A stretch of 61,019 nt of DNA, counting the filler. It is 4 parts of 4 records of this genome, joined end to end, with 100 filler letters (N's around TTAATTAATTAA, not from the genome) between each part and the next. Parts side by side here need not be neighbours in the genome. Positions count along the whole stretch, not along the records: positions 37,789 to 61,019 come from SRR20825006_978; 3 more parts are not named here. One strand, given 5' to 3'. Shown here piece by piece: positions 1 to 61,019 of this stretch. Each line of letters begins with the position of its first letter. Within the stretch, counting starts at the first letter, position 1. Below the pieces are notes generated by a model. That model was not told where the DNA came from, searched no databases, and saw nothing but the letters and a program-made list of their open reading frames with translations. Made by a program: the position numbers and the translations under genes.

Positions 1-30
1 AGGTGCTCTAACCAGCTGAGCTATGGGACC
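1..30 (-). tRNA. 5' half of a tRNA, truncated by the window edge; possibly tRNA-Met/Ile2(CAT)
   Basis: Reverse complement GGTCCCATAGCTCAGCTGGTTAGAGCACCT gives an acceptor strand plus D-arm (TAGCTCAG..GGTTAGAGC). The anticodon is outside the window. Confidence 0.85.
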
Positions 31-110
31 GTTATAATATTCAAAATTTCAATTATCTTTATATTCCTATTTTGAATAAAATTAGCTATTCAAAGAAATA
101 TTTCGGAGTG

Positions 111-118
111 CAAATGTA
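111..118 (-). promoter_or_regulatory. Bacteroidetes -7 promoter element (TACATTTG) for the tRNA
   Basis: Matches TAnnTTTG and points toward the tRNA. Confidence 0.6.
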
Positions 119-148
119 AAACACTTTACAAATACAGCAAAACAATTT

Positions 149-556
149 TTAGTTATTCTCAATTTCTTGGCAAAGTTCTATCAAAACCCCATTAGCAGAC
201 TTTGGGTGAAGGAAAGCCACCAGCTTATTATCAGCACCTTTTTTTGGGGTATCATTTAGTAAAACAAAACCTTCTTTTTTAAGTCGACCCATTTCAGTAT
301 ATATATCTTTTACCGCAAAAGCTATATGATGAATTCCTTCGCCACGTTTGGCAATAAATTTAGCAATTGGACTATCAGGATTTGTTGCTTCTAAAAGCTC
401 TATTTTGCTTTCTCCACAGCGAAAAAAGGAGGTTTCAACACCTTCTGTTTCTACTTTTTCACTTTTATAAGGAGCGCTTCCCAATAAAGCTTCATACACT
501 TTATTTGCTTCATTAATATTTTTTACTGCAATCCCTATATGTTCAATTTTGTCCAT
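149..556 (-). CDS. mce: Methylmalonyl-CoA epimerase (VOC family)
   Basis: IEHIGIAV, GEGIHHIAF and FLHPKSANGVLIELCQ motifs. Confidence 0.93.
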   Translation of the reverse strand: MDKIEHIGIAVKNINEANKVYEALLGSAPYKSEKVETEGVETSFFRCGESKIELLEATNPDSPIAKFIAKRGEGIHHIAFAVKDIYTEMGRLKKEGFVLLNDTPKKGADNKLVAFLHPKSANGVLIELCQEIENN

Positions 557-650
557 AAATACCTCTTAAAAGTGTCAAAAATACAAACTTAATACTATAG
601 ATTTTAAACAACCTTGCAACTTCATTAACATTCCGTACCGTTTATTGTCC

Positions 651-658
651 TATTTTTG
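651..658 (+). promoter_or_regulatory. TAnnTTTG -7 element 4 nt before the rbfA ATG
   Basis: TATTTTTG-CAAT-ATG. Confidence 0.65.
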
Positions 659-662
659 CAAT

Positions 663-1058
663 ATGGTAGAAAGTAACAGACAAAAAAAAATAGCAGGTGT
701 TTTGCAAAATGACCTTGCAAATGTACTCCAGAATATGCTTCGTGAAGCGGGGCAAATGGGGATTATTATTTCAGTAAGTAAAGTGGGTGTAACCACAGAT
801 CTTTCCATTGCAAAGGTTTATGTAAGTGTTTTTCCAGCTGATAAAGCTGAGGCAATTGTAAATGAGCTTAACAAAATTAAACCAAATATTAAGCATCAAA
901 TTGCGCAACTTACAAAAAATCAATTGCGAAAAATGCCCGAATTGTCATTTTATAACGATGATTCATTGGAGTATATAGAAAAAATTGACAAAGCTGTAAA
1001 AGGTGAAGAAAACCCATTGAAAGATCCCGATTTACTTCCAAAAAGAAAAAAATCATAA
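663..1058 (+). CDS. rbfA: Ribosome-binding factor A
   Basis: SNRQKKIA, VTTDLSIAKVYVS and LRKMPELSFYNDDSL motifs. ATG at 663 preferred over the upstream TTG. Confidence 0.93.
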   Translation: MVESNRQKKIAGVLQNDLANVLQNMLREAGQMGIIISVSKVGVTTDLSIAKVYVSVFPADKAEAIVNELNKIKPNIKHQIAQLTKNQLRKMPELSFYNDDSLEYIEKIDKAVKGEENPLKDPDLLPKRKKS

Positions 1059-1059
1059 G

Positions 1060-2265
1060 TTGAATTTTTCGCTCTACATCGCTAAGCGTTATTTGTTTTC
1101 AAAAAGTAGCAATAATGCCATCAATATCATTACAGGTATTGCAGCTGTAGGGGTAGTTGTGGGTGCTATGTCATTGTTTATAGTACTTTCAGGGTTTTCT
1201 GGTTTAAAAGATTTTAGTCTTCAATTTACAAATGAGTTTGACAGCGATCTTAAAATTCTTCCTGAAAGCGGAAAAACAATCGCTTTTTCTGAAGCTCAAA
1301 AACTACAGTTGAAACAAATTGAAGGGATTGAAAATTTTTCAGAAATAATTGAAGAGCGTGTTTTTCTACATTACAGAGGAAAAAACCATATTGCATATAT
1401 AAAAGGTGTAGATTCTCTTTATGGAAAAGTTACACAACTTGATAGTATTATGTATTTTGGTGAGTGGTTATATCCTTCGGAACACCAAGTTGTTGTTGGT
1501 CTTTCCACAATTGCAAAGTTATCTATTGGTGTAAATGATTACACAGATTTATTAGAAATTTACGTGCCCAAACCTGGAACTGGGCAACTTAATACACTGG
1601 ATCCTACAAGTGCTTTTACTAAAGAAAACGTTGTTGTTTCAGGGGTATATCAAGTAAATGAAGATTTGGATGCAAAGTATGTTTTTTCTGATTTAGCGTT
1701 TGCAAGAAACTTACTTTCCTTAGATAGTTCAAAAATTTCTTCAGTTGAAATAAAATTGCAACCAAATTCTTCCGAAGAAAAAGTACGTAGTGAAATTGAA
1801 AAAGTATTTCCTAAAGAAATTCTTATCAAGAATAGAATTCAGCAAAATGATGCGCTCTATAAAATGCTGAATACTGAAAATATAGCGGTTTATTTAATTT
1901 TCACATTGGTTTTAATTATTGCGCTTTTCAATGTGATTGGTTCTATAATTATGATGATTCTAGACAAGCGAAAAAATATTAAAACACTCTATAATATGGG
2001 TGCTTCGCTTAAAGAAATTCGTCGCATCTTTTTTTTACAAGGAACTTTAATGACCATTATTGGTGGTTTTTTAGGAATTTTAATAGGAATTCTTGCTGTG
2101 TTAGCACAACTAAAATTTGAGTTTGTTAAAATAACTACTTCCCTACCATATCCTGTAAAATTAGAGCTGCTGAATATTATCGTCGTTTTTGCAACAATAA
2201 GTATTTTAGGAATTCTCGCTTCGTGGATTGCTTCAAGTAGGGTTCGTGAAAAACTGCTTGCTTAA
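1060..2265 (+). CDS. LolC/E-like (FtsX family) ABC transporter permease
   Basis: IAKRYLFSK N-terminus, TM1, periplasmic domain, three C-terminal TMs with MGAS..EIRRIFFLQG. Confidence 0.88.
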   Translation: MNFSLYIAKRYLFSKSSNNAINIITGIAAVGVVVGAMSLFIVLSGFSGLKDFSLQFTNEFDSDLKILPESGKTIAFSEAQKLQLKQIEGIENFSEIIEERVFLHYRGKNHIAYIKGVDSLYGKVTQLDSIMYFGEWLYPSEHQVVVGLSTIAKLSIGVNDYTDLLEIYVPKPGTGQLNTLDPTSAFTKENVVVSGVYQVNEDLDAKYVFSDLAFARNLLSLDSSKISSVEIKLQPNSSEEKVRSEIEKVFPKEILIKNRIQQNDALYKMLNTENIAVYLIFTLVLIIALFNVIGSIIMMILDKRKNIKTLYNMGASLKEIRRIFFLQGTLMTIIGGFLGILIGILAVLAQLKFEFVKITTSLPYPVKLELLNIIVVFATISILGILASWIASSRVREKLLA

Positions 2266-2290
2266 TTTTATATATCCTAGTTTAAGTACG

Positions 2291-2947
2291 TTAAACCACA
2301 AAATATTCGGGATCTGAACCTAAACTTACCAAGGCTTCACAGATTTCTTCCGTAAACCTTTTTGGACCACACACATAAAAACGTGCGTTAAAATCACCAA
2401 TGGTTTCAATAAGAAATTTACGGTCTATTCTTCGTTCACGGAAACCAATTACCCCTTCGCGTGTAAATACATTTTTGTATGCAGGCCCTAGCATTTCAGT
2501 TAGTTCAGTATGTAAAATAATATCGTCTTTAGATTTATTTGAATATAAAAGCGCCATATTGCGAAGGTTGCCACTACTAAAAAGTGCTCTGAAAATTGCG
2601 ATAAAAGGAGTAATACCAGTACCGCCAGCTATAAATATACCTGGGCCTTTAAATTTTATTGTCCCGTCTATACTATGAAGTAAGAGCTCAGCACCCGTTT
2701 TTAATTTCCCTAATTGGGAGGTAACTCCGTTATGCTCTTCATATATTTTAATAATAAACTCTAAATAATCCCAATCTTGTAGCGAAGTGAAAGTAAAGGA
2801 CCTTATTTGTTCTTCCCAGCCAGGAAGATTAATAGAAATATTTGCAGACTGTCCAGGTGTGTACTCAAAATCTTTTGGTTTTTCTAGCACAAAGCGCTTA
2901 ACATTATGAGTAATATAATGGGTTTCTACTATTTTGAGTTTCTGCAT
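2291..2947 (-). CDS. Ferredoxin/flavodoxin reductase-like FAD/NAD-binding oxidoreductase
   Basis: YTPGQ, RSFTFTS, IAGGTGITPF and FYVCGP motifs. Confidence 0.88.
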   Translation of the reverse strand: MQKLKIVETHYITHNVKRFVLEKPKDFEYTPGQSANISINLPGWEEQIRSFTFTSLQDWDYLEFIIKIYEEHNGVTSQLGKLKTGAELLLHSIDGTIKFKGPGIFIAGGTGITPFIAIFRALFSSGNLRNMALLYSNKSKDDIILHTELTEMLGPAYKNVFTREGVIGFRERRIDRKFLIETIGDFNARFYVCGPKRFTEEICEALVSLGSDPEYFVV

Positions 2948-3071
2948 CGTATTAATTTAGGGTTTTAAAGATAAGAAGGATTTTCAAAAAATCACTTAAA
3001 ATTAAAGATGCGAATAACTGTATTTTTTTATAAAATAGCTAAATTTTGTAAGAAGAGGTATAAACTAATAA

Positions 3072-4064
3072 CTAAGCAAATTCATACCCCTTAAAAACCT
3101 CCAAAACGGCATCAAAAGCTTCAAAAACCGAAGCAGAATCATCGCTGGTTACCATTTTCATTCGGTATTCCTTAAAGTTTGGAATTCCTTTAAAATAGTT
3201 GGTATAATGACGGCGGGTTTCAAAAACGCCTAGGGTTTCACCTTTCCAATCTATCGCCATTTGCAGGTGGCGCTTGGCAGCATAAACGCGTTCTTCCATT
3301 GTGGGTGGCGGTAAGTGTTCGCCCGTTTTAAAAAAATGTTTTACTTCTTTAAAAAACCAAGGATACCCAATGCTAGCACGACCAATCATTGCCCCGTCCA
3401 AGCCGTATTTATCACGCATTTCCATCGCTTTTTCGGGTGTATCAACATCGCCATTGCCAAATACAGGTATATGCATACGCGGGTTGTTTTTTACTTCTGC
3501 AATAGGTCTCCAGTCGGCTTCGCCTTTGTACATCTGCGCACGTGTACGCCCGTGGATGGAAAGTGCTTGGCAGCCCACATCCTGCAAGCGTTCGGCAACC
3601 TCAACAATTTTAATAGAATCGTGATCCCAACCCAAACGGGTTTTTACGGTTACTGGCAGTTTGGTGTGTTTTACCATAGCCTCGGTAAGGCTTACCATTA
3701 AATCAATGTCTTTCAAAATACCTGCACCAGCACCTTTTGAAACTACTTTTTTTACGGGACAACCAAAGTTAATGTCAATCATATCTGGGCCACTGGCTTC
3801 AACAATTTCAACACTACGAAGCATTGATTCTAAAACGGCGCCAAAAATCTGAATTCCAACTGGGCGTTCTTTTTCATAAATATCAAGCTTCATCACACTT
3901 TTAGCGGCATCGCGAATAAGCCCTTCAGAAGAGATAAACTCTGTAAAAACCACATCTGCACCTTGTTCTTTGCAAAGTGCGCGAAACGGTGGGTCGCTAA
4001 CGTCTTCCATGGGGGCGAGTAGCAATGGAAAATCGGGTAATACTATGTTTCCTATTTTTGGCAA
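3072..4064 (-). CDS. dusB: tRNA-dihydrouridine synthase DusB
   Basis: LAPMEDVSD, IDINFGCP, IHGRTR and GNGDV motifs. TTG start with TACTTTTG upstream. Confidence 0.92.
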   Translation of the reverse strand: MPKIGNIVLPDFPLLLAPMEDVSDPPFRALCKEQGADVVFTEFISSEGLIRDAAKSVMKLDIYEKERPVGIQIFGAVLESMLRSVEIVEASGPDMIDINFGCPVKKVVSKGAGAGILKDIDLMVSLTEAMVKHTKLPVTVKTRLGWDHDSIKIVEVAERLQDVGCQALSIHGRTRAQMYKGEADWRPIAEVKNNPRMHIPVFGNGDVDTPEKAMEMRDKYGLDGAMIGRASIGYPWFFKEVKHFFKTGEHLPPPTMEERVYAAKRHLQMAIDWKGETLGVFETRRHYTNYFKGIPNFKEYRMKMVTSDDSASVFEAFDAVLEVFKGYEFA

Positions 4065-4309
4065 TTCTTTTTATTTAGAACTGCAAAAGTAATAAATATC
4101 AGTAAAATAAGTTCCGATAGCGATTTTACATCAAAATATTTATTCTTTTCATTTTCAGAAATAAAAAACAAAGCATTTTACTTCAAAAAATTGATTGAAA
4201 AATAAATTTCTAGTCCCCCTAATCTTAATAATTCTGAAAGAAATAATCATAACTATATAATCACTCTTTTACTATATATTTGCAAATTATAGCACGAGAA
4301 GGAATTTTT

Positions 4310-5206
4310 ATGAAGAACATACGTAATTTTTGCATCATAGCCCATATTGACCACGGTAAAAGTACCTTGGCAGATCGTCTTTTGGACGCAACTGGTACAG
4401 TTACCGATCGCGAAAAACAGGCGCAATTGCTTGATAATATGGATTTGGAACGCGAACGTGGCATCACAATTAAGAGCCATGCAATCCAAATGGATTATGA
4501 ATATAAAGGTGAAAAATACACCCTTAACCTAATTGACACTCCAGGTCACGTAGATTTTTCGTACGAAGTTTCACGTTCCATTGCTGCTTGTGAAGGTGCT
4601 TTGTTAATTGTTGATGCTGCACAAAGCATTCAGGCGCAGACTATTTCAAATTTATATTTGGCCCTTGAAAACGATCTAGAAATCATTCCTGTACTAAATA
4701 AAGTGGATCTTCCTTCTGCAAACGTGGAAGAAGTAACCGATGATATTGTGGATCTTCTAGGCTGTAAGCCTGAAGAAGTTATTCCTGCAAGTGCTAAAAC
4801 AGGCCTTGGAATTGACGAAATTTTAAGTGCTATTATTGAACGAGTGCCACCACCAAAAGGCAATCCTGACGAATCATTACAAGCATTGATTTTTGACTCT
4901 GTTTACAATCCTTTCCGCGGAGTAGAAACCTATTTTAGAGTTCTTAATGGTGAAATACGAAAAGGGCAGCACATAAAATTTATGGCTACCGGAAAAAGCT
5001 ATTTTGCAGATGAAGTAGGAACGTTGAGGTTAAAGCAATTTCCAAGAGATGTAATTAAAACAGGCGATGTAGGCTACTTAATTACAGGAATAAAAGAAGC
5101 AAAAGAAGTAAAAGTTGGTGATACAATTACCGATTCTAAAAGCCCCACTGTTAATATGATTGAGGGTTTTGAAGACGTAAAACCTATGGTTTTTGCAGGA
5201 ATTTAT
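4310..5206 (+). CDS. lepA: Elongation factor 4 (LepA), 3'-truncated at the contig end
   Basis: [28 protein letters not shown] and DTPGHVDF motifs. TATATTTG promoter at 4275-4282. Confidence 0.97.
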
Positions 5207-5306
5207 NNNNNNNNNNNNNNNNNNNNNNNNNNNNNNNNNNNNNNNNNNNNTTAATTAATTAANNNNNNNNNNNNNNNNNNNNNNNNNNNNNNNNNNNNNN
5301 NNNNNN
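5207..5306. other. Artificial contig linker
   Basis: N-run, TTAATTAATTAA (stops in all six frames), N-run. Confidence 0.98.
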
Positions 5307-5331
5307 AAAACTTGTTTTTTAACTCAGTTCT

Positions 5332-5839
5332 TTGTTACCATTAGTTTTTTTTCGCTTGGACAGCGTTCATTAAAATTCCTTGATACTCTTTTCCGTATTT
5401 GTGTTTAGTCTGAATTGCAGCTTTCCAATAAACTCTTTCAGAATCCATTTTCAATTCGTAATGAAATCCACCATTTTTTAATTTAAGCGTATCAGGATTA
5501 AAGAGTTTCTTTGGGTTATATGTAATACTATCAATAATTATAACATTTGTATTTTGAATATCATTGTTGTAACCAACAAAAACTATTTCTCCTTTAAAAT
5601 TTGAATTAACTTCATATGAGTTTTTATAAGAAGGAATATCTCTCATACAGATACTGTCAAAAACATATTTATTTTTAATTTCCGCTACAATTTTCTTCAG
5701 ACTATCATTTTCAGTACGCAAATTTTCCATTTCCGCAATCCTATTTTCAGTTTGATTAATATCTGTACAACTAGAAATTACTAAAATCAGAAGTATAATT
5801 ATTGTTAGTTTGTTCATTTTTTCAAATTAATGGTAACAA
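5332..5839 (-). mobile_element. Integron-cassette-like unit: one ORF bounded by 12-bp inverted repeats with GTT/AAC cores
   Basis: TTGTTACCATTA (5332-5343, overlapping the stop codon) and TAATGGTAACAA (5828-5839, 10 nt upstream of the ATG) are perfect reverse complements. Confidence 0.6.
5341..5817 (-). CDS. Hypothetical lipoprotein
   Basis: Signal peptide MNKLTIIILLILVISSC with lipobox, then a short coiled coil. No family recognised. Confidence 0.8.
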   Translation of the reverse strand: MNKLTIIILLILVISSCTDINQTENRIAEMENLRTENDSLKKIVAEIKNKYVFDSICMRDIPSYKNSYEVNSNFKGEIVFVGYNNDIQNTNVIIIDSITYNPKKLFNPDTLKLKNGGFHYELKMDSERVYWKAAIQTKHKYGKEYQGILMNAVQAKKN

Positions 5840-5911
5840 CGCTCTAAACATAACTATAGAAAGCTTCTAAAAGATTTATGACAAACGTTTAGGACGGAGT
5901 TAAACAAAAAC

Positions 5912-7051
5912 TTATTTTAAAAGATGACGGGAAATAACTACTTTTTGAATCTCGGTGGTTCCTTCTCCTATAGTACACAACTTAGAATCTCTGTAAAACT
6001 TCTCTACAGGAAAATCTTTTGTATATCCATATCCACCATGAATCTGAACTGCTTCATTAGCTATTCTAACACAAGCTTCTGACGCAAACATTTTACACAT
6101 TGCGCTTAACTTGGTCATTTTTCTACCTGCATTTTTTTCGAAGGCTGCTTTGTGCAATAATAATTCAGACGCTTCAATATCGGTAGCCATATCTGCCAGT
6201 TTAAAAGAAATTCCCTGAAACTCCGAAATTGGCTTTCCAAACTGAACTCTTTCTTTTGAATATTTCAAAGCTGCTTCATAAGCTCCTTTTGCAACTCCTA
6301 AGGAAAGTGCTCCAATAGAAATACGACCGCCATCTAGAATCTTCATGGACTGAATAAATCCATCTCCTACTTCTCCTAAACGATTTGCATCTGGAATTCT
6401 ACAATCAGAAAATACAAGTTCAGCAGTTTCACTGGCTCTCATTCCTAATTTATCTTCTTTTTTTCCACTAGAAAAACCTGGAGTTCCTTTTTCCACCACA
6501 AAAGCTGTCATTCCATGAGAATCTCCTTTTTCTCCAGTTCTCACAATAACTACAGCTACATCTCCGCTTTTTCCATGGGTAATAAAGTTTTTTGCGCCAT
6601 TAATAACCCATTCATCTCCATCCTTTACTGCCGTAGTACTCATCCCCCCAGCATCCGAACCTGTATTGTGCTCAGTAAGCCCCCAAGCGCCAATCCATTC
6701 GGCTGTAGCCAATTTAGGCAACCATCTTTGCTTCTGTTCTTCATTCCCAAAAGTTAAAATATGATTAGTACAAAGCGAATTGTGTGCAGCAACCGATAAA
6801 CCAATAGAAGGATCCACCTTAGAAATTTCATCTAGAATAGCAATATATTCATGGTATCCAAGTCCAGAACCTCCATAAGTTTCTGGTACTAAAACCCCCA
6901 TAAAACCTAATTCTCCAGCTTTTTTAAAAACTTCAATTGGAAAAGTTTGAGATTCATCCCATTCCATTACATAAGGTCTTATGTATTGCTCCGCAAACTC
7001 TTTAGCCGAATTTGCAACTAATTGCTGTGTTTCTGTATAATCAAAATTCAT
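5912..7051 (-). CDS. Acyl-CoA dehydrogenase
   Basis: WGLTEHNTGSDAG, INGAKNFIT, RVQFGKPI, QIHGGYGY and IGEGTTEIQ motifs. Start at MNFDY (7051); an in-frame ATG also lies at 7075. Confidence 0.93.
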   Translation of the reverse strand: MNFDYTETQQLVANSAKEFAEQYIRPYVMEWDESQTFPIEVFKKAGELGFMGVLVPETYGGSGLGYHEYIAILDEISKVDPSIGLSVAAHNSLCTNHILTFGNEEQKQRWLPKLATAEWIGAWGLTEHNTGSDAGGMSTTAVKDGDEWVINGAKNFITHGKSGDVAVVIVRTGEKGDSHGMTAFVVEKGTPGFSSGKKEDKLGMRASETAELVFSDCRIPDANRLGEVGDGFIQSMKILDGGRISIGALSLGVAKGAYEAALKYSKERVQFGKPISEFQGISFKLADMATDIEASELLLHKAAFEKNAGRKMTKLSAMCKMFASEACVRIANEAVQIHGGYGYTKDFPVEKFYRDSKLCTIGEGTTEIQKVVISRHLLK

Positions 7052-7138
7052 TTGTGCCGCTATGTCCAATTCCATTCGTTCGTTCTAATCCCAATAGTTG
7101 GGTTTAATTTCTCAGGAGTACCGAGATAGTTATTAGTA

Positions 7139-7993
7139 TTACTTGTTCTGTTGAATTTGTCTCGAGAGAGTAGATTCAGCTGCCAAATATAATTCAATTC
7201 TATTTAATTTATCTGAAGGAAAATCCTCAATTTTTGTTAATTCATCAATTGAATTGATTTTTAAATGGGCGCTTCTATAAGATACAATTTTTTTAGCTAA
7301 CTCCCAGTCTATATATGGGAGATTATTTAACTCCTTAACAGTAGCCTGATTTACATCTAGTTTTTTAAAATTGGGCAACTTTTTAATGTCAAATAATTTC
7401 CATACTTGCTTTACAGTTGCTTCATCTAAACCATAAACCTCATTAAGTTGGTCTTTAAAGTAAAATCCTCCTAATAAATCTCGGTATTTTACAATTCTCA
7501 ACCCCAATTTTTCTCCTATCCCATATACATTCTCAAAATCTTTAGGATTAGCTAGATTAACATCTGCCTTTTCAAAATGTTTTTTAATTATTGTTTTCTG
7601 CGGAAGGGTTTTAAACTCAGGAAATTTAAAATAAGGATCGATGGTTTTCAACAAAGAATCTGACACACCAGTTACTTTTTGAAATTCTAATGAAGAGTTT
7701 ACAAAATCTCCAGCTTCTCTATATTCAAACAAAGCATTTATTTCTTCAGTAGATAAACCTAAAGAATATCCTTTAAAATCGGTTAAATAATTTGGATTAA
7801 ACTTATAATGTTGAAACTTTTGCTCAACGTTATTTTCAGTAACAATCGACACCTTTTTAGCAGAAATACTTCTTTCTATTTTAAAAACACCCCAACCTAC
7901 TGTTAGAAATTGAATCCCAACTACAATTAATATTAAAAAAAATATCCCACTTCTTTGGCTTTTAGAAAACCTGAAGTGGGATAAAAATTTCAT
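7139..7993 (-). CDS. ComEA-family helix-hairpin-helix DNA-binding membrane protein
   Basis: N-terminal TM, then repeated HhH units (DVNLAN..VYGIGEKLG..IVKYR; DVNQAT..LPYI..LAKKIVSYR). Confidence 0.85.
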   Translation of the reverse strand: MKFLSHFRFSKSQRSGIFFLILIVVGIQFLTVGWGVFKIERSISAKKVSIVTENNVEQKFQHYKFNPNYLTDFKGYSLGLSTEEINALFEYREAGDFVNSSLEFQKVTGVSDSLLKTIDPYFKFPEFKTLPQKTIIKKHFEKADVNLANPKDFENVYGIGEKLGLRIVKYRDLLGGFYFKDQLNEVYGLDEATVKQVWKLFDIKKLPNFKKLDVNQATVKELNNLPYIDWELAKKIVSYRSAHLKINSIDELTKIEDFPSDKLNRIELYLAAESTLSRQIQQNK

Positions 7994-8005
7994 TAATGTA
8001 GTATA

Positions 8006-10087
8006 TTAAGCAGTCTCTTTTGCTGCTTTTTGCTTTTTAAATAATTCGCCAGCTTTTAACTTTCTAAAATACTCACGAAGGTCTTCTCTAACTTCTCCAC
8101 TCATTATATAAAGACCTATAATATTAGGGAACGACATTGCTAAAATCATCATATCCGAAAAGTCTAACACTGCGCCTAAACTTACAGAAGCTCCAATAAC
8201 AATAAAGATCATGAAGAATATTTTGTAAACTATCTCGGTTTTTCTACTCTTTCCGAATAAGAATGTCCAAGCTCTCATTCCGTAGTAGGACCAAGAAATC
8301 ATAGTTGAAAATGCAAATAAGAAAACTGCAACTGCTAGCACATAAGGGAACCAACTAATTACACTCCCAAAAGCATCTGATGTTAACTGCGCTCCAGCAA
8401 TTCCTTCTACTTCATGCATTCCTGTAAAAATTAATACCAATGCTGTTAAAGTACAAACTACTACCGTATCTATAAAAGGCTCTAATAAAGCCACAAACCC
8501 TTCTGATGGCGGATGATTTGTTTTTGCCGCACTATGGGCAATTGCTGCAGATCCTACTCCAGCCTCATTAGAGAATGCTGCTCTTTGGAAACCTACAATC
8601 AATACTCCAATTACACCACCTTTTAATGCACTTGGACTAAAAGCTCCATCTATAATTGCAGAAAAAGCTGGCCCTATATTTTCTATATTTACTCCAATAA
8701 CAATTAAAGCTGCTAATACATAGATTCCAGCCATAAATGGTACAATCTTTTCTGTTACTTTAGCAATACTACTAATACCTCCTAAAATTACAGTTCCTAC
8801 TAGAATTGCGGTGATAACCCCAAACCAAAATCCATGACCTGCAAGTACTGGAAACTGACCCGCTAACTGCTCAAAAGATTGATTTGCTTGGAACATATTA
8901 CCTCCTCCAAAAGAAGCTCCTACTGCTAAAATAGCAAAGAATACAGCTAAGAATTTACCAACTCCTTTAAGGTTTCTTTTTTCTAAACCATAACGCAAGT
9001 AATTCATCGGACCTCCAAAAACACGTCCATCAGGAAGAATATCTCTATATTTTACTCCTAAAGTACACTCCACAAATTTTGAAGACATTCCTAAAAGTCC
9101 TGCTAGAATCATCCACATTGTTGCACCAGCTCCTCCTAATGAAACTGCCACTGCAACCCCAGCAATATTTCCTAGACCTACAGTTCCAGAAACTGCTGTA
9201 GCCAATGCTTGGAAATGTGTTACTTGACCTGGAGCATCTGGATCGTCATATTTTCCTTTTGCTAAATCTAACGAATGTCTAAATCCACGAATATTAATAA
9301 AGCCCATTCTAAGCGTAAAGAATGTTGCTCCTAATAACAACCAAACAACAATAAATGGAATGTTTTTTGTTTGAGGATCTCCGTTTGGATGTACTAATGG
9401 GATAGGCTCATCATATTTAATTTCTGCTAAATATTGAGCGCCTTGCTCAATAACATGCTTTTTATTGTCGGAATTGTAAATTACTCCACCTTCTTTTACC
9501 AAATATTTTAGCTCCCCGTTTGCTTGCGCAAAAGCATCTACGGTTCCTCCTGTTGATTTTGAAATAACAGCTATTTTATCTCCTTTATTAACATGAGATC
9601 CTTCTGGCTTTAACCATTGCTGTAAAGAGAATTTACCTTCTGTATCTGCATTCCATTCTGGAATTGAAATCAACTTTACATCTGCATATACAACTGGATC
9701 ATATATCCCTGTTGCAGCAAATGGATCCCAAAATAAAACGGAACCTAATCCTGCTACTGCTGGGGTCATGGTTCCGTTGAATATCTCTGTTATTGACTCG
9801 GTATCAATATTAAATGTTTTTTCGACCGACTTTCCTGTGGCGTCTTTAACTAATACCGAATAATCTACTCCTTCTGTTAAATTAATTGCCGTATTAGATT
9901 TAAGTGAAGTTTCTTGACTGCTCCACTTATATGTGTATGGGGGAGTTCCACCAGTAACTTCTAACTCTACTTGTCCGTCATTAATTTTATTTGACGGGTT
10001 AATTAAAGTTTCTTTTACTGTAAGTTCTTGTGCAAAAACTGCAACAGAACAAAGCATTATAAAAATCGAGAGAAATTGTTTTCTCAT
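8006..10087 (-). CDS. Alanine/glycine:cation symporter (AGCS/AlsT) with extra SprB-repeat-like and lipoyl-like domains
   Basis: [35 protein letters not shown] and [11 protein letters not shown] motifs. N-terminus has a signal peptide and [11 protein letters not shown]. Confidence 0.9.
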
Positions 10088-10173
10088 AAAGAATTATGTT
10101 TAGGTTATATTTAAATTAAGAATTCTTAAAACTGACGGGGCAATATCATAAAAAAAAGGCGTTTATTCAAATT

Positions 10174-11199
10174 TTACCCGTTAAATGTACTTTCTGCAAT
10201 CTGAAAAAGCGTATTTAGCTTCTTTATTTGTTCTGGTTGACCAAGTACCATTAACTTAGAATTTGGCAACAATTGCACACTCGCATCTGGGTTGATTATA
10301 TATTTTCCATCTGGCTGTTTATAACCAATAGCAGTACATCCTGTTTGTCTTCTTAAGTCTAAATCTACTAATGTTTTATACAGATAGCCATCTGGCAAAT
10401 TATCTACTGCCACTTCTTCTAAATTAATTGTAGTTTCATCATCAATAGAAAGCTGATCCATAAATTCTATTAAATCTGGTAAAACCACTAAGGAAGCCAT
10501 ATGATCTCCTCCTATTTTATCTGGCATTATTGTTTTGTTGGCTCCTGCTAATTTTAGTTTTCTTTGAGAAGTTTCTTGAGAAGCTCTACTAATTATAACT
10601 ATTTCTTTATTTAATTGTCTTGAAGAAAGTACAACAAATAAATTATCGGCATCATTAGGAAGGGTTGTAATTAAACATTCTGCTCTTTGGATTCCTGCTG
10701 CTTCAAGAGTTTCGTCTTCATTTGCATTTCCAATAACAAACAAGACTTCATCATTATGTTTATTAACCAATTCTTCATCTTGCTCAATAACAACAAATGA
10801 TTTTCTATAGGCATTGAGTTTCTTTGCTGCTTGCATTCCATTTCTACCATAACCACAAATAATGATATGGTTATTAAGACTATCAACTTGTTTTTTCATT
10901 TTCCTAAATTTTATATTCTGAAGCGTACTTCTAGATAAAACATATTCTGTAACTACAGAAATAGCATATGCTACAATAAAAACACTCGAAGTAATAAGTA
11001 CAATTGTAAATATTTTGGTGATATCGTCCGTTGGTCTTACTTCACTAAAACCAACAGTTGTAATAGTAATCACCGTCATATATGCGGCCTCCACCCAACT
11101 ATAATTCCCAAGCAATCGATACCCAATAATTCCAAAAGAAAAAATAAAGAGTAATAAAGCTACTGCAATGTAAAACTTGGATTTAAATAATTTGAACAT
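10174..11199 (-). CDS. Two-TM potassium channel with RCK (TrkA-N/C) domains
   Basis: Pore motif TITTVGF, HIIICGYGRNG Rossmann motif, C-terminal TrkA-C. Confidence 0.9.
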   Translation of the reverse strand: MFKLFKSKFYIAVALLLFIFSFGIIGYRLLGNYSWVEAAYMTVITITTVGFSEVRPTDDITKIFTIVLITSSVFIVAYAISVVTEYVLSRSTLQNIKFRKMKKQVDSLNNHIIICGYGRNGMQAAKKLNAYRKSFVVIEQDEELVNKHNDEVLFVIGNANEDETLEAAGIQRAECLITTLPNDADNLFVVLSSRQLNKEIVIISRASQETSQRKLKLAGANKTIMPDKIGGDHMASLVVLPDLIEFMDQLSIDDETTINLEEVAVDNLPDGYLYKTLVDLDLRRQTGCTAIGYKQPDGKYIINPDASVQLLPNSKLMVLGQPEQIKKLNTLFQIAESTFNG

Positions 11200-11256
11200 C
11201 TTTTAAACTTTGGATTTCTTACAACTAAATATGTGTTTCTACTCAATTAAACGGGT

Positions 11257-11484
11257 TTACAAATCAAACACAGAAGTTCGTTTTGTGTACACCAAATCTT
11301 TTAGTTTTAACCAAAAAGCTAAAGTCAAATACACTAAAAACCAAATCCCCAACGTAAAAAAAGAAGCATATATAAAAAATAACCTCACATTTTTTGTTTT
11401 CATTCCTAGCCTATCAGCCAATCTTGAAGAAACAGCATAGCCATTTTTTTCAAAATAATATCGAATGTCTTGAAAAGTATTCAT
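11257..11484 (-). CDS. PspC domain small membrane protein
   Basis: SRLADRLG..VRLFFIY..YL.LAF pattern. TATATTTG at 11489-11496, 4 nt before the ATG. Confidence 0.8.
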   Translation of the reverse strand: MNTFQDIRYYFEKNGYAVSSRLADRLGMKTKNVRLFFIYASFFTLGIWFLVYLTLAFWLKLKDLVYTKRTSVFDL

Positions 11485-11499
11485 AGTACAAATATAGAA

Positions 11500-12771
11500 T
11501 TATCGATTCATTAATTTAACTCCTATTTCGCATTGCAAACATTTATTTTTACTACAATAATTATTATAGAGTTGTAGTTGAGCCTGACTCCCTAAAGCCG
11601 TATTAGTTTTAAAACCAATTTTATCAAAGCTATTAATAATTCTATTATCTTCTTTTTTAATTTTTTCAATCATTAAAAAAATACTTTCACTTGCATCTTC
11701 TCCTGTTGCTTTTAAATAACAGAATTTTAGTGGAAGAATGGTGTTAACAATAAGTAAATCTATAAAACTTTTACTGAGTTTTTTTATTTTAGATGAAGTT
11801 GTTTCTTTCCCAAAAGTATAATGTTGCTCCCAATAATTACTAGCTGAAACATCAAAAATAGTATAATAGTTTTCCAGCTCATTACAAGATACCAATTGCT
11901 GAAAAAGGTTAACTTCCTTATTGTATAACGAAGCTATTTGAGACAATCTAATTGTAGGAAAATTATAGGGACGTAATTTAAAATATGCAGGGGTTAAATG
12001 AGACTTTTTTAATGCGTATTTACTTTCTAGGTATTTATATTCTTCTTTTAAATCAATAAAATATTGATCGGCACATTCTACTTCTAACATATTTGAAACT
12101 CCAAATAACAGTGCTTCTACTGTTAAAACGGAATCTCTATTTTTTCTAAGGATCGAAAAAGGTAATTCTTCGGAAAGCTCAAAAAAAGCTTCTCCATTTA
12201 TTTTTAATCCAAAATTTTTCAGAAGCATTTTATACAATACAGCTTCCCAATCATTTTTAGATTCTTGAAGTTTTTGGAGGATCAATTTTGATTTATCATT
12301 TAACCGTTCTACATACAAACGCTCTAACCAGCGGTTTCTAAAAAATGAATCAATTTCCGTTACCTCACTTTCACAATTTACAAAACTAGAACACTTATTT
12401 ATTAAAGCTTGATACGAGATAAGTGTTTCTTTCTGAAGAATGTTTTTTAAAACCAATGTAGCAATTGGAGAATTGTTTTTACTGAACACTTCTGTATTAT
12501 GTTCCCAAACTACATGAAGAATTACATTAGTATAAGCTTCATCTTTTTCATGGTGGTGTGCATACCAAAATGATGATTTTTCATGAATTTCAACATTTCC
12601 AGCCCAATGCTGCCCATCTATTCTAAGTTGGGCATTTAAAAAGTCTGGACCAGCCAGTAAGTTATGAGTCCCTAAAGAAATAACCTCTAACGTTTCCCCG
12701 CTTTCAGTTTTCAAATTGTTAGTCGAAAACTTTTTAAACTTCCATATATAATGCAAAAAATCTTCTTTCAA
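11500..12771 (-). CDS. DUF2851 family protein
   Basis: EDFLHYIWK, GPDF.NA, GNVEIH, RPYNFPTIRL and C-terminal YC..KCL.C.IG motifs. Confidence 0.85.
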   Translation of the reverse strand: MKEDFLHYIWKFKKFSTNNLKTESGETLEVISLGTHNLLAGPDFLNAQLRIDGQHWAGNVEIHEKSSFWYAHHHEKDEAYTNVILHVVWEHNTEVFSKNNSPIATLVLKNILQKETLISYQALINKCSSFVNCESEVTEIDSFFRNRWLERLYVERLNDKSKLILQKLQESKNDWEAVLYKMLLKNFGLKINGEAFFELSEELPFSILRKNRDSVLTVEALLFGVSNMLEVECADQYFIDLKEEYKYLESKYALKKSHLTPAYFKLRPYNFPTIRLSQIASLYNKEVNLFQQLVSCNELENYYTIFDVSASNYWEQHYTFGKETTSSKIKKLSKSFIDLLIVNTILPLKFCYLKATGEDASESIFLMIEKIKKEDNRIINSFDKIGFKTNTALGSQAQLQLYNNYCSKNKCLQCEIGVKLMNR

Positions 12772-12831
12772 AATAGTGACACCTCAAAATTTTGAAAGAA
12801 GATACTGAAAATTTATACAAATAGAACTTAT

Positions 12832-12929
12832 TTACTCGATAATCGAGGTTTTAACTCCGAGCCTAGCCTCGAAATCAAAATGTGCTCCCTGTTTATATGC
12901 CTTATGGGCTTATCCCAGATGTAGTTTAC
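12832..12929 (-). repeat. Palindromic interspersed repeat (degenerate IS200/IS605-end or MITE-like element)
   Basis: Minus strand reads GTAAACTAC..GGGATAAGCCC..TTCGAGGCTAGGCTCGGA..CTCGATTATCGAG, three small hairpins. A related sequence lies at 16748-16802. Confidence 0.5.
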
Positions 12930-12940
12930 TATAAAATAAA

Positions 12941-13255
12941 TTACTCTTCAACTACTTCACCTTCCCAGTTTGAAAAACCTCCTAATAAATTACTAGTATT
13001 TTCAAACCCAAGTTGATTCATTAAAGTACACGCTTGAGCACTACGCGCTCCAGAACGACAATAGACATAATAGTTTTTTGACTTGTCTAATTTTTCAACT
13101 TCGTCTAAAAAACCTTGTCCTTTATATATATCAATATTTATTGCATTTGGGATATATCCATCTTCCACCTCTTCTTCTGTACGTACATCCAAAATAACAG
13201 CATTGCTATCTTGTGCTAATTCCTCTGCCCACTCTTCTTGAGTTAAATCTGCCAT
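12941..13255 (-). CDS. Single-domain rhodanese
   Basis: ILDVRT.EE..GYIPNA and YCRSGARS active-site loop. Confidence 0.9.
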   Translation of the reverse strand: MADLTQEEWAEELAQDSNAVILDVRTEEEVEDGYIPNAINIDIYKGQGFLDEVEKLDKSKNYYVYCRSGARSAQACTLMNQLGFENTSNLLGGFSNWEGEVVEE

Positions 13256-13277
13256 AATTATTTTTTAAAATTAATAT

Positions 13278-13307
13278 GAAAAAAATCCGAAGCAATTACT
13301 TCGGATT
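13278..13307 (-). terminator. Intrinsic terminator-like hairpin
   Basis: On the minus strand AATCCGAAG-TAATTG-CTTCGGATT followed by a T-run. Confidence 0.55.
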
Positions 13308-13373
13308 ACAAATTTATATAAATCTTGTAGAATTAAAGCTTTAGATATCTTTAAAAATTAAATCCCAGAGGGT

Positions 13374-13988
13374 TTAAAGCTTAATAGAACACCCTATAGC
13401 TTTTGTATTTTTTATTTGAATTTCCTCTCCTACCAGCATGGCGTCTATTGCATTTGCCACATAAGCCTTTTCCACTGCTGCTTCGTCTTGATAATTATCG
13501 TCTATTGCACCAATATATTTTACAATATTACCATTGCTTGTTTTTTCAAGCAGAAAGCAATGAGGGGTGCGCTGAGCTCCATAAAGTGGCGATATATTTT
13601 GACCTTTGTCTACTAAATAAGGAAATGTATACCCCTTATTGGCAGCTCGTTCCTGCATTTGTTCGAAACTTTCCTCAGGACTTTTTGAAGGATTATTAGG
13701 GTTTATAGCTATTACAGGAACCCCTTTTAGTTTATACTTTTTATCCAAAGCAATAATCCTTTCTTCGTAGGCATTTGCATACGGACACGTATTACATGTA
13801 AATACAACTAAGAATCCTTTTGCGTCTTTATAGTCGGATAAAGAAACGGTCTTTCCGTCAATATTTTTTAACTTAAAATCTGCTGCCTTATCTCCTATTT
13901 CATACCCATCCCCTATTGAACTAGGAAATGTAAACGCACTGTTAGTGATAACCACCACAATGAGGAATATTATTTTTAACGGTTTCAT
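13374..13988 (-). CDS. Exported thioredoxin/AhpC-TSA family protein
   Basis: FTCNTCPY, YIGAIDD and C-terminal AIGCSIK motifs. Confidence 0.88.
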   Translation of the reverse strand: MKPLKIIFLIVVVITNSAFTFPSSIGDGYEIGDKAADFKLKNIDGKTVSLSDYKDAKGFLVVFTCNTCPYANAYEERIIALDKKYKLKGVPVIAINPNNPSKSPEESFEQMQERAANKGYTFPYLVDKGQNISPLYGAQRTPHCFLLEKTSNGNIVKYIGAIDDNYQDEAAVEKAYVANAIDAMLVGEEIQIKNTKAIGCSIKL

Positions 13989-14003
13989 TTTATGTAGGTT
14001 AGT

Positions 14004-14564
14004 TTAGTTAGTAATAAAACCCTTTAGTTGATCTTCTAATTCTATAAAGGTAAAAGATTTTTCATAAAAAGAACGGTTATTTTCATTAATTATTATTGTT
14101 GCTGGAATTGCCCCCGACCAATCTTTATCTACTTTTGGAATCCAACGATTCTGTTTAGGATCATCTAAAAGAATAACATTACTTTTTAATTTGTTCTTCT
14201 CTATAAATGGAACCAATACATCATCCACTTTTTTGGGAAAGTCTAGGCTTACTAAAATAACTTCTACATTTTGTCCTTTATATTTATCATAAATTTTTTC
14301 AAAACTTGGAAGCTCTTCAACACAAGGTTTACACCAAGTAGCCCAAAAATTAACTACATAAGTTTTAGTATCGTTTGTTGCTATTAACTTTTCAAAACTG
14401 TCATAATCATACACAGGTATTGTAATATCCTTAGCCTTAATAATATCTATTGGTTCTACCTTATTAAAATTATTTATGGCTACTACTTTACGTTCCGAAT
14501 TGGACTCTTTACAACCAAATAACACCACTATAAATACTATTGTTACTATCGTTTTCATTCTCAT
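14004..14564 (-). CDS. TlpA-family disulfide reductase lipoprotein
   Basis: Lipobox LFGC; VNFWATWCKPCVEELP; GAIPAT. Confidence 0.88.
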   Translation of the reverse strand: MRMKTIVTIVFIVVLFGCKESNSERKVVAINNFNKVEPIDIIKAKDITIPVYDYDSFEKLIATNDTKTYVVNFWATWCKPCVEELPSFEKIYDKYKGQNVEVILVSLDFPKKVDDVLVPFIEKNKLKSNVILLDDPKQNRWIPKVDKDWSGAIPATIIINENNRSFYEKSFTFIELEDQLKGFITN

Positions 14565-14669
14565 TATTCATTAATTAGCATCTTATAAATGTATCAATAG
14601 GAAAGACATCTCAATAAGTTTTAACAATATTTTATAAGTTAAATGTTTTGCACTTCATTCAAATCATAT

Positions 14670-14701
14670 TACATTTGTACATACAAATATTGTAATAACA
14701 A
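14670..14701 (+). promoter_or_regulatory. Promoter TACATTTG overlapped by a putative MarR operator
   Basis: Palindrome ATTTGTACATACAAAT (14673-14688) followed by TTGTAATAACAA (14690-14701). Confidence 0.6.
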
Positions 14702-15151
14702 ATGAAAATTGAAGACGCTATAAAATCTAATGCTATGCCAGATGGTAGAAAAACTGCTATACATATTATGTATACAGCCAATGCCATTCAGGATAAATCG
14801 GCAGAGATTCTAAAGCCATTTGGAATTACACCCCCGCAATTTAATGTATTGCGCATTTTAAGAGGCCAAAAAGGGAAGCCTGCCAACCTTTGTACCATTC
14901 AAGAACGAATGATTAGCAAAATGAGTAATACTACTCGTTTAGTTGATAAGTTAATTACTAAAGGACTGGTAAATAGAGTTACTTGTGAAGAAAATAGGCG
15001 GAAAGTAGAAATTAGTATCACAGAGAAAGGACTAAAATTACTTTCTGAAATAGATGAGCCTATTGATCTTCAAAATGAAAATATTATAAAAAATCTATCT
15101 TCAGAAGAAATAGAACAATTAAATAATATACTTGAAAAAATAAGAGGTTAA
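14702..15151 (+). CDS. MarR-family transcriptional regulator
   Basis: ITPPQFNVLRILRG, SNTTRLVDKL and ENRRKVEISITEKG motifs. Confidence 0.92.
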   Translation: MKIEDAIKSNAMPDGRKTAIHIMYTANAIQDKSAEILKPFGITPPQFNVLRILRGQKGKPANLCTIQERMISKMSNTTRLVDKLITKGLVNRVTCEENRRKVEISITEKGLKLLSEIDEPIDLQNENIIKNLSSEEIEQLNNILEKIRG

Positions 15152-15169
15152 AAAAATTTAAAACAACAA

Positions 15170-15196
15170 TTGTACATACAACTAATGTAAAAACAA
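15170..15196 (+). promoter_or_regulatory. Second copy of the putative MarR operator pair
   Basis: TTGTACATACAA (15170-15181), identical to 14675-14686, followed 3 nt later by ATGTAAAAACAA. Confidence 0.55.
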
Positions 15197-15201
15197 CAAT
15201 C

Positions 15202-15834
15202 ATGAGTACTTATAACAATAATTTAAATTGGCGTTATGCCACCAAAAAATTTGATGCCACCAAAAAAGTATCAGAAAAAGACCTAGAAGCTTTAAAAGAA
15301 GCTATCCAATTATCTGCTTCTTCTTATGGATTACAACCTTATAAAGTAATTATAGTTTCCGACCAAGAAACTAAAGAGAAATTAAAGCCAGTAGCTTGGA
15401 ACCAGTCGCAAATTACAGATGCTTCACACATCGTTATTTTTGCTAGCATTAACAACTTTGGAGAAGATCATATCAATGATTTTATAAAAAATGTAAGTGA
15501 AACAAGAGATTTAGCTATTGAAAATCTTCAAGGCTATTCAGATTTAATGAAAAACTCATTAATGCCTCTTCCAGAAGACATTAGAAATATATGGTCTGCA
15601 AAGCAAACCTATATTGCGCTTGGAAATTTATTGTCTGCAGCAGCAGATTTAAAAATTGACACTTGCCCGATGGAAGGTTTTGAAGCTGATAAATTTGCAG
15701 ACATTTTAGGTTTAAAAGAGCTTGGCTTAACTCCTTCTGTAATTGCACCTATAGGGTACCGTTCTGAAGAAGATGAAACACAACACTATAAAAAAGTTAG
15801 AAAATCTACAGAAGAATTATTTATCAATATTTAA
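15202..15834 (+). CDS. NAD(P)H-dependent nitroreductase family oxidoreductase
   Basis: LNWRYATKKFD, SASSYGLQPY, DTCPMEGF and KVRKS motifs. Confidence 0.92.
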   Translation: MSTYNNNLNWRYATKKFDATKKVSEKDLEALKEAIQLSASSYGLQPYKVIIVSDQETKEKLKPVAWNQSQITDASHIVIFASINNFGEDHINDFIKNVSETRDLAIENLQGYSDLMKNSLMPLPEDIRNIWSAKQTYIALGNLLSAAADLKIDTCPMEGFEADKFADILGLKELGLTPSVIAPIGYRSEEDETQHYKKVRKSTEELFINI

Positions 15835-15888
15835 AAACAACAGAATACGTACTATATTATTATAAAGAATTATTAAAAAAATAAACAT

Positions 15889-16461
15889 ATGAAAAATAAA
15901 ATATTAAAATCAGTAACAATATTCGCAGTAGTATTAGGAACATCATCTTTTACAGAACCAGATACCAAAAAAGTAGATACCGAAAAGAGTGAAATTACTT
16001 GGAAAGGGTATAAAGTAACAGGATCTCATGAAGGTACTATTGCTTTAAAAAGCGGAGAGTTAAAATTTGATGGAGATAAACTTATAGGAGGAGAATTTGC
16101 AGTAGATATGACTACAATTGGTGCTACCGATTTAAGTGGAGAATACAAAACAAAACTAGATGGTCATTTAAAATCTAATGATTTCTTTGGTGTTGAGAAT
16201 CATCCTACAGCTACTTTAGTAATTACAAAGGTAAATCCTACTGGTAAAAATTCTTACGAAGTTACTGGAGACCTAACTATTAAAGGTAAGACAAATCCTA
16301 TAACTTTTGAAATGTCTGTATACGGAAGTAAAGCTACAGCAAATTTAAAAATAGACAGAACAAAATACGATGTTCGTTACGGTTCTGGAAGTTTCTTTGA
16401 CAACCTTGGAGACAAAACAATATATGATGAATTTGATTTAGTGGTAGATTTAGTATTCTAA
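15889..16461 (+). CDS. YceI family lipid/polyisoprenoid-binding protein
   Basis: Signal peptide; ITWKGYKVTGSH.G, LDGHLKS.DFF and GDLTIKG motifs. Confidence 0.9.
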   Translation: MKNKILKSVTIFAVVLGTSSFTEPDTKKVDTEKSEITWKGYKVTGSHEGTIALKSGELKFDGDKLIGGEFAVDMTTIGATDLSGEYKTKLDGHLKSNDFFGVENHPTATLVITKVNPTGKNSYEVTGDLTIKGKTNPITFEMSVYGSKATANLKIDRTKYDVRYGSGSFFDNLGDKTIYDEFDLVVDLVF

Positions 16462-16482
16462 ATCAATTCATTCCCAAACCTT

Positions 16483-16513
16483 AAAAAAGCTGCCTCTGGG
16501 CAGCTTTTTTTTT
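16483..16513 (+). terminator. Intrinsic terminator after yceI
   Basis: AAAAAAGCTGCC-TCTG-GGCAGCTTTTTTTTT. Confidence 0.85.
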
Positions 16514-16602
16514 GGCAACTTTCTAACATTCAAAAAGAATTTAGTTGTAAATACTCTTTTTAGTTTGATAAATGAAAATTGATTTCTATATTTGGTTCAT
16601 CA

Positions 16603-16659
16603 ATGAGAACAATTAGAAGAAATACTTGGTGGTGGTCTAACTTACGTAAAACGTCGTGA
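16603..16659 (+). CDS. trpL: Tryptophan attenuator leader peptide MRTIRRNTWWWSNLRKTS
   Basis: 18-codon ORF with three tandem TGG codons, TATATTTG at 16587-16594, and a terminator downstream. Confidence 0.82.
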   Translation: MRTIRRNTWWWSNLRKTS

Positions 16660-16691
16660 GGTAGCATTGCTGTGATATTTTTAAAATATAC

Positions 16692-16726
16692 AAAAAGGCT
16701 TGTCAATCACGACAAGCCTTTTTTTT
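16692..16726 (+). terminator. Attenuator terminator of the trp leader
   Basis: AAAAAGGCTTGTC-AATCAC-GACAAGCCTTTTTTTT. GTCGTGA (16653-16659) can pair with TCACGAC (16707-16713) as an antiterminator. Confidence 0.82.
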
Positions 16727-16747
16727 ATTTAAAAAGTTACACAGAAA

Positions 16748-16802
16748 TCAACTACCTCGAGGCAAAACCTACAGGTATTTAAAGGAAAATAATTTAATCC
16801 AT
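16748..16802 (+). repeat. Start of a palindromic repeat or IS200/IS605-like end, cut by the contig end
   Basis: TCAAC-TACCT-CG-AGG-CAAAA-CCT-AC-AGGTA imperfect hairpin, similar to the 12832-12929 element. Confidence 0.45.
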
Positions 16803-16902
16803 NNNNNNNNNNNNNNNNNNNNNNNNNNNNNNNNNNNNNNNNNNNNTTAATTAATTAANNNNNNNNNNNNNNNNNNNNNNNNNNNNNNNNNNNNNNNNNN
16901 NN
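16803..16902. other. Artificial contig linker
   Basis: N-run, TTAATTAATTAA, N-run. Confidence 0.98.
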
Positions 16903-16925
16903 CTTAATTTGTTGTACAGTTGCAT
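16903..16925 (-). CDS. N-terminal fragment (MQLYNKL..) probably of a rhodanese-related sulfurtransferase (TrhO/YceA-like)
   Basis: ATG CAA CTG TAC AAC AAA TTA downstream of TACCTTTG (16962-16969). N-terminus recalled from flavobacterial homologues; only 7 codons are visible. Confidence 0.45.
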
Positions 16926-16996
16926 GCTATACGTGATTTAAGGTTAAGAAAATTTAAGCTACAAAGGTAGTTAAAGTATATTTTATTGCTAAAATT

Positions 16997-17038
16997 AAAA
17001 ATGCCCGATAAGTTGAGATTACCTTATCGGGCATTTTT
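16997..17038. terminator. Strong intrinsic terminator (16-bp stem)
   Basis: AAAAATGCCCGATAAG-N10-CTTATCGGGCATTTTT. Confidence 0.8.
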
Positions 17039-17212
17039 CGAATGGCTAATTCGTTACTAAAATTTTTTGTGTTCTAAAAAAATCGTTGTAACGCATTAGC
17101 CTCCATCAGCTTTAAAGCTACAACCTAAAAGGATTGCAGCTTTGCAGCTTCCTGAAGAGTTCAAAATAATTGTTTTTTGAAAAAACTTCATAGCACTTTG
17201 TTCATTTGCTTT
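16997..17212 (-). ncRNA. Candidate ECF-sigma-dependent small RNA (about 210 nt)
   Basis: Lies between the ECF-type promoter (17244-17219) and the terminator. Internal 12-bp hairpin at 17114-17143 has G.U pairs only on the minus strand. Confidence 0.5.
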
Positions 17213-17218
17213 TATAAA

Positions 17219-17244
17219 AGATGCTTTATTTTTAAAAAGGTTGC
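17219..17244 (-). promoter_or_regulatory. ECF-type promoter GCAACC-N14-GCATCT
   Basis: Same hexamers and spacing as 18399-18424. Confidence 0.65.
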
Positions 17245-17336
17245 GTGTGTTGATATGTTAATTTTAAAAACATTGTCCTTAGCCAAAAGAGTTACTACCT
17301 TAGCGACATAAGACAGAATTTAATAAAAGATTGAAA

Positions 17337-18350
17337 ATGAGCGATAAAAAAGAAAAAGAAGCAAAACTAAAAGCACTAAAGCTTACTTTAGATAAGATGG
17401 ACAAGACTTATGGTAAAGGTACAGTCATGAAAATGAGTGATCAATCTGTGAGTGATGTTGAAGCAATTTCTACAGGTTCTTTAGGTTTAGATTTAGCTTT
17501 GGGAGTAGGTGGTTACCCTAGAGGACGTATAGTTGAAATTTACGGTCCAGAATCTTCAGGTAAGACAACCTTAACCTTGCACGCCATAGCAGAAGCTCAA
17601 AAAGCGGGTGGCATAGCTGCTTTTATAGATGCAGAACACGCTTTTGACCGTTTTTATGCTGAAAAATTAGGAGTAGACTTAGAGAACTTAATTATATCTC
17701 AACCAGATAATGGTGAGCAGGCTCTAGAAATTACAGACAACTTAATTAGATCTGGCGCTATAGATATTATTGTAATTGACTCGGTTGCGGCACTTACACC
17801 TAAAAGTGAGATTGAAGGTGAAATGGGAGATTCTAAAATGGGTCTTCACGCAAGATTAATGTCTCAAGCATTAAGAAAGCTAACAGGATCTATAAGTAAA
17901 ACCAAGTGTACTGTTATCTTCATTAACCAATTGCGTGAAAAAATTGGAGTTATGTTTGGTAACCCAGAAACTACAACAGGTGGTAATGCACTTAAATTTT
18001 ACTGTTCAGTTAGATTAGACATTCGTCGATCTACACAAATAAAAGACAGCAATAGCGAGGTGCAAGGTAATAAGACACGTGTAAAAGTTGTTAAAAACAA
18101 AGTAGCACCACCATTTAGAACAGCAGAGTTCGATATTATGTACGGTCAAGGAATTTCTAAGGTTGGTGAAATTATTGATATTGGTGTAGACTATGAAATT
18201 GTTAAAAAAGCAGGTTCCTGGTTTAGCTATGAAGACACAAAGCTAGGACAAGGTAGAGATGCTGTAAAAGCATTATTACTAGATAATCCAGAGTTAATGG
18301 AAGAGCTAGAAACCAAAATTAAAGCCGCCATAAAAGTGGCAAAAGAATAA
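17337..18350 (+). CDS. recA: Recombinase RecA
   Basis: [26 protein letters not shown] and GGNALKFY motifs. Confidence 0.98.
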
Positions 18351-18389
18351 AAAAAAAAAATCTCAAATTAATTTTTGAGATTTTTTTTT
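18351..18389 (+). terminator. AT-rich terminator after recA
   Basis: A-run-TCTCAAA-TTAATT-TTTGAGA-T-run. Confidence 0.65.
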
Positions 18390-18398
18390 GCCTCAAAC

Positions 18399-18424
18399 GC
18401 AACCATTTATAAAAAATTGCATCT
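18399..18424 (+). promoter_or_regulatory. ECF-type promoter of the lipoprotein-sigma-anti-sigma operon
   Basis: GCAACC-ATTTATAAAAAATT-GCATCT, 25 nt before ATG 18450. Confidence 0.65.
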
Positions 18425-18449
18425 TAATAAAAAACCCCATTTTAATAAG

Positions 18450-18860
18450 ATGAAAAAATTAATGCTTTTGCTACTTTTAGGTGTATGTATTACCGCTTGT
18501 AGCATTGATGATGAAGAAGACTTTGAGTTTGAGTTTGTAAACGTAGAGAGTGTAAACCTTCCAGATACACTTGTGTTTGGTAACACGTATCAATTTGAAG
18601 TTGTTTACAATCGCCCTACAGAATGCCATTTCTTTGCAGGATTTGACTATGCTAAAAATCAAAACACCAGAGAAGTTGCGGTGATTAATGCTTTTGAGCA
18701 AAACCAATCTTGTCCAGAGATGGAAAACTTGACTGGAACAACCGATTTAAATTTTATTGTAGAGCGAGACGATTTTTATATTTTCAAGTTCTATCAAGGA
18801 GAAGACAGTAATGGTGACGCGCAGTTTTTAACCGTTGAAGTTCCTGTTGCAGAAAATTAA
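18450..18860 (+). CDS. Lipoprotein, probably surface-exposed
   Basis: MKKLMLLLLLGVCITAC followed by acidic SIDDEED; two further Cys in the mature domain. Confidence 0.82.
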   Translation: MKKLMLLLLLGVCITACSIDDEEDFEFEFVNVESVNLPDTLVFGNTYQFEVVYNRPTECHFFAGFDYAKNQNTREVAVINAFEQNQSCPEMENLTGTTDLNFIVERDDFYIFKFYQGEDSNGDAQFLTVEVPVAEN

Positions 18861-18875
18861 TTAACAACAGAAAAT

Positions 18876-19415
18876 TTGAGTTTAGATCAACTCATTCTTA
18901 AATGCAAAAAGCAAGACATAAAGGCACAAGGACAGCTGTATCAATTATTTGCAGATAAGCTGTTTAGTGTAAGCCTAAAGTATTCTCGTAATTATAGCGA
19001 AGCAGAAGATAATTTGCAAGATGCTTTTTTACAGATATTTAAGAAAATAGATCAATATAAAAATAAAGGTTCTTTTGAAGGTTGGTTAAAACGTATTGTA
19101 ATAAACATAGCACTTCAAAAATATAGGAAGCAAACCTATTTTGAAATTGTAGACGAACAACAGCTAGAAGAACCTAGTGTAGAAGTAGAAGAAAATGATA
19201 TTAAGTTAGACTTTCTTTTAAAGTGCATACAACAATTACCAGACAGGTACAGGTTAGTATTTAACCTATATGTTTTAGATGGTTATGCACATAAAGATAT
19301 TGCGGATTTGTTAAGCATCTCTGTAGGAACATCTAAATCTAACCTTGCAAGAGCAAGACATATATTAAAGGCAACTATAGAAGACGCCCAACCAAAAGGA
19401 CAACAGTCTCTTTAA
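18876..19415 (+). CDS. ECF RNA polymerase sigma factor
   Basis: AEDNLQDAFL, SFEGWLKRIVIN, LPDRYRLVF and GTSKSNLARAR motifs. Confidence 0.94.
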   Translation: MSLDQLILKCKKQDIKAQGQLYQLFADKLFSVSLKYSRNYSEAEDNLQDAFLQIFKKIDQYKNKGSFEGWLKRIVINIALQKYRKQTYFEIVDEQQLEEPSVEVEENDIKLDFLLKCIQQLPDRYRLVFNLYVLDGYAHKDIADLLSISVGTSKSNLARARHILKATIEDAQPKGQQSL

Positions 19416-19423
19416 AAAGACTA

Positions 19424-20920
19424 ATGAAAGAGGAAAAAAACATAGATAGATTATTTCAAGAAAAGTTTAAAGACTTTAACGCAAAACCTAGCGCTAAAGT
19501 TTGGGCTAATATTGAAAAGGAACTCAAAGAAGATAAGGAAAGAACGCCATTTATTATCCCTTTATGGTATAAGATTGGAGGAATTGCAGCCGCATTAGCT
19601 TTGGTATTTTGGTTTTCCCAACCATTATTAACTACAGATACTACTAATACTATAGTTGATCAAGATGATTTAGAAAACACTAAAGTTAAAACCCAAGTAG
19701 AAGATAAAGATACAGTTAACAACAATTCTAAATTAGACGTTGTTGAAAATACTAACAATACATCATCGTCAGAAACATCTTCAACCAATGAAATTGTTTC
19801 TTCAACTGGTCAAAAAGCATCTAAAGAAATTAAATCAAATAAGAACACGTATAAATCTTCAGTTACTTTAAAAGAATCTATTTCTAATGTTAAAGGTGAT
19901 ATTAGAGTAGCTAACAAGAGTAACGTAAATCAAAAACAGAATAATAATTTAGAGCCTTTAGACAAGCGTTTAAATTCTAATGAAAACAATAAGTTTCAGC
20001 AACCTAACTCTACTCAGAATACTACTGCAGTAACTTCTGAAGACAGTAGCACTAACTCCAACATTTCAAGTGAAAAAGAAAATAATGAGACTACTGAGGT
20101 TGCTGAAACTAACTTACCATCGCTTTTAGAAGAAGCTGAAAAACAAAAGCAAGCAGAGACAGAAGATGAAGATGTAGTGGAAGCTACTACTTTTAAAAAA
20201 TGGAATGCAAGCCCTTATGTTGCTCCTATTTATGCTAGTGGTTTTGGAAACGGTAGCACTATAGATCCTCAATTTTCAGATAATGAAACTAGTAGTGATG
20301 TTACTTTGGCATATGGTGTAAATGTATCTTATGCAGTTAACGAACGCTTAAAGATTCGTTCTGGTGTAACTAGAATGACACACAGTACCAACACAAATAA
20401 TATTGCATTTAGTCCTTCGGGAAGAGAAACATCTCTACAAAACTTAAAACCAAACACTAATAGCGGTGTGTATGTGCAAGTAGGAGATAGCGAAACCCTT
20501 ACACCAACCGCTACATCTACCTTTACAGAAGACCAGCTTGTAGCAGATAGGACATCAGTATTTTTAGGAGACTTAAATCAACAATTAGGATTTATTGAAG
20601 TTCCTGTTGAGCTTGAATATGCTCTAATAAATAAGAGGTTTGGTGTTAACCTTATTGGTGGTGCCAGCACGTTGTTTTTAGAAGATAATAGTATTGCCGT
20701 TGTAAATAATGGTAATAGAAATGAGATTGGTGAAGCTACAAATGTAAACAACGTGAGTTTTTCAACAAATCTTGGATTAGGAGTAAATTATAAAATTACA
20801 AGTAGCCTACAGTTTAATGTAGAGCCTACATTTAAATATCAAATAAATACGTTTAGCAACTCTAGTAATTTTAACCCTTATTATTTGGGTGTATATTCTG
20901 GATTTAGCTTTAAGTTTTAA
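19424..20920 (+). CDS. Putative anti-sigma factor with TM helix, long disordered linker and C-terminal outer-membrane beta-barrel
   Basis: IDRLFQEKF..PSAKVWANIEKEL, TM helix, S/T/N/E-rich linker, amphipathic strands (EVPVELEY, GLGVNYK), C-terminal FSFKF. Confidence 0.8.
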   Translation: MKEEKNIDRLFQEKFKDFNAKPSAKVWANIEKELKEDKERTPFIIPLWYKIGGIAAALALVFWFSQPLLTTDTTNTIVDQDDLENTKVKTQVEDKDTVNNNSKLDVVENTNNTSSSETSSTNEIVSSTGQKASKEIKSNKNTYKSSVTLKESISNVKGDIRVANKSNVNQKQNNNLEPLDKRLNSNENNKFQQPNSTQNTTAVTSEDSSTNSNISSEKENNETTEVAETNLPSLLEEAEKQKQAETEDEDVVEATTFKKWNASPYVAPIYASGFGNGSTIDPQFSDNETSSDVTLAYGVNVSYAVNERLKIRSGVTRMTHSTNTNNIAFSPSGRETSLQNLKPNTNSGVYVQVGDSETLTPTATSTFTEDQLVADRTSVFLGDLNQQLGFIEVPVELEYALINKRFGVNLIGGASTLFLEDNSIAVVNNGNRNEIGEATNVNNVSFSTNLGLGVNYKITSSLQFNVEPTFKYQINTFSNSSNFNPYYLGVYSGFSFKF

Positions 20921-21033
20921 AGTATAATGTTAGCGAGGTGGTTCTCCTAACATTTGTTTTAAGTTAATTTTTAGTTGGTTAGGTAGTTATTGCAAAACTC
21001 TATCTGATGAGATAGCTTACAGCAATGATGACG

Positions 21034-21063
21034 AAAATCCGTTCTTTTAAGAGCGGATTTTTT
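21034..21063. terminator. Bidirectional terminator overlapping the plsC stop
   Basis: AAAATCCGTTCTT-TT-AAGAGCGGATTTTTT. Confidence 0.7.
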
Positions 21064-21793
21064 GTGCTTTTAATTCATTTAATATTTTAGTTCTGCACGC
21101 AGATTTTAAATCTGCTCTATTAACTTGCGATTTTCCTTTTGTATTAACAAACTTTAAAACTTTAGCTCTTGTTTTACCTAAACTACCGCTAAAGAATGTA
21201 TAAGAAAACCGAGCTTTATTATCATAAAATACAATAGGCACAATAGGTATTTGATGCTCTATTGCCAGCCTAAATGCACCATCTTTAAATACATCTAATA
21301 CAACAGACTCGTCATCTGGAACACCACCTTCAGGAAAAATGCAAATACTTATTCCTGTATCTAAGCGTTTTTTAGCACTATCAAATACAGCTTTTCTGCT
21401 TGATGCATTATTACGATCTACCAAAATACAAGTACGTTTATAAAAGAAACCGAAAATTGGAATTTTAGCCAACTCTGCTTTACCTACAAATACAAATGGA
21501 TTTTTTATAGTGTGTAGCATTAGCATAATATCTATCATACTAGTGTGGTTTGCTATAAACATATAAGAATGTCCTGGTTTAGGTTTTTGCTCATACGTTC
21601 TTGAAGGAATAAAACCCATACCATATAAAATAAGTTTAGCCCAAAAACGCGCTAATTTAAAGAAGAATGGATACCAGGATTTTTTTGAAATGCTTATTAA
21701 TAAAATAGGGAACATAATGACCAATGGTAAACCCATTAATAGGTAAAACCAAATGCGCCACAGAAGGATAAAAAAATTACGCATTAAAGACAT
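21047..21793 (-). CDS. plsC: 1-acyl-sn-glycerol-3-phosphate acyltransferase (PlsC family)
   Basis: NHTSMID (NHxxxxD), FPEGG and FKDGAF motifs. Confidence 0.85.
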   Translation of the reverse strand: MSLMRNFFILLWRIWFYLLMGLPLVIMFPILLISISKKSWYPFFFKLARFWAKLILYGMGFIPSRTYEQKPKPGHSYMFIANHTSMIDIMLMLHTIKNPFVFVGKAELAKIPIFGFFYKRTCILVDRNNASSRKAVFDSAKKRLDTGISICIFPEGGVPDDESVVLDVFKDGAFRLAIEHQIPIVPIVFYDNKARFSYTFFSGSLGKTRAKVLKFVNTKGKSQVNRADLKSACRTKILNELKAQKIRS

Positions 21794-21867
21794 CTTTCAA
21801 AAGTAGGGATTTGTATGTCATATTTCTTAAAAAAAGTACCTTTGCTGTCAAATTTAAAGATAACAGA

Positions 21868-22836
21868 ATGTCTAGGATATTAACAGGCGTACAAAGTACT
21901 GGAACGCCACATTTGGGTAATTTATTAGGAGCTATTATACCGGCAATAGAAATGTCGAACGATCCTAAAAACGAATCATATCTATTTATAGCAGATTTAC
22001 ATTCGCTTACTCAAATTAAAGATGCAGAAACATTACGCCAAAATACCTATGCCACCGCAGCTACTTGGTTAGCTTTTGGTCTTGATGTAAACAAGACTGT
22101 TTTTTATCGCCAAAGTGATATACCTCAAGTTACAGAGTTATCTTGGTATTTAAGCTGCTTTTATCCCTACCAACGCTTAACATTAGCACATTCATTTAAA
22201 GACAAAGCAGACCGTTTAGAAGATGTAAATGCAGGCTTGTTTACATATCCAATGTTAATGGCGGCAGATATATTAATTTATGATGCTGAAATTATTCCAG
22301 TAGGAAAAGACCAACTGCAACATATAGAAATGACAAGAGATGTAGCTTCCAGATTTCACGCTAAATTAGGAGATACTTTTGTGATGCCAGATGGCAAGAT
22401 ACAAGAGGAAACTATGTATATTCCTGGTACAGATGGAGCTAAGATGAGTAAATCTAAAGGAAACATCATTAACTTATTTTTACCAGACAAGAAATTGCGT
22501 AAGCAAATAATGACAATTGAAACAGATAGCACACCGCTTGAAGAACCTAAGGATACAGATACTTGTAATGTTTTTGCACTGTATAAATTATTAGGTACTA
22601 AAGAACAAGTAGAGCAGATGATGCAAAACTATGCAGGCGGAAACTATGGCTACGGTCACGCCAAACAAGCATTGTACGAACTTATTATTGAAAAATTTGC
22701 TGCCGAACGTGAGCGTTTTAATCATTATATGAATAATACAGATAAAATAGATGCTGCTTTAAAAATTGGACAAGAAAAGGCAACTAAAACCGCTAACGAG
22801 GTGTTGAAAAGAGTAAGAGAAAAATTGGGATATTAA
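21868..22836 (+). CDS. trpS: Tryptophan--tRNA ligase
   Basis: TGVQSTGTPHLGN, YPMLMAADIL, GKDQLQH and KMSKS motifs. TACCTTTG at 21837-21844. Confidence 0.96.
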   Translation: MSRILTGVQSTGTPHLGNLLGAIIPAIEMSNDPKNESYLFIADLHSLTQIKDAETLRQNTYATAATWLAFGLDVNKTVFYRQSDIPQVTELSWYLSCFYPYQRLTLAHSFKDKADRLEDVNAGLFTYPMLMAADILIYDAEIIPVGKDQLQHIEMTRDVASRFHAKLGDTFVMPDGKIQEETMYIPGTDGAKMSKSKGNIINLFLPDKKLRKQIMTIETDSTPLEEPKDTDTCNVFALYKLLGTKEQVEQMMQNYAGGNYGYGHAKQALYELIIEKFAAERERFNHYMNNTDKIDAALKIGQEKATKTANEVLKRVREKLGY

Positions 22837-22849
22837 TTTATCTAAAATA

Positions 22850-23452
22850 CTAGAAGGTATAGCCAAGTCTTAAATGCAGATCTACTGCCACATCAGAATC
22901 ATCTCCGATAAATATTCTGTTGCGGTCATTTGGATAAAATAGTTTTCGATAACCAATACCTATACCTGTTTCATAGGTAAAGTGTTTACCTATTGTACGC
23001 TTAATTGCCCATTTAGGTATTATTTGAAGATCTGGAATAACTTCAATATTTTCAACATTACTTATGACAAATAAATTGGGATGATAACTAATTTTAAGTG
23101 TTAGAAAGTTTGCTGTATTATTGGCTATCTTTTTTCCTTTTCTAAAACGTCTATTAAGGCTGTAATACCATCTTGGTTCTAAGGTTATAACAGGTGTTAA
23201 AAGGAATTTATCATTAGAGCCAATAAACTCTGCATTAAAAATATCTGCATCAAGACCAATTTCTGTACGTAAGGCAATGGTGTTTGTGAGTCTTGCTTCA
23301 TTATGACCCCAAATACCAAGAAAGCCAGTTTGTATCCCGTATAAAGATTTTTCAACACTTGCCTTTTGAGTGGACGTTTGTGCGTTTATATTATTAGCTA
23401 TCGCTAAAAATATAAATACGTATAAGGCCTTTTTAATAGGTGATTGATGCAT
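22850..23452 (-). CDS. Hypothetical outer-membrane beta-barrel protein
   Basis: Signal peptide, EPRWYY, ETGIGIGY and C-terminal LRLGYTF. Confidence 0.72.
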   Translation of the reverse strand: MHQSPIKKALYVFIFLAIANNINAQTSTQKASVEKSLYGIQTGFLGIWGHNEARLTNTIALRTEIGLDADIFNAEFIGSNDKFLLTPVITLEPRWYYSLNRRFRKGKKIANNTANFLTLKISYHPNLFVISNVENIEVIPDLQIIPKWAIKRTIGKHFTYETGIGIGYRKLFYPNDRNRIFIGDDSDVAVDLHLRLGYTF

Positions 23453-23492
23453 AGAAATAGTTATTAATTCTCTAAATCTAAACAATAAAAGT

Positions 23493-24593
23493 TTAAAACA
23501 CTTCGAACAACTTACCAGGTAACGGTCTTATAACACCTTTCATTTCCATACTAAGCAATACAGAAGCAATTTTGTAACTAGGCATATTACAGCCTAAAGC
23601 AATAAGGTCTATGTGCTCTTTACCTTGTTCTTGTAAATACTTATAAATAGTTTTTTCTGTATCATCTAATTCTACAAACAAGCTTTTTTGAACTGTTTTT
23701 GGTTTTTCGTTTATGTCCCAATTTAGCATATAAATTAAATCTGCTGCACTTGTTAGTACGTGTGCCTGCTGTTTTTTAATTAAGGTGTTACACCCAACAC
23801 TTTGTGTGTCTTTAGGTCTTCCAGGAACTGCAAAAACCTCTCTGTCATAAGAGTTGGCAATATCTGCAGTAACTAAGGAACCACCTTTCTCGGCACTTTC
23901 TATAACAATTGTGGCTTCACTTAAGCCAGCAATAATACGGTTACGCTTTAAAAAATTATTCCTATCAAAAGTATCACTACTCCAAAAGTCTGTAATAAAA
24001 CCACCATTATCTTCTATCTGCGACACATACTTAGAATGTACTTTAGGATAAATTTGGTTTAAACCATGAGCTAAACAACCTATGGTTTGCAATTGGTGTT
24101 TAACAGCAGACTTTTGCGCAGTTATATCTACACCATAAGCAAAACCAGAAACTATTATTGGGTTTAATGGAGACAATGCTTCAATAAACTCGTTACAAAA
24201 AGAGATGCCTTGTGTGGTAACTTTTCTAGTGCCAACAATACTTATAATATGCCTGTTATTTAAATTAATAGCGCCACGTTGAAATAGTAAAATAGGGCCA
24301 TCTGCACATTGCTTTAAGCGCTCAGGATATTCAGAATCCATATAGTTCTGTGTAGTGATATTGTTAGCTTTTATAAATTCGAGTTCAGTTTCTGCAGCGT
24401 CAAATAAACTTACATCAAACAATCCTTTTATACGATGCTCTCCAATACCATCTATTTTTAATAAATTTTGACGTTTCTCCTTAAAAACACCTTCAACAGA
24501 TCCTACAACAGCAATTAATTTTTTTGCTGTGGTATCTCCAAGATTTGGCGCTTTCTGTAAGGCAAGAAGATGTAAAAGGCTATTGGTATTCAT
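23493..24593 (-). CDS. dprA: DNA-processing protein DprA
   Basis: IVGTRK, VSGFAYGVD, RNRIIAGLS, GGSLVTA and FAVPG motifs; C-terminal wHTH. Confidence 0.94.
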   Translation of the reverse strand: MNTNSLLHLLALQKAPNLGDTTAKKLIAVVGSVEGVFKEKRQNLLKIDGIGEHRIKGLFDVSLFDAAETELEFIKANNITTQNYMDSEYPERLKQCADGPILLFQRGAINLNNRHIISIVGTRKVTTQGISFCNEFIEALSPLNPIIVSGFAYGVDITAQKSAVKHQLQTIGCLAHGLNQIYPKVHSKYVSQIEDNGGFITDFWSSDTFDRNNFLKRNRIIAGLSEATIVIESAEKGGSLVTADIANSYDREVFAVPGRPKDTQSVGCNTLIKKQQAHVLTSAADLIYMLNWDINEKPKTVQKSLFVELDDTEKTIYKYLQEQGKEHIDLIALGCNMPSYKIASVLLSMEMKGVIRPLPGKLFEVF

Positions 24594-24693
24594 GACAGTT
24601 GACTAAGTTACTGTATTTTATCAATTTTTAAGCTGTTGATAAATTTTAAGATTTGTCTTTTACCACGCTATTTTTTCTGTTACTTTTGAAACA

Positions 24694-25647
24694 ATGACTA
24701 TTTCTCAACACATATCAGATTTACTATACCGATACGAGTGCGTAATTGTTCCAAACTTTGGAGCCTTTATTACTCAAACAGAATCGGCACGCGTTCACGA
24801 AACTACCAATGCATTTTATCCGCCAAGAAAGGTAGTATCGTTTAATGAACAACTTCAAAAATCTGATGGGTTGTTAGTTAACCATATTGCAACTACAGAG
24901 CATTCTAACTATTATGCGGCATCTTCAAAAGTTGAAGCTTTTGTTAGAGAATCAAAATTGGCATTAGATACAGAGAATACCTTTTCATTAGAAAATATAG
25001 GTACCTTTTCTAGAACCGAAGAAGGAAAGTTATTATTTGATCCTTCTTACCATATAAACTACCTAGCATCATCTTTTGGTTTATCTTCTTTTACATCTTC
25101 TTCTGTAGTAAGGGAAACTGTACAAGAGCATTTAGAGCAAGACGAAATAGAGGTTGAGGAACAAACTCCTGTAGTAATTTTAGAAAACACAAGAGAAACC
25201 AAACGTCCATACTTAAAGTATGCTGCCGTTGGCTTGTTGGCACTAGGTCTTTCTGGGTTTTTAGGTTTAAACTATTATAGCTCTCAAGTAAAAGCACATA
25301 ACATTGCAGAACAACAAAAAGCAGATGCTCAACTAGAACAACACATACAACAAGCAACGTTTGTTATAGATAACCCTTTACAGCCTGTTACTTTTAAGGT
25401 AGAAAAACCAAAAGGTAATTACCATATTATTGCAGGAGCGTTTAGAGTTGAAGAAAATGCAGATAAAAAGGTAAGCCAGTTGGAAGCTAAAGGCTTTAAA
25501 GCTAGACGTATTGGTAAAAACAAATATGGTTTACACCAAGTTGTATATAGTAGTCATTCAGATAGGCTAGAGGCTTTGCAGGCATTACGCAATGTAAAGC
25601 GTGATGAAAATGCAAGCGCTTGGTTGCTTGTACAGGACAAAGATTAA
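24694..25647 (+). CDS. HU-like N-domain, TM helix and SPOR domain protein
   Basis: ISDLLYRYECVIVPNFGAF and DGLLVNHI N-domain, TM helix, YHIIAGAFRVEENA SPOR motif. Confidence 0.85.
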   Translation: MTISQHISDLLYRYECVIVPNFGAFITQTESARVHETTNAFYPPRKVVSFNEQLQKSDGLLVNHIATTEHSNYYAASSKVEAFVRESKLALDTENTFSLENIGTFSRTEEGKLLFDPSYHINYLASSFGLSSFTSSSVVRETVQEHLEQDEIEVEEQTPVVILENTRETKRPYLKYAAVGLLALGLSGFLGLNYYSSQVKAHNIAEQQKADAQLEQHIQQATFVIDNPLQPVTFKVEKPKGNYHIIAGAFRVEENADKKVSQLEAKGFKARRIGKNKYGLHQVVYSSHSDRLEALQALRNVKRDENASAWLLVQDKD

Positions 25648-25709
25648 ATAAGCGTTAATTACTTTTATACTCCTCATTTCCATAGTACCTTTGCAAAAAA
25701 GAAAATGCT

Positions 25710-26222
25710 ATGGAGGCAAAGACCCCAAAAGAATCTAAAACTACGTATACAGACTTGGTATTACCAAGCGAAACCAATCCTTTAAACAATCTTTTTGGAG
25801 GTGAGCTATTAGCAAGAATGGATCGTGCAGCAAGTATATCTGCAAGGCGCCACAGCCGTCGTATAGTAGTAACTGCATCTGTAAATCACGTTGCATTTAA
25901 TAGAAGCATTCCCGTAGGAAGTGTTGTTACCGTAGAGGCTATTGTTTCTCGTGCATTTAGAACTTCTATGGAAGTTTTTATTGAAGTGTATGTAGAAGAT
26001 AGAGAAAGCGGTCTTAGAAGCCTTTCTAACGAAGCGATTTATACATTTGTAGCTGTAGATGATTTAGGTAGTCCAGTTGCTATACCACCATTAAAACCAG
26101 AAACAGACCTTGAAATTTCTCGTTATGACGCTGCATTAAGACGTAAGCAATTAAGTTTAGTGTTAGCAGGTAAAATGAAAGCTAATGATGCTACAGAACT
26201 AAAGGCACTGTTTGAAGATTAA
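25710..26222 (+). CDS. Acyl-CoA thioesterase (hotdog fold)
   Basis: TNPLNNLFGGELLARMD, VTASV and TFVAVD motifs. Confidence 0.9.
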   Translation: MEAKTPKESKTTYTDLVLPSETNPLNNLFGGELLARMDRAASISARRHSRRIVVTASVNHVAFNRSIPVGSVVTVEAIVSRAFRTSMEVFIEVYVEDRESGLRSLSNEAIYTFVAVDDLGSPVAIPPLKPETDLEISRYDAALRRKQLSLVLAGKMKANDATELKALFED

Positions 26223-26238
26223 CTAAACAGTAATCACA

Positions 26239-27462
26239 TTACATTTTAAACACCCAACTTGCTGGATTCAGTTTTTGGGTGTTTTTATATATAAGGAAGT
26301 AAAGCGTTGTTTTTCCTGTAGCTGTACTTTTTCCTATTTCACCAAGATCTTGATTAATATCTACATCATCTCCTTTTCTTACAGATACGCTAGATAGGTT
26401 AGAGTAAATTGTAATATAGTCACCATGTCTTACCATCACTACTTTATTAGCACCCTTTACAGCTTGTATCTCACTTACCTTTCCTCCAAATACTGCACGA
26501 GCACGACCCTTATCTTCAGTATCTATCCTAACACCATTACTTGAAATTGTGGTAGATTTTACAATAGGATGTGGTTGTGTACCAAAACGCATAGAAACCA
26601 CACCATTTTTAACTGGCCATGGTAACTTACCCTTGTTTTGTTCAAATTTAGATGCTAAGGCTTTAGATTCTGGTGTAGCTTTAAAACGACCGCGATCTAC
26701 ATCTTCTTTAGCAGCGCCTTTATTACTTTTTGCAATGGCTTCCCTAATAATGCGGTCTATCTCATTATCTATACGGTTAATTTCTTGCTGTTTCTTACGA
26801 ATCTCTGCAGTAAATTGACCTTCTTTCTTTCGTATTTGTGCAACTAATACTTCTTGCGCCTCTTTATCTTTTCTTAATTGCGCTTGTACAACTTTATTTT
26901 CTTTAATGAGTTTGTCTTTATCCTTACGCTGCTCAATTAAATCTGCATTTAAGGTTTGCAGCATTTTTGTGCGTTCTTGTATTTGCTCACCTTGCTCTTT
27001 ACGGTACTCTGTATATTGTTTCATATACTGTACACGTTTATAAGCTTGCAAAAAGTTTTTAGAAGATAACAAGAACATAATTCTGTTTTGGTTACTTCGG
27101 CTTTTATATGATTTGACAATCATCTTGTCATAATCTTCTTTTAAGCTCACTAACTCATCCCTAAATTTTTCAATTTTCTTTAAGTTATTGTTTATGTTTC
27201 GAGTAAGCAGATTAGCTTGTTGGTTAGTAACCTTAATTAGCCGTTCTGTTGTAGAAATTTGAGTATCTAAATCTTCAACCTGAGTTAATACAGATTTTTG
27301 CTTTTTCAAGTTACTTGTACGTAAGGCATTAATACGCTTAATTTCCTGTTGTAACTCAAAACGCCTGTTTTCTAACTCTTTACGTTTGCTGTCTTGTGCA
27401 TGAGACAAAAATCCTCCTAAAAGAAGGCTTACTATTACTAGGGTTTTTAGTACTCTACTCAT
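26239..27462 (-). CDS. EnvC-like murein hydrolase activator (coiled coil plus M23 domain)
   Basis: Long coiled coil, KGKLPWPV, degenerate M23 domain (RHGDYITIYSNL, LYF.I, LNP.SW). Confidence 0.87.
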   Translation of the reverse strand: MSRVLKTLVIVSLLLGGFLSHAQDSKRKELENRRFELQQEIKRINALRTSNLKKQKSVLTQVEDLDTQISTTERLIKVTNQQANLLTRNINNNLKKIEKFRDELVSLKEDYDKMIVKSYKSRSNQNRIMFLLSSKNFLQAYKRVQYMKQYTEYRKEQGEQIQERTKMLQTLNADLIEQRKDKDKLIKENKVVQAQLRKDKEAQEVLVAQIRKKEGQFTAEIRKKQQEINRIDNEIDRIIREAIAKSNKGAAKEDVDRGRFKATPESKALASKFEQNKGKLPWPVKNGVVSMRFGTQPHPIVKSTTISSNGVRIDTEDKGRARAVFGGKVSEIQAVKGANKVVMVRHGDYITIYSNLSSVSVRKGDDVDINQDLGEIGKSTATGKTTLYFLIYKNTQKLNPASWVFKM

Positions 27463-28235
27463 TTAAGTTCAATTTCATCATAACCACTTGGGATACTAAA
27501 AGGAAAGCTTACATCTACATTAAACTCTACAGACCTGTATTCTATATCTATTAATGTGTTTTTATTGTTTTGATTTGCAACAATATTAATTTCATTTGGA
27601 AACACTTGACCAGAAATAGTTTGATAAGTGGGATAGGTCACAATTGCACTTTGGTTTTCATTATTATTTACCAACTGCTGCGCTTCTGTTTTATATGTTG
27701 ATGCGTTTAGCAAAAATAACCTCGTAAATAAATCAAATTGTTTTTTTGGTTGAAGAACATAACCACGATCTGAAGTTTCTAATATGTAAGGTTCTTGTCT
27801 TAGGTCATAAATTGTTTGGCCTAATAAGATGTTTTGAACTTTATTAAAATCTAATTCAGTTCCTAGTACATCAGATAATAACCTAAAATCACCATCAAAA
27901 TAACTTCCTGAAATTTTCTCATAATATTTAACGCTATTAGGTGTAATTAAAACTTTAGCAAGTGGTATACCTAATATATTAGCACTCATCCATATGGCTT
28001 TATCTTTTTCCATACGTATGCTTACAGAAACGTTTTGAGTTTGCTTCTCATCTTGGTACCGCACTTTTAAACGACCTGCTAGCGTTTCAAAACTAACTGC
28101 ATTTTCATAATGTTTTTTAATAACATTTGCTGTTGCTAAATCTGTGGTGCCACTGGTTTCTGACACCAATTTTTTGCTTCCGCAAGACATTAGTATCAAA
28201 ACGATGCAAAGTGATAATAGTGGTTTGTAGGTCAT
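27459..28235 (-). CDS. DUF4292 family lipoprotein
   Basis: Lipobox LMSC; IRMEKDKAIWMS, VQNILLG and FPFSIPSGY motifs. Confidence 0.8.
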   Translation of the reverse strand: MTYKPLLSLCIVLILMSCGSKKLVSETSGTTDLATANVIKKHYENAVSFETLAGRLKVRYQDEKQTQNVSVSIRMEKDKAIWMSANILGIPLAKVLITPNSVKYYEKISGSYFDGDFRLLSDVLGTELDFNKVQNILLGQTIYDLRQEPYILETSDRGYVLQPKKQFDLFTRLFLLNASTYKTEAQQLVNNNENQSAIVTYPTYQTISGQVFPNEINIVANQNNKNTLIDIEYRSVEFNVDVSFPFSIPSGYDEIELK

Positions 28236-29584
28236 TAATTGGCTTGTTTTTTAGCTTGGGTAGCTCTATTTAAAAACTCTGTAGCTTTTGCATTATTGCC
28301 CATACCTTTATATGCCTCGCTCATTTGGGTGAACATATCTGCTTGCATTTGAGCATCTTCAATAATATAATCTATGCCAAATTCTAAACTTTCTAAGGCT
28401 TTATTAAAATTGGATGTGTTGTTATAGGCCACACCTTGTAACAAATAGAGTAGTGGTTGTGAAGGGTATACCTCTAATGCTTTTGATGTGGTAGTAATAG
28501 CTTCTTTAAATTGAAGTGCATCAATTTGTAATAAAGCTAGGTTTTTTAATACTACATAGTCTGTAGGATAGTCGTTAAGCGCCTCAAAAAAATATGCTAA
28601 CGCTTTAGGCTTATCTTTCTGCTCTAAATAAAACAAACCTAATTCTTTAGGGTCTTTATCATTGTCTTCATCACTCAATACAGATTCTAATTCATTTGAA
28701 ACCTCAGGGTTTTCAGTAGAATAGCGCATAAAGTCTTTAAGAACCTTTCCTTTTGTTTCCTTATCTACTTGATTGCTTTTTAAGACTATTTTCATAGATG
28801 CTATTGCATTTTCAACTTGGCCTTTTTCTAGATAACCTTTGTAAATTGCTAAATGTGCAGGTTCTGCATCTGGATGCGCTTTTAAAAGGCGCTGTGCAGT
28901 TGAAAAGGCTTTATCATTAGCTGACATCTCACTATAAACATATATAAGGTTGAGGTAATTTTGAATATTGCCAGGAGCTGCCTTTATCTGTTGCTCTAAT
29001 CTGTTAGCTTGTGCTTCTTTATTATTTGTTTGGTTGTAAATAACACGGCGTAAATTATCTCTGTAAATACTGGAACCTTGAGCATTGTCTATCTCATCTA
29101 ACTGCTCTATAGCCTTATCAAATTCTTTAGTACGTTGGTAAAGCTTAGCCAAGTCTTCCTTATAAATAATATTATAAGTAATAAGCTGTTTTACTGTTGT
29201 TACTGCAGCCTGGAAATCCTGTTTACTAAATTGTACATCATACAATTCTTTTAAGATGTCTTCATCATCTTTTCGATAAACCAACGCTTCTTTTAGGCTT
29301 TCTTCTGCAGCGTCATATTGTTTTAAGGCGTTATAGTTTTTCCCTAATTCAAAATGAATGACTGCATTTTTAGGCTCTTGTGCTAAACAACGTTGTAATG
29401 CTTGAATGGCACGATCATAATTTTCTATTCCCTTTTGCTTTAAAGCTTCAAAAAACTGCTCTTTAAATGTATTAGATACATTACCTAAATCATCTACATT
29501 TATATCTTGTTGGGCATCATCTTCCTGTGCCATCAACAGTGTTGAAGACAAAAAGAAAGTTAAAAAGATACAAATGAGTTTCAA
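28235..29584 (-). CDS. Exported tetratricopeptide-repeat protein
   Basis: Signal peptide and multiple TPR helical pairs. Confidence 0.85.
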   Translation of the reverse strand: MKLICIFLTFFLSSTLLMAQEDDAQQDINVDDLGNVSNTFKEQFFEALKQKGIENYDRAIQALQRCLAQEPKNAVIHFELGKNYNALKQYDAAEESLKEALVYRKDDEDILKELYDVQFSKQDFQAAVTTVKQLITYNIIYKEDLAKLYQRTKEFDKAIEQLDEIDNAQGSSIYRDNLRRVIYNQTNNKEAQANRLEQQIKAAPGNIQNYLNLIYVYSEMSANDKAFSTAQRLLKAHPDAEPAHLAIYKGYLEKGQVENAIASMKIVLKSNQVDKETKGKVLKDFMRYSTENPEVSNELESVLSDEDNDKDPKELGLFYLEQKDKPKALAYFFEALNDYPTDYVVLKNLALLQIDALQFKEAITTTSKALEVYPSQPLLYLLQGVAYNNTSNFNKALESLEFGIDYIIEDAQMQADMFTQMSEAYKGMGNNAKATEFLNRATQAKKQAN

Positions 29585-29616
29585 GCGTATAAAATTTATA
29601 ATTTTTAAATCAACTT

Positions 29617-30627
29617 TTATTCCAACTTAGAGTAATCTCCAATACTAATTTCGGTAAAATCGCCATTATATACAGCGTGACTACCAATCATAGCATTGTT
29701 AAGTTTAGCGTTCTTTATTACAGTATCGTGTTGTACTAAACTGTTTTTTATGGTAACATCTGTAAGTTTACAGTTATCTCCCAAAGAAACATTAGGACCA
29801 ACGGTAGTGTTTTCTAACACAACATTTTCACCTATATAGCAAGGCTCGATAATTTCAGAATTTGTTAAGGTAACAGTATCGCTAACTAAAGAATTGCCAT
29901 CTTCTTTTAGGAACTGTAGCATTCTAGAATTAGTATCGACAGTAACAGTTTTGTTACCACAATCCATCCATTCATCTATTTGACCGGTTTTAAATACATT
30001 TCCGCTAGTCATCATTCCTAAAATACCGTCATTTATTTGATACTCGCCACCACGAAGAATGTTGTTTTCGAGCACACTTTGTAAGTGTTCTTTTAAAACT
30101 TCAACCTTTTTAAAATAGTAAATACCAATTACAGCAAGATCTGAAACGTCTTCTTCTGGCTTTTCTACCAAGGCTGTAATTTCATTATTATTATTAAGCT
30201 GTACAACACCATATTGTGAAGGGTCTTCGACCTGCTTTACCCATATTACAGCATCTGCGCTAGGATCTAGTTTAAAGTCTGCTCTAAATAACGTATCTGC
30301 ATATGCTACTACTGCAGGACCATTTAAAGAATCTGCAGCACACATAATAGCGTGACCAGTTCCCATTGGTTTATCTTGATAATAAATAGTGCCTTTAGCA
30401 CCTAACTGTCCGGCAATCTCACGTAAATCTACTTCTACCTTTTCACCAAAATCTTCTCCAATAATAAATGCAATTTCATCAATTGGTTCATTTATAACTT
30501 TTGCAATATCTTCTACCAATCTGTGTACAATTGGTTTACCTGCAATAGGAATTAATGGTTTAGGTACTGTAAGTGTATGTGGGCGTAGTCTAGAACCTCG
30601 ACCTGCCATTGGAACAATAATTTTCAT
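29617..30627 (-). CDS. Sugar-phosphate nucleotidyltransferase with C-terminal left-handed beta-helix
   Basis: IVPMAGRGSRLRPHT..PKPL and WMDCG motifs; hexapeptide repeats. Confidence 0.9.
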   Translation of the reverse strand: MKIIVPMAGRGSRLRPHTLTVPKPLIPIAGKPIVHRLVEDIAKVINEPIDEIAFIIGEDFGEKVEVDLREIAGQLGAKGTIYYQDKPMGTGHAIMCAADSLNGPAVVAYADTLFRADFKLDPSADAVIWVKQVEDPSQYGVVQLNNNNEITALVEKPEEDVSDLAVIGIYYFKKVEVLKEHLQSVLENNILRGGEYQINDGILGMMTSGNVFKTGQIDEWMDCGNKTVTVDTNSRMLQFLKEDGNSLVSDTVTLTNSEIIEPCYIGENVVLENTTVGPNVSLGDNCKLTDVTIKNSLVQHDTVIKNAKLNNAMIGSHAVYNGDFTEISIGDYSKLE

Positions 30628-30682
30628 ATCTCTTGTCCTGTTTAGGACTAATTTTAGTTAGTTAATTTTTAAAATGTACGTG

Positions 30683-31117
30683 TTATTTTGTACCAGTACT
30701 ACCAAAGCCACCTTCACCTCTAGAGGTTTCAGATAGTGTAGTTACTTCGTGCCAATCAGCTCTTTCATGCTTGGCTATAACCAGTTGAGCTATGCGCTCA
30801 CCATCTTCTATTTTAAAGTTTTCGTTGCTCAAATTTACAAGAATCACTCCAATTTCACCTCTATAATCTGCATCTATTGTACCAGGCGCATTTAATACAG
30901 TAATTCCTTTTTTAGCTGCCAAGCCGCTACGTGGTCTAACCTGAGCTTCTATACCAATAGGAAGTTCAATAAACAATCCTGTTTTTATAATAGCACGCTC
31001 TAATGGTTTTAAGATTACCGATTCACTTAGGTGTGCTCTTAGGTCCATTCCTGCAGAAGCGATGGTTTCGTAATGAGGTAGTTTATGAGATGATTTATTA
31101 ATAATATTAATGGTCAT
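30683..31117 (-). CDS. dut: dUTP diphosphatase
   Basis: [22 protein letters not shown] and [10 protein letters not shown] motifs. Confidence 0.97.
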
Positions 31118-31185
31118 ATACTAGTTTGTTTGTTAGTCTTAATTGTAACTCAAAATATTGTCTTTTATTGAAAGAGATTCTGTAT

Positions 31186-32640
31186 CTATTTTAAAAATTG
31201 TTTAAGTTCCTTGCGTTCTGAAACATATAAAGCCCCAAAAAACACAGCTATTAATAACACTCCTATAATAAGGTTGCCTCTAAACAACAAGAACGAAAGT
31301 GCAGAAAACCCAAGAGCCAAAACAGTAAAAATCCCCAGTTTTTTTAAATTATAAGGTATAGGGTAGTGTTTTTTGCCAAAATACCAGGATAAAATCATCA
31401 TTGTGCCATATGCAGAAAGTGTAGCTATAGCAGATCCTTTATATCCTATAATGGGGATAAGCCAAAAGTTTAATGCTAATGTTACCAAAGCTCCAACTAC
31501 AGAAAAGTATGCACCAAATTTAGTGCGGTCTGTAATCTTATACCAAACAGAAAGATTAAAGTAAATACCCAAGCATAAATTTGCTAATAAGATATATGGT
31601 ACAACTGTCATAGCTTCCCAATAAGATTCGTCTCTTATGAAAAGTTCTTTGAGTACATCAATAAAAACGATAACAGATAGTAAAATACCTAAACCTATTA
31701 ACACAAAGTATTTAGTGATTAAAGCATAGGTTTCTTTTGAGTTTTTTTCTTTTGAATGACTGAAGAAAAAGGGTTCTATACCTAATCTAAATGCAGTTGC
31801 AAAAAGCGTTATAAACAAGGCTAACTTATAACACGCTGCATACGCTCCAATTTGAGACTCTGCAGTTTCTGATGGTAATAAGTAATCTAATAAAATTCTA
31901 TCAAAAGTTTCATTAACTGCGTACGCCAAGCCTGCTATCATAACTGGAAACCCAAATCGAAGCATTTTCTTTAATAGTGAAAAGTTTATTCTAAGTTTAA
32001 TTTTAAAGTAAAGAGGAACCAACATTAAAAGTGTTAGTAAGCTGGCAATTAAATTAGAAATAAAGATATATGAAATCTCTGCTCCAGAAAACCAAATACT
32101 ATTCCAAAACACTTCTTTAGAAGGGTTTATAAGATCTTTTAAAATAACTAGGAAGAAAACATTTAACCCCAAGTTTATAGCAACATTAACTATCTTTAAT
32201 ATGCTATAAAGCATAGATTTTCCTTTCGCTCTTAATATTGAGAAAGGGATGATTACCAAGGCGTCTAAAACTAAAATCCAGATCACGAAAGTGATATACT
32301 TAACATCAATATTTATTAAAGATGCTAAGTGAGATTTTAGGTACAGTGCTAAGCCTAAAAAAATTAAGGAGCTAATTGCAATAGAGAGTGCAGATGTGCC
32401 TTTTACACTGCTTTTAGTCTTATCATCGTGATAAAACCTAAAGAAAGCAGTTTCCATACCGTAGGCTAGGATAACATTAAAAACAACTATCCAAGCAAAT
32501 ATTATTGAAACTTTACCGTATTCCTGAGTAGGCAGCAAGTCTGTATAAAGTGGCAATAAAACAAAACTCATCATTCTAGGTATGACCGTAGCTAGGCCAT
32601 AAATAACGGTTTGCTTAAATAAGTTTTTTAGAACACTCAA
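31186..32640 (-). CDS. Polysaccharide flippase (Wzx/MOP family)
   Basis: About 13 TMs; YGLAT..PR, YGMETAFFRF and FRLGIEPFFF motifs. Confidence 0.85.
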   Translation of the reverse strand: MSVLKNLFKQTVIYGLATVIPRMMSFVLLPLYTDLLPTQEYGKVSIIFAWIVVFNVILAYGMETAFFRFYHDDKTKSSVKGTSALSIAISSLIFLGLALYLKSHLASLINIDVKYITFVIWILVLDALVIIPFSILRAKGKSMLYSILKIVNVAINLGLNVFFLVILKDLINPSKEVFWNSIWFSGAEISYIFISNLIASLLTLLMLVPLYFKIKLRINFSLLKKMLRFGFPVMIAGLAYAVNETFDRILLDYLLPSETAESQIGAYAACYKLALFITLFATAFRLGIEPFFFSHSKEKNSKETYALITKYFVLIGLGILLSVIVFIDVLKELFIRDESYWEAMTVVPYILLANLCLGIYFNLSVWYKITDRTKFGAYFSVVGALVTLALNFWLIPIIGYKGSAIATLSAYGTMMILSWYFGKKHYPIPYNLKKLGIFTVLALGFSALSFLLFRGNLIIGVLLIAVFFGALYVSERKELKQFLK

Positions 32641-32681
32641 TCGTATTGATTTAAAGTGTAAAAGTAGGAAACTTTATAGGA

Positions 32682-34358
32682 TTAGATGCCTTTAGGAATA
32701 GCTGCTATTAAACGTTTGGTGTAATGCGTTTTTGGGTTTTCATAAATATGGTCTGGATCACCTTGCTCTTCAATCTGTCCTTTATTCATGACAATAAGCT
32801 CATCTGCCATATACTTAACAACAGACAAATCATGAGAAATAAAGATATAGGTAAATCCAAAATCTTCTTTTAACTCATTTAATAAATTAAGCACTTGCGC
32901 TTGCACAGAGATGTCTAGGGCAGACACAGATTCATCACACACAATCAGTTTTGGTTGTAATGCAATTGTTCTAGCTATACCAATACGTTGGCGTTGGCCG
33001 CCACTAAACTCGTGAGGATACCTATAATAGTGTGAAGCGTCTAAGCCTACGCGTTTTAAAATCGAAATTACTTTTTCTTTACGCTCGTCATCGTTTTTGT
33101 ATAATTTATGAACTTTCATAGGCTCTTCAATTGCTTTACCAACAGTAATCCTTGGGTTTAATGAAGAAAATGGGTCCTGAAAAATTAACTGAATATCTTT
33201 ACGTAAAACCCTTAAAGCTTTGCTTTTTAATTTAGTAATATCTTCTCCCTTATAAAATACTTTACCCTTTGTAGCCTTGTGAAGTTGTAGAATAACATTT
33301 CCAAGTGTAGATTTTCCGCATCCACTTTCACCAACCAACCCTAAGGTCTCACCTTCATAAACCTTAAAGCTTACATTATTAACAGCTTTTACAATGGTTG
33401 CTTTATTAAATAATCCGGCATTGCTGTAAAACTCTTTATCTATATTAACTACTTCCAACAATGGTTTTTGCTCAAAGAGTTGTTTCCTAAATAAACGTTT
33501 TTCATTGTCACTTATCGTATCTGTTGGTACAGTATTGTTCATAAAGTCACTAACGGTAGGTAGTCTTTTTAAATGAATTTTAGTATTAGGTTTAGATGCA
33601 ATTAATGCTTTGGTATAAAGTTGCTTAGGTTGCAAAAATATGTCTTCTGTTTTGCCTTCTTCAACAATATTACCTTTGTGCATAACAATAACACGTTGAG
33701 CAATTTCTGAAACCAAAGCCAAGTCATGAGATATAAATATAATACTCATTTTAGTATCTTTCTGAAGCGCCTTTAAAAGCTGAATTATTTCTTTCTGTAC
33801 AGTTACATCTAATGCTGTTGTTGGTTCGTCTGCAATAAGAATCTTTGGTTTACAGGCAATAGCCATGGCAATCATTACACGTTGCATTTGGCCTCCACTT
33901 ATTTGATGAGGATAGCTTTTAAAAATATCTTTTGGCCTAGGCAACTTAACCTTTTCAAATAACTGAAGCGTTTCAACCTTAGCTTTAGCAGGTGTTATGT
34001 CTTTATGTTGCAATATAATTTCAAGTACCTGTGCTCCGCAAGTCATAGAAGGGTTTAAAGCACTCATAGGTTCTTGAAAAATCATAGCAATCTCTTTGCC
34101 TCTTAACATTGTCATTTGGACGTTAGAATATTCTAGTAGAGAAGTTCCTTCAAATATGATATTGCCAGAAGTTATTTTAGAGATTTTCTTAGGCAAAAGA
34201 CCAGATATAGCGAGAGTAGACACAGATTTCCCAGAACCAGATTCACCAACAACGCCAAGTATTTCGTTAGGTTTAAGGTTAAATGAAATATTGTTAACAA
34301 CCGGAATAAAGTCGTCTTGCGATTTAAAAGCAATGGTTAGGTTCTGTACAGTTAACAT
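32682..34358 (-). CDS. Dual-domain ABC ATP-binding protein (dipeptide/oligopeptide type)
   Basis: Two GESG.GKS Walker A motifs, YPHQISGGQ/YPHEFSGGQ, DEPTTALD. ATG 34358 follows TACTTTTG. Confidence 0.92.
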   Translation of the reverse strand: MLTVQNLTIAFKSQDDFIPVVNNISFNLKPNEILGVVGESGSGKSVSTLAISGLLPKKISKITSGNIIFEGTSLLEYSNVQMTMLRGKEIAMIFQEPMSALNPSMTCGAQVLEIILQHKDITPAKAKVETLQLFEKVKLPRPKDIFKSYPHQISGGQMQRVMIAMAIACKPKILIADEPTTALDVTVQKEIIQLLKALQKDTKMSIIFISHDLALVSEIAQRVIVMHKGNIVEEGKTEDIFLQPKQLYTKALIASKPNTKIHLKRLPTVSDFMNNTVPTDTISDNEKRLFRKQLFEQKPLLEVVNIDKEFYSNAGLFNKATIVKAVNNVSFKVYEGETLGLVGESGCGKSTLGNVILQLHKATKGKVFYKGEDITKLKSKALRVLRKDIQLIFQDPFSSLNPRITVGKAIEEPMKVHKLYKNDDERKEKVISILKRVGLDASHYYRYPHEFSGGQRQRIGIARTIALQPKLIVCDESVSALDISVQAQVLNLLNELKEDFGFTYIFISHDLSVVKYMADELIVMNKGQIEEQGDPDHIYENPKTHYTKRLIAAIPKGI

Positions 34359-34589
34359 ATCTTCAAAAGTAATCATCTTTTAACAATTAATAGGGTTAAA
34401 GCCGTGGCTTTCAAACTATGGTTAAACCATAATTTTAACAAAAAGAACACTATAATTGTTAACTAAAAGTTAATTTATTGTGCGCTTCATCGATTATAAC
34501 ATAGTGTTTAAATAAAATTCATTTACTTCGGTTGCTTTTTGTGAATTCAGGAAGTATTTACACAATTCATTAACTAAACCCTTTATTTT

Positions 34590-37500
34590 ATGAGAAATTT
34601 TTATGGAAGTGTATTTTTCGCTCTTTTATTCTGTGCTCCAATGCTACAAGCACAAACAGATCGAAGAGACGAAAAACGCAATGTAAAGCAACCGCCTAAA
34701 CTAATTGTTTTAGACGATACTCAAAGAAAATCATCTAGCCCTCAAGATGTACTAGGACAAGTTTATAACCTAGGCCAAAACAATCAACTTACTCCTCGAA
34801 AGCAATCTACAGACAATCTCGGATTTTCACAGCAAGAATTTCAACAACGCCATCAAGGCATTCCTGTTGAGTTTGCAATTTCAAAACTACATTCTAAACA
34901 AGGTATCCCACAAGCAGTAAGTGGTGAGTATTATCCTATAAAAGATTTAGATGTTACAACAACATTAACTAACCAACAAGCATTAATGCGCGCTGTTAAC
35001 CACATAGGTGCGCAACATTATTTATGGGAATATCCAGATGCAGCTGCAGAAATGGATGGTTACCAAAAACCTACAGGTGACCTAGTAATTTTACCAATGT
35101 ATAATGGTGATGAAATTTCTACTTACAAGTTAGCCTACAAATTTGATATTTATGCAACGTATCCAATTAGTCGTGGAGATATTTATATAGATGCTAAAAA
35201 TGGAGACGCATTATTTTACAATGCAACTATTAAACACGCAAACTCTTTTGGTCACGTAGGTGAGCCAATGGTAACTGTATCTCAATTTGAAGATGATACA
35301 ACGTATGATAATTATACAAGCATAGCTATGATGGCTAGTGGTACTGCTGCTACACGTTATAGTGGTTCTCGTACTATTGAAACTCAACTTGCTGGTGGTA
35401 GCTATAGGTTAGCAGATACTGGTAGAGATGTTTATACTCGTGATGCTAAAAATCAGGCGCCAGGAGGTACGTATCCTTATATAAATAATTATGATGAGTT
35501 TACAGACAATGATAATAATTGGACAACTGCAGAGCATAGCGCAAATAAAGATAATGCGGCTTTAGATGCTCATTGGGGTGCAATGGAAACGTATGATTAC
35601 TGGCAACAAGTTCACGGTCGTGATAGTTACAACGGTAGTGGTGCACAAATTAGAAGTTATGTTCACGTAGATAACAATTATGATAACGCATTCTGGAATG
35701 GTTCTGTAATGTCTTACGGTGATGGTTCTTCGAATGGTAATGAAGGAAATGGATTTTTTGATGCATTAACAAGTATAGATGTTGCATCTCATGAAATAGG
35801 ACATGCTGTAACAACGTTTACTGCAAATCTTGCATATCAAAGAGAATCTGGTGGTCTTAATGAAGGCTTCTCAGATATTTGGGGTGCAGCAGTAGAGCAT
35901 TTTGCAAAAGGAAATGGAAGTGATACTAACCCAACTGATGAAGTTTGGTTAATAGGAGATGAAATTGATAGACGAAGCGGCTCAGCGGCTCTACGCTCTA
36001 TGAGTAATCCAACATCATTAGGACAACCAGATACTTATGGAGGTCAATTCTGGCAAAACCCTAATTGTGGAACACCAACGCAATCTAATGACTATTGTGG
36101 AGTACATACAAACTCTGGTGTATTAAACTACTGGTTTTACTTATTAGTTGAAGGTGGCAATGGTACAAATGACGTTGGCGATGTGTTTTCAGTAAGTGGA
36201 ATTGGTATGGATAAATCTGCTAAAATTGCTTACAGAACATTAAATAACTATTTATCTGCAAACTCTACGTTTGCAAATGCAAGAGCTGGCGCAATACAAG
36301 CGGCTAAAGATCTTTATGGAGCTGGTGGCGCAGAAGAGCAGGCAGTTACAAATGCTTGGCATGCCGTTAATGTAGGTGATGCTTTTGGTGGAGGAAATGG
36401 TGGCTCTAACTATTGTGCCTCTAATGGTAACAGTGTTGCAGATGAGTATATCTCTAGAGTACAATTGGCAGATATTAATAATACTTCTGGTGCCGGAAGC
36501 GGTGGATACCAAAATCATACAGCTGTGGAAACAGACTTGGCAAAAGGTGATGCGTATACAATTACAATTACACCTACCTGGACAGGAACTGTATATTCTG
36601 AGGGCTATGCCGTTTGGATAGATTATAACCAAGATGGTGATTTTTCTGATTCTGGAGAATTAGTTACAAGTGTTGCAGCTACACAAAATACACCTGTAAG
36701 TGGTAGCTTTACAGTCCCAACCAATGCTTCAGATGGAGCTACTCGTATGAGAGTTTCTATGAAATATAACGGTGTGCCTAGCGCTTGTGAATCATTTAGC
36801 TATGGTGAAGTAGAAGATTATACAGTTAATATTGGAAGCTCTGCTGCAGATACTCAAGCACCAAGTGTGCCAACAAATTTATCTGCTTCTAACATCACAG
36901 AAACTACAGTAGATTTATCTTGGAATGCTTCAAACGATAATGTTGGAGTAACAGGATATGATGTTTATCAAGGAACTACTTTATTAGGAACTACAGCTAA
37001 TACATCTGCTCAAATTACCGGATTATCTTCTGGAACTAATTATACATTTAACGTTCGCGCAAAAGACGACGCAGGAAATGTATCTGGAGCTAGTAATACA
37101 GTATCTGTAACTACAGACTCACCAGCATCTGGTGGTGGTTGTGTAAATGGTATCTCTTCATTCCCTTATTCAGAAGGTTATGAAAGTAATTTAGGAGCTT
37201 GGACGCAATCTACTTCAGACGATATAAACTGGACTAGAGACGCTAGTGGTACACCATCTAGCAATACAGGACCATCAAGTGCGGTTGAAGGTAGTTTCTA
37301 CGTTTTTGTTGAAGCTTCTGGAAACGGTACAGGCTATCCTAACAAACAAGCAATTTTAAATTCACCTTGTATAGATTTATCTGCTACAGCACAACCAAAC
37401 TTTACATTTAAGTATCATATGTATGGTGCATCAGATATGGGAAGTTTAAAAGTAGATGTTAGCGATAATGATGGAGCAACTTGGACAACGTTATTCTCCG

Positions 37501-37688
37501 AAACAGGAAATAAAGGAAATGCTTGGCAATCTGCAACTGTAGATCTTTCAGCTTATAATGGATCATCTATTAGACTAAGATTTAATAGAACTACAGGCTC
37601 TACGTGGCAAGCAGATATCGCTATTGATGATGTGAGAGTTATAGATGGTACAGCAGACATTTGCGCAGGTGTTGCACCTTATAGCAGT
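34590..37688 (+). CDS. M4 (thermolysin-like) metallopeptidase with GEVED, FN3 and MAM domains; truncated at the contig end
   Basis: NAFWNG, HEIGH, GLNEGFSD, VHTNSG; WIDYNQDGDF..GEVEDY; DTQAPSVPTNL (FN3); F.YHMYG..IAIDDV (MAM). Confidence 0.92.
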
Positions 37689-37788
37689 NNNNNNNNNNNN
37701 NNNNNNNNNNNNNNNNNNNNNNNNNNNNNNNNTTAATTAATTAANNNNNNNNNNNNNNNNNNNNNNNNNNNNNNNNNNNNNNNNNNNN
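37689..37788. other. Artificial contig linker at the Flavobacteriaceae/alphaproteobacterial boundary
   Basis: N-run, TTAATTAATTAA, N-run; abrupt GC shift. Confidence 0.98.
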
Positions 37789-38307
37789 GAACAGGTTCTG
37801 GTTCGGGATGATGATCAGCGTGTCAACGTGCTGCGCAAGCTCCTGAATACCCGCGTCCGCAATTTTCATGCGGCGCCCGCCTTCAAACTGGAACGGCTTG
37901 GTAACAACACCGACCGTCAAGATGCCCTTTTCACGCGCCCGGCGTGCAATCACCGGCGCTGCCCCTGTGCCGGTTCCGCCGCCCATGCCTGCGGTAATGA
38001 ACGCCATATGGCAACCACCAAGCATGCTGTCGATGATATCCACAGCTTCTTCCGCCGCGGCTTCACCAATTTTCGGCTGCGCCCCAGCACCCAAACCCTG
38101 GGTGATCTGCACACCAAGCTGGATGCGATTGTCGGCTGATGCGTTTGCAAGCGCCTGCGCATCTGTGTTCGCGACTATAAAGTCAACGCCCTGCAGCTGT
38201 GCTTCGATCATGTTGTTGACCGCGTTACAGCCCGCACCACCAACACCGATAACTGCAATCTTTGGTGTCAGCTCGGTCAGTTCCGTATTTCCAAAATCAA
38301 TAGACAT
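37789..38307 (-). CDS. ftsZ: Cell division protein FtsZ, 3'-truncated
   Basis: [31 protein letters not shown] and IPNQNL motifs. Confidence 0.97.
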
Positions 38308-38374
38308 TGCCCAGTACCTCCGTTTGATCCTTGTATCCTGCCCCGCACGCCAAAACCAGCTGCAGGTCCGCCCG

Positions 38375-39640
38375 TTAAAAATTGTCCCTGACCCAACGCG
38401 ACAAGCGGCTGAGTGCGCTTGCCGGAGGTGGGGTACGTTTTTTGTTACCTTTAGTGTTTACTGTGTCTTCTACTGGCCGCTTCGCGGCGTAAATAAGCAA
38501 ACCTACAGCTGCAGCAAATGTCGGAGCCTGTGCTGCTTGCGGTAAGCCATGTACTAACTCGGGGCGCCCGATACGTACCTGACGTCCCATAATTTTACTT
38601 GCGAGGTCACGAATGCCTTCAGCTTGCGCAACCCCTCCTGTCAGCACCACACGGCGACCGGCAACACCTGCAAACCCGCAGGCCTCGAACCGGTCCGAAA
38701 TCGTACCAAACAGTAACTCCAATTCTTTCTGAATAACGCTGGTGAGAGCGCTTCTTGGCATGCGGATAACCGCATCATCCCGGTCTTCACCTACCTGAGG
38801 CACTTCAATCTCAAGCCGCTCATCAGCTGTATCCACCACCGCCGCACCATTAAAGGTTTTCAAGCGCTCCGCATGCTCAAATGGGGTTAAGAGGTTTCGC
38901 GCCACCTGCTCGGTGATCTGTCCGCCGCCGAAAGGAAGGATTTCCGCGTGTACAAGTGCCCCTTGCGCAAAAACCGCGATGGAGGTCGTGCCCGCGCCAA
39001 TATCGATGCAGGCTGCACCCATTTTGGCTTCATCTTCAACTAGTGTCGAAAGCCCTGAGGCAAATGGTGTCACCACAGCGCCTGCCACATTGAGGTGCGC
39101 ACGGCGCACGCAGGCCTGTAGGTTCTGGAGCGGCCCTGCTGATACGGTCACTACATGCAGCGCTACACTCAGTTTCTTGCCGTACATGCCGATGGGAGCT
39201 TTGACACCAAAGTTGCCGTCCACCGCGTAGGCTGCTGGAAACGCATGCAGAAGGCCATCTTCCGCGAAATCCACCTGATCCTTGGCAAGAGCCACGGCCT
39301 TGTCGAGATCGGCCTGGCTCACAGCGTGGCCAGCAATATCTACATTTACTTCCACGACCCGGCTCTTGGGCTCACCGCCCGAGAAGGTAAGGTAAACATC
39401 AGAGACAGTTGCGCCTGCCATTTTTTCGGCCTGATCGACCGAGGCGCGGATCGCCTTTTCCGTCGCCTCCATATCAACGATGGCGCCAGACGAAACACCA
39501 CCTTCGTTGGCGCGATTACCGACACCACGAACATGGATATGCCCTGCACCATCAAATTCAGCGATCAGACAAGCCACCTTTGCTGAACCAACGTCCAGCG
39601 CTGCGATAAGTCCTTCAGGTGTGCCATTGATCGTTTTCAT
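38375..39640 (-). CDS. ftsA: Cell division protein FtsA
   Basis: [17 protein letters not shown] and VVLTGG motifs; amphipathic C-terminal helix. Confidence 0.95.
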
Positions 39641-39658
39641 GTTTTGCTACTCAATACT

Positions 39659-40438
39659 TCATGTTGCCCAGCCGGTGCCGTCCATAATACGGCGACCTTC
39701 TGGCGAAACCCTAAGAACCATGCGGTCTGGCAGGCGCATATCAATGACACTCACCTCCCGTTCAAGCAAGCGATACTCACCCTGCAAAGTGGCAAATTTT
39801 TGCCATGCTGCTTGAGCGTCATATTGAGCGGGCGCGCCCTCAGGTAATTTGACCCGCACTCCATTGTCAAAAATAAGGTCCCAGCGTCTCTCGCTTACAA
39901 ATACTGCTGTTTTAATCCGCGCAGAAAGCGCTGGTGCATTATCAAGCATACCATGCAAATCACCGGCTTTTTGGTCTGCCCCTTGGCCAACCACCATAAT
40001 AAGATGCGCGAAGTCAGAAAGCCCACGCTTGGTAATCACATGACCTGTTTCATCAATCAACCGAACGGTGCCATCCTGCTGCCAAAGCGCAAAAGGCTCA
40101 CGCTCGGTGATATTGATTTTTAGCTTACCCGGCAGTATCCGGCTTACCTCAGCCTTTTTGACCCACGGCAGCATTTCAAGCTGTGCGCGAATGCGCTCCA
40201 GATCAATCGAGAGCAGAGGCACACCACTGTCCACATCAAGCGCCGCAAGCACTTCTGCCCTGCTTGCACGTACCACACCGTCAAGCTCAAGGTCATTGAG
40301 CACAAATCCCGCATCGCGCGTGCGCTCAACCACCCACGCTTCAATTTTCGGGGCCAGCAGGGTTCCGTAAATGCTGGCCGCTGTCAGCAGTCCTAGACTC
40401 AAAAGCAATATTCTGTACTGGCGAAGGGTTTGCAGCAT
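39659..40438 (-). CDS. ftsQ: Cell division protein FtsQ
   Basis: TM helix, POTRA (LPWVKKAEVSRILP), ERRWDL and IDMRLPDR motifs. Confidence 0.92.
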   Translation of the reverse strand: MLQTLRQYRILLLSLGLLTAASIYGTLLAPKIEAWVVERTRDAGFVLNDLELDGVVRASRAEVLAALDVDSGVPLLSIDLERIRAQLEMLPWVKKAEVSRILPGKLKINITEREPFALWQQDGTVRLIDETGHVITKRGLSDFAHLIMVVGQGADQKAGDLHGMLDNAPALSARIKTAVFVSERRWDLIFDNGVRVKLPEGAPAQYDAQAAWQKFATLQGEYRLLEREVSVIDMRLPDRMVLRVSPEGRRIMDGTGWAT

Positions 40439-41373
40439 CAAACAGTGCCTCCATCACCCTTGCGGCCAAGAATGGCAATTTCCCACACCAGCTCAACACC
40501 TGTCTTTTCCTTGACCTTGTCACGTACAGCCTCGCCCAGTGTCTCAATATCGCTCGCCGTAGCGCCACCATGGTTGATGAGAAAGTTGCAGTGTTTCTCT
40601 GAGATCTGCGCATCACCGATACGCATGCCACGGCATCCGGCATCGTCGATAAGCTGCCAGGCTTTTTTGCCCTCCGGGTTTTTAAAGGTGCTGCCGCCGG
40701 TACGAGTACCAATCGGCTGGCTCTCCTGCCGTTCGGCCGAAATTTCGTCCATCCGGGCTTTAATATCGTCTGCTTCACGGATTTTGGTATGGAAAGATGC
40801 CCGAAGGAAAATCAGCTCCTTCGGTGCTTTACTCTTACGATAACCATAGCCAAAATCGTCAACCCGCAACTCATGTACATGCCCATAACGGTCAACCGCA
40901 TGGGCATGAACAAGCACATCCTTGATTTCCCGGCCGTAAGCACCGGCATTCATACGAAGCGCACCACCAACCGTTCCCGGCACACCGACCATGAACTCGA
41001 GGCCACCCAAGCCCGCTTTCTGTGCAGCCCGCGCAACATGTACGTCCATGGCAGCGGCGCCTGCCTTCACGACATCAGCCCGTATCTCAATCTCTGAAAA
41101 GGCACGACCAAGTCGGATGACAACACCTTCAATGCCACCATCGCGAACAAGAAGGTTGGAACCCACACCGATAACCGTCAGCGGAATATCGCCGGGCACA
41201 TGGCGCAGGAAGTTTACCAGATCAGCTTCATCTGCGGGTTCGAACAAAACATCGGCCGGACCACCTGTCTTGAACCAACTGAGTCGCGCAAGCGGAGCAT
41301 CTTCAACAAGACGGCCCCTCACGTGCGGTAACCGGTCGATAAAAGCGTAATGTTTGGTCGCGACCATCATCAT
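40438..41373 (-). CDS. murB: UDP-N-acetylenolpyruvoylglucosamine reductase
   Basis: [36 protein letters not shown] and KHCNF motifs. Confidence 0.96.
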
Positions 41374-42785
41374 TGTTCACTCTCCAACGTCTCAAGCTCT
41401 GCGGGCAGGTCATTAGCCCATTTGCTTATTGAGCCGGCGCCGAGACAAACGACAACGTCGCCTGCCTCGGCATACCGGTGAACGGCCTCTGCGAGGTCCG
41501 TCTCGCCATAGATTACGTCAACCTGTCTGTGGCCATGAGCCTTAAGCCCAGCCACCAGGCTATCTCTGTCCGCGCCCTCGATAGGCTTTTCACCTGCTTC
41601 ATATACAGGCGCCACAATCACCGTATCGGCGTCGTTGAAGCAAGTGCAGAATTCCTCAAATAGGCTTTTGAGCCTCGTGTAGCGGTGCGGCTGCACGACA
41701 GCGATCACGCGGCGGTCAAAGCTCTCCCGTGCAGCTTTCAATACGGCCGCGATCTCCACAGGGTGATGGCCATAATCGTCAATGATCGTCACACCACCAA
41801 CCTCACCAGTTTTCGTGAAGCGACGCTTCACACCGCCAAAGCCTGCAAACGCCGCCTTGAGCGTTGCATCGTCCACATTCATCTCTAGGCCAACAGCAAT
41901 TGCCGCAAGCGCGTTCTGTACGTTGTGCATACCTGGCATCGGCAGGCTAACCGCCTCGATAGCGCGGTCTTCGCCTGCGATGCGCGCGCGCACCACAACA
42001 TCAAATGTAACCGTGCCGTGTTTCGAGCGCATATTCACCGCCCGCACATCTGCCTGGGCTGACATCCCGTAAGTGATAAATTTGCGGCCCCGCACATGGG
42101 TGATAAGCCCCTGCACTTCCGGGTGGTCAATGCACAGGATCGCGGCACCATAAAATGGAATGCGGTCGAGAAATGCCTTGAAAGCTTCCTTCTCGGCCTC
42201 AAACGTGCCGTAGAAATCGAGATGCTCGGCATCCATATTGGTCACCACAGCGATGGTTGCGGGAAGCTTGACAAAAGTGCCGTCACTTTCGTCCGCCTCG
42301 ACCACCATCCAGTCACCTTCACCAAGGCGGGCGTTGGTGCCATAGCTATTAATGATGCCGCCGTTGATAACTGTGGGGTCAATATGGGCAGCCTCAAGAA
42401 CTGCGGCCACCATGGAGGTGGTTGTGGTTTTACCGTGGGTGCCTGCAACTGAAACACACCATTTGAGGCGCATCAGTTCGGCCAGCATTTCCGCACGGCG
42501 CACAACGGGAATAACCTTTTCACGAGCCGCCATAACCTCAGGGTTGTCAGCCCGGATCGCGGACGACACAACAATAACCTGACTATCCCCAAGGTTTTCA
42601 GCGCACTGGCCGATTTTAACCTCGATCCCCATCGCCTGCAGGCGTTTTACGTTAGCGTTTTCGCTGATGTCGGAACCCTGTACACTATAGCCTAGGTTAT
42701 GCATCACCTCAGCAATGCCCGACATGCCAATACCGCCAATGCCGACAAAATGAACCGTACCTATGTCAAACGGGATACCTTTCAT
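41370..42785 (-). CDS. murC: UDP-N-acetylmuramate--L-alanine ligase
   Basis: [31 protein letters not shown] and QPHRYTR motifs. Confidence 0.97.
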
Positions 42786-43891
42786 GGGGCCGTTCTTTCC
42801 TCTTTCACTATACTCGTTACAATATCTGCAAGCCGCTCTGCAGCATCAAGGCATGCGATCTCCCGCATACCGTCTGACGCGTTCCTAAGTGCCGATGGAT
42901 CGGCCAGCAGGAAGCCTAATTTTTCTGTGAGCGCCTCTGGTGTAAACTCATGCTCTTTCATCACCCAACCACCACCGGCATCCTCGATCACCGACGCGTT
43001 CACGCTTTGGTGGTCGTCAGCCGCGATCGCAAGGGGGACCAGAATAGCAGGACGCCCCATGGCACAAAGCTCTGCGATAGTCGACGCGCCGGAGCGGCTG
43101 ATCACCAGCTGTGTACGCAGCAACAGTGACCCGACATCATCAAAATAGGATTGTACCCGGTGCTTCACGCCCGCGTCCGTATAGGCTGCAACCACGCGCT
43201 CTACATCTTCTTCCCGCGCTTGATGTGTGATTTCAAGCCGGGACTTCATATCGTCTGATAAGGCCGCCACAGCCGCAGGCACCACATCTGAAAGGATACG
43301 CGCGCCCTGGCTTCCTCCAATCACCAAAAGGCGGATGTCACCAAACCCGAAGGGCACGGCATAGGCAATGTTGGAGAGTTTTGAGATCAAGTGCCGCACA
43401 GGGTTGCCCGTTACCTCAGTATAGGCGCCTTTGGGAACACGCTGGCTATTCTCAAGCGACAGTGCCACCACGCGGGCATCTTCTGCCATAAAACGATTAA
43501 CACGGCCCAGCACCGCGTTCTGTTCATGCAAAACGTATGGAATTCCTTTGAGGCGCGCAGCAATAACCGCTGGCATTGAAGGATAACCACCGAAGCCAAC
43601 CACCACGTCAGGACGACGTTTTGAGAAATGACCCCGCACCTGAATCGTACTTTTGATAATGCTAAGAGCAGCGCGAACTTTGCCAATTAAACCACCGGCC
43701 ATATGACTGCTGGTTTGAAGCACTAATCGGTTCGCGTCGGCCATCGCGTTCTTGATTGCATCGCCGCGCGTATCGGTAATCAGGAAAACCTCGCACCCCT
43801 GACTCGTCAGCACGTCAGCGACAGCCTCGGCTGGCATCATATGCCCCCCGGTGCCGCCCGCGGCCAAAACGATATAGGGTGCCTCTGTCAC
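42782..43891 (-). CDS. murG: Undecaprenyl-PP-MurNAc-pentapeptide GlcNAc transferase
   Basis: GGTGGH, GFGGY, HEQN, GGSQGA, RSGAST and DDHQ motifs. GTG start overlaps the ftsW stop. Confidence 0.95.
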
Positions 43892-45039
43892 TCTGCGGCC
43901 CTCCAGCCCAACGGATCGGTGCCGGGCCTGATAAAACGGTTCCTTCTGGTCAACGCAAGCACCATGCCAGTACCGATTGCCAACGCAAGCATGGACGACC
44001 CACCGTAAGAGATAAACGGCAATGTCATGCCCTTTGAAGGCAAGATAGCCAAATTCACACCGATATTGATCAACGCCTGCATGCCGAATTGCATGATGAG
44101 GCCAGCAGCCGCGAGCAACCGGAAGGGATTTTCTTCCTCCAGAAGATGTGCGAGGCCCCGCACCACAAGGCCAGCGAACAGAATAAGCAGCATAACACAA
44201 GCGATGGCGCCGAACTCTTCACCAACCACAGCGAAGATATAATCCGTGTGCGCGTCAGGCAGGTGTAACTTTACAGCGCCTTCTCCTGGTCCTTTACCCA
44301 ACATTCCGCCAGATTCGAACGCCTGCATGGCCTTGTCTGTCTGATAAGTATCCCCGCTTTCGGGAGATATAAACCTGTCTATCCGGCTAGCTACGTGGGG
44401 CAGTAACGCGTAACCAAGGCCAAGCCCCAGAAGTCCAACCACACCAGCGAGCGTGAGCCACATTAGCGGCAGGCCCGCAAGCGCCATTTGCGCCATCCAT
44501 ACGCTACTGACCAGAATGGTCTGACCAAAGTCGGGCTGCAAAACGAGCAACATCACAACAAGAAGATAAAGCCCGAAGGCAACCCTTTTTGCAGGCACTT
44601 TTTCGTCGGTGAAGTGCGAGGACAAAACCCATGCGGTCGTGACAATAAAAAAGGGCTTCATGAACTCGCTAGGTTGAAGCGTGAAGCTGCCGATCTGCAG
44701 CCAACGTGTCGCACCCTTGATTTCGGGGCCAACCAGCAGCGCCAGCAGCATCAGCAAAATCATCGCGGGAAAGCCAAGAATAGCCATCCGCCTCACCATC
44801 GTGGTGGACATCATGGAAATACCCAACACCGTCACAAGTGCCACGCACAGGAAGAAGGCTTGCCGCTTTACGAAATGCAACGCATCAAGGCCAAGCCGTT
44901 CAGCAACTGCGGGGCTTGCGGTAAGGGTCAGCCAAATACCTACAGTGATCAGAACGAGGATAAGAGCCAGCATCCACCGATCAACTGTCCACCACCAGCG
45001 GGAAAGCACGGAATTATCAGTACGGGAAAACGCGATCAT
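43888..45039 (-). CDS. ftsW: SEDS peptidoglycan polymerase FtsW
   Basis: GATRW, QPSEFMKP, QPDFG, LPDAHTD and KGMTLPFISYGGSS motifs. Confidence 0.96.
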   Translation of the reverse strand: MIAFSRTDNSVLSRWWWTVDRWMLALILVLITVGIWLTLTASPAVAERLGLDALHFVKRQAFFLCVALVTVLGISMMSTTMVRRMAILGFPAMILLMLLALLVGPEIKGATRWLQIGSFTLQPSEFMKPFFIVTTAWVLSSHFTDEKVPAKRVAFGLYLLVVMLLVLQPDFGQTILVSSVWMAQMALAGLPLMWLTLAGVVGLLGLGLGYALLPHVASRIDRFISPESGDTYQTDKAMQAFESGGMLGKGPGEGAVKLHLPDAHTDYIFAVVGEEFGAIACVMLLILFAGLVVRGLAHLLEEENPFRLLAAAGLIMQFGMQALINIGVNLAILPSKGMTLPFISYGGSSMLALAIGTGMVLALTRRNRFIRPGTDPLGWRAAE

Positions 45040-46400
45040 GAGCGTTCTCCTGTCCGCGCAAGCACAAGGGAACGGAATACATCGCCTCGATTTTCAAAAT
45101 CCCGAAACTGGTCAAACGCCGTGCAAGCCGGTGACAGCAATATAACATCGCCTTCAACCGCGTTAGCCCGAGCACACTCGATAGCGTGTTCAAGATCACG
45201 GCAATCGGCAACGTCTACATCACCGCCAACGTCATGCGCGATGGCATCAGCCGCTTCACCAATCAGGTAGGCATGCTTCACTGTACCCATGAGGGCCGCA
45301 AGCGCCGTGAAATTCTTTTCTTTCGGCCTGCCGCCCGCAATCCAGTGAATATTCTCAAATGCCCTGAGGGCGCGCGAGGCGGCGTCAACGTTGGTAGCCT
45401 TGCTGTCGTTCACATACCGAATGCCGTCGATGGTGGCGACGGTTTCCTGCCTGTGCGCCAAGCCGGGGAAAGAGCCGAATGCAGAAATAATATCCTCAAA
45501 CTTGAACCCAAGGCTACGGCCTGCGGCATAGGCGGCGGCTGCATTTTGCCAGTTGTGGCTGCCCAGCAGCATGGGGGCACATTCCCGCAGATCTGCGCAA
45601 ACGACAGCTTCACCGTCCATATCGTCGGTCAGCATTCCGTCCAAAACATATACACCGCCCGCGACTGCCGTTTCGACGGAGATTGGCACCACATGCCCCG
45701 CATAAGTAGTCGCCATCGCAGCACCATGGCTGTCATCAACACTGATCACGGCCACACCGTCAGGCCCTTGTTGTTCAAACAGCCGCTGTTTGGCTGCCAC
45801 ATATCCATCAAGATCACCGTGCCGATCCAGATGGTCCGGTGTGATATTCAGTAGAATTCCGATATCAGCCTTAAAGCTTTGTGTGAGGTCCAACTGGAAC
45901 GATGACATCTCAAGTACATAAACGCCGCCCTCGGGTAGCAGATCAAGCGACAAGATACCTTTGCCTATGTTGCCGCCAATTGCGGCTGGCAAACCACACT
46001 CGTCCACAACATGGCCAATAAGGGCTGTGGTGGTAGATTTCCCGTTCGTGCCGGTGATGGCCACAACCTTATGGGGGGCCATATCCGTGCGCGCTTTCTC
46101 AAAAAAATCAAAGTCGCTAATGAGCGGTGTGCCAGCCTCGCGACACCGAACCACAATGGCGTGAGGCGCAGGGAAATTAAGCGGAACACCAGGTGCCAGC
46201 ATCACCGCATCAAGGCTATGCATATCAGCTTCATAGAGGTCATGTGAGTATGCACCAACCGCCGCCCGGCGCTCCGGCACATCGTCCCACGCGAGAACGT
46301 CAGCGCCAGATGCTTCAAGCGCCTGTACGGCCGCCACGCCAGTACGCGCAAGACCAAAAACTCCGACCTTCTTACCTTTATATGCTGATGCGGTGATCAA
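45036..46400 (-). CDS. murD: UDP-N-acetylmuramoyl-L-alanine--D-glutamate ligase
   Basis: TGTNGKSTTT, EMSSFQL, PDHLDRH, NDSKATN and LSPAC motifs. Confidence 0.96.
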   Translation of the reverse strand: MITASAYKGKKVGVFGLARTGVAAVQALEASGADVLAWDDVPERRAAVGAYSHDLYEADMHSLDAVMLAPGVPLNFPAPHAIVVRCREAGTPLISDFDFFEKARTDMAPHKVVAITGTNGKSTTTALIGHVVDECGLPAAIGGNIGKGILSLDLLPEGGVYVLEMSSFQLDLTQSFKADIGILLNITPDHLDRHGDLDGYVAAKQRLFEQQGPDGVAVISVDDSHGAAMATTYAGHVVPISVETAVAGGVYVLDGMLTDDMDGEAVVCADLRECAPMLLGSHNWQNAAAAYAAGRSLGFKFEDIISAFGSFPGLAHRQETVATIDGIRYVNDSKATNVDAASRALRAFENIHWIAGGRPKEKNFTALAALMGTVKHAYLIGEAADAIAHDVGGDVDVADCRDLEHAIECARANAVEGDVILLSPACTAFDQFRDFENRGDVFRSLVLARTGERS

Positions 46401-46406
46401 CGCTTT

Positions 46407-47483
46407 CTACCTCAACTTCAATGTAGCCAAGCCCACAAGGGCCAGAATGACTGCAATGATCCAGAAACGGATCACGATGGTGGGCTCAGCCCAGCCTTTT
46501 TGCTCATAGTGATGGTGAAGTGGTGCCATGCGGAAAACCCGCTTGCCTGTCAGCTTGAAGGACAGCACCTGCACGATCACCGAAATTGTCTCGAGCCAGA
46601 AAAGGCCACCAATAATACCAAGGGCAATCTCATGTTTGGTTACAATCGCCATGGTGCCAAGTGCCCCGCCGAGTGCGAGCGAGCCGGTATCACCCATGAA
46701 CACCATTGCGGGCGGCGCATTGAACCAGAGGAAGCCCAGCCCTGCGCCAATCATGGCACCGGCAAGTACCGCAAGCTCACCTGACCCAGCGACATACGTC
46801 ACACCAAGGTAGGAGCTATAAACCGAACTACCCACGAGGTAGGCGATAAAGCCAAACGCGCCCGCCGCAATAATCACGGGCACCGTTGCCAGACCATCGA
46901 GACCATCTGTCAGGTTCACCGCATTACCAGCCCAAACAACCACCAACATGGCAAAGGGGATGTAGAGAAAGCCCAGCTCAACAAGCAGGTTTTTCGCAAA
47001 CGGCAGAGCCAACGTCGTGCCATTGAGGTCTGAAACCAGCCAAGCGGCAAAACCGGCAATCGCGAACTCAAGTAGCAGGCGAATTTTGCCAGACACACCG
47101 TCAGACGTACGTTTGGTTACCTTGAGGTAATCATCAACAAAACCGATAGCGCCAAAACCAAGCGTCACGATCATCACAGCCCAGATATAAACGTTTGAGA
47201 GATCCGCCCACAAGAAAGTGGAAACCCCAAGCCCCAGCAAGATCATGAAACCACCCATAGTGGGTGTACCCGCTTTGCTTACGATGTGGCTTTGCGGTCC
47301 GTCCTCGCGAATTGGCTGACCCATTTTCTGTTTGGCCTTCAACCACCGAATGATCATCGGCCCGAAAATGAAGCAGATAATGAGTGAGGTAAGCACAGCG
47401 CCGCCGGTGCGAAACGTAAGATATTTAAACAGGTTAAAGATGCCATATTGGTCTGCAAGTGGCGCCAAAAGATTATAAAGCAT
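46407..47483 (-). CDS. mraY: Phospho-N-acetylmuramoyl-pentapeptide transferase
   Basis: [27 protein letters not shown] and APLHHH motifs. Confidence 0.97.
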
Positions 47484-48921
47484 AGCTTACTCCCAACTTG
47501 TTATTGGCGTCCTCAGCCCGTTCGGCCGCATTAACCCTTAATAATCCACGCACAATGTCGCCCAAGCCTGCACTGTTCGCCCCTTTGACGATAACCGCGT
47601 CACCGTCACGCAAGGTTTCCGCGAGCCTAAGGGCACTATCGTCGTCTTTATGCCAACGTTCAGTGCTGATGCCAGCGACCTTACCCACCTCATTCATCTG
47701 CGGACCAAAAGCGATAACCTTATCCACACCAAATCTCTTCAAATCATCGGCGAGTTTCATGTGCAATTCATTGCTGCGCGCGCCAAGTTCCCGCATGTCC
47801 GCCAGAACCGCGATACGCCTGCCGAACTTCTTTGTCGGCGTTAACGATAACCGGCGGAGGGCAGCCTTCAGGCTCAATGGGTTAGCATTATAGCTATCAT
47901 CGATCAGAGTTACTGTTGCGTGTGGTAAAGTAAGCAGGTGCTGCCTGCCACGACCGGGTTCCGCCTCAAGCTTCGCGAGGGCGAGCGCCGCATGCCCAAG
48001 GTCACCTTCTACAGCTTTCACTGCAGCAAGTACCAGAAGACTGTTGAGCACCCATTCGCGCCCAGGCTGACCGATCTTGTATGTGATAGTCGTGCCCGCG
48101 ACATCTGCTGTGAGGCAGGTGCAATTGCCGTGCTCAGTAATACGGAGCGGACGCACATCGGCCTCCCCTGTCACCGACACGGTTAAACGCTCATGCCCGG
48201 ATGCCTTAACTGCATCCATAAGGTTACCCGCCCATTCATGGTCAACCCCGAAGATAGCAACACCGTCAGGCTTAAGGCCTTCAAATATCTCTGATTTTGC
48301 CTTTGCAATTTCAAAAATTCTACCAAACCGGCCCGCGTGCGCCGCCCCAACTGCCGTCACCACTGCTACATCAGGCTTTACAAGCATGGCGCCGCCCCTG
48401 ACCTCGCCCGGCCCACTCATGCCAATCTCAAACACACCGAAACGAGCCTGACGCGGCATCCGCGCGAGCGATAGCGGCACACCTACATGGTTATTGAAAC
48501 TTTTGATGCTGGCGTGAGTTGCGTCCGTGCGCTCAAGTGCCTGACGAAGTGCCTGCACAACGCTTGTTTTACCAGCGCTGCCTGTCACCGCGATTGTTTT
48601 TACGGGTGCGCGCACACGCGCTTGCGCTGCCATCAACCTCAAGGCCTGCATGGTATCTGGCACATGCACGAGCTTAAGCGCAGGAATGTCTTTGCCGGGC
48701 ACATCTTCGCTTACAATCGCAGCGACCGCGCCTTTTGAAAACGCTTCAGCCACATAGGCATGCCCATTTTTCTGTGTACCCGGAAGTGCAACAAACAAGT
48801 CACCTGGCAAAACTTCCCGGCTATCAATTTGAATGCCATCCGCATACCACGGCTGAGCACCTGCGCCGCCGCAGGTTGCTGTCAGTTCCGCCGATGTCCA
48901 TAACGGTTCTTTAAAATTCAC
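47473..48921 (-). CDS. murF: UDP-MurNAc-tripeptide--D-Ala-D-Ala ligase (somewhat divergent)
   Basis: [31 protein letters not shown] and DMRELG motifs; dcw position. Confidence 0.9.
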
Positions 48922-50387
48922 GCCCCAGCCCCCGCTTGGCCCGCCGTATCGCCCAAAATTTCCCGAACTGTCCCGATGTCCGAGAATGGCACGACCGTGT
49001 CGCCAATAATTTGTCCCTCTTCATGCCCCTTGCCTGACACGATCAACATATCACCCGCCTCAAGCGCCACCATCGCAGCAAGAATTGCTGCATGACGATC
49101 CCCAACTTCTGTCGCACCGGGACAGGCTGTCATAATCTGGCGCCTGATCTCCGCTGCATCTTCACTGCGCGGATTGTCGTCGGTTACATACACATAATCT
49201 GCAAGATCATGGGCGATTTTTCCCATCAACGGGCGTTTGCCAGCGTCCCGGTCGCCACCACAGCCAAACACAACATGGAGTTTGTTTGGCTTATGGGCCC
49301 GTGCCGCATTCAACACCGTGCGCAAGCCGTCAGGCGTATGGGCATAATCGACAAAAACGCTGCCACCTTTGGCCACACTACCAACCAACTCCATCCGCCC
49401 TGGCACCCCCCGCAGGCCAGAAAGGGCCTCAAACACCTGCTCCGGTGCGCTGCCTGTGGCAATTACCAGCCCTGCTGCCATAAGTGCGTTGTAAGCTTGA
49501 AAGGTACCCACAAGTGGCAGATCAGCTTCAAACGCTGAGCCACAAAATTCCATCTGCAGTTTCTGGCCGTCAGGAGCAACCTCCTGAGACACCAGCCGAA
49601 GCATGGCATCTGCATTGCTGCCAACAGTCAGGAGCGATTGCCCACGCGCCCACGCGATATCTTCAAGAATACACCCCCAGGGGTCATCTGTATTGATAAC
49701 CGCTGTTCCTTGTGGCCCTAGAAGGTCACCAAACAGGCGCGCTTTGGCATAGAAGTAGCCTTGCTCGGTACGGTGATAATCCAGATGATCACGAGTGAGA
49801 TTGGTAAATGCCGCAGCCTGCAGGCGCATGCCGTCAAGCCTGTATTGATCAAGCCCATGGCTGGAAGCCTCCACGGCGACATGGTCAACACCTTTAATAG
49901 CAAGCATATTAAGTGCTTTATGAAGTGCGAGTGGGTCTGGCGTGGTCAGGCCGCCCGGCTCGGAATACCGCTCTGAGCGGACACCGAGCGTGCCCATACT
50001 TGCTGCGTGCACCCCAATTTTCTGCCAAAGCTGGCGGGCAAAATCAGCGACCGATGTTTTGCCATTTGTTCCGGTAACAGCAACCTGCACTTCGGGTTGA
50101 GCCCCACAAAAGCGCGCCGCCAGCTGCGCATATCGCCTACGCGGATTTACGTCACCAATAAACGGCACACCCACTTTCGCATCACTATACCCTTCCGTGG
50201 TGAGAACAGCGCATGCCCCTGCCTTGATGGCGTCAGCAATATAGGCACGGCCATCTTGCTTTGTGCCGGGCAGCGCCACAAAAAGGTCACCCTTCTTCAC
50301 GGCCCGGCTATCAACCGTCATGCCGGAGATAACAATATCTCCAGAGACGTTAGAACCACCCAGAAGCTGTGCAAGTGTGACCGTCAT
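48918..50387 (-). CDS. murE: UDP-MurNAc-dipeptide--meso-DAP ligase
   Basis: TGTNGKTS, EASSHGL, DYAHTPD, DNPR (meso-DAP type) and GKGHE motifs. Confidence 0.96.
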   Translation of the reverse strand: MTVTLAQLLGGSNVSGDIVISGMTVDSRAVKKGDLFVALPGTKQDGRAYIADAIKAGACAVLTTEGYSDAKVGVPFIGDVNPRRRYAQLAARFCGAQPEVQVAVTGTNGKTSVADFARQLWQKIGVHAASMGTLGVRSERYSEPGGLTTPDPLALHKALNMLAIKGVDHVAVEASSHGLDQYRLDGMRLQAAAFTNLTRDHLDYHRTEQGYFYAKARLFGDLLGPQGTAVINTDDPWGCILEDIAWARGQSLLTVGSNADAMLRLVSQEVAPDGQKLQMEFCGSAFEADLPLVGTFQAYNALMAAGLVIATGSAPEQVFEALSGLRGVPGRMELVGSVAKGGSVFVDYAHTPDGLRTVLNAARAHKPNKLHVVFGCGGDRDAGKRPLMGKIAHDLADYVYVTDDNPRSEDAAEIRRQIMTACPGATEVGDRHAAILAAMVALEAGDMLIVSGKGHEEGQIIGDTVVPFSDIGTVREILGDTAGQAGAGA

Positions 50388-50405
50388 TTGCGGTAACTCT
50401 ATCCC

Positions 50406-52088
50406 TTACTTCTCAATCATCATGGCGACGTTCTGATACAGACCGTCGTCTTCTCGTTTTGGCGCCACACCCAATAGGGGTGCAGTGCGCAGAATTACAT
50501 TCTTCACCACAGGCGCTGCGACCCAGCCTCCTGCGCGGAAACCAAAGGTTTCTTTGGTACCACGCGGCTCATCCAGCAGCGCAAAAACCACATAACGTGG
50601 GTCATCCATTGGATAAATACCCACAAAAGAGGAAATCAGCGCGCGTGTGTCATACCCGCCTGCGACAGCCTTTTCGGCTGTGCCCGTTTTGCCGCCAACG
50701 CGATACCCGACCGCATCAGCGCGCCCACCAGTACCTTTGGTGACGGCCAGGCGTAGCAATTGACGGATTTTGCGGCTCGTAGCCGCTGAGATAACCTGCT
50801 TACCATTAGTCCAAGCCTCAGGATTATCAACAAGTGTGGCGGCATTAAGTCGCCCACCATTGACCATCGCTGATATTCCGCTCGCAAGTTGCAGCGGGCT
50901 CACTGCAATGCCATGACCATAAGAAATTGTCATGGTTGAAACCTTGCGCCAAGTATCTGGGAACAGGGGCGACCCAACTTCCGGAAGCTCAATGGTTGCT
51001 GGCTGCAACAGCCCGATTTCTGACAGGAACACCTGCTGCTTGTCGGAGCCGAGATCAAGTGCCATTTGTGCGGTGCCGATATTGCTGGAATAGGCAAAAA
51101 TCTCAGGTAGCGTCAGGTAGCGCGATTTCGGGTGATCGTCGCTAATGGTGAACCGTGCGATGCGAAGGGGCTTGGTTGCATCGTAACCGTCCTCAAGCGA
51201 CGCCACACCTTGATCAAGCGCTGCCGCAAACGTGAAGGTCTTGAAGGTGGAGCCAAGCTCATACACACCCTGGGTTACCCGGTTGAAGCGCTCTTGCCCC
51301 GCACTACCACGGACACTATTAGGGTCAAAGTCCGGCAACGACACCATGGCCACAACTTCACCAGTTGCCACATCCATCACAAGGCCTGCCGCACCCAGCG
51401 CCTGATGCGCGCTCATCGCTGCTTCAAGCTCGTCGGTCAGCGCATACTGCACGCGAGTATCAAGCGCCAGCTTGATGGGCTGATCAGTCATTGTTCTGTC
51501 AGCGAGGCGATCATCAAAGTACCGCTCAACACCACCAAGGCCTTTGCCGTCAACATCCACAAAACCAAGCGCGTGAGCTGCAAGGCGCCCGTGGGGGTAT
51601 ACCCGCTCCTCTTCAGCTTGGAACTGGAACGCAGGGATACCAAGTGCGTTAACCTGCCATTTTTCGCGCGGCGAAAGCTTGCGCTTCAGCCATACAAACC
51701 GACGTCCCGAGCTGAGCTTTTCCTCAACGTCAGCGAGCGAAAGGTCGGGCAACACGGATACAAGCTTCATGGCAGCTTCATGCGCATCCTTGATATCCTG
51801 CGGATTAGCATAAAGCGATGCGCTCTGAAGGTTTGTCGCCAGCACCTCACCGTTCCGATCAAGGATATCAGCGCGCGCAATCGTCACCGGTGGCACCACG
51901 ATATGCCGCGCCGCAACCTGTGTCTGCTCCGGCGTTGAAAGGCCCAGCTCAACGGTACGAATCATCATCACCACAAAAGCGGCAAAAAACAGCAAAACCG
52001 CAACCATCAATCGGTTGCGGGCTACTTCAAGCGCACTCTTATGCCGCCCTTCCATGGACAGCCCTGCGTATGTTGATGCCGTTCTCAC
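50406..52088 (-). CDS. ftsI: Class B penicillin-binding protein FtsI/PBP3
   Basis: RADILDRNG, STFK, SSN and KTGTA motifs. Confidence 0.94.
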   Translation of the reverse strand: MRTASTYAGLSMEGRHKSALEVARNRLMVAVLLFFAAFVVMMIRTVELGLSTPEQTQVAARHIVVPPVTIARADILDRNGEVLATNLQSASLYANPQDIKDAHEAAMKLVSVLPDLSLADVEEKLSSGRRFVWLKRKLSPREKWQVNALGIPAFQFQAEEERVYPHGRLAAHALGFVDVDGKGLGGVERYFDDRLADRTMTDQPIKLALDTRVQYALTDELEAAMSAHQALGAAGLVMDVATGEVVAMVSLPDFDPNSVRGSAGQERFNRVTQGVYELGSTFKTFTFAAALDQGVASLEDGYDATKPLRIARFTISDDHPKSRYLTLPEIFAYSSNIGTAQMALDLGSDKQQVFLSEIGLLQPATIELPEVGSPLFPDTWRKVSTMTISYGHGIAVSPLQLASGISAMVNGGRLNAATLVDNPEAWTNGKQVISAATSRKIRQLLRLAVTKGTGGRADAVGYRVGGKTGTAEKAVAGGYDTRALISSFVGIYPMDDPRYVVFALLDEPRGTKETFGFRAGGWVAAPVVKNVILRTAPLLGVAPKREDDGLYQNVAMMIEK

Positions 52089-52474
52089 AGCGTGGGTCCT
52101 TTCTCTTTATCCGGCTTGTTCGGTTGATCTGTCGATTTGCCCCTAGCGGCTGTTGGCAGAAGCACACCGGGGTCCTCCTCCGCTTCAACGCCGCGCGGGC
52201 GGAACGGAATACGGTCAGGCTCACTGAGTATTTGTTCTGCCGCCGGCGGCATCAGCGCGAGAAAGCGGATAGATTTCTCCTGCAACGCCCGCGGCGTGGT
52301 GAGATACGCCCACTCGGCTTCCAGCACACGGATCGCTTCCCGATCTTCGTGGATCTGGTTCGCGAGCGCCTTGACCTCATCTGCCTTTTCCTGCACAGCG
52401 AGCTTGAGCTGCAACACAGCAGCGCCTGCAAAAAGTGCGGTTACCGCTGCGAGGATAGTGAAAAGCCGCCGCAT
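52085..52474 (-). CDS. ftsL: Cell division protein FtsL
   Basis: TM helix plus coiled coil with LEAEWAYL..P, between rsmH and ftsI. Confidence 0.8.
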   Translation of the reverse strand: MRRLFTILAAVTALFAGAAVLQLKLAVQEKADEVKALANQIHEDREAIRVLEAEWAYLTTPRALQEKSIRFLALMPPAAEQILSEPDRIPFRPRGVEAEEDPGVLLPTAARGKSTDQPNKPDKEKGPTL

Positions 52475-53487
52475 CAACGCCTCCCGTCTTTGGAAGGTGC
52501 CCACGCGGGCGCGCTAGTGCGGATTGCTACGCGAAGCCGGGAAGAACGAGAACGCGGATTACGGCCCACCTCTTCCTCACCCGGCTTCACGGCTCCCTTG
52601 TTCTTCAATTTGAAACTTGGCGCAGGCCCCGCGCTCACAGGGCCGGGCATGTGCCGACTGCCGCCGGCCTGCATGCCGCTTCGTTCCGCCATAAAGTTTT
52701 TAACGATACGGTCTTCGAGTGAGTGGAAACTCACCACAACCAGACGCCCACCCTCGGAAAGCAATGCCTCTGCTCCCTCGAGGCCGCGGCGCAACTCACC
52801 GAGCTCATCATTCACATGAATACGAAGCGCTTGGAATGTACGCGTTGCAGGGTGAACTGCTCGCTGGCCTTTTCGCACCGGCGGACGGCCCAGCACGCGC
52901 TCAATCATATCGGCAAGCTGTTTGGTGCGCTCAAACGGTGTTGTCACGCGATCTTTTACAATTGCCGCAGCAACGCGGCGAGACTTCCGCTCTTCGCCGT
53001 AGTTATAAATAATGTCAGCAAGCTCTTCCTCGCCATATGTATTGACGACGTCAGCCGCACTTTCACCAGCCCGCCCCATGCGCATGTCCAAGGGGCCATC
53101 TGCCATGAAAGAAAAACCGCGCTCGGCTTCATCAAGCTGAAAGCTGGAAACGCCGATATCAAGCATCACGCCATGAACTGCATCAACACCCGCATCAGGC
53201 AACAGCGACGCCATGTCACCAAAACAGCCTTCCAGAATTTGAAACTTATCGCCAAACTCCGCCTTTAGCGTGCTGGAGCGCGTGATGGCATCCGGATCGC
53301 GATCAATCGCGATAACCCTGCAATCGGCATTACCCAGCACGGCACGGGTATAACCACCCGCCCCAAAGGTACCGTCGACATAAGCTTCACCTGAGCTAGG
53401 CTCCAGCGCACTTACTACCTCATCAAGAAGAACGGGAATGTGCCGGCCAGTAGCCTCAGCGGCTTGGATATCGCCCTTGCTCATCAT
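52474..53487 (-). CDS. rsmH: 16S rRNA m4C1402 methyltransferase
   Basis: HIPVLL, DGTFGAGGY, DIGVSSFQLD, FHSLEDR and NPRSRS motifs. Confidence 0.97.
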   Translation of the reverse strand: MMSKGDIQAAEATGRHIPVLLDEVVSALEPSSGEAYVDGTFGAGGYTRAVLGNADCRVIAIDRDPDAITRSSTLKAEFGDKFQILEGCFGDMASLLPDAGVDAVHGVMLDIGVSSFQLDEAERGFSFMADGPLDMRMGRAGESAADVVNTYGEEELADIIYNYGEERKSRRVAAAIVKDRVTTPFERTKQLADMIERVLGRPPVRKGQRAVHPATRTFQALRIHVNDELGELRRGLEGAEALLSEGGRLVVVSFHSLEDRIVKNFMAERSGMQAGGSRHMPGPVSAGPAPSFKLKNKGAVKPGEEEVGRNPRSRSSRLRVAIRTSAPAWAPSKDGRR

Positions 53488-53951
53488 GCCTGCCCTCCAC
53501 CACCAAATGGCGGCAGCTTCGGCGCGGCTTCAGCGGCTTGCTCCAACTGGTCTTTGAGATGCTCTTGGTAGGCGTCAGCTCCCCAGATTTGGAACTTGCG
53601 ACCAAGCCCAACAAATGTGGCGTGGGTATCGACACCTGCCGCCGCACGCATTTCAGCAGGCAGCATCACGCGACCTTCAGGGTCAAAAGCAAGCTGACTG
53701 GAACCAGCGAGAATGGCGGTGGCGACGGACATTTGGTCGGGATTGAAAGGTCCAAAATCGCCGTAGAGCCGGTCAGACAATTGCTCAAGGAAAGTGAGGT
53801 CTGCGCCTTCGATACAGGGGAAATTCAGAGGTCGGTAAACGACAATACCGGGGAAGTGACTGGAGGATACGGCTTGACGAAAAGAGGCTGGGACAGAGAC
53901 CCGCCCTTTCTTGTCTACCTTGTTTGTGAATGTGGACAGGAAAAATGCCAT
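53484..53951 (-). CDS. mraZ: dcw cluster transcriptional regulator MraZ
   Basis: FLSTFTNKVDKKGRVSVP and DPEGRVMLP SpoVT-AbrB repeats. Confidence 0.93.
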   Translation of the reverse strand: MAFFLSTFTNKVDKKGRVSVPASFRQAVSSSHFPGIVVYRPLNFPCIEGADLTFLEQLSDRLYGDFGPFNPDQMSVATAILAGSSQLAFDPEGRVMLPAEMRAAAGVDTHATFVGLGRKFQIWGADAYQEHLKDQLEQAAEAAPKLPPFGGGGQA

Positions 53952-54015
53952 TGCCCAACAAGCCCCCGATTGTTCTCCCCCCATTCTTTGCCGCCAAACA
54001 AAGCACAGGCATTCA

Positions 54016-54030
54016 GAACGTCTTCTGAAC
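54016..54030. promoter_or_regulatory. Candidate alphaproteobacterial LexA box GAAC-N7-GAAC
   Basis: GAAC-GTCTTCT-GAAC, 65 nt upstream of mraZ. Confidence 0.4.
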
Positions 54031-54035
54031 ATATT

Positions 54036-54081
54036 TGGGATATCATGGTTTTTAATGGGTGGTCAATGGGTCTGTATGGGC
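54036..54081. promoter_or_regulatory. MraZ-binding TGGGN direct repeats
   Basis: TGGGA/TGGTT/TGGGT/TGGGT/TGGGC at 54036, 54046, 54056, 54067, 54077; a further TGGGA pair at 54223 and 54233. Confidence 0.65.
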
Positions 54082-54450
54082 CTTAGTGACTTTTTATGTA
54101 TAGGAAATTTTAGCCTGACAAGACATTTATTTCTTTTAAATCAAATAGATATGAACATATGTTTCCTATATGTTCTCACTTTTTCTTCACTCTCTTCCCC
54201 GCCTTCGCGGAATCCAGAAATTTGGGAAATCATGGGAAAGGGCTGCCGCGCCCTAAGGCATAACACGTCGCTAACCGAGCAATTTTTGTGGTTGTCGACA
54301 GGCCATCGCAATGCCAAACATCACTGAACAGGTCATCCGTCTATGGTAAAATTGCCATTGACCTCTCGATCCGAGAGATAAATCTCGCTAAACAAGTGGA
54401 AGCGATTTATCCACGTTGTGGCAGACCCAACAGGCAAGGAAGTTTGATCG

Positions 54451-55125
54451 ATGAAGAATATTGTTATCACCGGAGCCGCCGGTGCGCTTGGCACCGCCGC
54501 CATTGACGCCCTGAACACCCCCAAAAACAATGTTATTGCACTTGATGCAGCGAAGGCGCGGCCCGCTAGTCTCCCGGAGGATGTGAAGTATCTGGGCGGA
54601 TATGATCTCACGGATATGGAGGCCACGAAGAAGGCTGCTGCCGCCATTCATGATAAATTTAAAACAGTGGATGCCTTAGTGCATATCGCAGGCACTTTCG
54701 CCTGGGAGGAAATCAAGGACGGCTCACCAGCCACTTGGCAACGCATGTATGACATCAACCTGATGACCGCCCTGAACACCACACAGGCGTTATTGCCATC
54801 CTTCGCTGATGGTGGATCTGTGGTTTATATTGGCGCAGCTGCTGCCATGCCTGCGGTACGCGGCATGGGCGCTTATGCGGCCTCCAAGGCTGCCGTGCGG
54901 GCGCTGACCGAAAGCCTTGCGGATGAGCTATCCGGCCAAAAAATCCGGGTAAACGCAGTGCTCCCCCGCATTATCGACACCCCAAAGAACCGTGCGGATA
55001 TGCCGGACGCGGACTATAGCGAATGGACAACGCCGGAAGCCATTTCAGATGTGATCGCTTTCCTCACGTCCAGCAAAGCGCGCTGTATTTCAGGCGCTTC
55101 TATTCCCGTGACCTTCTCGGCATAG
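54451..55125 (+). CDS. Short-chain dehydrogenase/reductase
   Basis: ITGAAGALG, YAASK and VNAVLP..IDTP motifs. Confidence 0.9.
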   Translation: MKNIVITGAAGALGTAAIDALNTPKNNVIALDAAKARPASLPEDVKYLGGYDLTDMEATKKAAAAIHDKFKTVDALVHIAGTFAWEEIKDGSPATWQRMYDINLMTALNTTQALLPSFADGGSVVYIGAAAAMPAVRGMGAYAASKAAVRALTESLADELSGQKIRVNAVLPRIIDTPKNRADMPDADYSEWTTPEAISDVIAFLTSSKARCISGASIPVTFSA

Positions 55126-55131
55126 GTTTCT

Positions 55132-55170
55132 GCGCGCAGAAGGTAGCTCTCGTATCTGCCTTTTGCGCGC
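55132..55170. terminator. Hairpin between the convergent SDR and VOC genes
   Basis: GCGCGCAGAAGGTAG-N9-CTGCCTTTTGCGCGC. Confidence 0.6.
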
Positions 55171-55173
55171 CCA

Positions 55174-55545
55174 CTACCGATGCTGGTCAATCAGTATCGG
55201 GTTGCCGTCAGGGTCTGTCACCATGAAGCTCGCCGGACCACTGGTGTTTTCATCCGCTTCAGTCACAAGCGGCACCCCTGCCTTTTTGAGCGCCCGCTGA
55301 ATGTCGCGAACATCAGTGAAATCATCAAGCGGCTCTGCACTACTGTCCCAGCCGGGATTGAAGGTCATCATGTTTTTATCAAACATGCCCTGAAACAACC
55401 CAAGCACACAGGTGGGGCCTTTCATGATCAACCATCCTTGATCACGATCACCACCCATGACGGTAAATCCAAGTTTTTCATAGAAAGCCTCAGATGCAGC
55501 GATGTCTTTCACGTTAAGACTAAGTGAAAATGCTCCCAGGTTCAC
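55174..55545 (-). CDS. VOC/glyoxalase family protein
   Basis: LGAFSLSLNVKDI, GLFQGMF and DPDGNPILIDQH motifs. GTG start after a GAAAGGA Shine-Dalgarno. Confidence 0.87.
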   Translation of the reverse strand: MNLGAFSLSLNVKDIAASEAFYEKLGFTVMGGDRDQGWLIMKGPTCVLGLFQGMFDKNMMTFNPGWDSSAEPLDDFTDVRDIQRALKKAGVPLVTEADENTSGPASFMVTDPDGNPILIDQHR

Positions 55546-55660
55546 AAGACTAGTCCTTTCTCTGTTTCCTGCCACGCTTCGCCTCATGCGAGGGGCCCTC
55601 CTCTGAAGCCTGCCCTCGACAAAACATAAAAATCAACCGATTATCGATGCCCGGCAAGCT

Positions 55661-56860
55661 ATGGAAGGCATTATCTTGACTGGATTACTGATCATCACTG
55701 TCGCCACAATCTTTCTCGCGCTAATCGCGAAGCGACTTTCTTCCACGGTGATTACGCCGCCGATGTTTTTCCTCGCGCTCGGAGCATTGTTTTCTTTTAC
55801 CGATCTACTCCCAAAAGAAAACGCACAAGAAGGGCTTCATCTGGTTGCTGAAGTTGCCCTTGTAATCTTGCTGTTTCTTGACGCCGCGAAAGTAGATCTT
55901 GCAGAACTTATAAGGGAGCGAACGGTCCCGCTGCGCATGCTGTTGATTGGGCTACCGCTCGCCATCCTGCTCGGCACAGGTGGTGCGTTTCTACTATTGC
56001 CAGACTGGCCACTTTTTGCCCTCGCACTGCTTGCCGCCATACTGGGCCCCACAGATGCCGCACTCGGGCAATCCGTCATTACCGACCCCAGCGTGCCTGA
56101 AATGGAACGTCAGTCTCTGTCCGTTGAGAGCGGCATGAACGACGGCTTAGCATTGCCTGCCATCTTGCTTTTCGCGAGCCTGGCCGCAATCACCCCTGCG
56201 TCTGAGGCAACCAACTGGTTCACTTTCATCGCCATGCAGCTCACGCTCGGGCCGCTAATAGGTGGCGCAGTTGGCTACGTTGGTGGCTGGCTTTTCCTGC
56301 GTGCAGACGAGCGAAAATATACCGCCAGCACATATGAAGGGATCAGCACCCTCGCATTAGCCGGTGCAGCTTATCTGAGCGCGACCCTGCTTGGCGGAAA
56401 CGGTTTTATAGCGGCCTTTGTCGCAGGCCTGGCATTTGGCAATATTGTCAAAGGCCGATGTCAGTTTATCTATGACTTCACCGAAAGTGAGGGACAGATG
56501 CTGAGCTGGGCCGCCTTTTTCCTCCTTGGCCTTACGCTTGTACCTTTGGCGGCGCAAAACCTCACCCTGCCCGTTTTCCTTCTGATCTTGACGAGCCTTT
56601 TCGTCATCCGCCCACTGGCTATCTGGCTATCTTTGACAGGTACCGGCCTCCCACCCAGGACAAGGATCTTCTTCGGCTGGTTTGGTCCGCGCGGTTTAGC
56701 CACAGCCTTGTTTGCGCTTTTAATTGCAGGAAACAGCGAGGACGCACAGGGCGAGGCTATTTTGATGATTGCTATTAATGCGGTATGGATCAGTGCCCTT
56801 CTGCACGGCGTTACTGCCGCCTTTGGTGCGCTATGCTACGGCCGTTACTCTGGGAAATAA
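55661..56860 (+). CDS. NhaP-type cation:proton antiporter (CPA1)
   Basis: LFLDA, PTDAALG, VESGMNDG and WFGPRGLA motifs. Confidence 0.9.
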   Translation: MEGIILTGLLIITVATIFLALIAKRLSSTVITPPMFFLALGALFSFTDLLPKENAQEGLHLVAEVALVILLFLDAAKVDLAELIRERTVPLRMLLIGLPLAILLGTGGAFLLLPDWPLFALALLAAILGPTDAALGQSVITDPSVPEMERQSLSVESGMNDGLALPAILLFASLAAITPASEATNWFTFIAMQLTLGPLIGGAVGYVGGWLFLRADERKYTASTYEGISTLALAGAAYLSATLLGGNGFIAAFVAGLAFGNIVKGRCQFIYDFTESEGQMLSWAAFFLLGLTLVPLAAQNLTLPVFLLILTSLFVIRPLAIWLSLTGTGLPPRTRIFFGWFGPRGLATALFALLIAGNSEDAQGEAILMIAINAVWISALLHGVTAAFGALCYGRYSGK

Positions 56861-56866
56861 CCATAC

Positions 56867-56895
56867 AAAAAAAGGGCCCGCAGGCCCTTTTCTTT
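56867..56895. terminator. Bidirectional intrinsic terminator
   Basis: AAAAAAAGGGCC-CGCA-GGCCCTTTT. Confidence 0.8.
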
Positions 56896-56907
56896 ATCCG
56901 TTCAATT

Positions 56908-59388
56908 TTAGAAACTGCTGTCGCAATGCCAGCACGGCTCACCCTGCCCACTCCCGATCGGGCTTCCCGGCGGGATAGTTGCCTCAGCCGGTTCCTTCAC
57001 GGCTGGTGTGCGGGCTCGCGCCAGCGCGTCATCAATGCGGGCAATCAGACCAGACGCAAACGCACCGTCGCGGCGGCGCATTTTCTCTGCCCGCGAGCGT
57101 ACATCCATCAGTGCAGCCCGGCTTTCCTGCCTCACAACAACCGGCACATCGACCCCGAGTGAAAGGCCGATAAGGCGTTCGGCATAGTCACCCGCCACTT
57201 GTTGGCGAAGGGCCACATCTTTGGCCGCATCCCCTTTACCATCTGCCATCATCGCGGCTGTTACACGCGCGAGAACAGCGCGAAGCCCAGGGTATTCATC
57301 CCCCGCATCACCCTGTGAAGCAACACGGGCAAGCCGGGCAGGATTGAGAAGTGCATCAAAACTCAACGCCGCCGCACTTGCCGCGGCTTTGGTTGCATCA
57401 AAAAGTGGACGGCTCGCATTATCAAACACCTCACGGTTAAATTGCGGGTCACCGTCTGAGTAGCCAAGCGGCGACAGAACCGTCACCACCTCATCAGGAA
57501 TAGAAAGGGCTTCAGGCGTCAGGGTTTCCAGCAAAAGATCAAGCGCTTTCTGCTGCTCTACCCAGGCAACCGGCGCGGGTGCAGGGCGCCCGTCTCCTTC
57601 ATGGCGATACACAAAATTCATGCCGCCGAGGCTTTTAGCCGCCGCCGCCAACTGGTAGCGATGATAAAGGTAAAGCGGCACAAATTTGCTTTGGAGTGCG
57701 CTCAGGCTCTCACCCGCACGCAAGTTCCCCATGCCAAAGTTTTCCAGCGCGATACGCCGCACGTTCAGGGTGTTGCGCAGGCTCTCAATCGGGTCATCAC
57801 CCGTATCCCACACCGCGCCGCGTGCATGGCCGCTTGAGATGCTGCGGCTATCCGGGTCAGAAACATAAAGGTGCCCATAGGCATCTGCTTCACGGATCAG
57901 GGCAGCCTGAGCTTCAGCCTCGGACGCGCCATCATAGTCGCCATAGAGGAAATTGGTCGTCCACTTATCCCAACTACCAATCCCCACACCGTAGACGGAG
58001 GAGAAATCAAGCGCGCTGCCTTCGCCCACACGTACATCGGGGGCGGGATAGTCCATCACGCTTGCGCGGTCATCATAGGTGCTTGCGCCCATATTATGGG
58101 CAAAACCAAGCGCATGCCCCACCTCATGCGCCGCCAGTTGGCGGATACGCGCGAGCGCAAGCTCAACCGGGTCGTCATCCACGCCCGTGCCGGTTTTTGA
58201 TGCGCCAGCAAGTGCTTCAAATATCTTGATATCCTGCCGCACGCGCAGGCTGCCCAGCAGCACAACGCCGCGCAGCACTTCGCCAGTGCGTGGGTCGGCA
58301 ACTGCCGCACCATATGACCACCCCCGTGTTGCCCGGTGAACCCAGTTCACAACGTTATAGCGCGCATCAAGCGGGTGCACACCTTCGGGCAAAATCTCTA
58401 CCCGATAACCACCGGGGTAGCCTGCCGCCGCGAAAGCGTCAGCCCACCAGTTAGCCCCTTCTTGCAAGGCGGAGCGGATTGGTTCCGGCGCGCCGTTATC
58501 TATATAAAAGATGATCGGCTTGATCACCTTGCCGCTCTCATCTTTTTCAAGGCGAAACCGGCGCGCAAGCCGCACAACCGTATCGCCCGCAAGCGGCGCA
58601 GACATATCAACATAATCAAGCCCGATCAGCGCCGCGCGCTCATCATACAAGCGGGTTTTATAACCGTCGTCCGGCAACTTGAGCAGACTTGTGTGCGCGA
58701 TCAGCGTCACTGCTTCCGGCACAGGCGTGGTGGCGCGCACCTCGCGGCCCGGATCTGATGAATTGAAGGTTACATAAGCGTCAAACTCGCCGTTTTCGGG
58801 GAACATGAAAGCCGCTTTTGTATCCACCAGCGTATGAGCCTTTGCGATCGAGAAACTGCCCTGCCCGCGCGCCTTAAGCTGGGCCGCAACCCCCACCGCG
58901 TCACGTGTCAGGAAGGAGGAGAAATCAACCAACAGCCGACCGGTCTCCTCATCCTCTTCCATAATGTCACCAGTCCAGATGATCGACTGTGCAAAGCTGG
59001 TTTCAACTGCGCGGCGCTCCGCCGCATTGTTGGCCGTGGCACGAAAATCCCAGTTCTCAACCATGGCAACAATCTTGTCGCCCATGCGGCGGAAGGAAAT
59101 AATCTCGCCGCCATTTGGCACGCTGCGGTCAAGGCCTACAGGGTTGGAACCAAGCCCGCCAGTGAGATATGCCGCATAGATATACCGCCCGGCGATGCCG
59201 TTCTCATCCGGCTTATCAAGCGCAAGCAATACACGCGCTTTCCCGTGGTCAACATAGGTGTCCACAAGGCCGTCCTTGAACTCAAGGTCTTTGGTAGCCT
59301 CGCTAAAATCGGCAAGTGCTGCACACGACAGGCCCAGCATAGCCGCCCCCGTCAGCATCCCCCATGACATGGTTTTCATGAAAGTCAT
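56908..59388 (-). CDS. Exported zinc-dependent metalloprotease (metzincin, DUF5117/DUF4953-like)
   Basis: Signal peptide; DPRTGEVLRG, HEVGHALGFAH and SVMDYP Met-turn motifs. Confidence 0.85.
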   Translation of the reverse strand: MTFMKTMSWGMLTGAAMLGLSCAALADFSEATKDLEFKDGLVDTYVDHGKARVLLALDKPDENGIAGRYIYAAYLTGGLGSNPVGLDRSVPNGGEIISFRRMGDKIVAMVENWDFRATANNAAERRAVETSFAQSIIWTGDIMEEDEETGRLLVDFSSFLTRDAVGVAAQLKARGQGSFSIAKAHTLVDTKAAFMFPENGEFDAYVTFNSSDPGREVRATTPVPEAVTLIAHTSLLKLPDDGYKTRLYDERAALIGLDYVDMSAPLAGDTVVRLARRFRLEKDESGKVIKPIIFYIDNGAPEPIRSALQEGANWWADAFAAAGYPGGYRVEILPEGVHPLDARYNVVNWVHRATRGWSYGAAVADPRTGEVLRGVVLLGSLRVRQDIKIFEALAGASKTGTGVDDDPVELALARIRQLAAHEVGHALGFAHNMGASTYDDRASVMDYPAPDVRVGEGSALDFSSVYGVGIGSWDKWTTNFLYGDYDGASEAEAQAALIREADAYGHLYVSDPDSRSISSGHARGAVWDTGDDPIESLRNTLNVRRIALENFGMGNLRAGESLSALQSKFVPLYLYHRYQLAAAAKSLGGMNFVYRHEGDGRPAPAPVAWVEQQKALDLLLETLTPEALSIPDEVVTVLSPLGYSDGDPQFNREVFDNASRPLFDATKAAASAAALSFDALLNPARLARVASQGDAGDEYPGLRAVLARVTAAMMADGKGDAAKDVALRQQVAGDYAERLIGLSLGVDVPVVVRQESRAALMDVRSRAEKMRRRDGAFASGLIARIDDALARARTPAVKEPAEATIPPGSPIGSGQGEPCWHCDSSF

Positions 59389-59490
59389 ACGCTGTCCCCT
59401 TTTTCTGAACTCAGGAGACATTAGCGCGTGAGAATAAGAATGGAAGAAGAAGATAAAGGCAGATGGCCCCTCTAAAGGGGCACTGTCAGA

Positions 59491-60729
59491 CTACGGCGTT
59501 GATTTTGTTTTATTTCCGGTTGCCATTTGGTGCAACATATCCAGCAATCCTATCGGCGGACCCTCGTCTGATTTGGGATTAATCGGGCGTACTAAAGCAT
59601 TCAAAATCAGAGCCCTTTCCTCATTGGAAAAAGTTTGTCGCTCATCAAGCAGCGCAAGGTACACCTCCAAGATTGTCGCCCGCAGTTTACTGTCTTCATT
59701 TAAGCCCTCGTGCAAAATTGCACCGTTATTTACAAGCTTCAATATCCACAAGAAGAGTGCTAACGGCAGGAATACTGCGATAGCAGACACGAATTGCCAA
59801 GTTTGAGGTAATGCGTTCACAAACTCAATGATCGGACTGTCTAAACCAAGAGAAAAACCCTCCGCATAAATTACGCCTTTAACTATACATCCTGTCAAAA
59901 GAAGCAGACTCAGGAATATAAGCCGATATACAAACATGTATCCAAGGTGCCATCGCGATTTTTTTCGCCAGTACTTCCTCCCAGCATTGAGCTTTACAGT
60001 TTCCGAAATTTTCGTACTTATGGCCTCTTCTTTACCTTCTAGATCTAAAATGCGCTGGCTGACACCATGCATATCGGAAACAACCTTGTTGTAGCTTTCC
60101 TTATAGGCATCATGCATTTGAGTTAGACCAGATTTGGCTTCCTCCAGCTCCGTCGCGATTGATCCAATCTTTCGCTCAGCCAAAGACACCACGTCTGCGT
60201 ATGTACGCAAACTGACTTTCTCGAGGAGCAATTGCACGCCCGGCATTGCACCAGCTAAACTGTAGCCCTTGATCGCCTGCTCCAGATCTTGATGGGCGGT
60301 CTTATCAGATTTACGATCATCATACGCTACCTTGTGCAACTCGAAGACCTTAACTCTCAGGAGACGGGCCACATATCCTGCCCGCGTCCAAGGGTAACCC
60401 ATTTTCTCCAAGTATTCCCCTACCGGGTGTTCTCGCACTATTAATCCCGAATTGGCTGCATTCTCCAACTCGGCTTGAATGGCGTCAATTTTGGGGGTTT
60501 CCTCACCTTCTCCAGTCTCCACAATTTCGAGAAATCTATCATAAGGAGCCAATAGCTCTGATGTGTGATCAAAAGATAGTGGAAATGGAATGGAGCGGAT
60601 GTATGAACGCTGCTCGTTACACCAGCGCCTAAATTCTTCAAAATCCACAAAGCCAACAGCTAGATTGATTGGGCCTTCCGGAAGCCTAAAAATCGGCTTT
60701 CTCTCATCTGGCGATTTTTTTTGAGCCAT
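59491..60729 (-). CDS. Hypothetical coiled-coil protein with two TM helices (DUF6161-like C-terminus)
   Basis: GGGGAGGTG Shine-Dalgarno; coiled coil, YWRKK.RWH, two TMs, R..LEVYLAL..ER.LILNALVRP. Confidence 0.75.
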   Translation of the reverse strand: MAQKKSPDERKPIFRLPEGPINLAVGFVDFEEFRRWCNEQRSYIRSIPFPLSFDHTSELLAPYDRFLEIVETGEGEETPKIDAIQAELENAANSGLIVREHPVGEYLEKMGYPWTRAGYVARLLRVKVFELHKVAYDDRKSDKTAHQDLEQAIKGYSLAGAMPGVQLLLEKVSLRTYADVVSLAERKIGSIATELEEAKSGLTQMHDAYKESYNKVVSDMHGVSQRILDLEGKEEAISTKISETVKLNAGRKYWRKKSRWHLGYMFVYRLIFLSLLLLTGCIVKGVIYAEGFSLGLDSPIIEFVNALPQTWQFVSAIAVFLPLALFLWILKLVNNGAILHEGLNEDSKLRATILEVYLALLDERQTFSNEERALILNALVRPINPKSDEGPPIGLLDMLHQMATGNKTKSTP

Positions 60730-60761
60730 CGCTCACCTCCCCAAGAGTAGCAATGTGCTCA

Positions 60762-60790
60762 ATTCTCAACCGAAAGTGTATTTTGTGCAA
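60762..60790 (-). promoter_or_regulatory. Candidate sigma70 promoter of the islet gene
   Basis: TTGCAC-N17-GAGAAT; the -35 overlaps the end of the direct repeat. Confidence 0.45.
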
Positions 60791-60798
60791 GAAGATAA

Positions 60799-61019
60799 AG
60801 GCAGATGGCCTGTAAGCCGGGTTCTGTACCTGCAACGCAGGCGATGACCATTCCTCTAGGCCTTATGTTGCCATAAGGCTCAAGCAACCTACCACAACGG
60901 AGACGCGAAAACCCGCCTTGCCCTTAGAGGGATACCGTTCATTTGGTTTTGCTCCCGGTGGGGTTTACCGTGCCGCCCCTGTTACCAGGCGCGCGGTGCG
61001 CTCTTACCGCACCCTTTCA
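60799..61019 (-). ncRNA. rnpB: RNase P RNA (class A), 3' portion; 5' part outside the window
   Basis: Minus strand has GAAAGGGTGCGGTAAGAGCGCACC, GGTAAACCCCACCGGGAGCAA, TAGAGGAATG and ACAGAACCCGGCTTA. Confidence 0.96.

Follow-up and report, generated by a model that had tools for sequence, protein, structure and literature searches.

A one-gene islet of the DUF6161/AbiZ family bounded by direct repeats of the rnpB 3' end in Kordiimonas

The window analysed here is a stretch of 61,019 nucleotides comprising four joined pieces, with N runs at 5207-5306, 16803-16902 and 37689-37788. The first three pieces have a GC content of about 33% and are Bacteroidota-like. The last piece (37789-61019) has a GC content of about 55%, contains the whole of the islet described below and terminates within rnpB. 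Over positions 41020-61019 this piece shows 100% identity to genome G001, which served as the reference for everything beyond the window end. The locus was compared across 32 species representatives of the genus Kordiimonas (rnpB was found in 31 of them), an order sample of 401 genomes and a class sample of 401 genomes. Parts of the stretch occur in 18 runs, four of which were compared, as contigs.

The gene for the RNase P RNA (rnpB, bacterial type A, RF00010 in Rfam) lies on the minus strand at 60797-61019, where the window ends. Its 5' part is cut by that end and the match scores 157 bits; in the identical, islet-bearing G001 the gene is complete and scores 315 bits. The 22-mer AAGAAGATAAAGGCAGATGGCC was identified as an exact copy at 59447-59468 and at 60789-60810, with no third match in the window at up to 3 mismatches. 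None of 100 shuffles reached two copies, and the perfect 22-bp duplication of the rnpB 3' end claimed by a previous sequence-only reading of this DNA is thus borne out. In the rnpB sense the repeat is formed, in this order, by the final 10 nt of the P1 3' strand, CUUU and 8 nt of trailer. The claim that it spans the gene end and its trailer therefore stands, but the share of rnpB had been put at about 11 nt and is about 14 modelled nt in the RF00010 alignment. The proximal copy (60789-60810) is the functional rnpB 3' end plus 8 nt of trailer, so that in the islet-bearing genome the 3' end of rnpB is regenerated by this copy. The distal copy (59447-59468) is an att-type direct repeat and corresponds to the displaced rnpB tail, as seen from the exact repeat and from the empty site in G024.

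The interval between the two repeats comprises 1,320 bp and contains, as had been read, exactly one long ORF, a cargo gene of 412 aa (59491-60729, minus strand). This single ORF matches DUF6161, in agreement with the description of an islet devoid of integrase. The non-coding remainder amounts to 81 nt, a 59-nt leader (60730-60788, minus strand) plus a 22-nt tail, and no gene fragments were identified in it. The leader carries the announced Shine-Dalgarno element, GGAGGTG at plus-strand positions 60734-60740, 6 nt upstream of the cargo ATG. The promoter proposed for the gene (TTGCAC-N17-GAGAAT) is weak: it agrees with the consensus at only 7 of 12 positions, and the promoter scan of the leader called nothing. 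Since the cargo gene is co-directional with rnpB, starts 59 nt past the proximal repeat and has no terminator between it and rnpB, its expression by read-through from rnpB is plausible.

Just past the cargo stop lies a 6-bp GC hairpin, GCCCCU-UUAG-AGGGGC (59466-59481, minus strand), followed by the pyrimidine-rich distal repeat. Hairpin and repeat have 3 nt in common, and the GCCCCT-CTAA-AGGGGC structure said to merge into the distal repeat is therefore present. Its folding energy is -13 kcal/mol, unexceptional against shuffles (z = -0.77), and for the cargo gene it is kept as a candidate terminator. On its distal side the islet adjoins the chromosomal flank with a gene for a secreted met-zincin (56908-59421, minus strand) with the Pfam domains DUF5117 (E 4.7e-25) and DUF4953 (E 2e-52). 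This gene is conserved and adjoins rnpB in several members of the genus.

The composition of the islet is foreign to its surroundings. Its unique part has a GC content of 0.461 against 0.552 ± 0.019 for the remainder of the contig, a value below all 204 contig windows of the same size (minimum 0.508, mean 0.552, sd 0.019). The cargo gene alone has a GC of 0.458 and a GC3 of 0.465, the latter against 0.604 for the met-zincin gene; the spot counts of 24/60 and 36/60 given previously were both exact. No terminal inverted repeats joining the islet ends were identified, so the islet is not transposon-like.

The cargo protein is placed by its profile matches in the DUF6161/AbiZ family and is a predicted membrane protein. 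Its own matches are modest: DUF6161 passes marginally (27.3 bits, gathering threshold 27.0), and the PADLOC match to AbiZ (PDLC02354) is weak, with an E of 5.4e-4 and 17.4 bits over residues 190-381. Among 50 aligned homologues, 49 match DUF6161 and 39 match AbiZ, the best of these at 2.6e-20. A HMMER search over 1.84 billion representatives returned 632 hits at E <= 0.001, 15 at <= 1e-10 and 3 at <= 1e-30. Most of the homologues share only the C-terminal ~200 residues, and the three closest relatives (P0002-P0004) are alone in retaining the N-terminal helical domain. Two hydrophobic segments in the conserved C-terminal part, at residues 261-290 and 309-339, are predicted membrane helices. The sole close homologue is P0002, with 52% identity, which was the one hit among 5.8 billion clusters; no loci of P0002-P0004 were found in metagenome_contigs or viral_contigs. 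The AlphaFold model is all-helical with one very long helix (mean pLDDT 85, pTM 0.47), and Foldseek gave no match in the PDB at E <= 0.001. The searches for the cargo on phages gave no hit, and those on plasmids a single weak one, in Rhizobium, at 22% identity.

In Lactococcus, the AbiZ protein makes phage-infected cells lyse prematurely. The cargo resembles it in its length of about 400 aa, in the two predicted C-terminal membrane helices and in the HMM match over residues 190-381. It departs from it in that its own match is weak and in that the wider homologues share only the C-terminal ~200 residues. A Pseudomonadota DUF6161 family appears, in a 2025 preprint, among the high-scoring predicted antiphage proteins without known homology (10.1101/2025.01.08.631966). 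The cargo is most likely a single-gene phage defence of the abortive-infection type.

Unoccupied sites with one copy of the repeat had been expected in relatives, and such a site was identified in the sister species G024. Here the match to the met-zincin side (86% nt) and the match to the rnpB side (96% nt) overlap by the 22-mer itself. The left flank continues window positions 59380-59446, the 22-mer runs directly into the rnpB body and the right flank continues from 60811 onward. This one-copy site with continuous flanks means that the window carries an insertion of 1,342 bp, made up of the 1,320 bp and a single repeat copy. Within the genus, and allowing up to 3 mismatches, the 22-mer was found as two copies in G001, as the one rnpB-tail copy in G024 and as one 3-mismatch hit in G027, on another contig. 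The sites of G023 and G004 are likewise empty, with diverged trailers, and that of G021 is also empty; G003, G006 and G015 are empty as judged by match coordinates only. Four genomes (G016, G022, G026 and G017) stand outside this occupancy tally owing to contig ends or to a lack of match.

The cargo gene itself was identified in 1 of the 32 genus representatives. It is strong in 1 of the 401 order genomes, where three more matches are weak (E 1e-6 to 2e-4), and has a single locus in genome_contigs, the G001 record. The outcome named beforehand as refuting a hotspot at rnpB, a gene fixed across the family with host-like composition and without empty alleles, is thus excluded.

A second islet, of 1,015 bp, was identified in G020 between two copies of the rnpB tail that agree exactly over 33 bp and at 40/42 positions when extended. 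It contains one ORF of 290 aa, convergent with rnpB, with a weak glycosyltransferase-like Pfam match below the cut-off, and its GC is 0.448 against 0.553 in the flank. The same gene is found in G012 at 79% aa identity, split in two pieces and with the distal repeat decayed to 17/18, and G019 presents the matching empty site. Alternative cargo between the repeats, as had been predicted, is therefore provided by an unrelated one-gene islet in G020 and G012. The repeats of the two unrelated islets differ in extent, and each of them overlaps the final ~14 nt of rnpB. Both mismatches of the G020 repeat lie at its inner end, and the hairpin allele of the displaced copy is like that of G019 and not G020's own, as would be expected if the element had brought an attP with homology to the rnpB tail from another host. 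At E <= 1e-5 the G020 cargo was found in 10 of the 401 order genomes, being strong only in G020 and G012; the remaining eight matches are homologues with 25-30% identity.

The rest of the genus presents a wide range of genes after rnpB. In G005 the rnpB tail is directly followed by a restriction-modification gene of type IIG (PADLOC E = 0), in a place where G007 has nothing. This insert was considered as a third repeat-bounded islet and set aside, its ends showing only a weak imperfect repeat of ~16 nt. A DUF885 gene was identified in the interval of six genomes (G002, G007, G014, G008, G011 and G005), and an ABC/HlyD/OEP operon in another six (G027, G032, G028, G029, G030 and G018). The interval of G013 contains a 519-aa ORF without Pfam family, that of G010 a M24 peptidase and that of G031 a BTLCP protease; in G009 and G025 rnpB stands beside mraZ/mraW. 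Many of the interval differences across the genus are ordinary gene-content variation without repeats.

In the order sample the rnpB tail is seldom duplicated. A conserved 17-mer of the tail occurs more than once (at up to 1 mismatch) in 8 of the 401 genomes; this 17-mer lies outside the 22-bp repeat of the window and its counts consequently miss islets of the window type. Among the multi-copy genomes checked (G020, G114, G201, G333 and G389) an islet was found in G020 only. In G007, G034 and G137, outside this set, the second 17-mer is on the opposite strand or on another contig. The extra copies of G389 sit inside ORFs and the two copies of G114 at two contig ends, the latter probably representing one locus; neither was retained as an islet. 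A 16/17 match in G032, inside the OEP gene, was taken as chance. In the class sample two exact copies of the 17-mer were found in 0 of 401 genomes and one copy in 206, a tally that takes in G585 and G428 with one copy each.

At the strain level the islet was found in more than one form. A contig of 12,893 nt in X4 covers positions 57511-60627 at 91.6%; the islet, present also in this relative of about 92% identity, has therefore long been passed on vertically. In X3 both junctions are without differences, and this run is possibly the source of the window itself. In X7 a contig of 99,791 nt is 98.6% identical to the window over 57500-59450, differing at 28 of 1,951 nt. The break begins 3 nt into the distal repeat; past 59450, 759 unalignable letters replace 778, and the contig matches again over 60229-61019, the N-terminal coding part and rnpB, with 92 differences in 791 nt and 3 gaps. 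The homologue P0002, whose recorded contig has the length of the X7 contig, shows a comparable division, being 83% identical to the cargo over residues 1-167 and 34% over residues 168-412. A chromosome nearly identical to that of the window thus carries another variant of the islet. The exchange of cargo at the locus that had been envisaged is thus seen in X7, where a divergent allele replaces that of the window beside a 98.6% identical flank.

The search for a recombinase gave uniformly negative results within its scope. No recombinase family was identified by Pfam among 48 distinct interval ORFs of the genus members (33 of 47 plus 15 of 52 listed ORFs, two being scanned twice; small overlapping ORFs and those distant from rnpB were dropped). 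None was found within about 200 kb of the islet in G001 either, the 12 PF00589 hits of this genome all being elsewhere; the nearest are at about 476 kb and 908 kb, with the islet at 694 kb. An integrase adjoining rnpB, which the sequence-only reading had suggested looking for, is accordingly absent from both sets. A third copy of the att core is also missing from G001, where the 19-nt core occurs twice only at up to 2 mismatches. The excised circles or restored empty site sought in the runs were not seen: in the contigs of the four runs, a form of data that hides rare forms, none joins across 59469-60810 or shows a circle junction. The proposal of a minimal islet, mobilised in trans or exchanged at a hotspot, therefore survives in part. 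The hotspot is supported by the empty site, the second islet and the swapped allele, whereas mobilisation in trans finds no helper, third att copy or excision joint in its favour. In the present genome the islet is probably immobile.

Taken together, the locus is probably best read as a site-specifically inserted, recombinase-less one-gene islet with a likely defence cargo, located at a recurrent hotspot formed by the rnpB tail. A foreign unit of 1,320 bp (the gene, its 59-nt leader and the 22-nt tail) would have entered rnpB at its very last bases, in a single lineage of Kordiimonas. Site-specific recombination would have duplicated the 22-bp segment common to element and target, and through this duplication rnpB keeps an intact 3' end while the original tail is displaced by 1.3 kb. 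The recombinase may have acted in trans, or may have been lost. The duplication of the target, its differing extents, the attP-like mismatches of G020 and the absence of inverted ends all point to site-specific recombination. As 8 nt of the 22-mer belong to a trailer specific to the lineage, only a close relative can have been the donor. Direct observation covers the repeat and the precision of the insertion, the empty site, the islet of G020 and G012, the replaced allele, the family to which the cargo belongs and its foreign composition, whereas a defence function, the mode of expression, the type of the recombinase and its action in trans are inferred. The independent hits in other species, together with the swapped allele, indicate that the site behaves as a recurrent hotspot of insertion and exchange.

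A point of divergence is whether the element was born minimal or became so. A remnant in the strict sense of a CIME, i.e. a larger integrase-bearing island or prophage shrunk to one gene and its att sites, is an explanation that we regard as possible though rather doubtful. For att-flanked elements lacking an integrase, decay is the accepted origin (PMC5704250). No helper element is visible now, and the islet of G012 is visibly decaying, with its distal repeat at 17/18 and its gene split. Set against such an origin are the mere 81 non-coding nt, free of gene fragments, and the one-gene layout repeated in G001, X4 (in the covered part), X7, the G020/G012 islet and the G005 insert, since it is unlikely that decay would each time have left exactly one intact gene. 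Decay, or at any rate immobility today, is favoured by the lack of a helper, by the islet's long vertical inheritance and by the state of the G012 copy; the compactness of the unit (81 non-coding nt) and the recurring one-gene layout speak for a minimal origin, to which we lean slightly.

The rnpB tail might be a landing pad for a family of one-gene cassettes, moved and exchanged by a recombinase encoded elsewhere. This extension is advanced tentatively, as a minority view. It would explain the one-gene size of the independent islets, and the repeat-less insert of G005 is a single gene too. If true, it would represent an integron-like loading of single defence genes behind a strongly transcribed ribozyme gene.

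A locus subject to homologous recombination only, where rnpB and the met-zincin gene anchor allelic replacement and the repeat is an old scar, appears unlikely. It agrees with an interval content that varies widely over the 32 representatives, mostly without repeats, and could account for the allele replacement in X7. It leaves unexplained, however, why the rnpB tail was precisely duplicated on two occasions, over 22 bp and over 33-42 bp, to either side of unrelated genes, and in X7 the identity is high up to 59450, at the repeat edge, with no donor-like patch in the flank. Finally, that the cargo is ancestral and the empty sites are secondary deletions is highly improbable: recombination between direct repeats would indeed leave exactly one copy, as in G024, but the gene is found in 1 of 32 representatives, its GC is 9 points under that of the contig and outside the whole range of the latter, 5.8 billion clusters yield a single close homologue, and the more distant species G023, G004 and G021 are empty too.

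The reading of a site-specifically inserted one-gene islet gives the locus a threefold relevance. The rnpB gene is hardly documented as an integration target, and the filled and empty pair, the second islet and the swapped allele show its repeated use in one genus. One gene without a recombinase is the smallest possible element, which raises the question of how such a minimal cargo moves. The islet also represents a natural and portable single-gene candidate for a defence assay, drawn from the large DUF6161/AbiZ family.

That elements integrate at tRNA and tmRNA gene ends is textbook knowledge. Tyrosine integrases reportedly insert islands and prophages at the 3' ends of these genes, the Islander-type arrangement attributed to Williams in 2002. 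A literature search, supplements not covered, gave no paper treating rnpB or the RNase P RNA as an att site. Like the Islander-type islands, the islet regenerates the 3' end of a structural RNA gene and presents direct att-type repeats, empty sites and a foreign composition; unlike them it targets rnpB, lacks an integrase and comprises one gene in 1.3 kb. The CIMEs of streptococcal ICE/IME systems are elements with attL and attR kept and the integration and transfer genes absent (PMC5704250). The islet shares with them the retention of attL/attR-type repeats without integration or transfer genes; it differs in having no accretion partner, in belonging to a different phylum and in being one-gene from its earliest visible state, and its 81 non-coding nt show no remnants of an ICE or IME. 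The tycheposon-associated islands of Prochlorococcus lie at 6 tRNA genes plus the tmRNA gene and include fragmented integrases and partial-tRNA arrays (10.1101/2020.12.28.424599). Common to these and the islet are the marine bacteria, the cargo beside RNA-gene att repeats and the integrase-less remnants in hotspots, whereas the islet is bounded by a single pair of repeats, at rnpB, and is free of integrase fragments. With integron cassettes it shares one promoter-poor gene, an adjacent and strongly expressed platform and a recombinase outside the unit; unlike them it has no intI/attI platform, is a single unit and has direct repeats of the target as boundaries. As to an attC-type site, only a 6-bp hairpin is seen at its end. 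Transposons and casposons differ by the terminal inverted repeats that would join the ends. From the closest known kinds, the RNA-gene-targeting islands, the CIMEs and the tycheposon-associated remnants, the present islet differs in its rnpB target, its recombinase-less state and its one-gene size.

The window comprises four pieces delimited by paired runs of 44 N at 5207-5306, 16803-16902 and 37689-37788. The GC content is about 33% in the first three pieces and about 55% in the fourth. The first three are Bacteroidota-like and the fourth belongs to Kordiimonas, the two parts coming from separate source organisms. A Bacteroid-trp leader (16583-16704) and a RecA-like ORF (17331-18350) were identified in the Bacteroidota-like part. 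The window and G001 have 40% of words in common, the genome identical to its last 20 kb, because the window is formed by contigs joined end to end.

Other contents were identified at the rnpB tail and in neighbouring intervals of Kordiimonas representatives. In G005 an MmeI-type IIG restriction-modification gene of 1,158 aa (locus L036, 550-4023) adjoins the tail directly; its ends are marked by nothing more than a weak, imperfect repeat some 16 nt long, and G007 has nothing at this position. A second one-gene islet in the rnpB tail, identified in G020 (L044) and G012 (L043), with G019 (L028) as the matching empty site, carries a 290-aa glycosyltransferase-like ORF, and its displaced tail presents the hairpin allele of another species. 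The G012 copy has a split gene and a decayed repeat. In G011 about 7.5 kb (L037, 995-8467) separate the met-zincin and DUF885 genes, comprising an LtrA gene and four ORFs of 974, 408, 455 and 96 aa, none of the four with a match in Pfam or PADLOC.

In G389, a genome of the order sample, the conserved 3' motif of rnpB has two additional exact matches of 17-18 nt (L090, 5029-5046; L091, 5092-5108). Both lie within ORFs distant from rnpB, and they are unlikely to be chance matches.

The cargo alleles of the window (59450-60229) and of sequencing run X7 are mosaic, with 83% identity in the N-terminal 167 residues and 34% in the C-terminal membrane half. This pattern resembles what an exchange of the effector half would leave.
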